Source: a virus
Strand: one strand, 5' to 3'
IMG/VR virus record: IMGVR_UViG_3300010391_000222
Coordinates: 2,770-66,769 of that record
DNA: 64,000 nt
Of this stretch, positions 1 through 64,000 are shown one piece after another. The notes beneath the pieces were generated by a model that did not search any database, had not been told where the DNA came from, and was given only the letters and a program-made list of their open reading frames with translations. A program made the translations under genes and the position numbers. Numbering within the stretch: the stretch's first letter is position 1; every line of letters starts with the position of its first letter.

Positions 1-354
1 AGTTTTAGTATTGGTCAAAAAGGAGGAGCATTTGCAAAAGGACGAAAGGCTATTGCAATTGATCAAAGAACTGGTTTTAAAAAATTGCAAAGAGATATGT
101 TATTTGAACCTGGCACTAATTATTTTATGCATAAGGAAGAATCAGACGGAAAGCATAATCTTGTAACAGATAAACTTAATTATATAAGTGATAAAATGAA
201 GGAACCAGAAGCAATAGGATTGAAGTATCCTAGTCTTGATGTAGCTCTTAGTATTGGAACAATTGTTTCTGCAGATAGTTTAGCTTTAGATGGTCCAAGA
301 CCTTTAGGTACTAATTTTTATCAATTCTATAGTGGTACTAGTTTAGGATTATGA
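1..354 (+). CDS. Virion structural protein, 5'-truncated; paralog of 351..788
   Basis: Frame is open from base 1 (SFSIGQKGGAFAKGRKAIAIDQRTGFKKLQRDMLFEPGTNYF), so it extends upstream of the tracked start at 85; aligns by eye with 351..788. Confidence 0.7.
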   Translation, partial: SFSIGQKGGAFAKGRKAIAIDQRTGFKKLQRDMLFEPGTNYFMHKEESDGKHNLVTDKLNYISDKMKEPEAIGLKYPSLDVALSIGTIVSADSLALDGPRPLGTNFYQFYSGTSLGL

Positions 355-788
355 AAATAAAGCATAGAGGGAAACCATTTGCAAAAGGACGAGATGCAGT
401 AGCTATTTGTCAACGATCAGGTTTTAAATATCTTCAATCTGAAATGGTATTTGAACCAGGAACTAATTATTTTGTTCATAGAAGTGAAACAGATGGTTTT
501 AAAAATTTAGTCGATGATCCATTGAATTATGCACCAAAGAAGATGAGAAGACCGGAATTAATTTCACTTAGATATTCTTTTCCAGAAGATAAGTTATCTA
601 TAGGAACTATTGTAAGTGCAGAACAATTATTTTTACCAAGTTATGCTTCAGTCTCTAATCAGTTTATACAGTATGCCGTAGTCAGTATAGGTTCTGGAGT
701 ATCGGGAGTAGTTTCGACTGCACGAGCAGCTAAGTTCTCTTCTAGTGCAAATAGTCAGTATGTATTAGTGATTTTCCAAGGAATATAA
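351..788 (+). CDS. Virion structural protein (FAKGRxAxAICQRSGF family of podovirus late genes)
   Basis: 145 aa, ATGA-coupled to the upstream paralog; located in the structural module. Confidence 0.65.
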   Translation: MKIKHRGKPFAKGRDAVAICQRSGFKYLQSEMVFEPGTNYFVHRSETDGFKNLVDDPLNYAPKKMRRPELISLRYSFPEDKLSIGTIVSAEQLFLPSYASVSNQFIQYAVVSIGSGVSGVVSTARAAKFSSSANSQYVLVIFQGI

Positions 789-795
789 ATTATAA

Positions 796-3228
796 ATGGC
801 TAATAATATAATAATTAAAGATGGAAATGACGTAAGTAGGACACTACATACTGTAGAAGATTCTACTAGTGCTCATTTTAATCAAAGTATTCCTACGGAT
901 GTCTCGGGTCATGTAGCTTCTATTGTCTCGGGAGCAGGTCAAGCTGCTCAGAGCGGTATGGGTGGTCTAGTAGTAGCTTTGCACCCTTCTAGTCCGGTGC
1001 CTGCTGGAACTAATTTCATAGGCGCAGTAAGCGTCAGAGGCAACGTTTCTATTGATGATAAAGTTTCTGTAGCAGGAAGAGTAAGCGCACATCAAGATGG
1101 TACTTGGGATGTAAATGCTTCAGTTGTAGGACTTGTAAGTATCAATGGTCCATTACCTGCTGGTACCAATTTACTTGGTAAGGTTTCTATTGCTGATTCT
1201 ATAATAGGAGTTTCTGTAAAAGATAGTACTCTTGCAATTACTCAAAGTGGCCCTTGGAGAGTTTCTGTAACCGATCCTCTACCTGCCGGTACTAATCTTA
1301 TAGGTGCTGTTTCTATTAGAGGCAATATTCTTGGTTCAGTATCAATTAGTAATATTGCAGATGTCTCTGTCCAAGATAACGCGCCCGTAAGTGTACGAGG
1401 AGGAGTTCTCGGTGCTGTATCGCTAGGCGGAGGTACTGCTATTATAGGCAAGGTTTCATTAGCTGGGATTAATCCTGTATCTGTAGCAGGTAATATTCCA
1501 GGTATAGACAGTGCTATTACTGTAGGTACTCATGCAGTTACACAGTCTGGTACCTGGACTGTACAACCAGGAAATACTGCCAATACTACACCTTGGCTAG
1601 TATCGATAGGCGGTAATGTCTCTTTGAGTGATAACGCACCTGTTTCTGTAAGAGGAGGAGTTTTAGGTGCTGTATCGCTAGGCGGCGGTACTGCCATTAT
1701 AGGTAAAGTATCACTAGCAGGTATTAATCCAGTTTCTGTAGCAGGCAATATTCCAGGTATAGACAATGCTATTACTGTAGGTACTCATGCAGTTACACAG
1801 AGTGGTACTTGGACTGTACAACCTGGAAATACTGCGAATACTACTCCTTGGCTTGTTTCAGTTGGTGGCAATGTCTCTCTTAGTGATAATGCGCCAGTCT
1901 CCGTAAGAGGCGGAAGAGTTTCTATTGCAGATAGTACTCTTGTTGTTACTCAAAGTGGTACTTGGACTGTTCAACCAGGTAATACCGCCAATACTACTCC
2001 CTGGCTTGTTTCAGTAGGTGGCAATGTTTCTCTTTCAGATAATGCTCCAGTTTCTGTACGCGGTGGTGTCCTGGGAGCAGTATCATTAGGTGGTGGTACT
2101 GCTCAAATAGGTAGAGTTTCTGTCTTTGTAGATCAAGTACCGTTCAATGTTTCGGTAATGAATTCTTTGCCTGTACCCGTAAGTATTGTAGCCGGTAAGG
2201 TATCTATACAAGGTATTTCTCAAGTATCGGTAGCTGGTTCCGTTACAGTAGCTCCTCCTACAAATACTGGTGCTGCAGTAGGTGCAGGTGCTTTCTTTGT
2301 AGGGGGTACCGATGGAGCAAATTTAAGAGGTTTACTTACAGATGCTTCAGGACGTTTGGTAGTACACGTAAGCAATACGGCTCCTGGTGGGGCTGCAGGT
2401 AGTACACAAGTAGTTTCTATTGGTGGAGCAGTAAGCAATCAAGCTGTCCAGATAGCTTTTACTGATGGCACTAATGCAAGAACACCTTTGGTTAATACTG
2501 GTGGAAATATTCTTGTCCATGTCTGTAATGCACAACCTACTCCTTCCGGTATTACTCAAATGGTCTCTATTGACGGAGCAGTAAGTACTCAAGCTGTACA
2601 AGTAGCTTTTACAGATGGAACTAATGCAAAAACTCCGTTAGTAGATGTAAGCGGTGTAATAAGAACAACAGGGTATACATTTACAAGTCAATATATTTTT
2701 ACGAGACCTGCAGATACTACTGCTTATGCAGGACCTACTGCAGCATTTCCAGGTACTGCAGGAGACTTAATTGCCAATAGTACTACAAATACTGCAGTAG
2801 TTCCACTTAAATTTAAAGTAGCAAGAGTGCCTGGGGGTATAGCATATATTCGTAGAGCACGTTTGTTCAGAACAGGTACTGCTGCTGCTGCTAATATACA
2901 TAATGTAGCTACTGCTTTACGATTACATATATTTAATACTACGAATGAAGTAAGTGTAGCTACTGGCGATAATGTAGCAATGAAGGCTTCTCCTGTAAGT
3001 GTTTATAGAGGACATATTGATCTTTTGCTACCAGTTAGTGTCATTGGCATTAGAACTGGTGGAGGTACTTCGGTAGCTTATTATCAAGGTGTTCCGGCAG
3101 GTTCTAGTGAAATTATTTGTCATTTAAGTTCTAATCAAGTTTCAATACAAGCTTTACTTGAATCAAGAGGTGCTTGGACACCAATTTCAGGAGAGATTTT
3201 TACTACACAATTAGACGTATTTCAATAA
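796..3228 (+). CDS. Val-Ser-rich repetitive fibre/decoration protein 1
   Basis: 810 aa, G/V/S/T/A-rich; 3 copies of TQSGTWTVQPGNTANTTPWLVS; non-repetitive C-terminal domain. Confidence 0.75.
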   Translation: MANNIIIKDGNDVSRTLHTVEDSTSAHFNQSIPTDVSGHVASIVSGAGQAAQSGMGGLVVALHPSSPVPAGTNFIGAVSVRGNVSIDDKVSVAGRVSAHQDGTWDVNASVVGLVSINGPLPAGTNLLGKVSIADSIIGVSVKDSTLAITQSGPWRVSVTDPLPAGTNLIGAVSIRGNILGSVSISNIADVSVQDNAPVSVRGGVLGAVSLGGGTAIIGKVSLAGINPVSVAGNIPGIDSAITVGTHAVTQSGTWTVQPGNTANTTPWLVSIGGNVSLSDNAPVSVRGGVLGAVSLGGGTAIIGKVSLAGINPVSVAGNIPGIDNAITVGTHAVTQSGTWTVQPGNTANTTPWLVSVGGNVSLSDNAPVSVRGGRVSIADSTLVVTQSGTWTVQPGNTANTTPWLVSVGGNVSLSDNAPVSVRGGVLGAVSLGGGTAQIGRVSVFVDQVPFNVSVMNSLPVPVSIVAGKVSIQGISQVSVAGSVTVAPPTNTGAAVGAGAFFVGGTDGANLRGLLTDASGRLVVHVSNTAPGGAAGSTQVVSIGGAVSNQAVQIAFTDGTNARTPLVNTGGNILVHVCNAQPTPSGITQMVSIDGAVSTQAVQVAFTDGTNAKTPLVDVSGVIRTTGYTFTSQYIFTRPADTTAYAGPTAAFPGTAGDLIANSTTNTAVVPLKFKVARVPGGIAYIRRARLFRTGTAAAANIHNVATALRLHIFNTTNEVSVATGDNVAMKASPVSVYRGHIDLLLPVSVIGIRTGGGTSVAYYQGVPAGSSEIICHLSSNQVSIQALLESRGAWTPISGEIFTTQLDVFQ

Positions 3229-3245
3229 TAAAAGGATATAATATT

Positions 3246-3851
3246 ATGCCAGGACCACCTCCAGATAGTTTTATAGCTTATAAAAATATTTATTTTGGTA
3301 CTGGAGTATCAGGTAATGAAACAATACCTGAACGTGCTAATTTTTTAACAATAGAAGTAATGGCTCCAGGCGGCAACGGAGGTACTGCCAATGCTTTATG
3401 GGGAGGTGGTGGTGGATCGGGAGCAGGAGCAAGCGATAAACTTTTTATATTAGGTGCTTCTGATGCAGGAAGACAAATATTTTATCAAGTAGGTGGTAGA
3501 AGTGGAGAAAATTCATTTGTTACTGGTAGTTTAGAAATAGAAGGAAGTGTCTCTATTCTTTGTAGTTCTGGTATCAATGGTTTAAATGGCGTAGATGGTG
3601 GTGCAGGAGGAAGTCCTGGGGGAAATGGATATGGAGGAGATAATAATTATACAGGTGTGGTTGGAGAACCGGGAGTTTTTGTTGGTGATGGCGGTTTTGG
3701 TGGAGTTAGAGGATATGTTCCAGTTAGTTATGATGTATACCCTTATGTCTCTGCTTCACCAGAACAAGGAGAAGGTGGTTCGGGCGGAAGTACTGATATT
3801 ATGCCAGGAGAAATTGCAAAATCTGGATTTATTTCATTTAAATTTTCTTAA
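3246..3851 (+). CDS. Glycine-rich virion protein
   Basis: ATG at 3246 after AAGGA is a more plausible start than the tracked 3174; GGNGG/GGGGGSGAG runs typical of phage glycine-rich fibre domains. Confidence 0.65.
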   Translation: MPGPPPDSFIAYKNIYFGTGVSGNETIPERANFLTIEVMAPGGNGGTANALWGGGGGSGAGASDKLFILGASDAGRQIFYQVGGRSGENSFVTGSLEIEGSVSILCSSGINGLNGVDGGAGGSPGGNGYGGDNNYTGVVGEPGVFVGDGGFGGVRGYVPVSYDVYPYVSASPEQGEGGSGGSTDIMPGEIAKSGFISFKFS

Positions 3852-3864
3852 TTAGGATAAACTT

Positions 3865-6800
3865 ATGGCTAACAATATTACAGTAAAAGACTCTACTGGT
3901 ACTACTAAGACAATTCATACAGTAGAAGATTCTACTAGTGCTCATTTTAATATGTCTGTTCCTGTAGACGTAAGTGGGCATACTGCGACTGTAGTATCTG
4001 GTAGCGGTCAAGCAGCTACAACAGGAATGGGTGGTCTAGTAGTAGCTTTACATCCTTCTAGTCCATTACCAGTAGGTACTAATTTACTTGGAGGAGTATC
4101 TGTAAGAGGTATTGTTACAGTAGCTGGTCCAGTATCTATTGGTGGCAATATTCCAGGTATTGATTCTGCAATTACAGTAAATGCTCATGCAGTAACTCAA
4201 AGTGGCCCTTGGAGAGTATCGGTAACTGATCCTTTGCCTGCAGGAACTAATCTAATAGGTGCAGTAAGCATTAGAGGTAATGTAAGTATAGACGATAAGG
4301 TTTCTGTAGCAGGTTTAGTTAGCGCACATCAAGATGGGACATGGAATGTAATTTCTAATACGCAATTAGTCTCTATTGGTGGAGCAACTAGTATTCAAGC
4401 ATATCCTATAGCGGGTAAAGATACTGCTGGAGATGCAAGAATTCCATTAATGACTACTGGTGGTGCTCTAATTGTCCATGTAAGTAATACTGCGCCAGGA
4501 GGTGCTGCAGGCAGTACTCAAATGGTCTCTATTGGCGGAGCGACTAGTGTTCAAGCTGTTCAGATAGCAGGTAAAGATACGGCAGGTAATGCTAGAAGTC
4601 CTTTGATGTTTACCGATGGTACTTTATTGGTTCATGTCTGTAATGCGCAACCTACGCCAACTGGTACAACTCAAATGGTCTCTATTGGTGGAGCAGTAAG
4701 CAATCAAGCTGTACAAATAGCAGGCAAAGATACTGCTGGTGATGCAAGAATTCCATTAATGACTACTGGTGGTGCTCTAATTGTCCATGTAAGTAATACT
4801 GCGCCAGGAGGTGCTGCAGGCAGTACTCAAATGGTTTCCATAGGAGGTACTGTCTCAAATCAGGCAGTACAAGTAGCATTTACAGATGGAACAAATGCAA
4901 GAACACCTTATTCAGATTCTAGTGGTATTCAAAGAGTATCTGTAATGGACAGTACTCTTGCAGTTACGCAATCGGGTACGTGGACGGTACAACCGGGCAA
5001 TACTGCGAATACTACTCCCTGGTTGGTATCGGTAGGAGGTAATGTATCTCTAAGCGATAATGCTCCCGTAAGTGTAAGGGGCGGTATCCTTGGTGCTGTA
5101 TCGCTAGGCGGAGGTACTGCTCAAATAGGTAGAGTTTCTGTCTTTGTAGATCAAGTACCGTTCAATGTTTCTGTAATGAACTCCTTGCCTGTACCTGTAA
5201 GCATTGTAGGTGGTGTCCTTGGTGCAGTATCGCTAGGCGGTGGCACTGCCATTATAGGCAAAGTATCGCTAGCAGGCATTAATCCAGTAAGTGTAGCAGG
5301 CAATATACCCGGTATAGACAGTGCCATTACTGTAGGTACTCATGCAGTTACACAGTCTGGTACCTGGACTGTTCAACCGGGCAATACCGCCAATACTACT
5401 CCCTGGCTTGTTTCAGTTGGTGGCAATGTTTCCTTAAGTGACAATGCTCCAGTAAGTGTTCGAGGCGGCAGAGTTTCTATTGCCGATAGTACTCTCGCGG
5501 CTACACAGTCAGGTACATGGACAGTACAGCCAGGTAATACAGCTAATACAACTCCATGGCTAGTATCTGTAGGAGGTAATGTCTCTCTTAGTGACAATGC
5601 GCCTGTTTCTGTACGTGGAGGTGTCCTAGGTGCAGTATCTCTAGGTGGTGGTACGGCACAAATAGGCAGGGTAAGTGTCTTTGTAGACCAAGTACCCTTT
5701 AATGTTTCTGTAATGAATACCTTGCCTGTACCTGTATCAATAGTTGGTGGAATTATAAATACTATTCAACAAGTATCTCTTGGAGGAGGTACTGCTACTA
5801 TTGGTAAACTAGGGGTTAATACAGATAAAGTTGTTATAGGTGCTGTATCTATAGCAGATACTACTCATGCAGTTACACAGTCTGGTACTTGGACTGTTCA
5901 GCCTGGCAATACGGCTAATACTACGCCTTGGTTGGTATCTGTAGGCGGCAACGTATCTCTTTCGGATAACGCACCCGTGAGTGTCCGTGGTGGACGGGTT
6001 TCTATTGCAGATAGTACTCTTGCTGTTACTGAATCAGGCACATGGACTGTTCAACCGGGCAATACCGCCAATACTACGCCGTGGCTAGTCTCAGTAAATG
6101 GTCCATTGCCTGCAGGTACTAATTTGCTTGGTAGAGTTTCTCTTGAAGGTTCTTTACCTGTAACTGGTATTACTCAAATGGTCTCTATTGGTGGAGCAGT
6201 AAGCAATCAGGCTGTCCAGATAGCATTTACAGATGGTACCAATGCAAGAACCCCTCTTACTACTACTACAGGTATTCAAATAGCTCATGTCTCGAATGTT
6301 TTACCTGATCATGGAGTAACTCAGAGTGGTACTTGGACCGTCCAACCTGGGAATACAGCCAATACAACTCCATGGCTTGTTTCAGTTGGTGGTAATGTAT
6401 CTCTTAGTGACAATGCTCCTGTAAGTGTCAGAGGTGGTGTCCTTGGTGCTGTCTCTATTGGCGGCGGTACTGCTCAAATAGGTCGTGTAAGTGTCTTTGT
6501 AGATCAAGTACCCTTTAATGTCTCGGTAATGAACTCTTTACCTGTACCTACAAGTGTAGTAGGAGGAGTTCTAAATGCTGTTTCTATTGGTGGGGGTACT
6601 GCACAGATTGGCAGGGTAAGTGTCTTTGTAGATCAAGTACCCTTTAATGTCTCTGTAATGAACTCTTTGCCTGTGCCCGTGAGTATTGTAGGCGGTAAGG
6701 TACATGTAAGTAATATTCTTCCCGATCACGGAGTTACTCAATCAGGTACTTGGACTGTTCAGCCAGGAAATACACCAAATACTGCTCCTTGGTTAACTAC

Positions 6801-7161
6801 AGATATTCCTAGTTCAGTAGGTGGTCTTACTATTAGTTCATATACGGTTTCTGCAGTAACTTCAGGTAGTCTTGTAAAATCTGCTGCAGGACAAGTTTAT
6901 AGTATCGCTGCTGCAAACAATGGTGCAGGTGCTTTATATTTAAGACTTTTTAATAAAGCTACTGCTCCTGCTTCTACAGATACGCCTTTTATAAGACTTA
7001 TTGTTCCTGGCAATACTGCAGGTGCAGGATTTGTATATTCTATTCCCTGTGGTCTAGCCTTTGGTACGGGCATTGGTTGGAGAATTAGTGGCGGTCTTGT
7101 AGATGGAGACACTACTGCTCCTGCAGATAATCAAGGTTATGTAAACATACTTTATAAATAA
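3865..7161 (+). CDS. Val-Ser-rich repetitive fibre/decoration protein 2 (paralog of 796..3228)
   Basis: 1098 aa; shares the N-terminus (MANNI..KD..HTVEDSTSAHFN) and repeat modules; 7 copies of the TQSGTWTVQPGNT unit; different C-terminal domain. Confidence 0.75.
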   Translation: MANNITVKDSTGTTKTIHTVEDSTSAHFNMSVPVDVSGHTATVVSGSGQAATTGMGGLVVALHPSSPLPVGTNLLGGVSVRGIVTVAGPVSIGGNIPGIDSAITVNAHAVTQSGPWRVSVTDPLPAGTNLIGAVSIRGNVSIDDKVSVAGLVSAHQDGTWNVISNTQLVSIGGATSIQAYPIAGKDTAGDARIPLMTTGGALIVHVSNTAPGGAAGSTQMVSIGGATSVQAVQIAGKDTAGNARSPLMFTDGTLLVHVCNAQPTPTGTTQMVSIGGAVSNQAVQIAGKDTAGDARIPLMTTGGALIVHVSNTAPGGAAGSTQMVSIGGTVSNQAVQVAFTDGTNARTPYSDSSGIQRVSVMDSTLAVTQSGTWTVQPGNTANTTPWLVSVGGNVSLSDNAPVSVRGGILGAVSLGGGTAQIGRVSVFVDQVPFNVSVMNSLPVPVSIVGGVLGAVSLGGGTAIIGKVSLAGINPVSVAGNIPGIDSAITVGTHAVTQSGTWTVQPGNTANTTPWLVSVGGNVSLSDNAPVSVRGGRVSIADSTLAATQSGTWTVQPGNTANTTPWLVSVGGNVSLSDNAPVSVRGGVLGAVSLGGGTAQIGRVSVFVDQVPFNVSVMNTLPVPVSIVGGIINTIQQVSLGGGTATIGKLGVNTDKVVIGAVSIADTTHAVTQSGTWTVQPGNTANTTPWLVSVGGNVSLSDNAPVSVRGGRVSIADSTLAVTESGTWTVQPGNTANTTPWLVSVNGPLPAGTNLLGRVSLEGSLPVTGITQMVSIGGAVSNQAVQIAFTDGTNARTPLTTTTGIQIAHVSNVLPDHGVTQSGTWTVQPGNTANTTPWLVSVGGNVSLSDNAPVSVRGGVLGAVSIGGGTAQIGRVSVFVDQVPFNVSVMNSLPVPTSVVGGVLNAVSIGGGTAQIGRVSVFVDQVPFNVSVMNSLPVPVSIVGGKVHVSNILPDHGVTQSGTWTVQPGNTPNTAPWLTTDIPSSVGGLTISSYTVSAVTSGSLVKSAAGQVYSIAAANNGAGALYLRLFNKATAPASTDTPFIRLIVPGNTAGAGFVYSIPCGLAFGTGIGWRISGGLVDGDTTAPADNQGYVNILYK

Positions 7162-7178
7162 GGATTAAGAATAAAATT

Positions 7179-7559
7179 ATGGCAGCAGTTTTAGATCGTC
7201 AAATAGTTCCACAGAAACAAGAAATTATTACTTCAGAGTATGAGATTACTACTGAAACTAAAAGTATTACAATGGAGATTGACAGACATAATTGGACTAA
7301 AGACGATAAAGACGGTCTTGTATCATTAATTGCAATACTTGAAGTAGACGAAACTCTCAAAGGTGATTGGCGTGAAATCGGTAGTTGTGGAATGGAAGGA
7401 GGAGAGATAATTGGGCGAGACGGGCTTCCTATTACAAAATCGGGTATTACAATTAGTCTTGATGAAAAAACAAGTTTTCCAAAAGGGACAAAAGTGCGTG
7501 CTAGATTAAAGACTTCATCGGTAGACTTGGAAACAGAAATAAGAATTATCGAAGGTTAA
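7179..7559 (+). CDS. Hypothetical protein in structural module
   Basis: 126 aa ORF filling the gap between structural genes. Confidence 0.6.
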   Translation: MAAVLDRQIVPQKQEIITSEYEITTETKSITMEIDRHNWTKDDKDGLVSLIAILEVDETLKGDWREIGSCGMEGGEIIGRDGLPITKSGITISLDEKTSFPKGTKVRARLKTSSVDLETEIRIIEG

Positions 7560-7574
7560 TTTTAGGATAAAATT

Positions 7575-8882
7575 ATGGCAACTGTTACTCACGATTCGTC
7601 AGTTTCTGCAAAGGGAATAAATGTTTCTACTTTGAGTGTCTCATTGACGATTGCCAATAATTCTAATCGTTATGTAATTGGCCATGCTTGTGCAGATACT
7701 GCTGCAGGTCCGGCTCAAATTACTAGTATGACTTGGAATACGACAGAGACAATGGCTGCTCTATGGTCGCAACTTCAATTACTTGTTCGTACTAGAGCTT
7801 TTGGACTTGCTGCTCCTACAGCTACTACAGCAAATATTGCTTGTACTTTTGGTGCTACTGAAGAAGCTGTAGCAGTATCGGGGTCGTCTTTTTATAATGT
7901 TCACCAGACTACTTCTACTGGAACAGCGCGTACTTCTAGCGGAACTAGCGGTAATAATTTCTGGATTGGAGTTGATGGAGGAGTAACCAATGGTTTAGTA
8001 GTAGGATGTGGAGCTTGGGATAAAACCACAATCGGTAATCCTGCAATATCTGACAAGACTGGTCTACTTGAATTTTGGGCATCTGGGGCTCTTTCGACAG
8101 CTACGGCACAAACGTCTCGTACTCCGGCATTGCCTGCAAATAGTCAGCGAGGAGATATTGTACTTGCTCATTGTGCATCAGAAAATAATAATACGCATGC
8201 TTGTTCTACGTCAGGATGGAATAATTTAGGGCAAACCAATAGCGGTACTGGATGGACTGTTTCTTATTGGTGGGCCATTGAAGATGGTGCTCTTGGTGCT
8301 CCAGTAATTACTTGGACTGATTCAAATGATGCTAGTGCACATACTCATTCTTTTCGCGATACCAAAGTAAGTACTCCTTGCGCTTATATAGGTACTGTAG
8401 GAACTGGAACAGGAGGTACTCATACTTCTACTGGAGGCAATAGTACAGAAAATAATGTTCGTGTAGCTTACATAGATCATGCAAATGCTAATACTGCACT
8501 TGCGACTCCTGCTGGATGGACAGAACATACAGATAGTGGTTCGGCAACTGGTCCTTGTCAAACTACACTTGGGTCTATTGCAATTGCTACACTTGGCACT
8601 GGGTCTGGTAATATTAGTGTACTGGGGGCTCTTGCAGCTTGGGTACAACAACAGATTGAAATTTATCGTCATGCTATTACACAAGTAGCAATGACGGAAC
8701 AAGAAGATATTGGTGATTTTGCTGCTTTTGCTGTCTCTTATGAGACCTCTTCTACCTATAATACATTAGGTTGGACTGGCACAGGAACTACAGCTTCATA
8801 TGTTACTGGAGCAATAGAACTTAAACCTACTGCTGCTGCAGCTACTTCACAACAACAATTAATGATGTTAGGGGTTTCGTAG
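7575..8882 (+). CDS. Ser/Thr/Gly/Ala-rich beta-strand virion surface protein
   Basis: 435 aa, AGGA RBS; composition and context fit a fibre-tip or decoration protein. Confidence 0.6.
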   Translation: MATVTHDSSVSAKGINVSTLSVSLTIANNSNRYVIGHACADTAAGPAQITSMTWNTTETMAALWSQLQLLVRTRAFGLAAPTATTANIACTFGATEEAVAVSGSSFYNVHQTTSTGTARTSSGTSGNNFWIGVDGGVTNGLVVGCGAWDKTTIGNPAISDKTGLLEFWASGALSTATAQTSRTPALPANSQRGDIVLAHCASENNNTHACSTSGWNNLGQTNSGTGWTVSYWWAIEDGALGAPVITWTDSNDASAHTHSFRDTKVSTPCAYIGTVGTGTGGTHTSTGGNSTENNVRVAYIDHANANTALATPAGWTEHTDSGSATGPCQTTLGSIAIATLGTGSGNISVLGALAAWVQQQIEIYRHAITQVAMTEQEDIGDFAAFAVSYETSSTYNTLGWTGTGTTASYVTGAIELKPTAAAATSQQQLMMLGVS

Positions 8883-8893
8883 GAGAGATATAA

Positions 8894-9574
8894 ATGACTT
8901 CACCCATTGGTTCTTATACTACATTAGTTTCTGCCATAGTCGATTATTTTGAAGACGATGGTACAGAATTTAAGGCTTATATTCCTGTAGCTGTAGACCT
9001 TGCAGAACAACGTCTTGCGCGCGAGATTGATTCTACGCATCTTAAATTTAATACTAATGTCTCTAGTACGGCTGCCAATAGATTAATCAATAAACCTACT
9101 GGGTACAAATTTGCTTTTAATCTTCGCTATATTACTCCTTCGGGCGAACTTAGGACACTCTTCAAAACTACAGATTCTTATATTGAAGACTATTGGCCTT
9201 GGGGTAATTCTAGTGTAGGTTGTCCTAAATATTATGCAGATTATAGTCAGACACAATTTATAGTAGGCCCTACAGTCTCTAATGCAGGAGATTTTCCTCT
9301 TAGTTATTCGGGAAGACCTACCCCCTTGACTGCTACTGTAAGTATCAATGTTTTCACAAGTTCATTTAGTGATCTTTTGTTTTATGCTACACTTATAGAA
9401 CAAGCAAAGTTTGCTAGGCAAAATACGATGGTACAGACTTTAGAAGGCAATTATCAGTCTTGTCTGCATAGTGTAGTAAATGAAGGTAGGCGTGAACGTC
9501 GAGATTCTGGTCTTGAACCTGCAAATACTCAATCAAATATTAATAGTTTAAATGGACCGATTCAAAGTGAATAA
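8894..9574 (+). CDS. Head-tail adaptor / tail tubular protein A-like
   Basis: 226 aa; YTTLVSAIVDY..FIPVAVDLAEQRLARE-type N-terminus, G-PKYYA and DLLFYATL motifs as in podovirus adaptors; AGGAG RBS. Confidence 0.65.
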   Translation: MTSPIGSYTTLVSAIVDYFEDDGTEFKAYIPVAVDLAEQRLAREIDSTHLKFNTNVSSTAANRLINKPTGYKFAFNLRYITPSGELRTLFKTTDSYIEDYWPWGNSSVGCPKYYADYSQTQFIVGPTVSNAGDFPLSYSGRPTPLTATVSINVFTSSFSDLLFYATLIEQAKFARQNTMVQTLEGNYQSCLHSVVNEGRRERRDSGLEPANTQSNINSLNGPIQSE

Positions 9575-10079
9575 TATAACAGAATTAAAATTACAAGAAC
9601 AATATAAAATTTGTCCTAGATGTAAAATTGATTTACCTTTTAGTGCTTATCATAAAAGTAAAAATAAGAAATTTGGATTGCAAGTAATTTGTAAAAATTG
9701 TAAATCAAAAGAATTAAAAAAATATGCTTTAAAGCGTGCTGAATATAGTATGAAATATAGATATGCACTACCGATAAAAGAATATTTACTTGCTAATGCA
9801 AAAAGAAGTGCTTTGAAACGAAAAATGGAATGTGATCTTACACTAGATAATATGCCCATAATTCCGACAACATGTCCTATATTAGGTACAGATTTAAGTG
9901 TAAGAATCAAAGATCATCGTAATTTGTATTCAATTGATCGTATAGATAATAATAAAGGATATGTTCAGGATAACATTGTAATTGTTAGTATGAGAGTAAA
10001 TAATTCTAAAGCTAATCTTTCTTTTAATGAGTTAGAAAAGATGTATTTCTTTTACAAACAATTTCAAAAACCGGAATAG
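9552..10079 (+). CDS. Free-standing HNH-type homing endonuclease
   Basis: CPRC..CKNC zinc finger, TCPILG, SIDRIDNNKGYVQDNIVIVSMRVNNSK; much more AT-rich than flanking genes; start may be GTG 9567. Confidence 0.75.
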   Translation: MDRFKVNNITELKLQEQYKICPRCKIDLPFSAYHKSKNKKFGLQVICKNCKSKELKKYALKRAEYSMKYRYALPIKEYLLANAKRSALKRKMECDLTLDNMPIIPTTCPILGTDLSVRIKDHRNLYSIDRIDNNKGYVQDNIVIVSMRVNNSKANLSFNELEKMYFFYKQFQKPE

Positions 10080-10091
10080 GAAGAATAAGCA

Positions 10092-11081
10092 ATGACTTCT
10101 AGTTATAGTACACGCAAGAGACTTGAAAAGCAAAATCCCAGTGAGAACAATAATACTTGGGGTGGGTTTTTGAATAGTAATACCATTGATCTTATAGATG
10201 AATGCTTCGGTCTTGTCTGCGTAACCATGACTACGGCAGGAGATTCTACGCTTAGTATTAACAATGGTTCTAGTGACGAAGGCAGACGTACTCAGATTGT
10301 TCTTACAGGTGTACCTACTTCTAATGTAAGGCTTTTTGTACCTGCTCAACAAAGCTTCTATGTTGTTCGTAATAAGATGACTGGAACCAAGCGTGTTCGT
10401 CTTACTAATACTGGAGGTTCTAATGGCGTAGACTTTAGTGGTACGGGAAGTGGAGCAGAGCAAGGAGTAGTAGCTTCCGATGGAACTAATGTCCGTGAAA
10501 TTATAAGAACAGTTTCCGTAGGTCAATTTAATTTATTTACTACTGGTATGATCTTTCCTTTCTTTAATTCAGTAGGAGCAATACCGAGTGGATGGGTAAA
10601 TTGCGATGGAACTAATGGTACTCCGAATCTTAACGATAGATTTATCCTTGGAACTACAAGCGCGAGTAATTATGATACTTCAGGAGGTGCACAGGTACTT
10701 ACTGCTGCTTCGTCAGGTGATCATAATCATGGTGGCACAGTAGTATCGACAGCATTGACTAGTGTACATATACCTGCACATGCACATTATGTCTTTACTA
10801 ATCATCAAGAAACTGCTACCACTAATGATTACTCTCCCGGAGGCAGTAATACTACAGCTAATTCTAGAACTGCATCTACTAGAGTTGTAGGTACTGGTAA
10901 TGATTATGGTATGGCTGGTCAAGTAACTACTGCTAATCCTTCAATAGGTCAAACATCATGGGCTTATAGTTCTGTAGCAGATGGACATACGCATACTATA
11001 AATACAGGAGGAGGGCATACACATACTATTGCAGACGGAAGACCTCCTTTCCATAGAATGCTCTACATTATGAAGACCTAA
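10092..11081 (+). CDS. Tail fibre protein with collar domain (copy 1)
   Basis: MTSSYS..LEKQ..EN.NTWG attachment N-terminus; collar motif GMIFPF..IPSGWVNCDGTNGTPNLNDRFILG; HxH repeats; RPPF end. Confidence 0.8.
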   Translation: MTSSYSTRKRLEKQNPSENNNTWGGFLNSNTIDLIDECFGLVCVTMTTAGDSTLSINNGSSDEGRRTQIVLTGVPTSNVRLFVPAQQSFYVVRNKMTGTKRVRLTNTGGSNGVDFSGTGSGAEQGVVASDGTNVREIIRTVSVGQFNLFTTGMIFPFFNSVGAIPSGWVNCDGTNGTPNLNDRFILGTTSASNYDTSGGAQVLTAASSGDHNHGGTVVSTALTSVHIPAHAHYVFTNHQETATTNDYSPGGSNTTANSRTASTRVVGTGNDYGMAGQVTTANPSIGQTSWAYSSVADGHTHTINTGGGHTHTIADGRPPFHRMLYIMKT

Positions 11082-11085
11082 TCAA

Positions 11086-12072
11086 ATGTCCAGTACTCAT
11101 ACAGGAAGAAAAAGACTAGAACGACAAACACCAGGAGAAAACAATAATACCTGGGGAGGATACCTTAATAGTAATACTATTGATCTTCTAGATGAATGTT
11201 TTGGTCTTACTTGTGTAGTAATGACTACTGCAGGTGATTCTACGTTTAATAGTTTACCTGGGCAATCGGATGAAGGACGCAGATCACAAATAGTACTTAC
11301 AGGAGTTCCTACCAGTAATGTACGTTTATATATTCCTGCACGAGAATCTTTTTATGTAATACGTAATAAAATGACCGGGAGTAATAAAGTAACTATTACT
11401 AATACTGGAGGAACTAATGGTATTGATTTTTCAGGAACCGGATCAGGAGCAGAACAAGGAATAATTATTTCCGACGGAACCAACGTAAGAGAGATATTTA
11501 GAACAGTATCTGCTGCTTCTCTTCCATTTTATACAAAAGGAATGATATTTCCATTTTTTAATTCAGTAGGAGCTATTCCTTCTACCTGGGGATTATGCGA
11601 TGGAACTAATGGAACTCCTAATTTACAAGATAGATTTATTCTAGGAACTGTTAGTGCTACTAATATTGATACTTCTGGAGGAGGACAGATACTTACAACA
11701 GCCTCTAATGGTGATCATGCACATGGAGGTACAGTAGTAAGTACTGCTCTTACGAGCGCCCATATACCTGCACATGCGCATTATGCTTTTGCTATGTATC
11801 AAACAAATGCAGTTGCAGATAGATATTCTCCGTTCGGAAGTAATACAGATGCTAATAGTTTTACTGCTGCTAATACTGAATCTGGAACTAGAGTTTATAG
11901 AATGGCAGGTCATGTAACTACTGCTAATCCTTCAATAGGACAAACATCATGGGCTTATTCAAGTATTGCTGATGCACATAGTCATGCAATTAATACTGGT
12001 GGGGGTCATCAACATACTATAACAGATGGAAGACCTCTTTTTCATCGTATGTATTATATTATGAAACTCTAA
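11086..12072 (+). CDS. Tail fibre protein with collar domain (copy 2)
   Basis: Full-length colinear paralog of 10092..11081. Confidence 0.8.
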   Translation: MSSTHTGRKRLERQTPGENNNTWGGYLNSNTIDLLDECFGLTCVVMTTAGDSTFNSLPGQSDEGRRSQIVLTGVPTSNVRLYIPARESFYVIRNKMTGSNKVTITNTGGTNGIDFSGTGSGAEQGIIISDGTNVREIFRTVSAASLPFYTKGMIFPFFNSVGAIPSTWGLCDGTNGTPNLQDRFILGTVSATNIDTSGGGQILTTASNGDHAHGGTVVSTALTSAHIPAHAHYAFAMYQTNAVADRYSPFGSNTDANSFTAANTESGTRVYRMAGHVTTANPSIGQTSWAYSSIADAHSHAINTGGGHQHTITDGRPLFHRMYYIMKL

Positions 12073-12085
12073 GGAAGAAAATATA

Positions 12086-13897
12086 GTGAGCGGCGATAGT
12101 AAACTTAAATCTCTTGAAATCTTAAACGGCATTGATCGTAATGTTACCTCTTATCAAGCTAAAGGTAAATGGATTGATGGCGATAAGATTAGATTCTTTA
12201 AAGGCAATCCCGAGAAATTGGGAGGCTGGTCTAAATTAGCCGCAGGTACAAGCTATAGAGGTATCGCTAGAAAGGCTATTACTTGGGCTGCACTAAATGG
12301 TGATAATTTTTATGGATTAGGAACTCATAAAGGATTGTTTGTCTATAGTGGTGGTGATTATTATGACATTACTCCGCTACGAGCTACTGCTACTGAAACT
12401 AGTTGCATTAATATCATCGCAAGTACTATTAATAAGTTTAAAGTAAGCGATGCAGCACATGGAGCAATAGCAGGAGATTATGTAGCTCTTACTTCAGTAA
12501 GCGATGCAGAAATTGATATACATGGAGTATACGAAGTAGTAAGTGCAAATACTAATAATTATGTAGTGTCTGTAAATGCTTCTACTTCTCTTCCTAATAC
12601 TATTGCACAAACTAAAAAGGGCAGTAGTGTAACAATTAGTTATCTTTTACAAACAGGAAAAGCAAATAATGAACCTACTACAGGTTATGGTTCTGGTACT
12701 TATGGTTCAGGCCCTTATGGTCAAGGAACTACTGGGTCTCTTATTAATAACTTGAGACAATGGTCGTTCGATACATGGGGCGAAGACCTTATGGCCTTAT
12801 TACGAGGAGGTAATGTCTATAGATGGGATAAATCAGATGGTCTAGGGACTAGGGCTTCTGTAGCAAGTAGTCTTATTCCTACAATGAGTAATATAGTCTT
12901 GGTTACAGAAGAAGCAAGACACATGATGCTCTTAGGAACTAGTGCTTTTGCAGGAGATTTCGATCCTCTTGCAGTAAGATGGTCTCAGTCTGAAGACTAT
13001 ACTGTCTGGTCTCCTGCAGTTACTAATGCAGCAGGAGGATTTAGATTGAATTCAGGTAGTCAAATTGTAGGAGCAGTAAAGTCTAAGAAAGAAATAGTAG
13101 CTTTTACCGATGAAGGAGCACATGGTATTATTTACAGAGGAGCGCCTTTCTTTTTTACTCAAGAACGTCTGGGTCTTGGTTGTGGTCTAGTAGGACCTAA
13201 TGCTGGGTTAGACTTAAATGGTACTGTATATTGGTCCGGTAAATCTTCTCTTTTCAAATATGATGGTACTGTGCAAACTATAAGAACTACTCTGGATAAA
13301 TCTATTTATGATCCAGATTCTGCTTATAGTTTTAATATGGACCAAAAAGAAAAAATAGTAATGGGACTTAATTCTGAGTTCAATGAATTATGGCTGTTTT
13401 ATCCTTCTGTAAGTAGTGGAGAAAACAATAGATATTTTGTCTATAATTATAATACTGAAGAAGTCTTCGATGGATCATTGGACAGAACTACATATGTAGA
13501 TGCATATTTATTCGATAGACCTTTGGCTACTTCTACAAGTAATGCATCTTTTGCTCATGAAATTACACACGATGCTAATGGAGCAGAACTTCCTGCTTTC
13601 TTAGAGTCAGGTTATTTTGATATTGAAGATGGTCAATATCTTACTTTTGTAGATAGAATTATTCCCGATGTAACCAATCTTACTGGTAATTATATGACTG
13701 CATACATCAAGCTTCGTAAGTTTCCTTCTGAAACTGCAAAAGTAAAAGGACCTTATATAATTGGACCAGGGACTAAGAAGATACCTCTTCGAGGGCGAGC
13801 AAGACAAATTGCATTAAGAATAGAAGTATCTAGCGTCGGTAGTGATTTTAGATTAGGTCGTTGGCGTGCAGGAATAAATCCAGATGGAGAACGATAA
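12086..13897 (+). CDS. Tail nozzle / tubular protein B (P22 gp10-like position)
   Basis: 603 aa; GKWIDGDKIRF..PEKLGGW, WSFDTWGEDL, VRWSQSED, NSEFNELWLFYP and a PDGER end, as in podovirus nozzle proteins. Confidence 0.7.
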   Translation: MSGDSKLKSLEILNGIDRNVTSYQAKGKWIDGDKIRFFKGNPEKLGGWSKLAAGTSYRGIARKAITWAALNGDNFYGLGTHKGLFVYSGGDYYDITPLRATATETSCINIIASTINKFKVSDAAHGAIAGDYVALTSVSDAEIDIHGVYEVVSANTNNYVVSVNASTSLPNTIAQTKKGSSVTISYLLQTGKANNEPTTGYGSGTYGSGPYGQGTTGSLINNLRQWSFDTWGEDLMALLRGGNVYRWDKSDGLGTRASVASSLIPTMSNIVLVTEEARHMMLLGTSAFAGDFDPLAVRWSQSEDYTVWSPAVTNAAGGFRLNSGSQIVGAVKSKKEIVAFTDEGAHGIIYRGAPFFFTQERLGLGCGLVGPNAGLDLNGTVYWSGKSSLFKYDGTVQTIRTTLDKSIYDPDSAYSFNMDQKEKIVMGLNSEFNELWLFYPSVSSGENNRYFVYNYNTEEVFDGSLDRTTYVDAYLFDRPLATSTSNASFAHEITHDANGAELPAFLESGYFDIEDGQYLTFVDRIIPDVTNLTGNYMTAYIKLRKFPSETAKVKGPYIIGPGTKKIPLRGRARQIALRIEVSSVGSDFRLGRWRAGINPDGER

Positions 13898-14066
13898 ATT
13901 TTGTAGATTTGATCATAATGAACTTGCTTGCGTCTTAGTAAGTTTATCTAGTGGTTGTGTATGTTATTCTGAAGATAAACAACAATGGCTTTGTTGGCAA
14001 CACTATTATAAAATAGGTGAATTAGGAAGTTTAAAGATACTCAAGGATTTTAGAAATGCAAATTAG
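13884..14066 (+). CDS. Small hypothetical protein
   Basis: 60 aa, overlaps both neighbours by a few codons. Confidence 0.4.
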   Translation: MENDKFCRFDHNELACVLVSLSSGCVCYSEDKQQWLCWQHYYKIGELGSLKILKDFRNAN

Positions 14067-14307
14067 ATTACCTAGTCCTACAGAAATTAAAGATCAAGAC
14101 CTTAGGAATTATGTAAGTAAATTAGTACAAGCATTAGAACGAGCATTAGCTAAATTACCTGAGACACCTTTTACTAAGGATCGTATTGTAGTAACTAATT
14201 TAACCAAACAGTATACGCTCGATGCTACAGCAGGAACTTTAGGTGATGTACGTTTTGTTCTAGGTACTTTATTAAGAGACCTTCAAGATTCAGGGAAAGT
14301 AGCATAA
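14056..14307 (+). CDS. Hypothetical virion protein
   Basis: 83 aa, RLPSP..Y..LVQALE pattern downstream of the nozzle gene. Confidence 0.55.
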   Translation: MQIRLPSPTEIKDQDLRNYVSKLVQALERALAKLPETPFTKDRIVVTNLTKQYTLDATAGTLGDVRFVLGTLLRDLQDSGKVA

Positions 14308-14318
14308 GGAACTAAATC

Positions 14319-14594
14319 ATGGTAATGTCAAGAGGATCAATAATGTCCTTGATCACTAAATTAAGTGGACGTACTAAAGGCAAAGGCATGGACGATCATG
14401 TACCTGCAATGATCGAAGGTCAGCAACCTGCAGCCTTAAGCAATAATGAGTATGTCATTCCTGCCGATGTAGTATCTATGGTAGGAGACGGGTCTAGCGA
14501 TGCAGGAGCTAGAATCTTAGATCAGTTCTGTAAACAAATAAGAAAACAAAAAGGAAAGTATCTTGTCAAAGGTCGTCAAGCTCCAAAGACATAA
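14319..14594 (+). CDS. Small conserved virion protein (DDHVPA..LSNNEYVIPADVV..GDGSSDAGA domain)
   Basis: 91 aa, AAGGA RBS; motif resembles the SDSIPAxLSxGEFV module of phage tape-measure/internal proteins. Confidence 0.65.
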   Translation: MVMSRGSIMSLITKLSGRTKGKGMDDHVPAMIEGQQPAALSNNEYVIPADVVSMVGDGSSDAGARILDQFCKQIRKQKGKYLVKGRQAPKT

Positions 14595-14596
14595 CT

Positions 14597-15079
14597 ATGT
14601 ATGAACACAAAGGTATTCTTTATCGTCAAGGACAATTTAAGGATATTCCTAGTCTTACTTCGTTTCTTACTAATATTACCAAAGAAAATAATCTAGGACT
14701 AATCTTAGAACATGATGTAGATTCAATCGCTGAAACCCTTAGACAATTAATTAAACAAAATCAAGGGGTTATGCTTTTAGCTGAAAAGAATGGATTACTC
14801 GTAGGGTGTATAATATATGGAATTGTTACATTATGGTGGTCAAAGAAACAATTCTTTAATAACTTAGCTTTTTATGTAGCTCCAAAGTATCGTAAGGGGT
14901 TGAATATACAAGGTAAATTGCTTGAACTTTCTAAAGCTTTTTCAGATGAATCTCAGATACCAATCTTGATCTCTTTGTTCGATGCTACCGATAAAAAACT
15001 TAGAACGATGAAATATTTGAATTATAAAGGATTTAAGAGCATAGGAGTCAAGGGACTTTATGTTCCGGGAGTAAAATAA
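14597..15079 (+). CDS. GNAT-family acetyltransferase
   Basis: FYVAPKYRKG acetyl-CoA motif A and C-terminal YKGF; directly upstream of the ejection genes. Confidence 0.7.
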   Translation: MYEHKGILYRQGQFKDIPSLTSFLTNITKENNLGLILEHDVDSIAETLRQLIKQNQGVMLLAEKNGLLVGCIIYGIVTLWWSKKQFFNNLAFYVAPKYRKGLNIQGKLLELSKAFSDESQIPILISLFDATDKKLRTMKYLNYKGFKSIGVKGLYVPGVK

Positions 15080-18000
15080 TGGGTGAAATGTTTTCCAGTA
15101 AACAAACGTCTAATACTACTTCTAAGACCCAAGTTCCGAAGAAGTTTCAGGGTGTCCTAGATACTCTATTGAAGCAAAGTACTGGTGCTGCAGGTCAACC
15201 TTTTGCTCCCTATACTGATCCTCGTATTGCTGGTCTAAGTGGAAATGAACAACAAGGTATCAATGCTGCTTCTTCTCAGTTTGGCATGTATCAACCTTTG
15301 CTTGACATGGCTACTCAGAATAATATGCAGATGCAACAGCAAGGTGGCATACCTACACAAACAGACCTAGGTAACTTTATTAATCCTTATACCGATTATG
15401 TTCTAGGAAATTCTCTTAATAGACTTAATGAAGCATCTGATCGCAATATGACCAATATTGGGTCTATGGCAGGTATGTCAGGAGCATTCGGCGGATCAAG
15501 ACATGGAGTTCTTGAAGGAGCTAATCTGGCAGAATTACTTAAGTCTACTGGAGAACTTAGTGCCAATACTTATAGTAATGCTTTTGATAAAGGTATGGGC
15601 AATTGGTTTACTTCTCAAGGACTTCGTAGAGGAAGCATCCAGGATGCCATGGGAATTGCAGGTACAGGCCAAGGATATAATATGGGAGATATCAATTCTC
15701 TTATGTCTACAGGTCTTACCGGGCGTACTCAAGAACAAGGACAACTTGATTTTAACTTTGCAGAATTCTTGAGAGGACAGGCCGATCCTTACAATAAGGC
15801 AGAATTCTTAAGTCAAATTGCAGGTAATTATCCTAGAGATTTATTTACTAGAACACAGAATACGACTACTACTAATACTCCTAGTCCAATTAGTACTATT
15901 GCAGGTATTGGTCTTACTGCAGCAGGACTTATGACTGGCAATCCTGCAGCAATGGCTGGTATGGGTGCAGGAGGTGCGTCTATTGGTACGATGAATAAAA
16001 TGCCCTTTGGTTCGGTATTAGGTCCTCCTAAGAATTTCAAAAAGGGAGGCAAGGTAAAACGCTTTGCTGACCGTGGCAGAGTAATAGAACGAGATGAACG
16101 AGGTAATCCTATTGACTGGAGTACGGGAGCTAAGTTCAGACCTAATCAGATACTACCGGATTATTATCGCGATCCTTATATTGAAGATATTCCTACACAA
16201 ACTCCTGCAGTAGGAAAAGGAAATGATATCTTAGATTGGCTAGGGGATTATGCATTATCTCAAGGAGAACAACGTGCGCTTGATACTGATATGGACCCTG
16301 GTATGCGAGATATTCTTAGTCAGACATTGAATAGGACTGGAGATGCTCTTGTTCGCGGTAAGAATGAACGTAAGGATATTCTATTACAATTACTTGGTGC
16401 AACTGTAGGAGAAGGTACTAGAAGAAAGAGTTCTCCTCAGACAAAATATCGTGACGTAACTAATAAGCTAGCAAAAGGTGGACACATTGTAAAGCATCTT
16501 GCAAAGGGTGGAGGTGTCTATAAAAAACCGGACGTAAATTTTACTAATACCGATGCGGGCTATACTTCTGCCGATGTCCCTGTAGACGATTTAATTGATC
16601 CAGAACGTGTTTTTGGGTTAGCTTTATTTAAACATGAATCCGGAGCAAGTGAATTTGATAATCCTGATTATACTGCTAATGCTTTTAGAGGTAAAGAAAA
16701 TAGTCATGCTTTTGGTAAAGGGCAATGGCAACCAGATACTTGGAATAAATTAGCAAGACGTTCAAATGGAAAATTACATTCTATTAGTCAAACCGATGTA
16801 GTAAACAATAGACTTCCTTCTAAAGAAGAACAAGATATTGCAGGTCAAATAGAAATGGATCAACTAAGAACTCAGTACGGTAATGATTATGTAGCTCGTT
16901 GGGGTTCTCATCAAGCAGGCGCTACTGGATGGGATAAGCTTTCTAGAGCCAAACCAGATACTTTGGTAAGTTCTGTAATTGGAGCAAGAGCAGCACATAA
17001 TCTAGGTATGGATGATAAGACTGTAGGTGATTATAGAAATAGGACACGCAAAGAATTAGCAAGAGCAGAGACTTTTGAACGTCAAAGAATTACTGAAGCA
17101 GGAGGTAATCTAAGTCCTAGACTTACAGGACTTCCAGGCGATGCTCAGGCTTCTCAAGGTATTAGAGGAAATAAACACGGTAATGTAGACTATAGAGGAT
17201 ATACAGAAGAAGAAATTAATAGGTCTTTGAAGAACCGTAAGGACTTTGATCCTGCTTATGAAGACTATCGTTCTGCTCTTATAGAAGCTCAAGGTCCTCA
17301 AGGTTCTAATGAAAATGTCTTATTACCACAAGAAGTACCTAGTGGGCCAAGAAATATAGTTCCTAGAAGTATTCAAAGTCCTTTAGATTTATTAGGAGGA
17401 CCTTCACAACCTGAGATTCCTTACGAAAGTCTATTTACTCGTGGGGGCAAGAGATTATTCGCAGGTGGAGGTTATGTAAAGAGCTATAAGGGAGGGCGTA
17501 GAGTTACTCCTGAGACCAATGTCCTTAACTTTGATCCCAATGATCCTAATAGAGAATTTACCTTTGCCCCATATCAATGGGAAGGTAAGAGTATTCTTGA
17601 TTTAATTAATCCTAATAGAGCAATACATAGAACTAATGATGTTTCTAGTATAACTGCCAATACTCCTACTAATGTCCAGAATGAGTCTAATATGTCTCAA
17701 GGACCTTTAGGTTTACTTGGTCAATCAAATGAAAATCCAGGAGATCAATACTTTAATCCTGCTTTAAATGAAACTATTACTTCAGCAGATTCTTTGACCG
17801 ATGGACTAGCGGCAGGAGACTATGGTCCTGTTCTCAACGATCCGTTGAATTCTGCTCAAGACGATCAAGATCAAGAACTTAGAGATTCCTTAAAAGACCT
17901 TATTAGACAAAGACTTAACGATGTAAAGAATCAGGATGAGAACAAACGTGATCCTTTATTTGGTCTTTTCAGTAATGCGAATAAACCTCTTATTCAAATG

Positions 18001-18447
18001 GGTCTTGGTATTCTTGCTAATTCAGGTTATCCTAATAGTTTTGGAGAAGCAGTAGGCAAGGCTGGTCTAGGAGTTCTACAGGGACAAGAACAAGAAGCTC
18101 TTGCAAAGAACGAACGCACTAATCAACGTCTCAAGGATTTGTTAAATTTGCGTTATATGAATGCAATGGCAAATAGTATGGACCCAAGCAATAAGATGGC
18201 TCTTGCTCAGTATAATGCTCAACAAAAAATGCAACTCGAACGTATGAAACTTCAAGGTAAACTAGATGATGCTCGTATGCGCGGGGATAGTGCAATGGAA
18301 CGTGTAATCATGCAACAACTCATGATACAGGGAGCAGGTGGAGCTTTTGCTACTCCTTACAGTCAAGCGCAACAACAATGGATGTCTTCACGTGGAGCAC
18401 CTTTACCAGAAGATACTACTACTGACGAAGATATCCCATTAGACTAG
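15079..18447 (+). CDS. DNA ejection/pilot protein with an internal lytic-transglycosylase-like domain
   Basis: 1122 aa; NPYTDYV and GAFGGSRHGV pilot-protein motifs; KHESG..AFGKGQWQPDTW lysozyme-like signature. Confidence 0.65.
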   Translation: MGEMFSSKQTSNTTSKTQVPKKFQGVLDTLLKQSTGAAGQPFAPYTDPRIAGLSGNEQQGINAASSQFGMYQPLLDMATQNNMQMQQQGGIPTQTDLGNFINPYTDYVLGNSLNRLNEASDRNMTNIGSMAGMSGAFGGSRHGVLEGANLAELLKSTGELSANTYSNAFDKGMGNWFTSQGLRRGSIQDAMGIAGTGQGYNMGDINSLMSTGLTGRTQEQGQLDFNFAEFLRGQADPYNKAEFLSQIAGNYPRDLFTRTQNTTTTNTPSPISTIAGIGLTAAGLMTGNPAAMAGMGAGGASIGTMNKMPFGSVLGPPKNFKKGGKVKRFADRGRVIERDERGNPIDWSTGAKFRPNQILPDYYRDPYIEDIPTQTPAVGKGNDILDWLGDYALSQGEQRALDTDMDPGMRDILSQTLNRTGDALVRGKNERKDILLQLLGATVGEGTRRKSSPQTKYRDVTNKLAKGGHIVKHLAKGGGVYKKPDVNFTNTDAGYTSADVPVDDLIDPERVFGLALFKHESGASEFDNPDYTANAFRGKENSHAFGKGQWQPDTWNKLARRSNGKLHSISQTDVVNNRLPSKEEQDIAGQIEMDQLRTQYGNDYVARWGSHQAGATGWDKLSRAKPDTLVSSVIGARAAHNLGMDDKTVGDYRNRTRKELARAETFERQRITEAGGNLSPRLTGLPGDAQASQGIRGNKHGNVDYRGYTEEEINRSLKNRKDFDPAYEDYRSALIEAQGPQGSNENVLLPQEVPSGPRNIVPRSIQSPLDLLGGPSQPEIPYESLFTRGGKRLFAGGGYVKSYKGGRRVTPETNVLNFDPNDPNREFTFAPYQWEGKSILDLINPNRAIHRTNDVSSITANTPTNVQNESNMSQGPLGLLGQSNENPGDQYFNPALNETITSADSLTDGLAAGDYGPVLNDPLNSAQDDQDQELRDSLKDLIRQRLNDVKNQDENKRDPLFGLFSNANKPLIQMGLGILANSGYPNSFGEAVGKAGLGVLQGQEQEALAKNERTNQRLKDLLNLRYMNAMANSMDPSNKMALAQYNAQQKMQLERMKLQGKLDDARMRGDSAMERVIMQQLMIQGAGGAFATPYSQAQQQWMSSRGAPLPEDTTTDEDIPLD

Positions 18448-18505
18448 CCTGTTCCAGGCGTCGCCTACGTAGTAGGCTTTACTAGGAGAACCAGGATTAA
18501 AACTT

Positions 18506-21500
18506 ATGGAACTTAATATTGCCCAAAGTTTAGTAGATCAGGCTTTTACTGGACCTATAGACCAGGACCCTTTGAATACTCAAGGGCAAGTATTGCAACC
18601 GCAGCAAGGACTTCAACCAGAGAAACTTTTTAGCGAACAATTCTTTGGTGTCTCCGATCCTAGTCAAATACTTGAAGACTTAGGGCCTGCTAGTGGAGAT
18701 GGAACTAGACGCAAGTACAGATTCCAAGGCGATGGCAAAACCTATAGTATGAAAGCTGACAAGACTCCTGAAGAAGTCCTAGAAGCTATCTGGGACCATA
18801 ATTCTCCTGGTTTATGGGGAGCAGCCAAGGCTCAGACCCTTTATGGCTTACCTGCTGATATGTCTTCTGCTATAGCCTATGGTCTAGGTGGTTTAAATCT
18901 AGATGAATCAGCAGCCTCTTGGAAGTCTTATTCCGATAAACTCCGTGCAGATTATGAAAAACGCTATGGTCAATTCATGGTCCCAGGGGCTCAAGCAGCA
19001 TGGGACAAGGGTAAGTTATGGGATTATGCCCTTCAAACCTTGGGCTATGGAGCCCCGTACATGGGCCTTGCTTTGGCAGGTGGTGTAGGTGGCGGATTAG
19101 CCGCAGCCGGTCTGGGAGCCTCTGAGGGGTCAGCAGCAGCGGCTTTAGGAAGCTTTCTAGGTTCTACAGCCATTACCAGTCCGGTTTTCGTCTCTCAGTT
19201 CGCTGATCGTCAGGTAGCTGAGATGCGAGCTAAGGGCATAGAGAACCCCGAGGAGCATATAGATTGGGCCAAGGCAGCAGGGTTTGGGTCTTTGGCAGCA
19301 GGATTACAAGCTATCCCTGTAGAATCTATTCTTCTGGGCAATGGTCTTTTAGGTACTTTAACTAAATGGGGGGTAAAACCTGGAACTCCTACAAGTGCAA
19401 GGATGCTTGCGTCTATTGCGGATATTGCTGGAACAAACGCCTTAGCTACTACAGGAGCTTCATTTCTATCACGAACAAATGCTGACATGCCTCTATTAGA
19501 TGATGGAGCTAAGTCTGAGTATTTGGATGCTGCAATAATGGGTTCATTGGTAGGTATTCCTTTTGGTATATACAAGGGTTTCAGAGCACCTACTCCTAGA
19601 ACGGAGAATGCACCTCCCAAACCTTTAAAGGAGATTATTGAAGAGAATCGTGAAGTTCCAGAAGGACCAGTTGTTATACCAGGAGAAAAAGGACCAGAAG
19701 CAAAGCTGGAGCCTCCTGCAAAACACGCTATTATTTTTGACCCTAATGAAACTTATGGCATCGCTAACGCCGATGCAGGTAGCGAATATCTTAATAGTAT
19801 TAATTATAAAACTTCGGATGGTACTACTCGTAATGGCCTTGATGATTTTGTTCGTAAGCATGGTATTTCTTATAGCGATGTAGAATTAGTAGATGCTGCA
19901 CGTAGAGTAAAAAGAGCAAGAGAACTCAAGGAACGTACTCTAAGAACGCCTAACGGTATTGTCTATAAGACAGTAGAAGACCTTCCCCAAGTACATTCCA
20001 ATGATCCTAAGATATTAACTAAGGCTGCAGCGTTAGCAGATCGTTATGGTTATGATGATGCTCATGTCCGTAGTATGCCCGATACTCTCATTGAAAAACT
20101 ACATGATCTTAACCTACGCAAAGAACTAAGTAAACTTACTACACAACAAGTATCTAAAGAAACCTTAGATGCCCTATTGGTTCAACAAAAGAATCTTGTA
20201 GACGAACAGGTCATGAAAGATGTCCAGCAATATGGTTCTATTTATCAAAGACCACAAAGCCTGGAACGTGCAAATAAGTCGATAGCAGAACGCAGGGAAA
20301 CACTAAGCAAAAACCCCCGCAAGGAACTAGCGAAGATACTTATGAAACCAAAAGATGTCCAGCGTAGCCCCGATGAAATAATTAGACAACCCGATCTTAC
20401 TAAAGCTCCTAGACAGGCAAGAGACGTAGAAGGACAATTCTACGATCAATTTGTAGGCGCTCCTAGAGAAGCAATAGGTCCTAGAGCACTCCTTGAATAT
20501 AAACCTTTCGATCAATTTGATGTATCTAAAGTCGTAGAAGCTCTTGACAAAGGAGCCAATAGACAAGGGCCTAGGATATCCGATAAACTAACCAAAGAAC
20601 AATATGTAGATTTTCTTATGAACAGTCCTCTAGTAAAAGCAATGGTAGGAGAGAATGCAAGTCTTAAGGACATCAAGGATGTTATCGCTAGAGGAAGACT
20701 GGCACAACGCAAAGATATAAAGGCTCAGGAAAAAGCTTTAGAGCCTAAAGTATTACCTGATGGAACATTTGCAAGATCGAAACCAGAGAAACCCTTTAAA
20801 TATGTAGAACCTGCATTGACAAAAGATGCAGAGAATCATCTAGCAAGTATTCGAGATGCTCTAGAAAAAATTGCACAAGAACGTAATGTCAAGTTGCTCA
20901 AGGATAATCCTAAATTAGGTCCTGCTCTTAATGACATGGCTAAACGCTTTGCTGAACTCAGCGCCGATACAAGAATTACCAAGGATGCAAAGGGCGAACC
21001 TAAATTTACTACAAAGAGTATAAAAGGTACTACTGGTATTCTAGATTCGTTAGCACGTAGAGCTAAACTAGGCAAGATACTAGAGAATGCTTTTATTTAT
21101 TTAGGACCTAAAGTAGGACAGAAGTACGCAAGTATTCTTGATAAAATGATTGCAGGACAAGAAGTATCTACCAAGGACATGGGTAATACTTTAACTATGT
21201 TGGATGCAGCATTCTCGTTTGGCAACAAAGAGGAATTCAAGAATATCAATGCGCTTGCGCTCCAGAATCTGTATAAAGACTTGCGCAATCAATTACCTCA
21301 GAAATCTATTAATTCTCTTGAGAAATCTAGAGATTATCTTGAAAAATGGTACAAGGCTTCTCATGGAATAAACAATAAAGACCTTACTGGATTCAAGACT
21401 GAAGAACTGGAGGCTGCTGCTTTTTCAGACTATATTAGAGATGTCTTTAATCCTAATTACAAACAATTTAAGCAAAGCAAACAAAGCAAGGTCTTTAATA

Positions 21501-24500
21501 TATTCGAGAATGCCTTGAAGAGAATACAGAAAGAATATGGAGATCAAGGCTATAATAAAATTCAGGACATTTTTGCATTCAATAAAGAATCAAATGAGAA
21601 TGTTCCTCCTGAAGCTCGTAGACCACAGGTCTTTACTAGACGTATAGTTGATGAGATTAGCAATGAACAAGCTAAGGACTTAGACAAGGATCAAGCTCAA
21701 AGAGTTCAAGATGCTGCCGATGACCATAATATGTCTACTCCTCCAGGAGGTTTTCATAAGCCTCCTAACGCATCTAAAGGGCCTACAGAGCCTCCTCTTA
21801 TTGGACCTATGGCTAACAACATAGGTGGTGCTCAGTGGTGGCTTATGTCTACCCTAGGGTCTAATCCTTTCCTTGCAAGACACGTTCCTGCATTTGCAAA
21901 GATTTACAATATTAAGTTAGATGAACAAAATAGAGCAGCAGAATACGATTCACGCATGACTAACAAGTTCTCTAAGATGCATGATGAACATAGTTGGTCT
22001 GGTATGTCGGAAGCACACGGAATTCTTGCTCATTTAAGAATGACAGATCAAAGAATAGTCAAAGATAACCAAGGTCGTCTTGTCTTTAATCATGAAGGCA
22101 AACAAGAAGTCTTAAATGTACCTATGACTAAAACAGTAGAAGATATAGCTGATTTTTATAAAGAAGCTCTTCGTATTGGTGATGAAGTTTACAGAAAGTA
22201 TCTTGACGGGTACGGAGACGAGAAATTAGACCCAAGTTCTTCATTGAAGAATATCAAAAGAGTCATTGATGGGTTCGATGAAAAGATTACAGGCAATCCT
22301 ATTCCCGAATTAAGGTCTTCATATGCGGCAAAGAAAGCTGCTTTAGAACAAGTCTATGCGAAGTTACAAGACTTTGACGAACATATAAGAACCGATACTC
22401 CTTATGTACCATTCATGCGATTTGGAGATTATGTAGTAGAAGTAGTAGATCGCAAGACTGGCGATCAAGTATATTTCAAAGATATTAATACACATAATAT
22501 GTTTGGTAGCAAGGCTAGATTACCGAAACCTAAAGAAGCCTTAGCTGCAATAGAAAAGCTAGGACTTAATAAACGCTTTAGTAACAAAGATAAGTACGAA
22601 ATTAAGCATTACCAAATGACTTATGATAATGCAGGTAAGTTCATTAACCGTGGTTTAGTAAGTACAGAACTTATTCAAGGTCTTCTAGCCTCTGGCATGA
22701 ATTCTACAATGAAGACTGCAGATCATCTTGCTACAGGAGTAGAAGACCCAATACAATTATTCAAAGACCTTCGCAGTCAAGTAGCAGGAAGCAAGGACAG
22801 AGTTCTTAGATACATAGCAGCCAAAGGACTTGGACGCTTCTCTATTAAGTCTAAGAACATAGAAGGCTATAGCGAAGATTGGGGTAAAGTAATGGACTCA
22901 TATAAGAACATATGGGCCAATTCACTTGCCAAACAAGCTAAGTCAAGAGAATGGTCTGAAGCCCAGGCTAATCTCCAGTTAGAACAGAATATACCTCAAC
23001 ATGTCCGAGATAAGATCAATGGTTATATAGACTATATGAATAACCCCGGCAATGACTTTGCAGGAATGAGAGCTTTTAACTTCGTTTGGGCAATGGGTCT
23101 TAGACCTTCAAGTGCATTGCTTCAAATAGCTACAATACCACAACAGGTCTTTGCTTCAGGATTAGAGTATGCTCCTGGCAATGCTATAGGTAATGTAGGA
23201 AGACTGGCTAAATCTTTTTCTAAGGCATCTAATTATGTCTTAAGAGGCAAAGGATATACGGAAGAAAAACAACATATCATTGATTCGCAACCTGGATTCT
23301 TTAGAGCTTCTATTAAACATGACTCAATGGCAGATAAAGGGTTTGGCTATTCTGTAGGTAACAATATGCAGAAAGCAATTAATAAAGGAACTCAAATAGC
23401 AGGATTTATGATTTCTCCTGCCGAACGTATTTCTAGACTTAGTGCTTTCGATTTCTTTCACGACTTATTCAAGGAATATCCTATAGCTTTAAGAAATGCC
23501 TTGAAACAAAGAGAAAAAGATTACAATTGGCAAGAATTCTGGAATAATCATAAAGACAGATTTGACTTAGAAACTGCAATGAGCCTATATACTATGCAAG
23601 AAAATCATGCAGTCTTTGGTAAAGTAGGTCGTGGTCCTCTTCAAAGAGGACTGGCAGGTTCATTGTTTTTCCCATTCATGACATATGCTCAACAAGTAAT
23701 GGAAGTAATGGGCGAACAATTGACCATGCAACGAGGTCTCCCTGGACTATACGCAGGTTTATGGACCATGGGGTCTTATCTTGCTCTTGCAGGGGCTGCA
23801 GGCATTCCTGGATACGATCTATGGAAGACGATGTACGAAGAATATCAGAAGCGCGTAAATAACAAATTAGTTGATGCAGAGATGCAAATGAGAGAGTCTG
23901 GTATTCCCCTGTGGGCACGCAAAGGTTTACTGAGTACCTCAACTGGCTTAGACCTTTCTATGAGACTTGGACAAGACATTATTGCTCAACAACTATTGTC
24001 CGGTATGATTAAAGGTGAATTCAAATTAAATGAAATAGGTGGTGTTCCCGGTAGAACAGCAGTGAATGTCTTGAATGCAGCAGCAGAAGCTCTTAATCCT
24101 GCTTCCGGTAAATCTCCCATGCAAATGATTGCTCCTATTATGCCTAGTGCTGTCCAAGACGTAATGAAAGCGTACCAACTAGCTTCTGGAAGCCCAGAAG
24201 ATGTCCTACAAACTACAGCAGGTAAGTCTCTTAGAGACCCTAGCGATGTAAGTAATTTCGATATTGCTGCTAAGTTAACTGGTTTTAATACCCTGAAGAT
24301 GGCAGAAGAAAGACAACAATTATTTTGGCAACAGAAAGCCAATCAAGAATTCAATGCATGGAAATCAAGGCTTAGCGAGAGTGTAGCTCAAGCGAGATAC
24401 AAGATGGCTTTAGGTCAACGTCAAGGAGACCCTGAAAAGGTTGCAGAAGGCAAAGAACTTCTTGACAAGATGCGCAAGGAACTTACTAGGTTTGCCAAAG

Positions 24501-24667
24501 AAAATAAGATATCTTTGGATAATCATTTCTGGCGCGGGTTCAATCGTAATGTAAGTGAGCGCCTATGGCAAAAATTGAATCCTGGTAAGATACGCAAGCC
24601 TACAGATCAAGAAAAAAGACATATGCAATCTCTTGTCGAAGATGAGACCGAAAACTCTGGAGAATAA
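18506..24667 (+). CDS. Large internal virion (ejection) protein with PLxRFG-like motif
   Basis: 2053 aa, mostly helical composition; YVPFMRFGDY motif; last large gene of the virion module. Confidence 0.7.
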   Translation: MELNIAQSLVDQAFTGPIDQDPLNTQGQVLQPQQGLQPEKLFSEQFFGVSDPSQILEDLGPASGDGTRRKYRFQGDGKTYSMKADKTPEEVLEAIWDHNSPGLWGAAKAQTLYGLPADMSSAIAYGLGGLNLDESAASWKSYSDKLRADYEKRYGQFMVPGAQAAWDKGKLWDYALQTLGYGAPYMGLALAGGVGGGLAAAGLGASEGSAAAALGSFLGSTAITSPVFVSQFADRQVAEMRAKGIENPEEHIDWAKAAGFGSLAAGLQAIPVESILLGNGLLGTLTKWGVKPGTPTSARMLASIADIAGTNALATTGASFLSRTNADMPLLDDGAKSEYLDAAIMGSLVGIPFGIYKGFRAPTPRTENAPPKPLKEIIEENREVPEGPVVIPGEKGPEAKLEPPAKHAIIFDPNETYGIANADAGSEYLNSINYKTSDGTTRNGLDDFVRKHGISYSDVELVDAARRVKRARELKERTLRTPNGIVYKTVEDLPQVHSNDPKILTKAAALADRYGYDDAHVRSMPDTLIEKLHDLNLRKELSKLTTQQVSKETLDALLVQQKNLVDEQVMKDVQQYGSIYQRPQSLERANKSIAERRETLSKNPRKELAKILMKPKDVQRSPDEIIRQPDLTKAPRQARDVEGQFYDQFVGAPREAIGPRALLEYKPFDQFDVSKVVEALDKGANRQGPRISDKLTKEQYVDFLMNSPLVKAMVGENASLKDIKDVIARGRLAQRKDIKAQEKALEPKVLPDGTFARSKPEKPFKYVEPALTKDAENHLASIRDALEKIAQERNVKLLKDNPKLGPALNDMAKRFAELSADTRITKDAKGEPKFTTKSIKGTTGILDSLARRAKLGKILENAFIYLGPKVGQKYASILDKMIAGQEVSTKDMGNTLTMLDAAFSFGNKEEFKNINALALQNLYKDLRNQLPQKSINSLEKSRDYLEKWYKASHGINNKDLTGFKTEELEAAAFSDYIRDVFNPNYKQFKQSKQSKVFNIFENALKRIQKEYGDQGYNKIQDIFAFNKESNENVPPEARRPQVFTRRIVDEISNEQAKDLDKDQAQRVQDAADDHNMSTPPGGFHKPPNASKGPTEPPLIGPMANNIGGAQWWLMSTLGSNPFLARHVPAFAKIYNIKLDEQNRAAEYDSRMTNKFSKMHDEHSWSGMSEAHGILAHLRMTDQRIVKDNQGRLVFNHEGKQEVLNVPMTKTVEDIADFYKEALRIGDEVYRKYLDGYGDEKLDPSSSLKNIKRVIDGFDEKITGNPIPELRSSYAAKKAALEQVYAKLQDFDEHIRTDTPYVPFMRFGDYVVEVVDRKTGDQVYFKDINTHNMFGSKARLPKPKEALAAIEKLGLNKRFSNKDKYEIKHYQMTYDNAGKFINRGLVSTELIQGLLASGMNSTMKTADHLATGVEDPIQLFKDLRSQVAGSKDRVLRYIAAKGLGRFSIKSKNIEGYSEDWGKVMDSYKNIWANSLAKQAKSREWSEAQANLQLEQNIPQHVRDKINGYIDYMNNPGNDFAGMRAFNFVWAMGLRPSSALLQIATIPQQVFASGLEYAPGNAIGNVGRLAKSFSKASNYVLRGKGYTEEKQHIIDSQPGFFRASIKHDSMADKGFGYSVGNNMQKAINKGTQIAGFMISPAERISRLSAFDFFHDLFKEYPIALRNALKQREKDYNWQEFWNNHKDRFDLETAMSLYTMQENHAVFGKVGRGPLQRGLAGSLFFPFMTYAQQVMEVMGEQLTMQRGLPGLYAGLWTMGSYLALAGAAGIPGYDLWKTMYEEYQKRVNNKLVDAEMQMRESGIPLWARKGLLSTSTGLDLSMRLGQDIIAQQLLSGMIKGEFKLNEIGGVPGRTAVNVLNAAAEALNPASGKSPMQMIAPIMPSAVQDVMKAYQLASGSPEDVLQTTAGKSLRDPSDVSNFDIAAKLTGFNTLKMAEERQQLFWQQKANQEFNAWKSRLSESVAQARYKMALGQRQGDPEKVAEGKELLDKMRKELTRFAKENKISLDNHFWRGFNRNVSERLWQKLNPGKIRKPTDQEKRHMQSLVEDETENSGE

Positions 24668-24669
24668 AA

Positions 24670-25305
24670 ATGCAAGAACTCTTTGATTGGCTTTTGCATA
24701 ATTACGATTGGGCAGCTATAGGAACTTTTATAGGTGCTCTAATAGCTATTTTTACATTCTATAAGCAGGTAGGTATTCCCATGTACAATGCTACTCTTAG
24801 ACCAATGGTTCAATTTTTTCAAGCAGTAGGAAATGCGCCTAAACGAATAGATAACATAGATATAAAACTAGATCGTATTCTAGGTGAATTAGTTACAAAT
24901 ACAGGAAGTTCCATCAAAGATCAATTGAATCATCTATCATCCAAAGTGTCTCTAGGAGAAGCTCAAAGATTACTTATGTTAAATTCTAATGAAAATGGAA
25001 TTAGTACTACAGATGCAGAAGGTAACTATACTTGGATCAACGATACTCTTATGCATAAAGTAGGAGCAGAATCTTCTAATGAAATGTTAGGAGATAATTG
25101 GATTAATACTATTCATCCGGCAGATAGAAAATTTGTAATAGAAGAATGGGAAAATGCCGTAAAAGGTAAAAGATCATTGAATATACATTTTCGATTTATT
25201 AATTTAAAAACTCAACTTCCTATTAGTGCTCACAGTATAGTAACTCCTGCTTTTTGTTTTGATGGTTCTTTAATAGGGTATAACGCTATTATTTATTTTA
25301 CTTAA
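24670..25305 (+). CDS. Membrane-anchored PAS-domain protein, holin-like position
   Basis: N-terminal TM (WAAIGTFIGALIAIFTFY), GSSIKDQL linker, PAS_3-like TDAEGNYTWIN..EMLGDNWINTIHPADRKFVIEEW. Confidence 0.7.
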   Translation: MQELFDWLLHNYDWAAIGTFIGALIAIFTFYKQVGIPMYNATLRPMVQFFQAVGNAPKRIDNIDIKLDRILGELVTNTGSSIKDQLNHLSSKVSLGEAQRLLMLNSNENGISTTDAEGNYTWINDTLMHKVGAESSNEMLGDNWINTIHPADRKFVIEEWENAVKGKRSLNIHFRFINLKTQLPISAHSIVTPAFCFDGSLIGYNAIIYFT

Positions 25306-25443
25306 GACCTTAACCAATCTTTATAAGTATAGTAATTAGGAAATGTTAATATCGGGGTAGCTTCAGTAGAACAATATAAAGAATATGGTAAACTAGGATC
25401 GAATGGAACATCCGTGAAATCTTCATATTTCTTAATATTATCT

Positions 25444-26100
25444 TTAAGTCTTTTCGAGAATTTGCCAGGGGAGTCCAAGGGCTTTTCCAATTTCAACGGC
25501 TCTGGACGTGAGTTGGACCCTAGTCCCATCCGGTCTTTTATAGCTAGTAACCATCCCTTTAATAACAATAGCGTCATCATTTAATTGTACTCCTCTTGCA
25601 ACTGTAGACCAAATCCACTTGCCCTTCTTGACTAATGGTCCCGTATTAAAGACCAGGTTTACTAGAACACCCTTATATTTGTCAGGAAGACTTACCCAAG
25701 GTTTCTTCTGGTCATGGCCTATGTACCTATCCCAATCGTTAGAAGCCAGGTCCTCGGCTGTTCTAAGGTCTCCTAGAAGGACTTGGTGAGCTTCCTGGTC
25801 AGTAAGACCGTAGCGAAAATCTTTGTAGACCATTTGGTTTAACTTAGCATCAATGTAATATATCTTTTTTTGTTCCCATTCCCTAGGAGTAATCTTATGC
25901 CCCCAAGCTACAGTAGGTAGTCCTCCCTCAGGACTTCGACCAGGGAACCAACGCCATTCTGCAGGGGTATTCTCGGAATTACTTCCTATGGTTACTTGTT
26001 TATATTCTTCTCGTTTCTTAGCAGAATGAATATTGTTCTCGACAGTCTTTATTGCTTCTACGAAGGCAGGACAGGTCTCATATAAGTAATGCATGGTCAT
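25444..26100 (-). CDS. GH24/T4-lysozyme-like endolysin
   Basis: VEN catalytic Glu, PTVAWGHKIT, LTDQEAHQVLLGDL, LVNLVFNTG. Confidence 0.7.
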   Translation of the reverse strand: MTMHYLYETCPAFVEAIKTVENNIHSAKKREEYKQVTIGSNSENTPAEWRWFPGRSPEGGLPTVAWGHKITPREWEQKKIYYIDAKLNQMVYKDFRYGLTDQEAHQVLLGDLRTAEDLASNDWDRYIGHDQKKPWVSLPDKYKGVLVNLVFNTGPLVKKGKWIWSTVARGVQLNDDAIVIKGMVTSYKRPDGTRVQLTSRAVEIGKALGLPWQILEKT

Positions 26101-26369
26101 GAAGATATTTCCTGTAAAGGACCTTGACCGCTACCGTCTACTAAGTATTTAAATACAGTCTTATAATCATAACTATCCGTGCATTCATTTAACATATTCC
26201 ACGCTGATTCTAGTGTACTAGCTACGCCTATGGGCGTAGAATACCCTTCATAGTCATGTCCTCCTACTACTACAAAAACTAACATAGGATCAAGGCCTTC
26301 AAAGGCAGATACTTCGGTATAAAAATTATATTCTTTTAATTCTTTTGAGGATTTCTTTGTTTTAGACAT
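26097..26369 (-). CDS. Hypothetical protein
   Basis: 90 aa, translationally coupled in the - strand operon. Confidence 0.55.
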   Translation of the reverse strand: MSKTKKSSKELKEYNFYTEVSAFEGLDPMLVFVVVGGHDYEGYSTPIGVASTLESAWNMLNECTDSYDYKTVFKYLVDGSGQGPLQEISS

Positions 26370-26656
26370 TATCTAGTCCATTCATGATCGTTTACGTCAT
26401 CAAGTATTTGATCTTCTGTAAGATCAAGAACATCCTCAGTAGTATCGTTGGAATCGTCTTTTTCGTCATAATCTAGACTTAGGTCTTCGTTCTTCCAATT
26501 GATATATTCACGAGCATCGTCTTCGTCTACAAAGTCTGCGATATACTCAGCAAAAGGTACATCGTCAGGATTATCGACTCCAAAGAGTACAGTATAGCAT
26601 TCGGATTCTTCATTGAATTCTAAGAAGTAATAACTTTGTTTTAAAAGTTTATTCAT
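26369..26656 (-). CDS. Acidic hypothetical protein
   Basis: 95 aa, D/E-rich, coupled to neighbours. Confidence 0.55.
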   Translation of the reverse strand: MNKLLKQSYYFLEFNEESECYTVLFGVDNPDDVPFAEYIADFVDEDDAREYINWKNEDLSLDYDEKDDSNDTTEDVLDLTEDQILDDVNDHEWTR

Positions 26657-27197
26657 TGTTTTTCCTTTGATATATAAGATTAGGTAATCCTTTATATTGC
26701 CAGTCCCAGATGAACCAAGAAAAATTGTGTCTAGGGCTAGCTATTCTTTGTTCGGTCCAATTAGGTCTTTTAGTAAGTACTAACTTAGTCATAAAAGGTT
26801 TTTCAGTAAATAAATAAGTTCTTCCAGAAGCAGAATCCCATTCATTTCTAAGTAGCATTGCTACTTGTCCTTTACTAAACTTAGTAAGATCAAGAGCATG
26901 TATTACGAAGTCTTTAGCCAGTACATAAGGAGGATTAGTAATAATAGTTCCTATAAAATCAGAATGATGATTTAAAAAATCATATTGTCTTTCTTCCCCA
27001 TATTCCCAATCATTAATATCAGTACTAAGGACTTTTTCATAGGTTTTCTTTAAAACTTTTGAAATATTGCCTTTACCACAAGCAGGCTCCCATATATCTC
27101 CTCTAAATTTAATATGATCTAGAAGGACTTGTGTACACCATTCAGGAGTCCAATAAGCATCATCTTGTATTCTTTCATATTTTGATTCTCCTAGCAT
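26649..27197 (-). CDS. DNA amino-methyltransferase (N6-A/N4-C type)
   Basis: YWTPEW, WEPACGKG SAM-binding motif, ITNPPY catalytic motif. Confidence 0.8.
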   Translation of the reverse strand: MLGESKYERIQDDAYWTPEWCTQVLLDHIKFRGDIWEPACGKGNISKVLKKTYEKVLSTDINDWEYGEERQYDFLNHHSDFIGTIITNPPYVLAKDFVIHALDLTKFSKGQVAMLLRNEWDSASGRTYLFTEKPFMTKLVLTKRPNWTEQRIASPRHNFSWFIWDWQYKGLPNLIYQRKNNE

Positions 27198-27429
27198 TAT
27201 GGGATTTCCTTGCTTCTTTCCTCGCTTTAATTAATAAAGCTCTAGTATCAAGACCTAATGTTTCGGACTGAAAGTCATATATTATGTCTCCAGTAAATCT
27301 AGGAATTGATTTCTTACGTTTCTTCTTCTTTGGCTTTACATTGTAATGTGCCAGTAATCTAGTTCTTTGTTTATGTGTCTTTATAAGAAGAGGATCATCT
27401 TGCCACACCGGGTCTAACTTAATCGTCAT
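27175..27429 (-). CDS. Basic hypothetical protein
   Basis: 84 aa, AGGAG RBS region upstream. Confidence 0.5.
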   Translation of the reverse strand: MTIKLDPVWQDDPLLIKTHKQRTRLLAHYNVKPKKKKRKKSIPRFTGDIIYDFQSETLGLDTRALLIKARKEARKSHNARRIKI

Positions 27430-27451
27430 CGTCGGGCATTATTATCTCCTA

Positions 27452-27694
27452 CTAGGAACGGTCGTGCTTATTCTTACGCCTATCAGCTCGCTTGGATATT
27501 ACTTTCCAATTAGAAGGTACATTATGCATAGGGTTACTATCCGAATGGTCTACTTCCATATTATCTCCCTTGTGGACCTTACCTTGTCGCATTAGAGTTC
27601 TCCTAGCTTTATTTCTTGCTACACGTTCTGCTACTTGTTCAGGCAAATCTTCCCAAGCAGCTTCTTTTTTGTAGTCTCTATGTCGTTTTTTCAT
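27452..27694 (-). CDS. Small HNH protein
   Basis: RDYKKE..RVARNKARR..EVDH..N..SNWKVIS, phage HNH family. Confidence 0.7.
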   Translation of the reverse strand: MKKRHRDYKKEAAWEDLPEQVAERVARNKARRTLMRQGKVHKGDNMEVDHSDSNPMHNVPSNWKVISKRADRRKNKHDRS

Positions 27695-28166
27695 TATGTC
27701 TTAATAATCTCCTACAATTTTCAAGCAATTCTTCTTTAGATTGTGTCCATTTCATAATATTAAATATTCTTTGAACAAATTGAATATTTTCTTTAGTATA
27801 TCCAAATGTCGGTTTTATTTTATCAAGAGAAGCATTTGTAAGAAATATTGTACCTTTATTTAATTTACAAGTTAAGAGCTCTCCCGATAAAGCACATTTA
27901 TAATTTTGTTTTTCTATTAAATCAAACAAGTCTTGTAATTGTAAACCATCTTTTTTTCTACCTGGAAAATAAATAAGTCTAGTAATATATCTTTTCCAAT
28001 TACCATTTATTTGACTATATTGACTTTTTGTAGAAACTTTACCAGATACATATGGCTGTCTGCCTTTACATTCAGGAGAACAATATGTACGAATTCGTAC
28101 TCCAGTTAAAAATTCTTCATTACAAACTTTACAAATTACTTTACGTTTGGGTTTTTTCTGATACAT
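27678..28166 (-). CDS. HNH-type homing endonuclease with zinc ribbon
   Basis: CKVC..YCSPEC, KQNYKCALSG, ASLDKI..GYTKENIQFV..NIMK; AT-rich. Confidence 0.7.
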   Translation of the reverse strand: MYQKKPKRKVICKVCNEEFLTGVRIRTYCSPECKGRQPYVSGKVSTKSQYSQINGNWKRYITRLIYFPGRKKDGLQLQDLFDLIEKQNYKCALSGELLTCKLNKGTIFLTNASLDKIKPTFGYTKENIQFVQRIFNIMKWTQSKEELLENCRRLLRHNEKTT

Positions 28167-28189
28167 TATAAATTATATAATTTCTATCT

Positions 28190-28582
28190 TTACGTTTTGG
28201 CATTATAGTCAATTCTCCTTACTTCTATTCCTCTTTGTTTTGCTTGTGTTACCATGTTTTCTGTGCCTTTACCACCAGGAAAAGCAATAATTAAATTGGG
28301 ATTTTCTTCATCTAGCATTTGTTTATTTCTTAAATATCCAGCAGATTTACCGTGTAAATTCCAATTAGCAGGATATTCTTTATAGGGCAATATATTCATT
28401 TCAGCCCATTCTTTAGCACAAGTATCTGCTCCTTTTGCGCCGCCCTCTATAATTGTTATATTTTTTAATTCTTCTTTTATGCAGTCCAATGTATCATACA
28501 CAAAACATCTTTCGTTAAGGCTTAATCCAAAAATTCTACCTCCACAAACTAAGACCTTATACATGGGGTAATCCATTTTCAT
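28190..28582 (-). CDS. SLOG/YspA-like (DUF2493) protein
   Basis: KVLVCGGR, IIEGGAKGAD, ANWNLHGKSAGYLRNKQM, AFPGGKGTENM. Confidence 0.85.
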   Translation of the reverse strand: MKMDYPMYKVLVCGGRIFGLSLNERCFVYDTLDCIKEELKNITIIEGGAKGADTCAKEWAEMNILPYKEYPANWNLHGKSAGYLRNKQMLDEENPNLIIAFPGGKGTENMVTQAKQRGIEVRRIDYNAKT

Positions 28583-28844
28583 CTAATAATCTTGGGATCA
28601 TTGTCTTTAAATCTCCAAATAAACCCTTAAGTCCACCATTGTCTACGAGGACATCCCATTGAAATGCACTGATTTTATTTAGAACTCTATTCTCAGAGTC
28701 TGTAATAGCACCTACTGCAGCTTGCCAGAATGATCCAGGAGGCAATATCTTCTCTCGTTGGGCCTTAGCCTTTACACGATCTTTGTCCCCTTCAGGATCA
28801 TCATAGTAATCTATTTTAAGATTAATTGTAAAACTCTTGGTCAT
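28557..28844 (-). CDS. Hypothetical protein
   Basis: 95 aa in operon. Confidence 0.5.
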   Translation of the reverse strand: MTKSFTINLKIDYYDDPEGDKDRVKAKAQREKILPPGSFWQAAVGAITDSENRVLNKISAFQWDVLVDNGGLKGLFGDLKTMIPRLLDENGLPHV

Positions 28845-28999
28845 CCTTTTACTTTGATTTTTCCATCTTCTGCTTTATGCTTCTTAGGTAATTTACCTTC
28901 TTTTTGAAGTGCTGATGTAGCAATAGCCCAGGCACTATTATCTGAGACTTTACCTTTACGTTTAATTGCTTTTATTCTATCTTCTAGTATCTTTGGCAT
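28841..28999 (-). CDS. Small basic protein missed by the ORF track (SAWAIATS motif, ChaB-like)
   Basis: 52 aa MPKILEDRIKAIKRKGKVSDNSAWAIATSALQKEGKLPKKHKAEDGKIKVKG; GAAGGAG RBS; ATGA overlap with the next gene. Confidence 0.7.
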   Translation of the reverse strand: MPKILEDRIKAIKRKGKVSDNSAWAIATSALQKEGKLPKKHKAEDGKIKVKG

Positions 29000-29338
29000 T
29001 TAATTATTCTCCTTCATTGGCGATACCGTAGTTCTTACAAATTGTACTTCAGGTGTTTCTCCTGGGTGTTCTTTTTGCCATTTTTCATAGGCTTCTTTAG
29101 ATTTAGACCATTCTAAAATAGTAATTCTATCTTGCTTCCCAAGAGTATATTGGTATATATACACAAAATCATAACGATCTGCAAAACTAATAGTTTCACT
29201 TATTTTTTCTTTGGCTTTTTGTATCATCGCATTATAACAATTGAAAGCTTCAGCATAATCTAAAGTAATTAATTTAGGAGTATCCGCTCCATCGTATTGC
29301 CAAAATCCTATTACTGTATAAACTACAGTCGAAGTCAT
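29000..29338 (-). CDS. Hypothetical protein
   Basis: 112 aa, coupled. Confidence 0.55.
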   Translation of the reverse strand: MTSTVVYTVIGFWQYDGADTPKLITLDYAEAFNCYNAMIQKAKEKISETISFADRYDFVYIYQYTLGKQDRITILEWSKSKEAYEKWQKEHPGETPEVQFVRTTVSPMKENN

Positions 29339-30096
29339 TATGAGTACTCCCTTTGTATTCTTTCTATACTTAAAAACTCAGGATCATATTGTCCTTCATG
29401 TACATCATGCTTCAGTACAAGGCCCGACCACCATCTATATCTTGCTTGAGGGCCTGCATATCCCATAAACTGACTGGGATCAAGGAAGCAACCAGCATTG
29501 AGTGCAATAAGCCTACGTCCGTCTGCTCTGACTCCTTCGTGGAAGTCTCTAATATGCGTATGACCCCATGTAGCAGAGCAGTACTTTCTTTGTAACAACG
29601 TTCTAGCGTTTGTAATTGGATACCTAGAGTCTCGATCATAGAAGTAATGACAATAAAATATTCCATCTTGGCATGTAACTTCTCTAAAAGGGACGTAATA
29701 AGCTCCATAGTTATTTAATCCTAAAGCATCTAATGAGATTAATCCTTCGAGTTCAGGATTATCGTTAACAAATCTATTAATGCGACCTTCTTCATGATTG
29801 CCGCCCAATCTAATTATCAAAGGTTTATAATTTTTGCAACCCTTAATTCTTCCAAAAGCCTTCTTACTTGCATCTTTAAAACATTCTACATCTCGTTTAA
29901 ACGATTGCCCCCAAGCTTCTTTAGTTCCTTTTCCATAGCTTGATAATGAATTAAATTCACCCCAATCTCCTATATCTATAATTACGTCAGGTTTATTCTC
30001 TATAATGAAATTACCTAGCCATTCAAAACGAGCATTAGAAATCTCCGGGTTACTATGCGCATCGCCTATTACCAAGTGAGTTTTGTACTTAGTCAT
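29338..30096 (-). CDS. Calcineurin-like metallophosphoesterase
   Basis: GDAH, IGDWGE, GNHE and GHTH motifs; ATG at 30096 preferred over the tracked start. Confidence 0.85.
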   Translation of the reverse strand: MTKYKTHLVIGDAHSNPEISNARFEWLGNFIIENKPDVIIDIGDWGEFNSLSSYGKGTKEAWGQSFKRDVECFKDASKKAFGRIKGCKNYKPLIIRLGGNHEEGRINRFVNDNPELEGLISLDALGLNNYGAYYVPFREVTCQDGIFYCHYFYDRDSRYPITNARTLLQRKYCSATWGHTHIRDFHEGVRADGRRLIALNAGCFLDPSQFMGYAGPQARYRWWSGLVLKHDVHEGQYDPEFLSIERIQREYS

Positions 30097-30292
30097 TAGA
30101 AGTAACAAGTTCCATTATTGTATTTTCTCTAGGCCCCCACATATATTCATATGCATCATTCATATAATTCACTACTTCTTTAAACTCATTGGCGGCAATG
30201 TCGGCAAGTATAAGTGAATTACCATCGTCGTCTAAAATTTCTACTTCATTTAAGATAGACAGTAATTCAGCAAAGCGGTTCTTAGTTATCAT
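30089..30292 (-). CDS. Hypothetical protein
   Basis: 67 aa, overlaps both neighbours. Confidence 0.5.
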   Translation of the reverse strand: MITKNRFAELLSILNEVEILDDDGNSLILADIAANEFKEVVNYMNDAYEYMWGPRENTIMELVTSND

Positions 30293-31244
30293 TCTTCCAT
30301 TCTCCTATTTGAGACGAATAGTGTTTCAAATGTGTCTTATTAATTATACTCTCATTGAGCGCGCCAATTAACGAGGTTCCCTTATCGGCACCCAATATAT
30401 TGATCTTTACATCCGGTATATCATCGCTTAGGAACATCTGTAGGTCCTGTAACTGAGCAATAAGCTCTCCCGTAGTCCAGAACTCTTTGCCCCCCTGACC
30501 TATTGTAACAGGCCAAAACTTACGTATTTTCTTACCTTCTATCTCTTCTATTGCTTCAAAGTCTTTAGGTTTATCTCTTAGATTTGAATCAAAAGCCAAT
30601 AAATTAACAGTCCTAAACCCAAGATAATGAGCGAGACTGATACTTCTAGTAGCACTACAAGTTCCTCCTTGAACAAAATTAGTTACATGTGACAAAGGTC
30701 CAGGAGCTTCTTTAGTACCTGTAAGACCGTTAGCTGCACTATGCCAGCCATAGATTTCATAGCCATTACGTGTAAGCCATCGAGTTACACTACTATGAGT
30801 CATAGAAGCCACCAAGAATTTGGTGGACTTAGGTGCAGCAGAATATAGGGTCTGGCGTAGATAACCATGGGTACTTATGCCAGTAATTTCCCTAGGATCA
30901 AGGACTACACAAAAATGTGGTCTTAGTCCATATTTAGCTAGTAGAGGCAAAGCATGTTTAATGGTAAATAGTTTATTCTTGGTGTTATCAAACCATTCAG
31001 GTCGAAGATACCCATTCTTTAAAAGACGTTCCAATGAAGGTCCTGCAGATACTACCCAAGCAATTTCATCATTTATTAGCGACTTAGTTATCCAACAATC
31101 TTTAGGAAGTAATCCTAGATTTTCTTTGGCATTCTGAGCTATATTTTCCGAAGGTACAGAATCTCTTGGCTGAACAAGAATATTGAAACCATCGGTAGCA
31201 TTCTTAATTAAACCTCCTGTAAATTTATTGCGTTGTTTATTCAT
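30282..31244 (-). CDS. Maf/MptE-like (MAF_flag10, DUF115) putative glycosyltransferase
   Basis: AWVVSAGPSL, VVLDP and GGTCSATRSISLAHYLGFRTVNLLAFDS match the Maf-family pattern. Confidence 0.7.
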   Translation of the reverse strand: MNKQRNKFTGGLIKNATDGFNILVQPRDSVPSENIAQNAKENLGLLPKDCWITKSLINDEIAWVVSAGPSLERLLKNGYLRPEWFDNTKNKLFTIKHALPLLAKYGLRPHFCVVLDPREITGISTHGYLRQTLYSAAPKSTKFLVASMTHSSVTRWLTRNGYEIYGWHSAANGLTGTKEAPGPLSHVTNFVQGGTCSATRSISLAHYLGFRTVNLLAFDSNLRDKPKDFEAIEEIEGKKIRKFWPVTIGQGGKEFWTTGELIAQLQDLQMFLSDDIPDVKINILGADKGTSLIGALNESIINKTHLKHYSSQIGEWKNDN

Positions 31245-31980
31245 TCCAATATTTGTCCGCCCAGGGGTGCTTCTTATGCATTGCAGGAAGGCTTATATCA
31301 CGTCTAAGTCCATTTGTAAAGACAATTCTTGCATCTAAAGGAAGATCGGGAAGTTCTTCTATAGACCAATAATCCCAGACTTTATCGTCTTGGTTAATCT
31401 TAGGTAAACCTTGTCCTAAAACTTCCGTTTGCCAAGATTGATCAGACCCTACATAAGGAGAACCTCTATTCCAATATTCTAAAAAGAACTTACGTTTCTC
31501 TTCGCCTGGAGGAAGAGGAATCATATTGTAAACTCTTTTAAAGGACAAATAAACTTGTTCTTTGCATCCAGTATCCATCATATATAGACAACCGGAATAA
31601 CATTGAGGATTCTTAGTATCCGTATATCCTACGAATGGTTCTTTTCGTCCAAAGATATGGTCTACATTCCCTACAATTGCTACATCAAGGTCTATATTGG
31701 CAATACGATCTCCAAGAATGCTACGCATTTCTTTGCTATAAAGGCCAAGACGGACAAAGCAACGTCCAAGGTCTCTAAATTCAGGCCAAATAGGAACTAC
31801 TCGTATATTACTTACATCTATTCCTGTAGGATCATCTGTAATAATTGTAAACGTATAGGGTATAGTAAGATTATCTTTGAGTCCCCTAGCAAGCCTATTG
31901 ACATGTTTAGGAGTGAATTCATAAGTTCCATGGTGTTTAGCATTTTTATCATACCAATAGAAGCTACATATGTTAATCAT
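31237..31980 (-). CDS. GT-A glycosyltransferase
   Basis: FTIITDDPTGI, DLD (DxD) in ANIDLDVAIVGNVD, GSDQSW. Confidence 0.75.
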   Translation of the reverse strand: MINICSFYWYDKNAKHHGTYEFTPKHVNRLARGLKDNLTIPYTFTIITDDPTGIDVSNIRVVPIWPEFRDLGRCFVRLGLYSKEMRSILGDRIANIDLDVAIVGNVDHIFGRKEPFVGYTDTKNPQCYSGCLYMMDTGCKEQVYLSFKRVYNMIPLPPGEEKRKFFLEYWNRGSPYVGSDQSWQTEVLGQGLPKINQDDKVWDYWSIEELPDLPLDARIVFTNGLRRDISLPAMHKKHPWADKYWNE

Positions 31981-32697
31981 TTACCATTGACTCCTAAGAA
32001 TACCCATGCCTCTTGGTTTGGGAACTAATCTATCTTCTTCTTTAGGACTAAAATCAATTTCTTGGATTATTTCTAACCAATTAGTTTCTTCTATTTCTTT
32101 TCCTTCAAGACCATAATATTTATTAGTTTTAGGAAGTAAAAGTTTTACTGCTTGCCAAAAATGATTGGCATTAGCTTGAAATATTCCATACTTTATTTTG
32201 GTTTTATTTGTATTAAATTCCGATATGTCATGAAAAGATAACCATCTAGTAAGGCTTCTATAATTTTTGAAATCTTGTATTACCCATTCAAAATTATGAT
32301 TGGCATCTATGAAACACAAGTCGTATCTTTTGGTTTCTTTTTTTACAAAAGATTTAACTGTTTCAATTGTTCCTAGATTATTAGATAGACCATTGATTAA
32401 TTCAATGTTATGTCCATAGTCTTTCTTGCAAAGAACAATTATATCTAAGAGTAAACTTCTTGCATTTACATTATCTCCTAGGTCTACAAGAACAATAGTA
32501 GACCCTTTAGGCATTAATTGTGCCATATAATATAAAGACTCGCCTGCATAACTTCCTATTTCTAAATAAGACCAGGGATTACTATTGAATTCTTTTGAAA
32601 TCCACTTGGCATATTCCTCAAACTCCCAAAGATTTTGAGAGGTTTTTATCTTTTCTAAATCAGGCTTAAATCGGTCTAGGAAATCATAGGTTATCAT
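31981..32697 (-). CDS. Class I SAM methyltransferase (Methyltransf_24-like)
   Basis: YLEIGSYAGES, DLCFIDANHNFE..D, FHD. Confidence 0.8.
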   Translation of the reverse strand: MITYDFLDRFKPDLEKIKTSQNLWEFEEYAKWISKEFNSNPWSYLEIGSYAGESLYYMAQLMPKGSTIVLVDLGDNVNARSLLLDIIVLCKKDYGHNIELINGLSNNLGTIETVKSFVKKETKRYDLCFIDANHNFEWVIQDFKNYRSLTRWLSFHDISEFNTNKTKIKYGIFQANANHFWQAVKLLLPKTNKYYGLEGKEIEETNWLEIIQEIDFSPKEEDRLVPKPRGMGILRSQW

Positions 32698-33247
32698 TAA
32701 CTGTCCTCTTGTATATTCCAGTAAGAAAAATTAGATTAGGATCATTACTTGTCTTTTCGTTTTCTAATTCTTTGATTAAGATAAATCCTGTTGCATCCAA
32801 CTTCTTTCGCCAGAAATCAGAGTTTTCTATAATTAAATGAGCATTACGTCCATCAGGCAATGATTTATTCGATTTAACAAGGGCAATACTGAGATAAAAA
32901 ACATAATGTCCAAAAAAATATATATCTTTAAGTACTTCATCTAAGCACTCCGGTTCTATATGTTCTAAGACACCTGAACATACTACTCCATCAAATTGAC
33001 CAATAGGACGTACAGAGAATTTATCGACACAAGGATCATAATTAACTCCTAGTACTTTATATTTTCCTAAAAGAGTTGAAACAAGAGACCCTTTACCGCT
33101 ACCATAGTCCAATAGACTTCTTACTTCATAGGGTTTAATAAGTTCTTCATAAACCTGATCTGCTCGTTTATAGCCTTTATTACCAAATAAATTCTTCTTA
33201 TTGTGTAATTCTATATTTAAAGCCTTATACTCTTCACTTATTAACAC
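32684..33247 (-). CDS. Class I SAM methyltransferase
   Basis: LLDYGSGKG, YDP, VVCSGVLEHIEP, LPDGRNAHLI. Confidence 0.85.
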   Translation of the reverse strand: MLISEEYKALNIELHNKKNLFGNKGYKRADQVYEELIKPYEVRSLLDYGSGKGSLVSTLLGKYKVLGVNYDPCVDKFSVRPIGQFDGVVCSGVLEHIEPECLDEVLKDIYFFGHYVFYLSIALVKSNKSLPDGRNAHLIIENSDFWRKKLDATGFILIKELENEKTSNDPNLIFLTGIYKRTVNDNL

Positions 33248-34067
33248 TTAATTCATCCTTGCGCGGACCTTTTAAATGATCAAAGTACTCTTTAAGGACA
33301 CTGGTTTCAAAAGGATAGAGACCATTTTTATGCTCAGAGTTCATATCTTCATTTAAATTCTTTGCTTTAAATTTAATGTCCATGAATTCTTTCATTTTTA
33401 CTATTGCAGAGAATATAAAAGCATCATGCCATTCTCTATAAAAAAATAATTGTCCCGAACCATATGTATTTGCTTGTTCAAAAAATACATCTAAATTATT
33501 TTTTCGAACATCGCAAAGAATAAATCCAGTATCTCCATATCCCCATTGAGGACCGCGATCCAACCAAGCAAGAGAAGCATCTCCCAAAAAGCTCTTTAGG
33601 ACTTCCGACGTTACTTTCTTTTTAAGTATTACGTCTGCATCTAACCATAATAGAGCATCTACTGCAGGTATAATTTCTCTAAATTCTCCTGGTAGCATAG
33701 GTTTTGAACTATTAAAAATCCCTCCATCTTTTAATTTAAAGGAAGCTTCTGCTAAAGCAAAAACCTTACAAGAAAACGGCATGAAATTATATCGAAATGT
33801 ATCGGAAGGAGGTACTTGTGGGCGTTGTATTTGACTAAAAGTTTCATAAAAATAGACCCAACCATCTGATTGAGTATCTAGACACTTATAAGTAACAGGA
33901 ATATTATTTATGACTAAAGGCAGTCCTACAGGAAATATTCCATTAATCCATATTTCAATTATAGAACCTTCGTCTAAGAAGAGATATTCTTTCCAAGTAT
34001 CTAGACATTTTTTTGCATATTGCTCCCATAATCTTTCATTAAAGGAAGTAACAAGTTTAACTCTCAT
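33234..34067 (-). CDS. GT-A glycosyltransferase
   Basis: LVTSFN, FSCKVFAL, LLWLDADV (DxD), DTGF, EWHDAFIF, HLKG. Confidence 0.75.
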   Translation of the reverse strand: MRVKLVTSFNERLWEQYAKKCLDTWKEYLFLDEGSIIEIWINGIFPVGLPLVINNIPVTYKCLDTQSDGWVYFYETFSQIQRPQVPPSDTFRYNFMPFSCKVFALAEASFKLKDGGIFNSSKPMLPGEFREIIPAVDALLWLDADVILKKKVTSEVLKSFLGDASLAWLDRGPQWGYGDTGFILCDVRKNNLDVFFEQANTYGSGQLFFYREWHDAFIFSAIVKMKEFMDIKFKAKNLNEDMNSEHKNGLYPFETSVLKEYFDHLKGPRKDELSVNK

Positions 34068-34903
34068 TGTAAAACTTTGATATCCTTTGCAGCTTCTTCT
34101 AGGACACTCCTAAGATAATGATTAAATACTTCAGAGTACTTACACTCTGGTTTCATTAAAGGTGATCCTTCCGTATAGTGTATTGCTCTTATGTCCCATT
34201 CCTTGATTCTCTTTTCCGTATGATCAGGAATAGTATTCCAACCTTCATGAAGTTCTCCTATATCTTCATCCTTAAGCCAACCAAAGGAGTGTAACCACGA
34301 TCCGTCCTTTGTATTTACTTCTTCTAGTGAGGGCATACACTTTGGATTTTGCATGTTAAAGATCATGAAAGAACTCCAAAGTTTTTTGTTATAATTGACT
34401 TGAACTTGATTGTCCATTTTAATTACATTAGGAGAAGCATAATCATGATGGACACACCATAAAGGCTTATCTTCGATATCTATTTCGTTGAATAATGAAT
34501 ATAAGTCCCTAATATAAACAAAGTCAGAATCAGTAAAGATACAAGGATCATTGGCTCTGACACCCAGATAACGAGCATAGTGAGGAACAAGAAAGCGAGT
34601 AAAGGCAAACTGTGTACTAAAAGGTCTTTGATCTTCTGCATCTTCAGTTATCCCTTTCGATGTAATACGCCATTCTCTATTGAATAATCCAATGTTTCTT
34701 AGTTCTCTATGCTTTAAATAGTAAATACTAATGGGTTTACTAGCAGTATCTAAGATACTCTCTCGACATACTTTAGCTGCAAGGTCTTGTCGGTCGTCAT
34801 AGCCGATAAAGACATGCAAGTGTCTTTCAGATTGCTTCTTTAGTCTCTTTTGAGGCACTGGTTTTTTTAATATACTTTCTTTTTGTTTTCTTTGTCTTAT
34901 CAA
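34064..34903 (-). CDS. GT-A glycosyltransferase (GT8-like/CDI-like)
   Basis: VFIGYDDR, STQFAFTRFLVP, FTDSDF, KMDNQVQ..KLWSSFMIFN, IHYTEGSP; true start probably downstream of 34903. Confidence 0.8.
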   Translation of the reverse strand: MIRQRKQKESILKKPVPQKRLKKQSERHLHVFIGYDDRQDLAAKVCRESILDTASKPISIYYLKHRELRNIGLFNREWRITSKGITEDAEDQRPFSTQFAFTRFLVPHYARYLGVRANDPCIFTDSDFVYIRDLYSLFNEIDIEDKPLWCVHHDYASPNVIKMDNQVQVNYNKKLWSSFMIFNMQNPKCMPSLEEVNTKDGSWLHSFGWLKDEDIGELHEGWNTIPDHTEKRIKEWDIRAIHYTEGSPLMKPECKYSEVFNHYLRSVLEEAAKDIKVLQ

Positions 34904-35132
34904 TGTAATGTACTTCTGATTGTATTCCGTATTGATCTTCTAACAACATTTGTGCGTAATGAATGCATTTCTTAATATCTTCTGCTTGGTTCTTGATCTT
35001 ATGACGACAAAGGTACTTAAGCATGTTACCTTCGTGCCAATCAAGTTTATTTTTTACAATAAAATCTATTGGTTCAATAGTAAGATTTTTATAAGGCGAT
35101 TTTCCTACTTGTTGATTTCTTACTTTTGTCAT
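34827..35132 (-). CDS. DUF3310/SaV-like protein
   Basis: QVG..YK..IEPIDFI..EGNMLKYLCRH..EDIKKCIHYAQML. Confidence 0.75.
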   Translation of the reverse strand: MTKVRNQQVGKSPYKNLTIEPIDFIVKNKLDWHEGNMLKYLCRHKIKNQAEDIKKCIHYAQMLLEDQYGIQSEVHYIDKTKKTKRKYIKKTSASKETKEAI

Positions 35133-35317
35133 TATGTATTATCTTTGACTATATCTTTAGCATATTGTTCAGCAGTATACGTATCACTATTACCAAAATA
35201 ACCACAACCTACACCATCTTCATAAGCTTTTAAAATTAATTTATATAGTTCTATTCTAAATTCTGTCTTAGCTTTTTCTATTGCTTCGAAATAATCTATA
35301 AGCAATGCATTTTTCAT
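35132..35317 (-). CDS. Hypothetical protein
   Basis: 61 aa, coupled. Confidence 0.45.
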   Translation of the reverse strand: MKNALLIDYFEAIEKAKTEFRIELYKLILKAYEDGVGCGYFGNSDTYTAEQYAKDIVKDNT

Positions 35318-35462
35318 AAAGATTTATCCTTGTTTTTAAGATTTCATTTTCATATAATATATCAAATATCCATTTATTTTCTTTATATACTTTTTCTACA
35401 ATTGGTTCTATTTGTTGTTTAAGATTTTCTCTCCAAAATTCGAGAGCATGTTTAGAAATCAT
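35268..35462 (-). CDS. Hypothetical protein
   Basis: 64 aa, coupled to the upstream ORF. Confidence 0.4.
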   Translation of the reverse strand: MISKHALEFWRENLKQQIEPIVEKVYKENKWIFDILYENEILKTRINLYEKCIAYRLFRSNRKS

Positions 35463-35677
35463 AATGTTTTATTTTCCATGGCATTAATTTCTGCTTCTAC
35501 TTTATGTAACAAGTCTCTAATTTCTTGAAACTTAGGAGCTAATACATCCAATCCATCGTTACTAATAGGCATATTTTTATTCAAATACCTACTTAGAGTA
35601 GCTAGTTCATGCGTAGTACGTCTTATGAGCGGTTGCCACCTATTCTCATAGAATATCTTCCATTTGATAGGACCCAT
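35459..35677 (-). CDS. Hypothetical protein
   Basis: 72 aa, coupled to the RNR stop. Confidence 0.5.
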   Translation of the reverse strand: MGPIKWKIFYENRWQPLIRRTTHELATLSRYLNKNMPISNDGLDVLAPKFQEIRDLLHKVEAEINAMENKTL

Positions 35678-37440
35678 TATCCACAGGACCTCTGACCTGT
35701 TTCTTTGTCGATATAACAGGAAAGACTTTCTTGTTCGTCATCAAGTATTTCCTTGTAGCCGATTTCTTTGAAATCGCTTCGATCTTTTTCATGAGTTAAT
35801 ATACCCTTGCGTTTGCCATTTACGTTAAAAGTGCTAAGACCTTTTGCTCCACCACGCCATGCTTGTGAATATAATTCTTTAAAATCAGTCCAGGGCATCT
35901 TATTAGAGACATTGCAGGTTTTGGACACGGCACTATCTACATATGTCTGGGCTAACAGAAGAACGCTAAGATGTTCCTGGGCTGTACATTCGTCGGCTGT
36001 CTTACTGACTATTCTATGTTCTCTAAAGGCATAATCACTAAAAAACTCGGTTATTGGTCCTTTTAAAGTATTTACCTTTCTGTGATATCCAAGACTCCAT
36101 ACAGGTTCAATACCGCTGGAGACATTATCAGCGGTAATACTAATTGTACCAGTAGGCGCAATGCTTGTCAAGTGACTATTTCTTATTCCATGTTTTTCTA
36201 TTTGTTCCTTAATCTCTTTAGGTAATGTCTCTATAAACTTACCTTGTAAATATTGTTCTCTTTCAAAGAGGGGAAAAGAACCTTTTTCTCTAGCTAAATT
36301 AATAGATTCTTCATAACTATAATCTCTAAGAGTTCTAAGAACTGCTCCTAGAAACTTAAGTGACTTATTTGATCCATAAGAAAATCCTAATATCTCAGAC
36401 GCATTAGCAAATCCTGTAATACCAAGACCCATACGTCTTTTATTTAAAGCTTCTTCTTTTTGAGCAGCTAGAGGATACATAGATTTCTCTATGACGTTAT
36501 CCATAGCCCGAATAATAATATGAATATCGTGTATAAAACGCCTATAGTCAAAGACTAATTCTCCTTCTATATTCTTATCTACATATTTTACTAAGTTAAA
36601 AGACCCTAAAAGACAAGCTCCATTGGCAGGAAGGGGCTGTTCTGAGCAAGGGTTAGTAGTTTGTATATACTCACAATACCATAGATTGTTCCAATGGTTA
36701 ATTGTGTCTAGAAAGATTACCCCTGGTTCGGCAAAATTCCAAGTAGATTTCATAATGTCATTCCATAGTTCTACGGAATCTACTTGTAAATAATCCTTCC
36801 CATTGAATTTTAACGAGAATTTCTCTTTATTATCAAGAGCTTGCATAAAATCATCAGTAATACCTACCGAAAGATTAAAAGCAGTTAAAGAATGGTCATT
36901 TTGTTTAGCTTGAACAAACTCTAGAATATCGGGGTGCCATACGGGCAAAACACCCATCTGTGCGCCTCTACGATGCCCAGCAGAGCTTACAGTCTTACAG
37001 ACAGCATCATAGATATGCATAAAGCTTACGGGGCCACTAGCAAGGCTTCCTAGGGACTTTATAAGATCATTCCTAGGACGAAGACTTCCAAAATTATACC
37101 CTACGCCACCACCCCTGCGCATAGTTTCGGCAGCTTCGGTTGCTCTTTCCATAATCCCTGTAGGACCAGTGAAATTATCATTGATATCCCCTGAGACAAA
37201 ACAATTATAAAGAGTTACAGCTTTATTGCTTCCAGCACCTGTTTGTATCCTTCCTGCTGGTAGAAACCTTTGATTTAAAAGGATTTCTAGGAGTTCTCTT
37301 TGATGAACAGAATTATCAGAAAGAGCACTAGCTACTCTAATCATTGATTGTTCAAAGGATTCCTCAGGTAAACGATACTTTTCTTTATGAATTTGTTGTG
37401 AAATCTTCAACTTTGGCCCAAATACGGTATTTTGATCCAT
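35677..37440 (-). CDS. nrdJ: Class II (adenosylcobalamin-dependent) ribonucleotide reductase
   Basis: FLPAGR, NCFV, RRGAQM, TNPCSEQPL, IAPTGTIS, C-terminal SCYIDKETGQRSCG; no NrdB beta subunit in the window. Confidence 0.85.
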   Translation of the reverse strand: MDQNTVFGPKLKISQQIHKEKYRLPEESFEQSMIRVASALSDNSVHQRELLEILLNQRFLPAGRIQTGAGSNKAVTLYNCFVSGDINDNFTGPTGIMERATEAAETMRRGGGVGYNFGSLRPRNDLIKSLGSLASGPVSFMHIYDAVCKTVSSAGHRRGAQMGVLPVWHPDILEFVQAKQNDHSLTAFNLSVGITDDFMQALDNKEKFSLKFNGKDYLQVDSVELWNDIMKSTWNFAEPGVIFLDTINHWNNLWYCEYIQTTNPCSEQPLPANGACLLGSFNLVKYVDKNIEGELVFDYRRFIHDIHIIIRAMDNVIEKSMYPLAAQKEEALNKRRMGLGITGFANASEILGFSYGSNKSLKFLGAVLRTLRDYSYEESINLAREKGSFPLFEREQYLQGKFIETLPKEIKEQIEKHGIRNSHLTSIAPTGTISITADNVSSGIEPVWSLGYHRKVNTLKGPITEFFSDYAFREHRIVSKTADECTAQEHLSVLLLAQTYVDSAVSKTCNVSNKMPWTDFKELYSQAWRGGAKGLSTFNVNGKRKGILTHEKDRSDFKEIGYKEILDDEQESLSCYIDKETGQRSCG

Positions 37441-37542
37441 TTAATTCTCCCTAGGATTTTAAGACCCGAGAGAATTCCCAGGCTTTGTGTTAGCCGATTG
37501 TAAGACAATCGTATCAGTGAAACTCCAAGTATAACACATGAC

Positions 37543-37950
37543 CTAGGCAGGTTCTTTTGGCGGCTCCTCGTTATCAATAATCTCCTGACCAAATTCTTCA
37601 TATGGAGTATTTGGACGATCTTTGATTTCTATTGCAGTAGTTTCTTGTTCTTCCTTTTTTATGATGATAGATTTTTCCATTTCCAATACTACGGTATCGT
37701 CCTTTTGCGATTTACTGTAAAATTCCTTATCTATAAACAAGGCAAGTCCTTTGTACATAATATCGAATAATTGAATATATCTAAGTCTAAAATTAGGGTC
37801 TTGAGATTTCTCTCCTGCTAAAAGAATATTTCCCATTATTGCAAGAAGCTCTGAGATATTTTTATAGGGTCTTGGTTCAAACAGTCCAAACCAACCGGGT
37901 GGTAAATCCGATAAATTAGGTGGTCCAGGAGGTCCTTGTCCCTTACTCAT
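37543..37950 (-). CDS. Hypothetical protein
   Basis: 135 aa. Confidence 0.5.
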   Translation of the reverse strand: MSKGQGPPGPPNLSDLPPGWFGLFEPRPYKNISELLAIMGNILLAGEKSQDPNFRLRYIQLFDIMYKGLALFIDKEFYSKSQKDDTVVLEMEKSIIIKKEEQETTAIEIKDRPNTPYEEFGQEIIDNEEPPKEPA

Positions 37951-38164
37951 GTATTTCCATTGTTCTAGTTACCATATTATATTTAATATTACTTCTAATA
38001 CTGTTAATTCTATATCCCCATTGGTCAATGTCTCTTTCTATCCAGAACTTTGCTTTCCACAATGGAATACCGCGAGAGACATAATAAGACTTGATACGTT
38101 CTATAAGTCTATAAGAAGCTTTGATATCTCCTAGATAATCTATTTGGTTGTATGACTTATTCAA
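37943..38164 (-). CDS. Hypothetical protein
   Basis: 73 aa, TTG start. Confidence 0.45.
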   Translation of the reverse strand: MNKSYNQIDYLGDIKASYRLIERIKSYYVSRGIPLWKAKFWIERDIDQWGYRINSIRSNIKYNMVTRTMEIHE

Positions 38165-38241
38165 AGTTTATTCTACCGCTCTATTTATATATGATATAAA
38201 AACATAAACAATAATTATTGTCCAAAATATAAAAAACCATA

Positions 38242-38646
38242 TCATAATTGGATATCCTTCGATCTTAAGAACTTACATAGTTTTTCAAATTGCATAAATA
38301 TAGTATATACTTTCTTTGGGTCTAGGAAAGCCAAATGACATTCGTTACCTTTGCCTGATAATTGTTCGTCAATAAATACTCTTGCTGCATAATATTGAGT
38401 CCAGTTCCGTTTAATCATATGATGATGTATTAAATCTTTTAAATGTTGATCTATTACTGCACGCCATAGTCTTATACAATCTTCATTGTCTACTTCTACA
38501 GAACTTACTAAAGGATAGCCCTGGAATAGACCATTGTATAATATCCTACGAAGACGTATACTGTACTTTCTTAGTCCCTTATCTTTTGCAGTTTTCTTAA
38601 ATCTCTTAGATTTTACCAAGGAAATCACTTGAATTCTTTGATCCAA
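38242..38646 (-). CDS. Hypothetical phage protein (LWRAVIDQ..D family)
   Basis: 134 aa; follows the endonuclease gene. Confidence 0.55.
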   Translation of the reverse strand: MDQRIQVISLVKSKRFKKTAKDKGLRKYSIRLRRILYNGLFQGYPLVSSVEVDNEDCIRLWRAVIDQHLKDLIHHHMIKRNWTQYYAARVFIDEQLSGKGNECHLAFLDPKKVYTIFMQFEKLCKFLRSKDIQL

Positions 38647-39029
38647 TTCTGTGGGACATTAATACCTACATGATATTTAAATCCATGATGCTTTGTCCAA
38701 TCGGAATAATAAGTCTCGGAACTCTTAGAAAATCTACGGTCTTGTTCAAAGATAATTCTCAAGTCTATCCCAGGATTATAATTTCTTACTGCAAGTAATT
38801 TCTTACGATCTGTACTAGAAAATCTGCCTTTGAATTCAATGTAAACAAAAGAAAGTCCTTTTGGTATTTTAAAGTCAGGCCAATATTTTCTTACTTTTGC
38901 AGGTAGTTCATACTCAAGAACCTCTGCTTCATACTTAAATTTAATAGAATTCTTACGAAGAATTTTAGCAATCTTTTCTTCGGACCCACTACGGTATGTT
39001 TTATTCTTTGCTTTATTAGTAAATCTCAT
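38625..39029 (-). CDS. Endonuclease I (T7 gp3-like Holliday junction resolvase)
   Basis: YRSGSE, KYE, YWPDF, IEFKGRF..DRKK..V..P.IDLRIIF. Confidence 0.85.
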   Translation of the reverse strand: MRFTNKAKNKTYRSGSEEKIAKILRKNSIKFKYEAEVLEYELPAKVRKYWPDFKIPKGLSFVYIEFKGRFSSTDRKKLLAVRNYNPGIDLRIIFEQDRRFSKSSETYYSDWTKHHGFKYHVGINVPQNWIKEFK

Positions 39030-39171
39030 TGCAATTCAAAACCAATAATTAATCTCTACACCACTATGTTTACAACGATTACAAAACCAATAATCGTAAG
39101 AACATTTCCATTCATAATCATTTTTAGTATTATAAACTATATGTTTGTGCCAACCAATAAAACATAAGAAC

Positions 39172-39453
39172 TTACGGAGTATCATCATTGTTTTTTTCCT
39201 GTAAAATATCGGGCGGTTGAAATCCAAATAATTTAGGCAATTCTCCTTTAGATATCTTATTATCTTGAATAGTAAGCGATTGAATATAAAAATCCATACC
39301 TTGCGCTAGTCCTTGTAAACGGCCAACATTCACCATAACTATAGATTCGTCGCGCGGGCTTAAACTTCTTATTGAAGTTAATTCATCGGCAATTTTCATT
39401 ATTGAAGATTGATAATTTTTTACTATTGTTGTAACTGTTGGTAATTCATCCAT
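39172..39453 (-). CDS. Hypothetical protein
   Basis: 93 aa. Confidence 0.45.
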   Translation of the reverse strand: MDELPTVTTIVKNYQSSIMKIADELTSIRSLSPRDESIVMVNVGRLQGLAQGMDFYIQSLTIQDNKISKGELPKLFGFQPPDILQEKNNDDTP

Positions 39454-40304
39454 TTTCTTGGCTCTTTAACTAACTTTGTAAACCAAACTTTATCATGAGC
39501 ATATTGATTCTCAATTAGGCCCTTGCCTTCATTACAATCCTTCCAGCAAAGTTCTTTGAAATCACAGTATGTACATAACTTATTAAGGATCATATTCCCA
39601 GACTTACCTAAAGACTTGGGAGCATAGCATTTTTCGGGAGGAGGTTCTTCATGTTCAAGTGAAATTCTTGCATTTTCTATTTTTAGATTTATGTCGGGAA
39701 TATCGTATTGAGTATCGAGAAGTAAACTACAAAGTTCTCCATTTTCTTTATTGATTACGACAAATCCTCCTTTATCGTCGTTATCTTGCTGCATGTACAG
39801 ACCAAGTTGATATTTATAACCAAAAGGATCGGAATCATCTTCATTAAGTAAAAAACTTCCGTTAGCAAATTTTTTATAAGAAAATCCAGAAGCACTTTTT
39901 ATTTCTACCACTACTCCGTCAATACGTGCATCTTTCTTTCCAGGAACACCATCTACTTCTACTCGTGCTTGTTCTTCTGTAACGGAATGTCCTGTTTCTT
40001 TTGCAAGGAACAAGACAAGTTCTTCTAAGATATTGCCATAAAGAAATCTGATACGATCAGACCCACTAAGTTTCTTATCTCCTTCTGTAGATTTAATCGT
40101 ATACCAAAGGCGTCTAGGTGGGAGACCAAAGTTCGAGGCTACTAACTTTTTTTCCTTATTAGACCTTGATCTCCTACCTAGTGCATCTCTGAAAATATCT
40201 CCTAGATTTTCTAGGAACTGACTAAGATTATCCTCAGAGAATTCTTTGTCCTGATTTTCAAGATATGTATAAATATCAGGGATTAAATCCTTAAACTTAG
40301 CCAT
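39423..40304 (-). CDS. PD-(D/E)xK (Cas4-like) exonuclease
   Basis: RRLWY, FLYGNILEE, GKKDARIDG..EIKSAS, DPFGYKYQLGLY, CTYCDFKELCW. Confidence 0.8.
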   Translation of the reverse strand: MAKFKDLIPDIYTYLENQDKEFSEDNLSQFLENLGDIFRDALGRRSRSNKEKKLVASNFGLPPRRLWYTIKSTEGDKKLSGSDRIRFLYGNILEELVLFLAKETGHSVTEEQARVEVDGVPGKKDARIDGVVVEIKSASGFSYKKFANGSFLLNEDDSDPFGYKYQLGLYMQQDNDDKGGFVVINKENGELCSLLLDTQYDIPDINLKIENARISLEHEEPPPEKCYAPKSLGKSGNMILNKLCTYCDFKELCWKDCNEGKGLIENQYAHDKVWFTKLVKEPRKWMNYQQLQQ

Positions 40305-40310
40305 TTAGGT

Positions 40311-40670
40311 CTATAGTTTTTCTCGTATAAATTTAGCAATTTCTTTGAATGTATGTCTAGTCTCAGGTCCAGTACCATCGTTCAATTGAATTAACTTACT
40401 TTGAGTTTCTTCAGTAAGACCATATTTCTTTAAAAGTCTTTCGCTTAAATCTCCTTGTTCATTATCAATAGAATATTGAAGATCGTCTTTACTATAAATC
40501 ATTGTTTCATTAGGATCAATAGTGCAAAGCACTCCTAGACAACAAAACTTTGCATGATTTCCCTTATAACCAGGCACTCTCAAGGCTCCTGTACCTTGTC
40601 TAAACTTACCAGATTCCAGTGCTGTTATCCATTTCTTTTTCCAAGTAGGATTCATTTTCTTCCAAGCCAT
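40311..40670 (-). CDS. Conserved phage hypothetical protein
   Basis: KWITALESGKFRQG..L..FCCLGVLC..LND..TFKEIA pattern. Confidence 0.7.
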   Translation of the reverse strand: MAWKKMNPTWKKKWITALESGKFRQGTGALRVPGYKGNHAKFCCLGVLCTIDPNETMIYSKDDLQYSIDNEQGDLSERLLKKYGLTEETQSKLIQLNDGTGPETRHTFKEIAKFIREKL

Positions 40671-40720
40671 TTAATCATACTCCTTGGCTATATAAAATCT
40701 AGGATCATTCCTAGTAAATA

Positions 40721-40796
40721 TTCCCTAGATATGTATATAGAGGTCTAGACTACTCGTCAAATTAAAGTGTCGGTTCTATATAACATACCTAGGGAA
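40721..40796 (-). other. Long intergenic stem-loop (possible RNase III processing site)
   Basis: Arms ttccctagatatgtatataga / tctatataacatacctagggaa; the A/C mismatch becomes G-U on the - strand. Confidence 0.5.
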
Positions 40797-40800
40797 ACTC

Positions 40801-41331
40801 TTACGCTACAGGTTCTTCTACTTGACCACCAGGAACTACAAAGCCTCCCGGTACTGCAGCAAGATAGTCCCCCTTGCGTGCTAATTCAGCCTCTGTCGGT
40901 ACATATCTTACAAGTTCAAGTACCTGGATTTCCTGAAGAATAGGAGTAACTTCTCCTTCTCCATAGGCCCAGGGCAAGAATCTTACTCGTACCTTTGATC
41001 CATTACCTACAAGAATAGAAGGCGGTATTACATTCCTTTGAGAATCAATTACACGGGGGGGTTCACGACCATCTGCGACTTTGCTCTTGATTTGGACATA
41101 AGGTCCCTTGAACTTATCATCTGGACCCTTTGGTTTCTTAATATTTAATCCAAAACTTTGAGCCTTCTTCAATTGTTCCGGTGTATCAAGGACCAAATCA
41201 ATCTTATAAGCAGGAAGAATTCGATGTTTTGGATTGCCTTTGTCTGGTCTGTGAATAAAAGTATACATTGCAGAACCCTCAAGGACTTCAAATTTAATTG
41301 GTTCTTTCTTAATTGTTGCTTCATTTACCAT
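40801..41331 (-). CDS. ssDNA-binding protein (T7 gp2.5-like)
   Basis: PRVIDSQ..LVGNGSKVRV..EIQVLELVRY; located in the replication module. Confidence 0.75.
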   Translation of the reverse strand: MVNEATIKKEPIKFEVLEGSAMYTFIHRPDKGNPKHRILPAYKIDLVLDTPEQLKKAQSFGLNIKKPKGPDDKFKGPYVQIKSKVADGREPPRVIDSQRNVIPPSILVGNGSKVRVRFLPWAYGEGEVTPILQEIQVLELVRYVPTEAELARKGDYLAAVPGGFVVPGGQVEEPVA

Positions 41332-41387
41332 AGATTATTACGCTTATTTTCCTTTCGTGAGTTACATACTACTGTACGTCGCACTCA

Positions 41388-41618
41388 TTACACTACGTCA
41401 CTTAGTAGATTTTCCAATGCTTCTTTCAATGAAGCAAAGACATATCCTTTATTAGCCTGAAATGGAGGTCTTGCTCCATCGTTTACTACAAATATTTTAT
41501 TAACCACCGCACCATTTTCTACTTGTTGGCAATTAAATCCTACTAAAGTTACAGTAGAAGTGCCTTGAGGTACTAACAATTCTGCCAATTCTTCTCTTCT
41601 CCTTCCTAATAATTTCAT
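41388..41618 (-). CDS. Hypothetical protein
   Basis: 76 aa between polymerase and SSB. Confidence 0.5.
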   Translation of the reverse strand: MKLLGRRREELAELLVPQGTSTVTLVGFNCQQVENGAVVNKIFVVNDGARPPFQANKGYVFASLKEALENLLSDVV

Positions 41619-41627
41619 TAGTATATA

Positions 41628-43547
41628 CTAATGCACATGTGCCCACGATGCTCCTTGTCTCCGTTGTGCAGCAAGAGGACACTTAGATTGTAATATTTCT
41701 CCAGCATCTATTATGGCTTGCGCCATTGTACTTCCTACATGCTCAGCGTAATCTTTTTTAGTTTCTGTAAGAAATTCATCATGAATTATAAGTCTTTGTT
41801 TAAACCAAATATTTTCATCTTTGAGTTTCTTATGATATAAAACCATTGCTGTTTTCATTATTATTGCTTCAAAGGATTGAAGTATGACCGACATTGCTTT
41901 ATGAGGCTTATCTTTGTCCAATCCAATAAATCTACCATCAAGAGCTATAGTATATCCTCTTTCTACTTCATTGTCAAGTCTTTCTTTTAATTTTCTTATA
42001 AAAGGAAATCTTTTGTAAAAGATATCAAGGAGATAACGTCCTTTTTCTATATCGCCAGATCCTAGAACAGTAGCTAATTTACGTGCCCCTGCTCCCATTA
42101 AGAAGGCATAGATGAAGGTTTTTGCAACAGCCCGCGTACAAGTAAGAACGTCAGAATGAACTTTATGAGGATCAATTGAAGAATCAGATACCAATCGTAT
42201 ATAATCAATGTTATTACCATAATGAGCAAGAGCACGAAGCTGAATTCCAGAAGCATCAACATCCACCAAACAATTATTTCTTTTATCTTCCAATGAGAAT
42301 AAATCCCTACATTCCCAACCATAATTGCCTTGTTCTCCTTTTATAGGATTTCCTGTTAATTTATCTATTTCTATCCTAGGTATATTCTGAAGATTAGGGC
42401 TATTAGAAGAGAAACGATGAGTACTAGCCCCAAGAATATTAATATACCCGTGTATGTATCCTTGATCATCCATCAACTCCAATAATTGATTTACAGTGGT
42501 TTCTCGATTTCGTATAATTAAGTACTTACTTAATAGATGAGCTTCTTTAGGAGCATCACTAGGAAGATTCTTTAAAGAATCTTCAGTAAGCTTAGGCGCA
42601 CCTTTAGGAGTAAGCTCTGTGGGCTTCCATCCTAATTTAAGTAATTGGTTAACTCTTTGAATAGGAGAAGAAGGATTAAAAGATTCAAACTCAATAAGAG
42701 TGTAAGGCCCACTAACCAAAAGAGGATTAACTTTAGAGCCGAGGGTTCTTTTATGGTATTCACCTAATTTAGTCTCCTTTGGATTATATTCTCTAATAAG
42801 TTTTGCTCTTGGTAAAAACCTTTGTTGCATTTCTAGTTCTAATGCATCTGCTCTAGTTTTACAAATAGTGTACAACGCAAGTGCTTTTTCTTTGTCTATA
42901 AAAATACCATTGCGTTGTTGTTCAGAAATTAATCTTTGTACTTGATGTTCAAGTTCTATGGACTTAAGAGAAAACCCCCGAAGTTCTTTAGTTCTGAGAT
43001 GATCATAAAGAGCTTCTTGTATCAAGACATCTTGAATACATCGGTCTACCATGATAGGATCAAAGTGTTCCCATTGTTCTTCACTTATTTGTATCTTTGA
43101 TAATCCTAGTCTCTGCCCCCAAGCTTCCACTGAATGTCCTTCTTTTCTTTTTGGTGAAGCCAAACGAGACAAGATGTAAGTATCCCTAATATCCACCCTA
43201 TGATCATCGAATAGAGATACTCCCAAGAGTTTATCAATCCAGTATAGGTCAAAATCAATGCCGTTATGCAATACATAACGAACATTAAAAGTATTCCTGC
43301 CGTCAGATACATTGTTTTGCTCCTCAGTTGCGATTGCATTGCAATCGACTACAAATTCCTTGAATTTACTTATGGATGCGATGGTGGATTGCTGTAATAC
43401 CAAGCTATTAGTATTAGTATAAACAACATAATGAATATCGTTGATAAAGACATACCACTTATCCTTTTTAAATTCCTTAAGAACTATACACCAGAATTTA
43501 TCTGGCTTAAGTCCATTGGTTTCTGTATCTACAATAAATATTCTCAT
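41628..43547 (-). CDS. polA: Family A DNA polymerase with 3'-5' exonuclease (T7 gp5-like)
   Basis: DTETNG ExoI, HNGIDFD ExoII, PNLQNIP, DASGIQLR motif A, RAVAKTFIYAFLMG motif B, IHDE motif C. Confidence 0.95.
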   Translation of the reverse strand: MRIFIVDTETNGLKPDKFWCIVLKEFKKDKWYVFINDIHYVVYTNTNSLVLQQSTIASISKFKEFVVDCNAIATEEQNNVSDGRNTFNVRYVLHNGIDFDLYWIDKLLGVSLFDDHRVDIRDTYILSRLASPKRKEGHSVEAWGQRLGLSKIQISEEQWEHFDPIMVDRCIQDVLIQEALYDHLRTKELRGFSLKSIELEHQVQRLISEQQRNGIFIDKEKALALYTICKTRADALELEMQQRFLPRAKLIREYNPKETKLGEYHKRTLGSKVNPLLVSGPYTLIEFESFNPSSPIQRVNQLLKLGWKPTELTPKGAPKLTEDSLKNLPSDAPKEAHLLSKYLIIRNRETTVNQLLELMDDQGYIHGYINILGASTHRFSSNSPNLQNIPRIEIDKLTGNPIKGEQGNYGWECRDLFSLEDKRNNCLVDVDASGIQLRALAHYGNNIDYIRLVSDSSIDPHKVHSDVLTCTRAVAKTFIYAFLMGAGARKLATVLGSGDIEKGRYLLDIFYKRFPFIRKLKERLDNEVERGYTIALDGRFIGLDKDKPHKAMSVILQSFEAIIMKTAMVLYHKKLKDENIWFKQRLIIHDEFLTETKKDYAEHVGSTMAQAIIDAGEILQSKCPLAAQRRQGASWAHVH

Positions 43548-43732
43548 TCAACAATTACATTACGTATTTCTCTTATTTCATAAGTTGATCCTGGTATAGG
43601 TTCTTGTTTTTCAATAAAACGATTTGCTACATTTTTATAACGGAAGGTTTTTAACATTGTTGCATCTCCTGTAATAATTACTAACCATACTTGATACATT
43701 ATATAATTAAACTTCTTACGATTCTTTGCCAT
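43544..43732 (-). CDS. Hypothetical protein
   Basis: 62 aa, AGGAG RBS, coupled to the polymerase. Confidence 0.55.
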   Translation of the reverse strand: MAKNRKKFNYIMYQVWLVIITGDATMLKTFRYKNVANRFIEKQEPIPGSTYEIREIRNVIVE

Positions 43733-43741
43733 AATATTCTC

Positions 43742-44818
43742 CTAGGCTGCTGCCTTTGTTTTCTTCATGTTCATCTCTGTACATACTTGTTTATTTAGAA
43801 AATCATAAAATCCTCCATTATGTCCTTCTGGAAGATTACACCAATGAGTAAGTGGGTCTTCCTTAAACCAATGTTCTATTCCTTTTTCTATGAAATAATG
43901 AAATTCTTTTATATTACTAGAAGTAATAGGATATCTTCCTGTAACATCATTAGGTGTTACTTCCATTAATAGATCCTTGATTTTATTAAAATTGCTCATT
44001 GCAAGATCAAAGTCATTATTATTTATTGCTTCAATGATGTCAATCTTACGTATCTTTGAAACAAAAGCTTCGTAATAATCTTCCTTTGTATCTGCTACTA
44101 GTTGTACTACTTCTCTTGCTAGTCCGGTCACAAGTGACATAAGAGGATATGAAGTTAACCAAAAGTTAGAAAGAGTTCTATACTCTAGTCCGTGATTAGG
44201 AGTTCTATATTCTCCGGCTTGTCCATAGACCTTGCGACGTTCTATATTTCCCCAATCTCGATCTATTAGGACACAAGTATTCCCTAGTATTATATCTAGC
44301 ATAAAAATTGTTTTTTCTGGGCATTCCAATGCTTTATTAATCGAAGGACTGTCTTCATTTCTTCCCAAATGAATATGTCCTCCTGCGCTTCTATATTTAT
44401 ATGTATCTGGATTAATTGTAATTTTAGCTTCTGCATTATAAGTATTTTTAGAAGGACTACAACCAAGTTTACGAGATTTCTCGTCAAGAGCTTCTAATTC
44501 TTTCTTTGTAAACTTAATTGTCTGAGAAAAATCAGGTTTTATTCCTTGTATTTTGCTATTTTTTATAGCCAATGTATCTCTTAATTTTCTAAAACAATGT
44601 GATATTTCATTAGCAAGATTAGCTCTACAGGTATCCGGTCTAGGATTTAGCTCTGCCTGTACTCCATCAATTGTAAATTTACTAGCATAAATACTTCCTG
44701 CTTTTAGTCCTTCTTGCGGTAAAATATCTTTTGCTTCTATAATTTTACCTTCATTGGTACGAAAAAAGAATTCTGGATCGCACCCAATAGAAAAACTTTG
44801 GTCCATTACCTTTCGCAT
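43742..44818 (-). CDS. phiEco32-like COOH-NH2 ligase type 2
   Basis: SIGCDPEFF, DGVQAELN, LGCSPS, AGGHIHLG, RR.VYGQAGEYR, GLEYRTLSNFW. Confidence 0.85.
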   Translation of the reverse strand: MRKVMDQSFSIGCDPEFFFRTNEGKIIEAKDILPQEGLKAGSIYASKFTIDGVQAELNPRPDTCRANLANEISHCFRKLRDTLAIKNSKIQGIKPDFSQTIKFTKKELEALDEKSRKLGCSPSKNTYNAEAKITINPDTYKYRSAGGHIHLGRNEDSPSINKALECPEKTIFMLDIILGNTCVLIDRDWGNIERRKVYGQAGEYRTPNHGLEYRTLSNFWLTSYPLMSLVTGLAREVVQLVADTKEDYYEAFVSKIRKIDIIEAINNNDFDLAMSNFNKIKDLLMEVTPNDVTGRYPITSSNIKEFHYFIEKGIEHWFKEDPLTHWCNLPEGHNGGFYDFLNKQVCTEMNMKKTKAAA

Positions 44819-44871
44819 TGTAGTATATCATCCTTAGTTACATCCTTTGTTAATGATTAAACCAAGAAACC

Positions 44872-46668
44872 TCATGCTTCCTGGAGTATTTTACCTTCTG
44901 GGTCTAATACTTTCATTTGTTCTTCCATCGTAATTAATCTTTGAACTTCTGCATAACTTTCTATTTCTTTGAGTCTTCCGCTTTGTTTATTCCATAAGAC
45001 ATAACATGCCGGTCCCGTTTCTCCTGTAAATCTATTTTTGAGTATTCTAATAGTTGTGACGTTGCGTTCAACTTGGTTTTCAGCTTGTCCATTGCGTTCA
45101 AGACCAATAACAATGTCTGCCAATTGACCAATGCCAGCGGAACCCCTAAGCTGACTAAGGCTCGTAACGCCACCTTCTTCGTGGGGAATTGAGTCATTGC
45201 TTCTCCTTAAATGACTTACTACAAATAGACATATGTCTAATTCCTGAACCAAGGTTCTTAGCTTGGTCATAATCTGATCTAGAGCCTTGCGCTCATCTCC
45301 GTGAGAGCCATCAGAAATAATAATAGATATGTGATCAAGGAAAATATAACGAGCACCAAAGTTTGTGGCGATAAATCGTACTTGATTGCATACTGTATCG
45401 ATATCATTGCTACCAAAATGATCCCAAAAAATCCAGCGATCATTATCAAATAGGACATTCCAAGCATCGGTTCTTTTTCCTTGTTCTACTACATTCTCTG
45501 GAAATCTAAGATTAATACCTAGTTCCATGCCTACAAAATCTTTTACTGTTCTTCGTAGAGATTCTTCCAGAAACATACATCCTATTTTTTCTTGAGGCAA
45601 TATTTTATATAAATGATAGGCAAGCTCTTTTATAGTAGCAGATTTACCTACGCCGGAGCCAGAAGAAAGTACAATAAGCTCGCTAGTCCTAATGCCATGC
45701 AGAACTTCTTGAAGTCCGTTCCAAGGATAAGGAACACTTTGAGAATTATCTTCTGCCAGAAAAATGTCAAGAGTATTTTTACCTTGAACAAGACCTTCTG
45801 GAGTAAATGGCTCTGCTCTCCACCATTCTCTAATAAAGAGTTGTAGATACTCCTGAGACTCGTCTAGTTTACCCTGGGATTCTACTTCTCTTATCTTTTC
45901 CAAATATTCATTTGCATCTTTACCCTGACTAAGCTTTACTATTCTTACCTTGTTCTTAGGAAAACTTGTAGAAAATCTTTCAGCAGCCTTTCGCCCAGGA
46001 ACATCATTATCACCACAAAAGATTATATTATCGAAAGAATTAAGATACTTATAATCTTCCTGGGTTAATTTGCTTTCTGCTCCGCTCTTGAGCGAGACAC
46101 AAGCGTATTTACTACCGGTCAATTCATAGACGCTCATTGCATCATATTCACCTTCGGTAATAGTAATATACTTACCACCCTGAGGAAATATTTGATGCCC
46201 AAATAAACCGCTTTGTTGAAATCCTTTATATGTCTTATGACGTACTACATGCGATTTATCGGGATAACGTACTTTGGTAGCCATAAGTTTATTATCATAA
46301 TTAAAATAATTGAATAAAATATTTCCATCAAGGTCTTTACGAACTTGGTACAGGTCTAATGTAGAAACATTGAGTCCACGAAAAGACTCAGAGAATTTTA
46401 CTTGTTTTTCAGATACCAAGTTCTCCTGTAAAGACAAGTCAGAATTAATGATTTCATCTAGCTCAGTAATAGAAGCTCCTAATGCTTTATAAGCTTTTCC
46501 GCATGAATAGCATTTATAAAATCTAGACTTATCTATGGGATTTTCATATAGTGTAACAGCATCTGAACTTCCACAACCATTTATTTTACAAGCAAGTCTA
46601 CCTTTTATTGGTATATTTCCACGATATTCTTGAGAAGTGTCTTCTATATTTAATCCGAATGTTGTCAT
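44872..46668 (-). CDS. Primase-helicase (T7 gp4-like)
   Basis: Zn finger (C..GCGSSDA..CYSC), TOPRIM ITEGEYDAM and DND, Walker A GSGVGKS, LDHISI, LRGSAGIGQLAD, KNRFTGETG. Confidence 0.93.
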   Translation of the reverse strand: MTTFGLNIEDTSQEYRGNIPIKGRLACKINGCGSSDAVTLYENPIDKSRFYKCYSCGKAYKALGASITELDEIINSDLSLQENLVSEKQVKFSESFRGLNVSTLDLYQVRKDLDGNILFNYFNYDNKLMATKVRYPDKSHVVRHKTYKGFQQSGLFGHQIFPQGGKYITITEGEYDAMSVYELTGSKYACVSLKSGAESKLTQEDYKYLNSFDNIIFCGDNDVPGRKAAERFSTSFPKNKVRIVKLSQGKDANEYLEKIREVESQGKLDESQEYLQLFIREWWRAEPFTPEGLVQGKNTLDIFLAEDNSQSVPYPWNGLQEVLHGIRTSELIVLSSGSGVGKSATIKELAYHLYKILPQEKIGCMFLEESLRRTVKDFVGMELGINLRFPENVVEQGKRTDAWNVLFDNDRWIFWDHFGSNDIDTVCNQVRFIATNFGARYIFLDHISIIISDGSHGDERKALDQIMTKLRTLVQELDICLFVVSHLRRSNDSIPHEEGGVTSLSQLRGSAGIGQLADIVIGLERNGQAENQVERNVTTIRILKNRFTGETGPACYVLWNKQSGRLKEIESYAEVQRLITMEEQMKVLDPEGKILQEA

Positions 46669-47180
46669 GATTTATCTTGTAAATTTTTATAAAACAAATA
46701 CAACCTTTCAATTTGTTCAAATGTTAAATTACTTTTACACATATTAGCTTTATAAGAAATAAATGCAATATTTCCTTTTATATATCCTTTAGAATTATCT
46801 ATTCTATCAATAGATAGAGAATGTAATCTATTTTTATTTCTAATTTTCATTTCATATCCTAGTATAGGACAATGTGTAGGTATATTTTTAAAATCATTTA
46901 AAGTTAAATTAAATTTAATTTTTTGCCGTTTTGCTCTTCTTTTTGTACAAGAAAAATACCAATTTATAGGTTTCATTTTTATTTCTAGTTCATAAAATTT
47001 GTTATTTATTTTTGTTCGTTCTTCTGAAGATAAAGAATAATATTTATTTTGTGAATAATGACATTTTCTACAAGACCATCTTCTTCTATTTTGAACTTTT
47101 TTAGTGGAGTATAGGGGAAAATCTTCTATACTTTTTCTAATACTACATTTTTGACAAACTCTACTTTTGTATTGTTGCAT
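46665..47180 (-). CDS. HNH-type homing endonuclease
   Basis: CQKC..CRKC, HCPILG, SIDRIDNSKGYIKGNIAFISYKANMCK; paralog of 9552..10079; very AT-rich. Confidence 0.75.
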   Translation of the reverse strand: MQQYKSRVCQKCSIRKSIEDFPLYSTKKVQNRRRWSCRKCHYSQNKYYSLSSEERTKINNKFYELEIKMKPINWYFSCTKRRAKRQKIKFNLTLNDFKNIPTHCPILGYEMKIRNKNRLHSLSIDRIDNSKGYIKGNIAFISYKANMCKSNLTFEQIERLYLFYKNLQDKS

Positions 47181-47742
47181 TTAATTTTAATAAAACTTCT
47201 TTCTTTAATAAACAAATACGTAATGGATTATGAATTTTAAATCCGTACCAAGACCCAATTTTATCAAATAGCCCCATTTCAGTATAATAGACATACATAA
47301 TTGAATACGAATCACACTTGCACCCTACAGCAGTCTTATAATCGAGCCAGTGGCAAAACTCATGGATTATTATACCTTTCCATCTAGACTTAGACCAATC
47401 AAAGTCATCTCTAAATATCATTAAACCACCAGGAGGTATATTCTTGATCCAAGATAATTTGGGATTAGACCTATAAAATCCTGGGTAAAATTTATTAATA
47501 GTAAGTGCTTCTGTATCTAATACTTGAAGTTCAGAAGAGAATTCCATATAACGTATTTCAGGATCATATACTCCTGCAAAAGATATTCCTTGTATATGAT
47601 CTTCCAAGTAATCCTTGACCCATTGAATATTCTCATGAGTTAATCTCTCATTTGCTCTGGGGAATCCCATCAAGAACAAGAAATAGAAGAATACAAGACT
47701 TATTAGGAATACTAACCATGTAATGATTCTATGTCTGATCAT
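47161..47742 (-). CDS. Membrane-anchored HExxH (zincin-like) protein
   Basis: N-terminal hydrophobic helix; IIIHEFCHWLD. Confidence 0.55.
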   Translation of the reverse strand: MIRHRIITWLVFLISLVFFYFLFLMGFPRANERLTHENIQWVKDYLEDHIQGISFAGVYDPEIRYMEFSSELQVLDTEALTINKFYPGFYRSNPKLSWIKNIPPGGLMIFRDDFDWSKSRWKGIIIHEFCHWLDYKTAVGCKCDSYSIMYVYYTEMGLFDKIGSWYGFKIHNPLRICLLKKEVLLKLNATIQK

Positions 47743-48004
47743 TTGAATTACTCGGAAGTAAATAATGTTCTAATTTAAACTTAGTAAGTGCAAGCATTTG
47801 ATCGGTATTAATACTTGTAGGAGCACGAAGCAATTGCCTGTGACTATAGAATTCCTTGCCAGTAAATTCAGAATCATATCGACAAGATAACTTACCATTG
47901 ATATACCTAACGTAGACAGTTTTTTTCTTAGAAGTCTTGAGTATCCAAGAACAAGGAAATTCCTTGCTTGTTTGTTCTATTGAAATTAACAAGGGCATAC
48001 TCAT
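47729..48004 (-). CDS. Hypothetical protein
   Basis: 91 aa. Confidence 0.5.
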   Translation of the reverse strand: MSMPLLISIEQTSKEFPCSWILKTSKKKTVYVRYINGKLSCRYDSEFTGKEFYSHRQLLRAPTSINTDQMLALTKFKLEHYLLPSNSNDQT

Positions 48005-48174
48005 TTAGTATTTCCTAAGATTTTATTATACAAAACCAATAATTGATCATACATTTTTTCAAGTTCACAAGAACCTCCTTCTTGATCTTGCAAAGCTTGA
48101 GTTAATATTCCTAATTCTTTTTGATTAATTGTTAATATTATTTCTGAATTATTATCATGCACTTTAATATACAT
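48001..48174 (-). CDS. Small hypothetical protein missed by the ORF track
   Basis: 57 aa MYIKVHDNNSEIILTINQKEL..GNTK; ATGA-coupled to the next gene. Confidence 0.55.
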   Translation of the reverse strand: MYIKVHDNNSEIILTINQKELGILTQALQDQEGGSCELEKMYDQLLVLYNKILGNTK

Positions 48175-48259
48175 TAGAAATCTCTTTGATTAGCAAAGAA
48201 TTTAAGTGAATAATAGCCTATAAAACCTATGAATGCAGGAAAGAATAAACCAAAGAAAA

Positions 48260-48708
48260 TTAAATCATTCATCGCGGGGTTCCCTGGGCTGCCATGTGTA
48301 AAGTCGCCTGCGCTCGTTCGGCCTTGATCCGCTCCTTCCCCTCCACCAGAGCCGCAATAGAGGCGGCGGCATCAAGTGCGCGCTCGCGATTGGCGTTGGT
48401 TTGAATATTTCCGTCTGTGCCTTGGAACGCTGCGGGCAACCGCTCAGCTTCTTCCCGCAGGTGCTTCGTGAGAACCGCGAGGGCAGCGCAAGTTTTGAGC
48501 CGGAACAATTCTCGGTCTGTTTCAAGTATGTCTTCGTCATCCCACAAGACTGGGAATGAGCGAGGATAATATGTTCCAACGGTGTCAGTCCCAAGCACAT
48601 ACTTCATATTGATGTAAGTTGGGTTGGTGTTCCAAATCGCCTTCGCCATCAACTCAATCACATCGGCATTCATCGCGGGGTGTCCTTTGCAGGATGGTTT
48701 AAATCATT
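48260..48708. mobile_element. GC-rich 439-bp gene insertion bounded by 10-bp direct repeats
   Basis: ttaaatcatt at 48260-48269 and 48699-48708; interior visibly GC-rich; removing it restores a 40-codon ORF. Confidence 0.65.
48269..48673 (-). CDS. Hypothetical protein carried on the GC-rich insertion
   Basis: 134 aa, AAGGA RBS; codon usage differs from flanking genes. Confidence 0.65.
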   Translation of the reverse strand: MNADVIELMAKAIWNTNPTYINMKYVLGTDTVGTYYPRSFPVLWDDEDILETDRELFRLKTCAALAVLTKHLREEAERLPAAFQGTDGNIQTNANRERALDAAASIAALVEGKERIKAERAQATLHMAAQGTPR

Positions 48709-48731
48709 TAATTTTTGTTTTATACTTCTAT

Positions 48732-49154
48732 TCATACAGGATACTCCAGTTCTCTTATGTGTGGTACATCTAATTCTAAATAACTAAACTTACGATAATC
48801 TACACTCTTACCTAGATATTTACTAGGAGTTTCTAAATTAGGTCTAAAGTATTTTCTTCTTAGTCCCTTTTCATAGAGCCCTGGGAATGCTTTCATACGT
48901 TCCTTGTACTCTTCCAGGGGCTCTAGGTTACATATCAGAACACCTAGATATTCCAAATAATTGAGGACTATGGTAATCTTGTACCGATGCATATATTTCC
49001 ATCGTTTAGAAATACTCTTAAAGATACGCAACGGATAAGCCTTTTGATCTTTTTCATGAATTCTAATACAAGTATTTAGGACATCTTGAATATACTCGTT
49101 ACTAAAGTTTTTAATTCTTTGGAGATACTTCTTCGGGAAGGGCTTCAAGAGCAT
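48732..49154 (-). CDS. Hypothetical protein
   Basis: 140 aa, basic. Confidence 0.5.
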   Translation of the reverse strand: MLLKPFPKKYLQRIKNFSNEYIQDVLNTCIRIHEKDQKAYPLRIFKSISKRWKYMHRYKITIVLNYLEYLGVLICNLEPLEEYKERMKAFPGLYEKGLRRKYFRPNLETPSKYLGKSVDYRKFSYLELDVPHIRELEYPV

Positions 49155-49320
49155 ATATTAAAACATTTGCCTGTCTTTTTAAGTAGCCTAGTTCTTCTCT
49201 TAATTTAATTACTTGATCGAGTCTAGTCTCTGCAATGATATTCCACTTGAATCCTGCAAGATATTGTAATCGTTCACTTAATTCTTGTTCTCTGTCTTCT
49301 ATTTCTCTCTGATACATCAC
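49111..49320 (-). CDS. Hypothetical protein
   Basis: 69 aa, GGAG RBS directly after a consensus promoter. Confidence 0.55.
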   Translation of the reverse strand: MMYQREIEDREQELSERLQYLAGFKWNIIAETRLDQVIKLREELGYLKRQANVLIYALEALPEEVSPKN

Positions 49321-49334
49321 TTTTAAACTCCCAT

Positions 49335-49363
49335 ATGATACAATATATTGAACTTAGTGTCAA
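49335..49363 (-). promoter_or_regulatory. Sigma70-type promoter
   Basis: TTGACA-17 bp-TATCAT on the - strand; restarts leftward transcription beyond the + strand lysis cassette. Confidence 0.75.
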
Positions 49364-49421
49364 CTTAAATATCTTAATAAAGATAACTCTAAGTTAACCC
49401 CTTGATTTAAAAGGATTTTTC

Positions 49422-49640
49422 ATGGATAATAAATTTGTACTAAAGTCCCAGACTATCTGGGGTGTCCTATTTGGTTTTGTCGGACTTGCTCTTTCTGTCT
49501 TTGGATATCAATTTAGTTCAGGAGCAGAAGCAGAAATTACCGATGCAGTAGGTAAGACCATTGCAGCAGCCGGTGGTCTATGGGCGCTAGTAGGTCGTTA
49601 TCGTGTAGGTGACTTGTTCTTCAAGAAACCAAGTGCCTAA
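49422..49640 (+). CDS. Holin (two TM helices)
   Basis: KFVLKSQTIWG..TM..TM..GRYR, AAGGA RBS; upstream of a spanin-like pair. Confidence 0.65.
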   Translation: MDNKFVLKSQTIWGVLFGFVGLALSVFGYQFSSGAEAEITDAVGKTIAAAGGLWALVGRYRVGDLFFKKPSA

Positions 49641-49870
49641 TGAGCATCGTAGCTCTAGTTAATGGTATTCTTAGCTTGCTCCAAAGTTTAGTCGCTTGGG
49701 GGCAAGCTAGGAAATTATTCAATGAGCATGAAAGCATAATTGCAGCTACCATCCTTACTAAAGCACTAGAGGATATTAAAATTGCTCGACAAGTTGAGAT
49801 TGAGCTTAGTCATAAGTTTGACGCTAATCCTAGCGACGTGTCAAGCAACGACGGCTTTCGTAGAGACTAG
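49640..49870 (+). CDS. i-spanin-like (Rz) protein
   Basis: N-terminal hydrophobic helix, helical body, DGFRRD end; overlaps the lipoprotein gene. Confidence 0.55.
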   Translation: MSIVALVNGILSLLQSLVAWGQARKLFNEHESIIAATILTKALEDIKIARQVEIELSHKFDANPSDVSSNDGFRRD

Positions 49871-50042
49871 ACCTACCAACCCCGTAATCGTCGAGCGAGG
49901 CGCGACATTTTGTGAAATAGCTCTACCGTTTTATTGGTCAAAGTCCGATACGTCCGATACTCAGAAACAAGCGAAAATCCATAACGAAAAGGGAAAAAGA
50001 TTGCACTGTAACTGGGCTCAATTCGGACCATTGCAACCATAG
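49782..50042 (+). CDS. o-spanin (Rz1-like lipoprotein)
   Basis: Signal peptide with lipobox ILATC; FCEIALPFYWSKSDT..IHNEKGKRLHC; overlaps Rz in another frame. Confidence 0.7.
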   Translation: MLDKLRLSLVISLTLILATCQATTAFVETRPTNPVIVERGATFCEIALPFYWSKSDTSDTQKQAKIHNEKGKRLHCNWAQFGPLQP

Positions 50043-50113
50043 ACTTCTCTTTTTCTATTTTTTTCCATAATTCATAGAAATCTATATCTTCATAAGGCAT
50101 TTCTTCTATGATT

Positions 50114-50410
50114 TCAGTCAGAGATTTTTGTTGCATCAGGAACCTCTCTCGCTTGCTTTCTAATTGCATTCACTTCATGAAAGAATGCACTAAGGTACAT
50201 CTCAAGTATTCTATTGGCTTCAAATCCGTCTATGACCATTACAGGTCTTGTAAAAGTGTATTGACCATCAATCATATAATGATCAAAGACAGGATCGTAC
50301 TTGATCCTAATGATATGTTCTTGTGGTTCACTAGCAGGTTTAGTAGTCTTTCCCATTTCAAGATAATTCTCCGCTGCATAGGCCATTTCTTCTTGTATGT
50401 TATACGACAT
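50114..50410 (-). CDS. Hypothetical protein
   Basis: 98 aa. Confidence 0.5.
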   Translation of the reverse strand: MSYNIQEEMAYAAENYLEMGKTTKPASEPQEHIIRIKYDPVFDHYMIDGQYTFTRPVMVIDGFEANRILEMYLSAFFHEVNAIRKQAREVPDATKISD

Positions 50411-50975
50411 AGATGAACATTCCTATGATGAACAATTGCACCATTGCAATCATTATATTAGCTCGCCAGATTGCTTCTATGTCATCTTTAGTAGTAAGAA
50501 AATAGAAGTAATTGATTACTGGGTAGCATATTCCACTAAGAATATATACAAGGCTAAACCAAGGTACGAGACCCAAGACAACCAAAGCCAAAGGGGCATT
50601 CCTGACCATTCCAATAAAACCTTGGCCTGACATATGAAAGCCGAGGAATTCAGTCTCTGACCAATAATCATTGGGAGTATCTTTCCATAATTTAGGCCAT
50701 AGCCAAGAAGTCAACATTTCAGTATCTTGAGGCTTTATTCCATGAAGCCACTGTTGCTTCCATGTATTAAAATTATGAATTGCATGAGACCTATCATCGA
50801 AGAGAATCAAGGGTATGTACACTGAAGCAAATATAAGAATACTTCTCCAAATGAATTGAGTATCTGGAGTAGTTCCAAAGAATACCAATAGAGTAATAAG
50901 TATGCTCCATAAAAGTATATGGTACTTGTTAATCTGTTCCTTTATTTTCTGTATCATGGTAAGATTTACCTTCAA
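50400..50975 (-). CDS. Polytopic membrane protein
   Basis: 191 aa with several hydrophobic helices. Confidence 0.6.
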   Translation of the reverse strand: MKVNLTMIQKIKEQINKYHILLWSILITLLVFFGTTPDTQFIWRSILIFASVYIPLILFDDRSHAIHNFNTWKQQWLHGIKPQDTEMLTSWLWPKLWKDTPNDYWSETEFLGFHMSGQGFIGMVRNAPLALVVLGLVPWFSLVYILSGICYPVINYFYFLTTKDDIEAIWRANIMIAMVQLFIIGMFIYVV

Positions 50976-51120
50976 TTAAGTCATTAATATCCTTATTTAA
51001 TTCGATATTAAACATAAGATCGTCAATGACATCTAAGAAATCACTACCTAAATTATCGGCATCATGTTGGTCTCTTACATCTTTTAATGCTTTATAAAGC
51101 GTCAATAATCTTTGTTCCAT
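50929..51120 (-). CDS. Hypothetical protein
   Basis: 63 aa, AGGAG RBS upstream. Confidence 0.55.
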   Translation of the reverse strand: MEQRLLTLYKALKDVRDQHDADNLGSDFLDVIDDLMFNIELNKDINDLIEGKSYHDTENKGTD

Positions 51121-51208
51121 GTCATTATTTACTCCTAATAATTAATGGGCTCCGCACAAGAATCATATGCGCTAACTTAGCTTCCCCAACAGAAGGACCC
51201 ATCCCCAT

Positions 51209-51556
51209 TTAGCTTTTAATAAGTTTCTGTATCTCGGGAAGTACTGGAACTACCTTGGCAATTGGCTTAATTTCAAGGATTACCAATGGCCTATTAAGCT
51301 TCTGGCTATGATGACTAGCTGCTTCATAGTTGTCGAAACTATCGAAAGCTAATTTTACTGGGAGACCCCGTACTTTCTGATTGCTCATTGAGGCTTGCAT
51401 GTCCTTAGGTATAGAATCATTAAGGACCAATGGGTCGATTACAGCGAAATAAGACTTCTGTAGGAACTCCCCCTTGGCAAAGACATCTCTTGCTACGACA
51501 GAAGGATGTTCCTCGGTAGTTCCCATTGTAGAACTAGTTTTAAACAAGGTATTCAT
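51209..51556 (-). CDS. Hypothetical protein
   Basis: 115 aa, AGGAG RBS. Confidence 0.6.
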   Translation of the reverse strand: MNTLFKTSSTMGTTEEHPSVVARDVFAKGEFLQKSYFAVIDPLVLNDSIPKDMQASMSNQKVRGLPVKLAFDSFDNYEAASHHSQKLNRPLVILEIKPIAKVVPVLPEIQKLIKS

Positions 51557-51567
51557 GTGATTTACTC

Positions 51568-51885
51568 CTAATTATAAGGGTTAAGGCTATTAGAGCCCCG
51601 CACAGGCCCTTTGATATCAGGGGTACCTAGAGTACCTTCTGATCGTCCAGGAGGCTCCTGGAAGCTTCTGAAGAGGATTCTGAGCCTAGCTCGCCTAGCT
51701 AGCTCCATCCAAAGAGCATTAACCTCTATAAAGAGTTTAAAGACCCTTGAATTCTTACCTATGTAATTATCCCTTCTAAGATAATCCTCTAATTTAAATT
51801 CTAAATTCATTGCTTTAGTCTGAATTTCTCTGTCTGTAATTATAGGCATTGTAAGTATTTCCTTAAAATAGACCCTATATATCAA
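51568..51885 (-). CDS. Hypothetical protein
   Basis: 105 aa; true start probably the internal ATG (MPIIT). Confidence 0.45.
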   Translation of the reverse strand: MIYRVYFKEILTMPIITDREIQTKAMNLEFKLEDYLRRDNYIGKNSRVFKLFIEVNALWMELARRARLRILFRSFQEPPGRSEGTLGTPDIKGPVRGSNSLNPYN

Positions 51886-51925
51886 TAGGTTAAAAGATAA
51901 TCATGGAATAGTTGTATCTACCCTC

Positions 51926-51953
51926 TTGACTTTTTAATTATTTGTGATAAACT
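51926..51953 (+). promoter_or_regulatory. Sigma70-type promoter with extended -10, pointing into a non-coding region
   Basis: TTGACT-16 bp-TAAACT with TGn immediately upstream of the -10. Confidence 0.6.
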
Positions 51954-51957
51954 TACG

Positions 51958-52206
51958 TGATTGAAGCATCTTAGGAAAGAGCTTACAATCGAATGTTCAT
52001 AGTTAATTCTTGGATTGAGAAACCGAGAATATATTTACCAAGCAAGAGAGTCATTAGACTGACGGTTGATAATGTACCATAGATCAGAGGATAAATCAAG
52101 CCAAAAGATGTAGTAGACCTCTGGTTGAGCATACTATATATAGTATTTATATGAGCCGCGAGGTAAACCTAGATACTATATATAGTATATCTAGGTTTAA
52201 TCCGCG
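51958..52206 (+). ncRNA. Candidate structured non-coding RNA (or replication origin)
   Basis: No ORF of 60 aa or more; four consecutive helices, two needing G-U pairs valid on the + strand; starts ~5-7 nt after the -10 box. Confidence 0.45.
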
Positions 52207-52213
52207 TACTAAT

Positions 52214-53602
52214 CTAGGCATATATAGACCACATTGCTTCATCTGAACCATCATCAAAGGGCTTATTTCCTATGGTAATTGTCTTTTTATCGTTATAATG
52301 AGACCTATTATACATATATTCGCTTGCTTGATCAAAGTTATTTTGAAGCCAATCGTAAATAGCTTGCTTACCACCAAAGACACCATTGTTATACAACCAT
52401 GCAGCAGCTTCATCAGGATAAGTAAGGACCCAATCTAATACTTCTGATTTATTCATCAATGCAAAATCTTTGGTATCTAAGATTCGTTCCTTCTCTTTGA
52501 CAAATGCACTCATTGAAGAAGATTCTAAAGAATCTTTTTCCTTGGATTCTACTGTAACTTGACTTTTAGTTTTTAATTCTAATAGGTCTTGTTGAGCAAG
52601 ATGATTACTAATAATCTTTAGTGCGTCTCTTTGTTGCGATTCTTCGAATCGGCTCTCTACCATCTTGCGTTGCATTAGACCTACGACCATATCGAATCTC
52701 ATGGTATCTTTGTTAGTATCTCTAATCCAGCCATATCCCCAATTAGGTCCTCCCTGCGTTCTCTTTGCAATAAGATATTCTCCCTCTTTAAGTTGACCTT
52801 TGATTTCATCAGTGATGTCAATTTCAGGAGGATAAAGGGAATTGATAGTAGTAGCATACCCACGAGAATCAATGGAAGTAGCATGAGGATTACCATGATT
52901 ACTAAGGTCCACCACAGTACTTTTAGACGGTTCTCCAGCATTATTATGGATATTATGATGTTGGTTCTTCCATTGATCTCCTATAAAGGAAGAAGCTCTA
53001 TTGCTTCTATAATGAGGAGTATCCAAGGAATATCTATTGGAATACCAGACACCAGGAGCTTCTTTCTCGTTTGTATGCCCTTCTTTTTCATTGAAGATTA
53101 TTACTCGTGAATCTCCAAGAATAAATAGTAATTTATTATGTTTACCTACATCTCGTTCTACTAGTCTCTTGAACCCGGTATTGAATATAATATCTGGTTT
53201 TTCTTTAATGATAGGTTTTAATATTTCGTCTACATAGACAGCAGTATCGCTTCTAGGATCGTTACTTTTCCATATACCTGTCCCTGAAATCACTCCATTA
53301 TGCATCAAAGCTAGGTCCATCTGATCTCCTAGTTGAAGACTAAGGATTTCAAATGGATGAAGATTGTCATGAGACTTTTCTCCATGTGTCCTAAATCTAA
53401 AATGTACTGCTACAGGAGCTTCTTTCGGTACTAGTTCAAAGACTCTTTTGAATGTCTCGAATGAGGACATTCTCTTGCAGTAATGCAACTTGTTGTCCTG
53501 AGCAAAGACAATACCCCAACCATCCCCATTGTTTATATGAGCATTACGCAGACTATTGGGTACTATTAGACTCTTCTTTGGTGCATAAGCGATCAGACAC
53601 AT
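52214..53602 (-). CDS. Class II (Ntn) glutamine amidotransferase with C-terminal extension
   Basis: MCLI N-terminal Cys2, NGDGWG, HFRFRTHG, NLHPF, MHNG, SDT, WYSN. Confidence 0.85.
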   Translation of the reverse strand: MCLIAYAPKKSLIVPNSLRNAHINNGDGWGIVFAQDNKLHYCKRMSSFETFKRVFELVPKEAPVAVHFRFRTHGEKSHDNLHPFEILSLQLGDQMDLALMHNGVISGTGIWKSNDPRSDTAVYVDEILKPIIKEKPDIIFNTGFKRLVERDVGKHNKLLFILGDSRVIIFNEKEGHTNEKEAPGVWYSNRYSLDTPHYRSNRASSFIGDQWKNQHHNIHNNAGEPSKSTVVDLSNHGNPHATSIDSRGYATTINSLYPPEIDITDEIKGQLKEGEYLIAKRTQGGPNWGYGWIRDTNKDTMRFDMVVGLMQRKMVESRFEESQQRDALKIISNHLAQQDLLELKTKSQVTVESKEKDSLESSSMSAFVKEKERILDTKDFALMNKSEVLDWVLTYPDEAAAWLYNNGVFGGKQAIYDWLQNNFDQASEYMYNRSHYNDKKTITIGNKPFDDGSDEAMWSIYA

Positions 53603-53688
53603 CAGTTGTTATTCCTTTGATATTCTTCCAACTATAAATCCTAAAATAAATATTATAAATATAATTAGTCCAAATGCAATTTCTTCCA

Positions 53689-56085
53689 TTAGGCTACCTC
53701 CTCATATTCCTTGCTATACTTAGAGTTAAAGACATGTACAGTATTGATGTATTTCTTCTTTTCCAGCCATTTAGTAAGCCATTTGTATTGTCCTCTATTA
53801 TGCGCACACCATGTAACAAAGGCATTTACTGCCTTAGTTCCTTGTATATCTTTATTGGAAGCAATGTTGCACCAAGTAACTAGGGCATGTACAAAGTCTA
53901 TATTCTTCATGAATCCTGCCTTAGCTACATTACTTCTGAATATTCTTATTTCTATAGTAGGTTTTCCATTGGTATTAAGATTTATTGCTTCTCGTTCTAT
54001 ACCAGGAGTAAACCTAGGTAGAATTCTATGGTCTGTAGACAAGGCTTTACCTTGTTTGATCTTTTTGTCTACAATCTTGGCATATCTGGACTCTTTTCGT
54101 CCTGCAATATCTTCAATAAATACTCTATTGTTAGGATCACCTGTGAATTGTAAAAGTCTACCTAATTGTAATTGATTTATTGCTGCCTTGGAAATATGGA
54201 TGTGTATTCCACAACTAGGTCTTTCGTTTTCTCCATTATTTGACCATCCTGCAAGGAATGTACTAGGTGCAAGGTCTTTTTCATTATCGGGGTAGTCTTC
54301 CTTGAAAAATCCTTCCCATGCTTCGGTCATATGCCATCTATGCGTTCCTGGAACTGAGACTATTTCAAAACCGCTTATATGTTCATTTATTATACTGATA
54401 TCCGATTTCATGATACCAATACCTTTTTTATTCAAGAATTCATTTATGATAGATGCACAAAATGTCTGAGCTTCGTAAGCTCTACGATCTATATTCGAAA
54501 GACCCGATTGTTTTAATATGTCATGAATGTACTTAGAAGGAGTTACTTCAAGTTCGATACCCATGTACATAGTCTTGTCTATTTCTTTAGACCCAGGATG
54601 ATAGAGACTATTAGGGTTTTTGATTATTTCTATTACAGGTTTTTCACCTTTGGCTAATCTATGATAACCTTCTTTTGAACTGGGATGATATGTAAGAGGA
54701 TTAGCAGTATATTGCTTTATGAAATTATTTAATCTAACGCCTCTACCACCTTGTCTATAAAGTATCTCATAACACATAGTACATAGATATAAAGGTTTCT
54801 TTGTTTCTTCAAATGGTTTCCCATTGCTATAATTTATTGCATACCATCCTTGCGTCCAAACTTGAACAACAGGTCTTGTTACAACTACTTGTTCAACTAA
54901 ATCAGAGCCTCCTAATTTTTTATTTATTAAAACCTTAATAGACTCAATAATTTGATCTTTAGTAGCTCTTATAGGTATTACCGCAAGATTTCTTACAGAT
55001 AATTTCCCCAGAAGAAATTCTTTTACTCTAGCATCAGGACTTACATTATATATTTCATGGCAATGATGTAAGGTTTCACAACAAAGACATGTAACAAATA
55101 ATCTTTGATCTACTAGTCTTTTCGGTATGAAATCATTAGGAGCATCACTTAAATATACAATTCCTTCATGTAAATATTCAAATCTATGCGTCCAATTAGA
55201 ATGGTACAAAGTATTTTCTTCAAAAGGCTCTTTAGTTACTTTGTAGTACAAATTTTGCATCCATATTAGAAAATTTCTATGGTCCATACGTAAAGAATAT
55301 CTTAGGTTTTTAGGAAAGTATCTTCGCCAGATAAAAACCTGATTATCATGAATAGGCATTATATCTTTTATTATAGTTCTATAATCAAGAAAATCATTTG
55401 TACTAAGTCCTGCTTTAGTAGCTAGTGTATTTACTAGTTGTATACTTGTAAGATTCTTCCATTCACGGTCTATTGCATTATATTGATTTTTCCTTGCATT
55501 AGATATCCTATTATAGATACATTGTAAATAATCGACTAAAGTAGTCTCGATTAGTAGAGGTTTATTTTTATTTTCTTCATATTTCTTGAGATCATTACGA
55601 TATTTCCACCATATTTCTTTTATTGGAATCGGGATTACATCTTTGGAAACTGGTTGCCATGTCTGTGTCCAGGTATCGAACATTAACCAACTAAAATCTT
55701 TTAAGACATCTTCAATCTTATATATACACATATCTTCGATAACATTATAAGACTTTGTATTTACTTCACGAGGACTTAAAGGTTTAGAATTTATTACTCT
55801 TACAGTAAATTTATTTTGTTTGTTCCTTAGAGCTTTAATTATATTTCTTATATCACTAAGTTTAAATAAGATTTGATCTTTATTTAAATTATTTAGCTTT
55901 GAGTCCCAACCTATGTCAGGTTCTTTTTGTAGTGTTGTTGCCATCGGAGGATTACCGTCGGTAAGAGTTCTTGTAGTATTTAGACCTATTGTATAGGTAT
56001 AGGTTCTATTAATCCAAGTATTCCAAGTATTTTGATCAGTTAGATACTCACCATCGTTATAGATAAGACGATTATTAGGAGGCAT
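53689..56085 (-). CDS. Putative amidoligase (COOH-NH2 ligase fold) with a long N-terminal region
   Basis: C-terminal MGIELEV, KSDISI..GFEIVSVP, SCGIHIHIS, AINL..TIEIRIFRS. Confidence 0.8.
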   Translation of the reverse strand: MPPNNRLIYNDGEYLTDQNTWNTWINRTYTYTIGLNTTRTLTDGNPPMATTLQKEPDIGWDSKLNNLNKDQILFKLSDIRNIIKALRNKQNKFTVRVINSKPLSPREVNTKSYNVIEDMCIYKIEDVLKDFSWLMFDTWTQTWQPVSKDVIPIPIKEIWWKYRNDLKKYEENKNKPLLIETTLVDYLQCIYNRISNARKNQYNAIDREWKNLTSIQLVNTLATKAGLSTNDFLDYRTIIKDIMPIHDNQVFIWRRYFPKNLRYSLRMDHRNFLIWMQNLYYKVTKEPFEENTLYHSNWTHRFEYLHEGIVYLSDAPNDFIPKRLVDQRLFVTCLCCETLHHCHEIYNVSPDARVKEFLLGKLSVRNLAVIPIRATKDQIIESIKVLINKKLGGSDLVEQVVVTRPVVQVWTQGWYAINYSNGKPFEETKKPLYLCTMCYEILYRQGGRGVRLNNFIKQYTANPLTYHPSSKEGYHRLAKGEKPVIEIIKNPNSLYHPGSKEIDKTMYMGIELEVTPSKYIHDILKQSGLSNIDRRAYEAQTFCASIINEFLNKKGIGIMKSDISIINEHISGFEIVSVPGTHRWHMTEAWEGFFKEDYPDNEKDLAPSTFLAGWSNNGENERPSCGIHIHISKAAINQLQLGRLLQFTGDPNNRVFIEDIAGRKESRYAKIVDKKIKQGKALSTDHRILPRFTPGIEREAINLNTNGKPTIEIRIFRSNVAKAGFMKNIDFVHALVTWCNIASNKDIQGTKAVNAFVTWCAHNRGQYKWLTKWLEKKKYINTVHVFNSKYSKEYEEVA

Positions 56086-56130
56086 AAAGTTACATTCCTC
56101 ATATTTCTAATGAATTTATCTAAGGGAATA

Positions 56131-56355
56131 TTAAGCATCTTGTTTATATCTTTCTATAGTTTGTTTTAAAGTCAAAGCATTTCTTATTTCACCTTTATAT
56201 AAAGGGCGTGGTCCATCTGATAAATTATTAAATTCTAATTCATTTTCTAATTCAATAGCTTTTTCTGCTGCTTCAATTGTCTTGAACAATTTAAATTCAG
56301 CACTCCCATCTCCACAATCTTGAATTATGTAATAACATAGCGGTTTATTGGTCAT
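56131..56355 (-). CDS. Hypothetical protein
   Basis: 74 aa, AAGGA RBS, IQDCGDGSA motif. Confidence 0.6.
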   Translation of the reverse strand: MTNKPLCYYIIQDCGDGSAEFKLFKTIEAAEKAIELENELEFNNLSDGPRPLYKGEIRNALTLKQTIERYKQDA

Positions 56356-56367
56356 TGAAAATTCCTT

Positions 56368-56403
56368 GAAAAAGAGAAGGGGCTGCCTTTTGAACAGCCC
56401 CTT
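56368..56403 (-). terminator. Intrinsic terminator downstream of the tRNA
   Basis: 9-bp stem aaggggctg/cagcccctt followed on the - strand by CTCTTTTTC. Confidence 0.65.
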
Positions 56404-56411
56404 GATTTAAT

Positions 56412-56487
56412 TGGTTCTCAAGGTAGGATTCGAACCCACTTCTTCCTCTTTACAAAAGAGGGCTTCACCTAGCAAAGCTTCTTGAGA
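56412..56487 (-). tRNA. tRNA-Thr(UGU), atypical
   Basis: Acceptor TCTCAAG/CTTGAGA + A + CCA; D stem GCTT/AAGC; anticodon stem CCTCT/AGAGG with loop TTTGTAA; T arm GTGGG-TTCGAAT-CCTAC. Confidence 0.8.
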
Positions 56488-56497
56488 ATACTAGGGC

Positions 56498-56815
56498 TTA
56501 ACGTGTATTCCAAGCAGGGTTCTGACCACGGAAAGCCTTGACTCGCGCAAGCGCACGCTTCAGGGGATTATAGTCGTTACCTACTGCTTTCTTAAGCGCA
56601 TCAATGTCCCGCTTAAGATTATCCATATGGGACTTACGCAGGAAAGATACAAAGAAAGCCTCATTAAGGCCGTTCGCAGCATCACGCTGCGCCGGGGTCT
56701 TAAAGTAGCCATCCAAGATCATTCCCTTTAGATGCACTGCTTCATCTACTGAGTCAACGGTAGGAACCTCTGCATCATGTTCTACCTTTGGCTTCTTTTC
56801 ACGTAGTACAATCAT
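56498..56815 (-). CDS. Hypothetical protein
   Basis: 105 aa, GAGGAG RBS. Confidence 0.65.
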   Translation of the reverse strand: MIVLREKKPKVEHDAEVPTVDSVDEAVHLKGMILDGYFKTPAQRDAANGLNEAFFVSFLRKSHMDNLKRDIDALKKAVGNDYNPLKRALARVKAFRGQNPAWNTR

Positions 56816-56930
56816 TTAGTTTACTCCTCTATTGGGTTCATCTAGAATAACCCATGATTCTTGGTTTTTTAATATTCCCTTATAATATCAAACCAAGATA
56901 AATAAAACTTCTTATAAGGGAAAGAGTCAA

Positions 56931-57113
56931 CTAATGTTGTAAATTAGACCACATATCTGTATATTCTTTTAGAAATGTAAGAGCATGACTAGAATTTAAT
57001 TTCATAGGTAGTTTATCTGATATTTCCATTAGCCAAGTACAATAATCTTTCAAAATTTCTGCTTCAGATAAATTTAAAATTAATGTATAGGTTTTTTCAG
57101 ATTGCATTTTCAT
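56931..57113 (-). CDS. Hypothetical protein
   Basis: 60 aa, GAAGGA RBS. Confidence 0.5.
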   Translation of the reverse strand: MKMQSEKTYTLILNLSEAEILKDYCTWLMEISDKLPMKLNSSHALTFLKEYTDMWSNLQH

Positions 57114-57196
57114 CTGTTATCCTTCGCGCATTGCAGCTAATAAAATACCTAATAAAATAGCTAAGATACAACATATTATGTACATTGTAGCAAAGC

Positions 57197-57631
57197 TTAG
57201 CCATGAGTCCAATGGATTGTCCGAATGCCACATTTGTCTATAAAATTCATACATCCTGCGCATGGTTTACTTAATCCCATCGTATATGTAAGGTCCTGAG
57301 AGCCCCTACGTTTGATTCTAGCGACATATAATGAGAATTGCCTATCATCGAAGGTAGGAGAGCCAAAGACTCGTATTGCTCTCGTAAGAGCATCTATTTC
57401 GGCATGTAGGAATATAGCATTATGATTCTTGCTATAAGTTTGCATAAGGGTATGCGTCTTACGCCTTGGGAATCCTAGCGCAATAATGTCTTTATGCTTG
57501 TGGACTACGGCTGCGCATATTCGGACAGTTCTAATCTCTGGGTCTTTCTCTTGTGCAAAGAAACACAAGGAATTCATCAAAGAAGAGTTCATTATTATTA
57601 AACTAAATAAAATGCTACATAAATTAACCAT
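57197..57631 (-). CDS. Zinc-dependent cytidine/dCMP deaminase-family protein
   Basis: LHAEIDAL and SKPCAGC motifs; start probably an internal ATG. Confidence 0.8.
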   Translation of the reverse strand: MVNLCSILFSLIIMNSSLMNSLCFFAQEKDPEIRTVRICAAVVHKHKDIIALGFPRRKTHTLMQTYSKNHNAIFLHAEIDALTRAIRVFGSPTFDDRQFSLYVARIKRRGSQDLTYTMGLSKPCAGCMNFIDKCGIRTIHWTHG

Positions 57632-57752
57632 ATTGAAATAAATGGTCCTATTATTATTACTGCTGTTTGTTCTAATCTATTTAGAAACGCTAGAACAGTA
57701 ATTGTTATCATAGCGCCCATTGGAATTCCTGCAATAAATCCAAGCATACTAG

Positions 57753-58016
57753 TTACTCCTTCTGAATTTCTTTGATATACTTATCTAATTCTTTGTTTGT
57801 TTCCCAATAAATAGGATTTTGATACCCGTGTGGAGTTGTATATATGATTAATGTCTCATATTTTGTTTTATCTTTAGGATGAAATATTGGATTACCTTTG
57901 ATTCTCTTGCAAATAGACAAGACATTACCATTATTTAAAGATAATCGAGCATATAGATACATATTTAGACCATTTATATGCGGTCCAAATTTTACATCTT
58001 TGATTGTCTTTTTCAT
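57753..58016 (-). CDS. Hypothetical protein
   Basis: 87 aa. Confidence 0.5.
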   Translation of the reverse strand: MKKTIKDVKFGPHINGLNMYLYARLSLNNGNVLSICKRIKGNPIFHPKDKTKYETLIIYTTPHGYQNPIYWETNKELDKYIKEIQKE

Positions 58017-58166
58017 AGTCCATAGGTTCCTATGAATGGTTCATGTATTTCCTGAATAGAATTCACTTTATTATATTCAGGATAATGATGGTTTACTCTC
58101 TTGAGGTATTGCCCTATAGTACAAGAAGTACTGAATATTCCAATGATTAAAACTATGCGTGAAATG

Positions 58167-58835
58167 TTAATAGGAGACATTGGTAATACCCTTGCGTAAG
58201 AAGATACCTTGACCTATGCGTTCACGTTCTTCGTATTCATGGCTCCATGGAGGAGGCAGGCGTCTCCAACGAGTACACCTATAGCGTTTCTCCCAGATAA
58301 TGATTATATGACCACGATGCCTGAGTCTAAGTTTTACAAAGATACGCTTATAGCGTACACATCTAGGCTCCATTGCATGAGGATGATAATAATAATTATA
58401 GCCATTGGAATAGTCTACTCCTTGTAATCTATCTTGGATTACTTCATTGCATAAGGTTTTTACATGATCGAACCGGGGCATGTCATAGACATATCTAGAA
58501 GATATAAAACGTCTAGACCGTGTTCCTGGGTTCCAGACAGAGAATTGCTTAGGGGCCAATAGAACTTCTTGAAGATTATTGCCCCATGCTCCACTTTGCC
58601 ATCTATTATAGATGACATTACAGACAGCCTTTATCTCTTGATCTTCTTGTTTGCCTACTTCACCATAGACGGTACGGTACATTACATCTAAGTCTTCGGT
58701 ACTGAAGGGATATTCTATAGGATTAAGACTAGGAATATTGTCATTGACTGGCCTATCATTAATCCTAGTAGTTATAGTAGTACTACATCCTATGATATAT
58801 AGACATAGTAGAGCTACGACAAGAAACTTATTCAT
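58167..58835 (-). CDS. SleB/Hydrolase_2-like cell wall hydrolase, predicted lipoprotein
   Basis: From ATG 58835: MNKFLVVALLCLYIIGC lipobox; RTVYGEVG, VIYNRW, LAPKQFSVWN, YYYHP, IGQGIF. Confidence 0.75.
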   Translation of the reverse strand: MNKFLVVALLCLYIIGCSTTITTRINDRPVNDNIPSLNPIEYPFSTEDLDVMYRTVYGEVGKQEDQEIKAVCNVIYNRWQSGAWGNNLQEVLLAPKQFSVWNPGTRSRRFISSRYVYDMPRFDHVKTLCNEVIQDRLQGVDYSNGYNYYYHPHAMEPRCVRYKRIFVKLRLRHRGHIIIIWEKRYRCTRWRRLPPPWSHEYEERERIGQGIFLRKGITNVSY

Positions 58836-59493
58836 TGCGTCGCTCAGGGACTCTATATGTAATCCTATTGTAGTCTGCATTTAATTCCCTTTCTAGAGTA
58901 TTTTCGTCTTGTTGTTCTACAGCGTTCTCTAAATCAAATGGATCATCAATATCTTCTTCGGGTTCTTCTGGTATTTCTTCTCCAAACGGCTCTAGTCCTG
59001 CTTCTAATCTATTAAGTACTACACCATCAGGTTCTTCTGGGGTATCTACTATATCAGCAGGTTGCATTTGACCTAGATGTCTTACAAGTATATCACCTAA
59101 AACATGGGCTGGTCTTCCTGGAACTAATTCTTCTAATTCATTGGCCTCTATACCTTGTACATATTCTTCATTTGTATTTACAATGTTTTCTTGCAGTACT
59201 TGATTTACTATAGGACTACTAGGTACTTCAAATAGATTGCCTTTGTATATTTTTCTTTTATTTCCCATAACATCTACTGCATGGATATCCAGACAAGGAA
59301 TTCTTTCGTTCTTGTCATTTATTGTTTCAAAAAAATCGACTTCAAATTTACCATAGCTTTTATCATGCCATAGTTCAAAGAATGCACCACAAATACCATA
59401 GTTTTTTCTATAGTATTTACCAGTATCATTATTCCTCAATGAAACTCTAAATGAAATTTCTTCTTTTTCAGTTAATTCTGGTGTCTTTACCAT
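58828..59493 (-). CDS. Hypothetical protein with acidic C-terminus
   Basis: 221 aa, AAGGA RBS. Confidence 0.6.
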   Translation of the reverse strand: MVKTPELTEKEEISFRVSLRNNDTGKYYRKNYGICGAFFELWHDKSYGKFEVDFFETINDKNERIPCLDIHAVDVMGNKRKIYKGNLFEVPSSPIVNQVLQENIVNTNEEYVQGIEANELEELVPGRPAHVLGDILVRHLGQMQPADIVDTPEEPDGVVLNRLEAGLEPFGEEIPEEPEEDIDDPFDLENAVEQQDENTLERELNADYNRITYRVPERRNE

Positions 59494-59528
59494 GAGTTTT
59501 CCTTTGCGATTCCTTTGGAATCGGTTAT

Positions 59529-59912
59529 CTAAGTGAGCCTTTCTAAGTCTTGTTTAGTCATTTCAAAGACCTTAAGCATATCCTGATAAGCATCGTGTGC
59601 CATAGCAAATGGACCTATTTTCCAAGTAGGGTCAGGAATGCCTCGTTTATCCAGCATTTCCCACCAAAAATCAAGGTGTTTCTTGCAATGAGAGATTTGA
59701 AAAACATATTTGTATTTAGAAGTCTCCGTAATAAAGGGATTTATACATCTATATGTACTAAAATTAATTAGGTCGGCATCGTCCGGAATTTCCTGATATG
59801 CTGCACTAGTTCCTAACAAGACAGTAAGCCCTTTGGAATTATGCCTCATTTTAGGTTTGTAGGGAATTACAAGGACTTCATCTGGGACATCAATACCAAA
59901 GATTTGCATCAT
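59529..59912 (-). CDS. Hypothetical protein
   Basis: 127 aa, AGGAG RBS. Confidence 0.6.
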   Translation of the reverse strand: MMQIFGIDVPDEVLVIPYKPKMRHNSKGLTVLLGTSAAYQEIPDDADLINFSTYRCINPFITETSKYKYVFQISHCKKHLDFWWEMLDKRGIPDPTWKIGPFAMAHDAYQDMLKVFEMTKQDLERLT

Positions 59913-60226
59913 GAACTCCTGAGGATTTTATCTAATGCCTTGATATTTTCTCCTACTATAGTTAGACTGGATAAAAGACCATCCATTAGTTGAAAATAAG
60001 CAGATATATTGCTCATATTTATTTCGTTCTTATCTCTGGTTAATCTTGTAACCAAGAGATCGGCACTAGTCCTGAACATAGTACAAGAACCTTTGAGAGC
60101 TTCTAATTTTCTTTGTATCTTCAAAGCATCTTGATTATGTCTATGCCTAGGTTCAATGTGCCCATTGGCTTCTTGTTCTCGTAAGAATATCTTGCTCAGG
60201 TCTACTACATTAGAAACTACATTCAT
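59909..60226 (-). CDS. Hypothetical protein
   Basis: 105 aa, AGGAG RBS. Confidence 0.6.
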   Translation of the reverse strand: MNVVSNVVDLSKIFLREQEANGHIEPRHRHNQDALKIQRKLEALKGSCTMFRTSADLLVTRLTRDKNEINMSNISAYFQLMDGLLSSLTIVGENIKALDKILRSS

Positions 60227-60238
60227 AGTATTGTTCTC

Positions 60239-60727
60239 CTAGCGTTGTTCTTGTCTTGCATTGAACATTGCTATTTGTTCTTCTAATGTTACAGGTCTAT
60301 AAATTACCTCTGTTATATTTGTTCTAAGTTGTTCTCCTACGGGTGTATTCAGCGTTTCTTCCTGATTTGTTCCAGTATATGTCATAGTAGGTGCATCTGT
60401 AATATGCTGTACGAATTCCTTTTTGTACTTATAAGAATAACACAAATGATCAGGATGTTTTACATCTATATTATGTACTCGTCTTAAATGTGATACTATA
60501 GTTTCTACTATATGTGGATGATAAGTAGTATACCCTATGGTTCCATCATTGAGAAATATGTTATAGTAATAGTCTCGTTTATGTCTTCTTAATTCATTAT
60601 TCTTGATATGAAAAAGACATGTAGCAAATTCTTCTAGTTCTTTAGGAAAAGACCGATCAATACCGTCGTTCATGAAGCACCTATCATCAAAGGATTCAAG
60701 GAGTGGACTTATACCATTGGATGCCAC
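60239..60727 (-). CDS. Hypothetical protein
   Basis: 162 aa. Confidence 0.5.
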   Translation of the reverse strand: MASNGISPLLESFDDRCFMNDGIDRSFPKELEEFATCLFHIKNNELRRHKRDYYYNIFLNDGTIGYTTYHPHIVETIVSHLRRVHNIDVKHPDHLCYSYKYKKEFVQHITDAPTMTYTGTNQEETLNTPVGEQLRTNITEVIYRPVTLEEQIAMFNARQEQR

Positions 60728-60751
60728 TCCTTGCTTTGCACAAGAAAATAA

Positions 60752-61372
60752 TTAGTTATTAATGGGACTCATTGGTGTATAGATTGACTTAGGCGGTTCC
60801 ATAGGATAACATACATTGTCGATCCTATTTGCACAGTTCATTCCATTGGCTTGCGACGCAGCAGCCGATTGCTCTGCAATCGCAGCGGGAAGGGGTTCTC
60901 CTTGAGTATTGCCAGGGCAAGGAGTACCTGCTACAGCCATAGCTTGAGCTACTTCTTCGTCTTGACAAAGCAAAGCTACTGCTGCCGTCTTGAATCCCAG
61001 GTCTTCTAACCTAGCGGAATTCTTAAGACGGACACAGTTGTTGTCTACCCAAGTAGTTCCAAAGGAGATACCAAAGCCTGCTGCTTGGCCCCCAATAGAC
61101 TTGGACCCTGCACAGACATCATTGCCTGAAGTAAGCCCAGGAGCAATTGCAGAGGCCGTAGAGCGTCTGTAATTAGTTACCTGGGTATTACCCTGGCTTT
61201 GTTCCTGGACCTGTCCTTGGCCTTGTAGTTGGCCCTGGGCTTGCCCCTGGTTTTGATGGATACTTTCGTCAATCAAGGGACCTGAGGCCCATGAAGGACT
61301 AGTAAAGACTAGAGCTATAAGGATTACAGTTAGTAATATTGCTAGTTCTGTAGTAAACTTCATAATAGACAT
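60752..61372 (-). CDS. Exported Cys-containing protein with Q/G repeats
   Basis: Signal peptide ending SWA; QNQGQAQGQLQGQGQ; SAIAPGL..C.GS..G..FGISFGTT..C..LLCQ. Confidence 0.65.
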   Translation of the reverse strand: MSIMKFTTELAILLTVILIALVFTSPSWASGPLIDESIHQNQGQAQGQLQGQGQVQEQSQGNTQVTNYRRSTASAIAPGLTSGNDVCAGSKSIGGQAAGFGISFGTTWVDNNCVRLKNSARLEDLGFKTAAVALLCQDEEVAQAMAVAGTPCPGNTQGEPLPAAIAEQSAAASQANGMNCANRIDNVCYPMEPPKSIYTPMSPINN

Positions 61373-61435
61373 GCGATTAGCTCCTGCATAAGGATACTAC
61401 ATGATTATAGTACCCTAGTCAGGAGCTAGAATTAT

Positions 61436-61813
61436 TTAAGTAACAATGGATATTTTAGATAAATCAATGTTTTCTATTTCCTCTTCCTCTTCCTTTTCCT
61501 CTGGAATCGCAGCATACTCTTCTATGTCAGGTATATAGTTAAGAAATTGCTTATTGTCTAGATTAAAGTTATTGATTAGATCAAAGAGTGCATCTACTTT
61601 ACCTTCTACATAAGTAGCATTCTTCATATCTTCTTCGTCGTCATTTAGGTCGGCAATATAATGAAACCATTCTTCATTAAGTCTAGTTAGTTCTAGAGCA
61701 AGATACTTCTTTAGTTGCTTAGGATTTATCGAAGGGTGTCTAAAGCTAGAAAAAAGCTTCTTGGGTTCTATACTAGGTAATTCATCAGGGAATTCTTTTG
61801 CAAATTCTTGCAT
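61436..61813 (-). CDS. Acidic hypothetical protein
   Basis: 125 aa, AAGGA RBS. Confidence 0.6.
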   Translation of the reverse strand: MQEFAKEFPDELPSIEPKKLFSSFRHPSINPKQLKKYLALELTRLNEEWFHYIADLNDDEEDMKNATYVEGKVDALFDLINNFNLDNKQFLNYIPDIEEYAAIPEEKEEEEEIENIDLSKISIVT

Positions 61814-61831
61814 AGTATAATCCTTTGTGTA

Positions 61832-62032
61832 TTAAAGAGGCGAAAGCTCTTCTACTTGCCAAGGCATTCCATTTAGGACATGCCTTTGGACATGTTCTAA
61901 GTATTTTTCATAATGATCTTCGTCGAATATCTTTGAAGTTATTAGTTCTCCTAGATAATCGAGAGTACGGACAAGGATGTACCTTCGTTCTACATGTTTT
62001 ACTTCTCGGCTACAAGAAGTATGCATTGGCAA
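61832..62032 (-). CDS. Hypothetical protein
   Basis: 66 aa, start uncertain. Confidence 0.4.
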   Translation of the reverse strand: MPMHTSCSREVKHVERRYILVRTLDYLGELITSKIFDEDHYEKYLEHVQRHVLNGMPWQVEELSPL

Positions 62033-62049
62033 ACCCCTATCATTAGGTT

Positions 62050-62145
62050 TTAAGGCTTAATCTTTGGAGAAACTAGCCTAGGATGCAATGACATAAGTTT
62101 ATGTTTGCGAAGAATCTCTTGTAGTTGTTCTTTTGTATAAGTCAT
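62050..62145 (-). pseudogene. Truncated duplicate of the pentapeptide gene 5' end
   Basis: MTYTKEQLQEILRKHKL then unrelated sequence; 62095-62145 matches 63475-63525 at 48/51 nt. Confidence 0.55.
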
Positions 62146-62357
62146 ACAATTTTTTTCCTTTGTAAGACTTTTATGATTACGAAATCCTTGCAGTCCAAGG
62201 CATCTTGAAATTCAAGGTCCTTAATATACAAATCTATTATTCCCGATGTATGGCTTTTTATCTGGGTCCTATCATAGCTTGATTCTCCTCGCAAGACGAG
62301 GAATAATTGATCTTTTCTAGATTTTACCAAGAAGCAACATTTCATGCTAATCTCCAT
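62142..62357 (-). CDS. Hypothetical protein
   Basis: 71 aa, coupled. Confidence 0.5.
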   Translation of the reverse strand: MEISMKCCFLVKSRKDQLFLVLRGESSYDRTQIKSHTSGIIDLYIKDLEFQDALDCKDFVIIKVLQRKKIV

Positions 62358-62743
62358 ACCTCGAACGAAGATATATTACCTTGTCTGACAAAGGATTTAA
62401 AGTTTCCATTGAATAGCTTTTGTTTCGTCTTATTCTCAGGGTCTTTTGCAGACCTATGAGCTACAATGGAGTATTCACAAGGCTCATCCTTTGATATTCC
62501 ATGCTTATTAAGTATGTAACATTCAAGAGCAAAGGAAGAAAATAGCGATTGCATTTCAATCGGCAACAATGTAGTATTTTGTTCAAGATAAGACTCTCTT
62601 GGATTGAGTAGTTTAAGGAATTCTCTAATATCATTAGTAGGGTAAACCTTTGATTTACCTGGTTTTTTTACATTATAATCAGAAAGATTACGGAAATATA
62701 TAGGACTAATCGGCGGTGTCTTGAGCTTTCCTCTATTGCTCAT
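62342..62743 (-). CDS. Hypothetical protein
   Basis: 133 aa, ATGA-coupled. Confidence 0.55.
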   Translation of the reverse strand: MSNRGKLKTPPISPIYFRNLSDYNVKKPGKSKVYPTNDIREFLKLLNPRESYLEQNTTLLPIEMQSLFSSFALECYILNKHGISKDEPCEYSIVAHRSAKDPENKTKQKLFNGNFKSFVRQGNISSFEVWRLA

Positions 62744-63525
62744 AAGAAGAATTCTTCTGCTTCTTTTCTTGTAATGAAGAAATGTATTCCTGTACTACAT
62801 TCTCTCCATCTATTTTTGTCAAAATCTTCGATTTCTATAATTTGGTCTTTATTATAAAAGAAGTTAGAATTCCATTGGCTTCTTGCAATTGAAGCGCCAA
62901 AGATTTCAAGAACTTTTACTTTTGATGCTCGACACTTGCGTCCTGTAGCATTGGAGCGTAAAGAATCTTCAAGGATTAAGAGTTTTACTATGATATTATC
63001 CCTGCATTTTTTCCAACCAATGAATGAACCTTCTTTTGGGAATATTATAGTAGAATAATACACATGATTGGGAATATTTTCAGCCCCTTGCAAGTCAGCC
63101 CCTTGCAAGTCAGCCCTTCGCAAGTCAGCCCCTTGCAAGTCAGCCTTTTGCAAGTCAGCCCTTCGCAAGTCAGCCCTTCGCAAGTCAGCCTTTTGCAAGT
63201 TAGCCCATTGCAAGTTAGCCAATTGCAAGTCAGCCCTTCGCAAGTCAGCCCTTCGCAAGTCAGCCTCTCGCAAGTCAGCCCTTCGCAAGTCAGCCCTTCG
63301 CAAGTTAGCCTCTCGCAAGTTAGCCCATTGCAAGTCAGCCCCTTGCAAGTTAGCCTCTCGCAAGTTAGCCCATTGCAAGTCAGCCCCTTGCAAGTTAGCC
63401 CATTGCAAGTCAGCCTCTCGCAAGTCAGCCCTTCGCAAGTCAGCCCTTTGACCTTCTGATTTATTTCTTAGCCAAAGTTTATGTTTGCGAAAAATTTCTT
63501 GTAGTTGTTTTTTTGTATAAGTCAT
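62740..63525 (-). CDS. Pentapeptide repeat protein with C-terminal DUF5758-like domain
   Basis: A(D/N)Lxx repeats; GSFIGWKK..RSNATGRKCRASK..ECSTGIHFFITR; GAGGA RBS. Confidence 0.9.
   Translation of the reverse strand: MTYTKKQLQEIFRKHKLWLRNKSEGQRADLRRADLREADLQWANLQGADLQWANLREANLQGADLQWANLREANLRRADLRRADLREADLRRADLRRADLQLANLQWANLQKADLRRADLRRADLQKADLQGADLRRADLQGADLQGAENIPNHVYYSTIIFPKEGSFIGWKKCRDNIIVKLLILEDSLRSNATGRKCRASKVKVLEIFGASIARSQWNSNFFYNKDQIIEIEDFDKNRWRECSTGIHFFITRKEAEEFFL
63081..63447. repeat. 15-bp tandem repeat encoding the pentapeptide units
   Basis: Unit variants of caagtcagcccttcg / caagttagcccattg. Confidence 0.9.
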
Positions 63526-63960
63526 GTCTTAGTTGTTCCTCTTGGAAACTTCGTATTACACTAAAGACGGATAATGTAATACGAAGATTACAATATAAAG
63601 CTAAGAGTTGCGGAGTCCTATCATCAAAAGAATGTAGTGCCCAGATACAAGGCTAGCATATTGACGCTAAGCATCCTGTTATGCCCGATGCTAAACACAA
63701 TGGAACACATTAGAATTGTTCTAATGTGCTCTGTGTATTCAGCTAATGCGTAGTATGTCCCCTTATGGGTTTATGTTTTGTCCCATAGAGCATAGAACCG
63801 TCATCGCATGTCAGGAAATACCCCAGCAATATGTCCCTGTCCGATATGGGGTTTTCTTTCCAGACAGTACTGTTAAAACATGCAGTGACGGCATGGATTA
63901 AGGCTAGACCAAGATTAAACATGGCGTTGTTCCGTGAGTTAGGGGTTACGCCATGTTTAA

Positions 63961-64000
63961 AGATCGGGAAGAGCACACGTCTGAACTCCAGTCACCGTAC
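63961..64000 (+). other. Illumina TruSeq adapter plus index (artefact)
   Basis: AGATCGG(G)AAGAGCACACGTCTGAACTCCAGTCAC followed by CGTAC, with one extra G. Confidence 0.97.

Follow-up and report, generated by a model that had tools for sequence, protein, structure and literature searches.

A tail-specific excess of Val-Ser dipeptides accompanies a predicted glycosylation module in a clade of marine podophages

The tail proteins of a deep clade of HTVC023P-related marine podophages carry an excess of Val-Ser (VS) dipeptides, which is a real protein-level signature, specific to the tail and kept across the clade. A conserved glycosylation module, predicted to be soluble, is present in that clade and absent from every sister lineage examined. 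VS could serve as an O-glycosylation sequon on the tail proteins, a reading with chances just short of even, in which the protein acceptor, the VS serine as the site and the sugar are what we infer. The window, i.e., the whole stretch of DNA analyzed, comprises 64,000 nucleotides (positions 2,770 to 66,769 of the IMG/VR record IMGVR_UViG_3300010391_000222); its relevant features are collected in Table 1.

Table 1. Features of the window considered in the analysis (aa, amino acids; assignments by profile, fold or sequence similarity).
Feature	Position	Strand	Remarks
Small tail-module protein	1..354	+	Second of three tandem paralogues; ATG 17 nt before the window
Small tail-module protein, third paralogue	351..788	+	VS-rich C-terminal half
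Giant repeat fibre 1	796..3228	+	G-x-V-S-[VIL] short repeats, TWTVQPGN modules, non-repeat C-terminal domain
Giant repeat fibre 2, paralogue of fibre 1	3865..7161	+	63% identity to fibre 1 over 450 aa
Tail-module protein, family unassigned	7575..8882	+	8 VS vs. 2.6 expected, p 0.003
Head-to-tail adaptor	8894..9574	+	PF24175 SU10_adaptor, 6.8e-16
Tail fibre, paralogue a	10092..11081	+	PHROG tail fibre/collar families
Tail fibre, paralogue b	11086..12072	+	PHROG tail fibre/collar families
Nozzle/"stabilization" protein	12086..13897	+	phrog_3287, 1.1e-55
GNAT acetyltransferase gene	14597..15079		Among internal-protein genes
Maf/MptE-like domain protein, 320 aa	30282..31244	-	PF01973
Accessory glycosyltransferase-like protein, 247 aa	31237..31980	-	phrog_1962 glycosyltransferase, 3.6e-7
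Sugar-type O-methyltransferase, 238 aa	31981..32697	-	PF13578 8.9e-11, RMNT_CmcI 1.6e-5
Second SAM methyltransferase, 187 aa	32684..33247	-	phrog_24759, 3.2e-21
GT-A-like (nucleotide-diphospho-sugar transferase-like) protein, 277 aa	33234..34067	-	
GT8-fold glycosyltransferase, 279 aa	34064..34903	-	Predicted model, Foldseek

The first-pass annotation had counted VS by hand, and all of its counts and quoted tetrapeptides are present in the window, including exactly 47 VS in the 810 aa of giant fibre 1. The expectation for this protein is 11.8, and 47 was reached in none of 2000 shuffles. Giant fibre 2, described there as similar, has 62 VS in 1098 aa (expected 16.1), the two giants standing at about 3.9 times expectation; the non-repeat C-terminal domain of fibre 1 is likewise rich, with 7 VS in the last 250 aa vs. 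1.87 expected. Repeat masking, i.e., removal of any 12-mer that matches a preceding one at 9 or more of its 12 positions, leaves 763 of the 1908 residues of the giants with 30 VS vs. 9.2 expected (3.3-fold; 0 of 5000 shuffles reached 30, the shuffle maximum being 23). In 12 non-repeat tail proteins, 38 VS were observed and 19–23 expected (19.3 by whole-protein shuffles, 21.1–22.8 by shuffles within 10–50-aa windows; p ≤ 0.0005), and restriction to a single member of each paralogue family gives 31 vs. 14.8–17.0. The enrichment thus persists after masking, windowed shuffles and de-duplication. The 52 minus-strand ORFs contain 34 VS (expected 32.2) and the 2053-aa internal protein contains 8 (expected 5.6). 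Since 14 different codon pairs encode the VS dipeptides, the signal lies at the protein level.

The two small paralogues share an N-terminal motif and "IGTIVSA" with each other and with the gene upstream of the window; the first has 1 VS (0.25–0.41 expected) and the second has 5 (1.6 expected, p 0.0135). PHROG and Pfam searches gave no match for this second protein, and no confident family was found for the unassigned tail-module protein in PHROG/Pfam-type profile searches. The TWTVQPGN module of the giant fibres was found in 266 IMG/VR stretches. Seven VS were counted in the nozzle vs. 3.2 expected; one of them is the GTG start codon, so the true count is 6 vs. 3.1.

The genes at 30.3–34.9 kb had been taken for a glycosylation cluster, and the GT8 fold, the GT-A-like domain, the sugar-type O-methyltransferase and the Maf-like domain bear this out: the cluster is predicted to be soluble glycosyl- and methyltransferase machinery. 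A transmembrane-like segment was found in none of its proteins. The Maf-like protein matches PF01973 with 51.6 bits (Pfam gathering cut-off 34.6) over profile positions 2–165 of 171; this domain is carried by all of its 91 homologues, and the gene family occupies at least 539 IMG/VR loci. The GT-A-like, O-methyltransferase and Maf-like domains usually form one fused protein of ~780 aa and are split in this genome. For one such fused homologue, which belongs to a relative and is not the window protein, the best PDB fold match is the Maf glycosyltransferase 5MU5 (E 6e-10). The MptE/HPPK kinase fold (M. jannaschii HPPK) is also matched (1.2e-6), and this second match speaks against the sequon reading; TM scores are low in general, since the model comprises several domains.

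The conserved core across Maf loci consists only of the Maf-like gene and its two GT partners. The GT-A-like protein, found in 70 of 80 Maf loci, is the N-terminal domain of the fusion in most relatives; its "WLDAD" is conserved, and its atlas neighbours carry PF01501/PF03407 (31% share, a lead only). The GT8-fold protein is found in 77 of the 80 loci. Its model (pLDDT 82.7) gave 108 PDB matches at E ≤ 0.001 in Foldseek, with WbbM leading (1.4e-9) and the UGGT catalytic domain, GT8 3tzt, LARGE1, GlyE, LgtC, glycogenin and PBCV-1 A64R among the others; no Pfam family matched at E ≤ 0.01, hence no PF01501. D125 and D127 of this protein are invariant across 14 sequences and may be read as the catalytic DxD metal/nucleotide-sugar motif. 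The accessory glycosyltransferase-like protein is sub-lineage-specific (8/80 loci). The sugar-type O-methyltransferase gene is also found in 8/80, its domain being the middle part of the fused proteins in relatives, and the second methyltransferase is found in 23/80. Searches of the 66.8-kb genome for PF02348 (CMP-nonulosonate synthetase) and PF03102 (NeuB-type synthase) gave no match, so a Maf-type donor would need to be of host origin, which counts against the sequon reading. A thymidylate-synthase-family gene was searched for and not found, which makes hydroxymethyl-base DNA glycosylation unlikely.

Replication was sought in 10 further Maf-positive genomes outside discovery (93 tail-module proteins) and 6 Maf-negative relatives, with genes called as longest ORFs. 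In the tail modules of the former, VS occurs 353 times vs. 201 expected (p 2e-22) and is the most over-represented of the 400 dipeptides; the next-ranked reaches 2e-6, and the observed/expected ratios (O/E) of SV, VT and IS are 1.16, 0.96 and 0.79. The six Maf-negative genomes have 104 VS in their tail modules vs. 109 expected. Per-genome tail O/E is 1.25–3.32 in all 12 Maf-positive genomes and 0.53–1.76 in the six Maf-negative ones. A distant PF01973 gene (26% identity) occurs in one genome, G078, with no partner genes and with a VS O/E of 0.98, an observation that counts against the sequon reading. At 80 independent IMG/VR nozzle loci, with the nozzles themselves excluded from the counts, clade A, which carries the module, has 572 VS vs. 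355 expected (p 2e-26), and clade B has 254 vs. 251 (per-locus Mann-Whitney p 0.0006 for A vs. B). After 70% de-duplication and repeat masking, these values are 524 vs. 326 and 280 vs. 278. Relatives without the cluster therefore lack the enrichment.

Exterior virion proteins in general had been expected to be VS-rich. This holds for the fibres (family O/E 2.02 in Maf-positive and 0.97 in Maf-negative genomes), the nozzle (1.91 and 1.08) and the tail module, but not for the capsid and portal, where, as for the terminase, comparison of VS between the clades revealed no difference. Internal, replication and head proteins show no clade-specific excess either; outside the tail module, O/E is 1.25 for internal and 1.14 for remaining proteins. 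The adaptor, also named as VS-rich, has 4 VS vs. 1.4 expected, but its family is equally rich in relatives without the cluster (2.78 vs. 2.90 in the two clades), and this counts against the sequon reading.

A statistical artefact, arising from post-hoc choice of the dipeptide, repeated counting of repeats and paralogues or local composition, is very improbable and largely refuted. Within this genome alone, non-repeat VS is the top of 400 dipeptides (Poisson p 7e-5), but the top dipeptide of other gene groups is as strong or stronger (KE, 1.2e-6), and paralogues within the window have VS sites in common. It is the comparative data that make the signal convincing, since it is replicated in non-discovery genomes and survives de-duplication, masking and windowed shuffles. 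The main rival is a lineage-specific structural habit, which is quite possible, if improbable on balance. On this view V-[S/T] is a beta-strand pair, a core residue with a small polar one after it, of a kind often seen in tail proteins and trimeric fibres, and clade A happens to prefer Ser where clade B prefers Thr; short VS units would have been multiplied by duplication, the module would have some other target (e.g., the host envelope, a different phage product or small molecules), and the co-occurrence would reflect shared ancestry only. The two clades indeed differ little in their summed V[ST] excess (1.25 vs. 1.14), VT reaches 1.24–1.27 in clade B, and where clade A has a VS site, the clade-B residue is T in 27%, S in 22% and A in 11% of cases. 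In both clades, the serines of VS pairs are conserved above the level of other serines (0.44 vs. 0.30 in A, 0.35 vs. 0.27 in B), so part of the signal is structural. Few charged residues flank VS, the neighbors being V, A, S and G, as expected of strands. The cluster itself is part of the replication gene block, ~16 kb from the tail genes and on the opposite strand; that it does not adjoin its proposed substrates is a point against the sequon reading. Finally, the contrast is phylogenetically single: in the nozzle tree (FastTree), one half, of 38 rows, contains every classified Maf-positive row (19), and the other half contains every Maf-negative row (13), with 75% support for the split; of the Maf-negative calls, seven were made on fragments that extend at least 16 kb past the nozzle on its downstream side. 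Because the cluster and the excess of VS occur together on one side of only one split, shared ancestry is inseparable from cause. The genes of genome G000 found in at least 6 of 12 Maf-positive and in no Maf-negative genomes include, besides those for glycosylation, replication genes and two of no known function.

Against a mere structural habit stands the turnover of the sites. Among nine nozzles there are 34 VS columns, of which 2 are common to 7/9 sequences and 16 are singletons, yet nozzles only 33–42% identical still keep the excess; a continuing force is needed, because positions turn over while the excess persists. The non-tail proteins of the same genomes lack it, so this is not a genome-wide amino-acid habit. 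The fibre repeat types of the clade ("DDVSVSGN", "SVSAFT", "G.VS[VIL]") are at most weakly similar mutually and all converge on VS, whereas 77 homologous TWTVQPGN fibres from other phages have S at that position in 15% of cases, vs. 82–94% here; PF01973 was found in 1 of 50 records of such fibres elsewhere. Selection of VS serines for another tail-specific cause (acylation or phosphorylation, recognition by a chaperone or assembly factor, host-surface binding) would equally account for a tail- and clade-specific signature with turnover, and a GNAT acetyltransferase gene is at hand. Such a cause is nevertheless unlikely: CRP-902 has GNAT as well, without the VS excess, and no kinase or chaperone occurs among the clade-specific genes, two of which remain unassigned. 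No case is known to us in which receptor binding is marked by a signature at the dipeptide level.

Under the sequon reading, VS should be enriched on candidate substrates only where the enzyme is present, and this is what was found, via the single contrast described above. The proposal that VS marks the acceptor serines of the cluster thus stands as far as co-occurrence goes, but as one contrast and not as repeated co-evolution. The GT8-fold transferase and the GT-A-like/O-methyltransferase/Maf-like enzyme would act in the cytoplasm and could put a short, partly O-methylated glycan on the Ser of V-S pairs in the fibres, the nozzle and further proteins of the tail module. New VS pairs would continually arise under selection for acceptor sites, with Ser used where sister phages have Thr, Ser or Ala, and the giant fibres could be the extreme case, in which G-x-V-S-[VIL] units were multiplied to arrays. 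It is conceivable, with the balance leaning somewhat against it, that V-S encodes the acceptor sites of a tail-specific O-glycosylation system common among uncultured marine podophages, and that selection for glycan density has reshaped tail proteins clade-wide.

Glycosylation of phage particles is experimentally shown for only a few phages. If the sequon reading is true, a whole clade of marine podophages related to HTVC023P-type pelagiphages sugar-coats its host-recognition organelles; the coat could affect adsorption, protease resistance and interaction with host surface glycans, and a simple statistic of the sequence would suffice to predict the glycosites. The fused GT-A/O-methyltransferase/Maf protein, a large viral family without assigned function, gains a candidate substrate. 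Even without a glycan, a strong clade- and organelle-specific dipeptide bias with positional turnover needs explanation.

Among known systems, the Maf flagellin O-glycosyltransferases (Magnetospirillum magneticum 5MU5, Aeromonas caviae Maf1, Clostridium botulinum Maf) have PF01973 in common with the phage protein, and both cases would involve cytoplasmic Ser/Thr glycosylation of a later exposed filament protein, which is proposed for the phage. Maf glycosylation sites adjoin V, I, M, F and similar hydrophobic residues, with no strict sequon (PMC9290775, PMC11339370). The Maf enzymes described in the literature consulted modify both Ser and Thr; in the phage only Ser after Val is enriched, VT being unenriched in the Maf-positive clade (0.91–0.96), which weighs against the sequon reading, and the activity is predicted. 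The substrate is flagellin there and putatively a tail protein here, and the phage genome has no nonulosonate pathway. The 5MU5 chain has 632 residues and the phage protein 320; the ~600-aa Maf architecture with flagellin-engaging flanks is not seen, and phage relatives carry the GT-A-like and O-methyltransferase domains N-terminally instead.

Serine-rich-repeat glycoproteins (Fap1, PsrP, GspB) are glycosylated in the cytoplasm, and their system includes a GT8-fold enzyme, as in the phage; GlyE matches the fold of the GT8-fold protein. Fap1 consists mostly of S(V/I/E) dipeptide repeats (PMC2952246), whereas in the phage, G-x-V-S-[VIL] units recur within fibres predicted to be rich in beta structure and do not form pure dipeptide runs. 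The carriers also differ, being adhesins of Gram-positive cocci and not virions, and a GtfA/GtfB-type initiating pair was not noted in the phage.

Closer to virions, the mycobacteriophage-encoded glycosyltransferases of Freeman et al. 2023, Cell Host Microbe, are said to modify the phages' own structural proteins, reportedly the capsid and tail-tube subunits. Here the signature is on fibres and nozzle, with the capsid free of it, and the enzyme families differ; to our knowledge, no dipeptide signature has been reported for mycobacteriophage virion glycosylation. The chlorovirus PBCV-1 is a eukaryotic virus without a Maf-like domain; its A064R protein has three domains, including a methyltransferase, and its capsid protein carries atypical N-linked glycans. 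Like the phage fusion, this virus joins glycosyltransferase and sugar O-methyltransferase domains in one multi-domain protein, and PBCV-1 A64R (2p6w) matches the fold of the phage GT8-fold protein with E 1.5e-5.

The first-pass annotation had pointed to an abundance of Val-Ser (VS) dipeptides in exterior virion proteins, and every VS count and tetrapeptide that it quoted is present in the sequence. Fibre 1, the first of the two paralogous giant repeat proteins, contains 47 VS in 810 aa (11.8 expected from composition), and fibre 2 contains 62 in 1098 aa (16.1 expected); 0 of 2000 shuffles reached the observed number in either case. Repeats were masked by dropping any 12-mer that matched a preceding 12-mer of either giant at 9 or more of its 12 positions, and the 763 of 1908 residues left contain 30 VS against 9.2 expected (0 of 5000 shuffles reached 30, maximum 23). 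The C-terminal 250 residues of fibre 1, which are non-repeat, contain 7 VS against 1.9. The non-repeat tail set (12 tail-module proteins, 3195 aa, start residues dropped) contains 38 VS, compared with 19.3 in whole-protein shuffles and 21.1–22.8 in shuffles within windows of 10–50 aa (p ≤ 0.0005), or 31 against 14.8–17.0 when one protein is kept per paralogue family. The excess thus persists after composition correction and repeat collapse. Local composition could be rejected as its cause, since windowed shuffling lifts the expectation merely from 19.3 to 22.8.

VS ranks first among the 400 dipeptides in the non-repeat tail group (39 against 19.6, Poisson p = 7e-5). The ratio of observed to expected counts (O/E) in the same group is 1.05 for VT, 0.70 for IS and 0.49 for LS, and SV is mildly raised (count 30). 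Six internal proteins contain 13 VS (9.9 expected), and 52 minus-strand ORFs contain 34 (32 expected). The VS pairs are spread over 14 different codon pairs and therefore do not represent a DNA motif, which rules out a nucleotide-motif explanation. The non-repeat signal of the window is not compelling alone, because KE, the top dipeptide of the minus-strand group, reaches p = 1.2e-6 and VS was picked post hoc.

The window corresponds to bases 2770–66769 within one 66,769-bp viral contig. Tail and internal-protein genes occupy the plus strand from position 1 to about 25.3 kb, and the minus strand carries genes of replication and nucleotide metabolism (T7-type primase-helicase, DNA polymerase, endonuclease I, ribonucleotide reductase, dCMP deaminase). 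The nearest cultured relatives (Pelagibacter phages HTVC023P and HTVC027P, Roseobacter phages CRP-901 and CRP-902, DSL-LC04 and Synechococcus phage MinM2) are all distant, with a nozzle identity of 30–36%; the 67-kb IMG/VR contig G003 is 65–72% identical to the window in the proteins compared.

Main features of the tail region and of the predicted glycosylation cluster (window positions unless stated otherwise)
Feature	Position	Strand	Evidence
Three small tandem paralogues	genome 2279–2749 (before window); 1–354; 351–788	+
Giant repeat protein, fibre 1	796..3228	+
Giant repeat protein, fibre 2	3865..7161	+
SU10-type adaptor	8894..9574	+	PF24175
Two paralogous fibres	10092..12072	+
Nozzle/"stabilization" protein	12086..13897	+
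Maf-like protein	30282..31244	-	PF01973 (MptE-like, Maf family), 51.6 bits
Glycosyltransferase-like protein, 247 aa	31237..31980	-	weak PHROG glycosyltransferase match
Methyltransf_24/rhamnosyl-O-methyltransferase-like protein, 238 aa	31981..32697	-
Second methyltransferase, 187 aa	32684..33247	-
277-aa protein	33234..34067	-	atlas neighbours named nucleotide-diphospho-sugar transferases; conserved WLDAD
279-aa protein, GT8-type GT-A fold	34064..34903	-	model pLDDT 82.7

Terminase, portal and major capsid genes were looked for on the contig and none was found; G003 carries all three upstream of its homologous tail genes. The contig thus probably lacks the head block, and the completeness of 100 listed for it appears overestimated. 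Its first open frame (96 aa) may correspond to the terminal part of a head gene. Bases 63961–64000 of the window, the last 40 of the contig, resemble the sequence of an Illumina TruSeq adapter carrying an additional G (AGATCGG.AAGAGCACACGTCTGAACTCCAGTCAC, followed by bases like those of an index), so that the contig terminates in library sequence instead of phage DNA.

The small paralogues, directly upstream of the giant fibres, have no family match; they have a common N-terminal motif (KG..A...C/D.R.GFK......FEPGT) and VS in the C-terminal half, and two genes of this type occupy the equivalent place in G003. An HNH/endonuclease VII-like gene (9552–10079) is inserted between the adaptor and fibre genes. 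A GNAT-type acetyltransferase gene (14597–15079) stands among the internal/ejection protein genes, with one at the same position in CRP-902. The genes for DNA polymerase and primase-helicase flank a phiEco32-like COOH-NH2 ligase (PF14395; 43742–44818).

A nozzle homologue is encoded in 15 of 16 long contigs bearing the Maf-like gene, which therefore belong to the same phage group. Twelve genomes with this gene (Maf-positive: the window's genome and G003, plus ten others, all ten at least 91% complete) were compared with six Maf-negative ones (G096, 92% complete, and five cultured phages). The tail module was defined blindly as the nozzle together with every ORF of 100 aa or more that lies up to 12 kb upstream. 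Its VS O/E is 1.25–3.32 in 12 of 12 Maf-positive genomes and 0.53, 0.66, 0.86, 1.09, 1.31 and 1.76 in the Maf-negative ones, the last value being 9 VS against 5.1. When the window's genome and G003 are left out, the 93 pooled tail proteins of the ten other Maf-positive genomes contain 353 VS against 201 expected (1.76, p = 2e-22). The second-ranked dipeptide in the pooled Maf-positive tail modules is DG (p = 2e-6), and O/E there is 1.16 for SV, 0.96 for VT, 0.79 for IS and 0.85 for LS. Pooled Maf-negative tail modules contain 104 VS against 109. The first-pass annotation had tied VS to the cluster, and relatives without the cluster indeed lack the enrichment. Tail-region proteins of five cultured relatives show no general VS excess. 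In Maf-positive genomes VS O/E is 1.25 for internal and 1.14 for other proteins; for Maf-negative non-tail proteins it is 0.98.

The enrichment had been ascribed to exterior proteins as a class. It holds for the fibres (O/E 2.02, n = 14, in Maf-positive vs 0.97, n = 9, in Maf-negative genomes) and the nozzle (1.91, n = 12, vs 1.08, n = 6), but the adaptor is equally rich without the cluster (2.78 vs 2.90), and its conserved VS sites may well be buried. No excess specific to the clade is seen in capsid, portal or terminase (capsid 1.35 vs 1.63, portal 1.43 vs 1.88).

At least 593 loci carry the nozzle. The second sample comprised 80 IMG/VR nozzle loci, a few of them from genomes already used, which were split by position in the nozzle tree into clade A, holding the Maf-positive phages, and clade B, with the nozzle excluded from the counts. 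VS is the first of 400 dipeptides in clade A (572 against 355, 1.61, p = 2e-26) and amounts to 254 against 251 (1.01) in clade B. Clade-B tail-module proteins (without the Maf-like gene; among L207–L286) are enriched in VT (430 against 338, 1.27, p = 9e-7). Downstream internal proteins have a VS O/E of 1.12 and 1.18. Per-locus VS differs between the clades (18 vs 13 loci, one-sided Mann-Whitney p = 0.0006), and once proteins sharing over 70% identity have been dropped and internal repeats masked, the counts are 524 against 326 in clade A and 280 against 278 in clade B.

The TWTVQPGN module is found widely beyond the giants: of 269 matched IMG/VR stretches, 266 encode a relative. Eighty-three proteins with this module (79 loci kept) contain 673 VS against 517 (O/E 1.30, none above 2.5), which rules out the explanation that all fibres are VS-rich. 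Ser takes the X position of G-x-V-X-[VIL] in 94% and 88% of cases in the two giants and in 82% in the G003 giant; in 77 other proteins it does so in 15% of 197 cases (T 21%, A 18%). A search of 50,697 phage records with fibre 1 (tblastn) gave no match, although the low-complexity filter may have hidden repeats. The nearly invariant fibre-module peptide QSGTWTVQPGNTANTTPW is common to very different phages (L012–L090, IMG/VR), on contigs of 5 kb to 480 kb that include jumbo-sized ones and two proviruses. An unrelated phage fragment (G053; L061/L100) encodes a 690-aa PF01973 ORF about 6 kb downstream of a TWTVQPGN-module fibre; its 15 ORFs contain 25 VS against 21.7 expected, too little data to judge.

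Evidence from PF01973, the methyltransferases and the GT8 fold bears out the label of a glycosylation cluster in kind, the enzymes being predicted. The best fold match of the 279-aa protein is WbbM (1.4e-9), followed by the UGGT catalytic domain, a GT8 protein, LARGE1, pneumococcal GlyE, LgtC, glycogenin and A64R, a capsid glycosyltransferase of PBCV-1. Its aspartates D125 and D127 are invariant, and no sequence family could be assigned to it. PF01501/PF03407 occur in 31% of the atlas neighbours of the 277-aa protein, which is a lead only. Searches with the Maf-like, 247-, 277- and 279-aa proteins against PDB sequences yielded nothing useful, and none of the six cluster proteins has transmembrane-like segments. 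No match to thymidylate synthase/hydroxymethylase (PF00303) or ThyX (PF02511) was found in the genome, so DNA hydroxymethyl-base glycosylation looks unlikely as the target.

Members of the large Maf-like family come almost entirely from viruses and metagenomes. The protein collection has 91 clusters of the family, some of them fusions with methyltransferases, and it occurs in at least 539 IMG/VR stretches. When the Maf-like protein was run by tblastn against the 50,697 phage records, no match appeared. Of the 80 best Maf-like loci, 77 also have the GT8-fold 279-aa gene, 70 have the 277-aa gene and 23 the gene for the 187-aa methyltransferase; the 247-aa gene and the 238-aa gene are each present in only 8. 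A single 750–850-aa fusion of the 277-aa domain, Methyltransf_24/TylF and the Maf-like domain is found in 61 of 76 complete ORFs; in the window's lineage these domains are split across genes. The model of one fused homologue (pLDDT 75.1) best matches the Magnetospirillum Maf glycosyltransferase 5MU5 (6.1e-10); the archaeal MptE kinase is matched at 1.2e-6, and the middle part matches cation-dependent O-methyltransferases. The conserved core is GT8 plus the GT-A-like/O-MT/Maf unit.

In the nozzle tree (FastTree, 94 rows, 75% support for the A/B split), one half of 38 rows holds 19 of 19 classified Maf-positive rows, with a nozzle VS O/E of 1.2–3.2, and the other half holds 13 of 13 Maf-negative rows together with G078, whose PF01973 gene is 26% identical and lacks the partner genes (tail VS O/E 0.98). 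Seven Maf-negative labels rest on fragments with at least 16 kb downstream of the nozzle and no match; in complete genomes the cluster lies 9–16 kb downstream of it. Since Maf-positive and Maf-negative rows fall in separate halves, the cluster and the VS excess both map to one and the same branch. On this tree no case was found in which the cluster had been gained or lost independently; within clade A, G071 is without a match, but it is 65% complete and its contig ends where the cluster would lie. Besides the glycosylation genes, the genes of the window's genome present in at least 6 of 12 Maf-positive and 0 of 8 Maf-negative genomes comprise those for the T7-type primase-helicase and endonuclease I, as well as two unknowns. 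With these unknowns (293 and 176 aa) set aside, the cluster is the only clade-specific candidate for which we can name a protein-modifying chemistry.

These statistics call for a force that keeps favouring Ser directly after Val and is specific to the tail and to the clade; a statistical artefact is very improbable. The most economical candidate would be modification of the Ser of V-S pairs by the clade's own predicted-soluble glycosylation enzymes. That VS marks candidate Ser acceptors of these enzymes is a credible reading, held here tentatively and at somewhat less than an even chance. Counted against it are the lack of VT enrichment, the non-involvement of the capsid, adaptor VS sites that are conserved without the cluster, the location of the cluster in the replication block and the absence of a nonulosonate pathway (no match to CMP-sugar synthetase, PF02348, or NeuB, PF03102, in the genome). 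It is a real but less probable possibility that the VS excess reflects a structural preference of the lineage and that the cluster acts on something else. At the VS columns of clade-A nozzles, clade-B residues are T (27%), S (22%) and A (11%), so that in clade A Ser fills a small-polar position after a beta-branched residue; the summed V[ST] excess is similar in clades A and B (1.25 vs 1.14). It is unlikely that the VS serines serve another Ser-directed function.

VS sites turn over. An alignment of nine Maf-positive nozzles has VS in 34 columns; 2 of these are common to 7 of 9 sequences and 16 are singletons. The 38 clade-A nozzles contain 300 VS in 70 column pairs. Several clade-A fibre types have VS-rich repeats of their own, such as DDVSVSGN (G055, G056, G086) or SVSAFT...KVSG and NVSALTS (G060, G070); their repeat-level similarity to the window's giants is weak at most. 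VS serines are conserved above other serines in clade A (0.44 vs 0.30) and in clade B (0.35 vs 0.27), and this therefore does not discriminate between the readings. Three relatives without the Maf module, HTVC023P, HTVC027P and DSL-LC04 (L008, L011, L007), have 2OG-Fe(II) oxygenase genes interleaved with tail genes, and the first two encode a group-1 glycosyltransferase just after the nozzle; these genes may represent a different way of modifying tail proteins.

Maf sites, Fap1 repeats and virus-glycosylated particles are the precedents offered for VS serines as O-glycosylation sites. Chlorovirus particles are glycosylated by virus-encoded enzymes, and the same was reportedly described for mycobacteriophage particles by Freeman in 2023. 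The literature searched on virion glycosylation yielded nothing on a VS signature or a Maf-type system for this phage group, and nothing relevant was found on MptE-like proteins in phages. According to the available portions of PMC9290775 and PMC11339370, Maf enzymes have no sequon and modify Ser/Thr next to hydrophobic residues; the A. caviae sites are mainly serines flanked by I/L, and those of C. botulinum are surrounded by V, M, I, F, T and G. Fap1, a serine-rich-repeat (SRR) glycoprotein, is described in an extract of PMC2952246 as having about 2000 residues of S(V/I/E) dipeptide repeats. The accessible part of PMC9599517 states that glycosyltransferases may modify DNA or proteins and goes no further. 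Virion glycosylation is already known as a kind, as is Maf- or SRR-type glycosylation of Ser.
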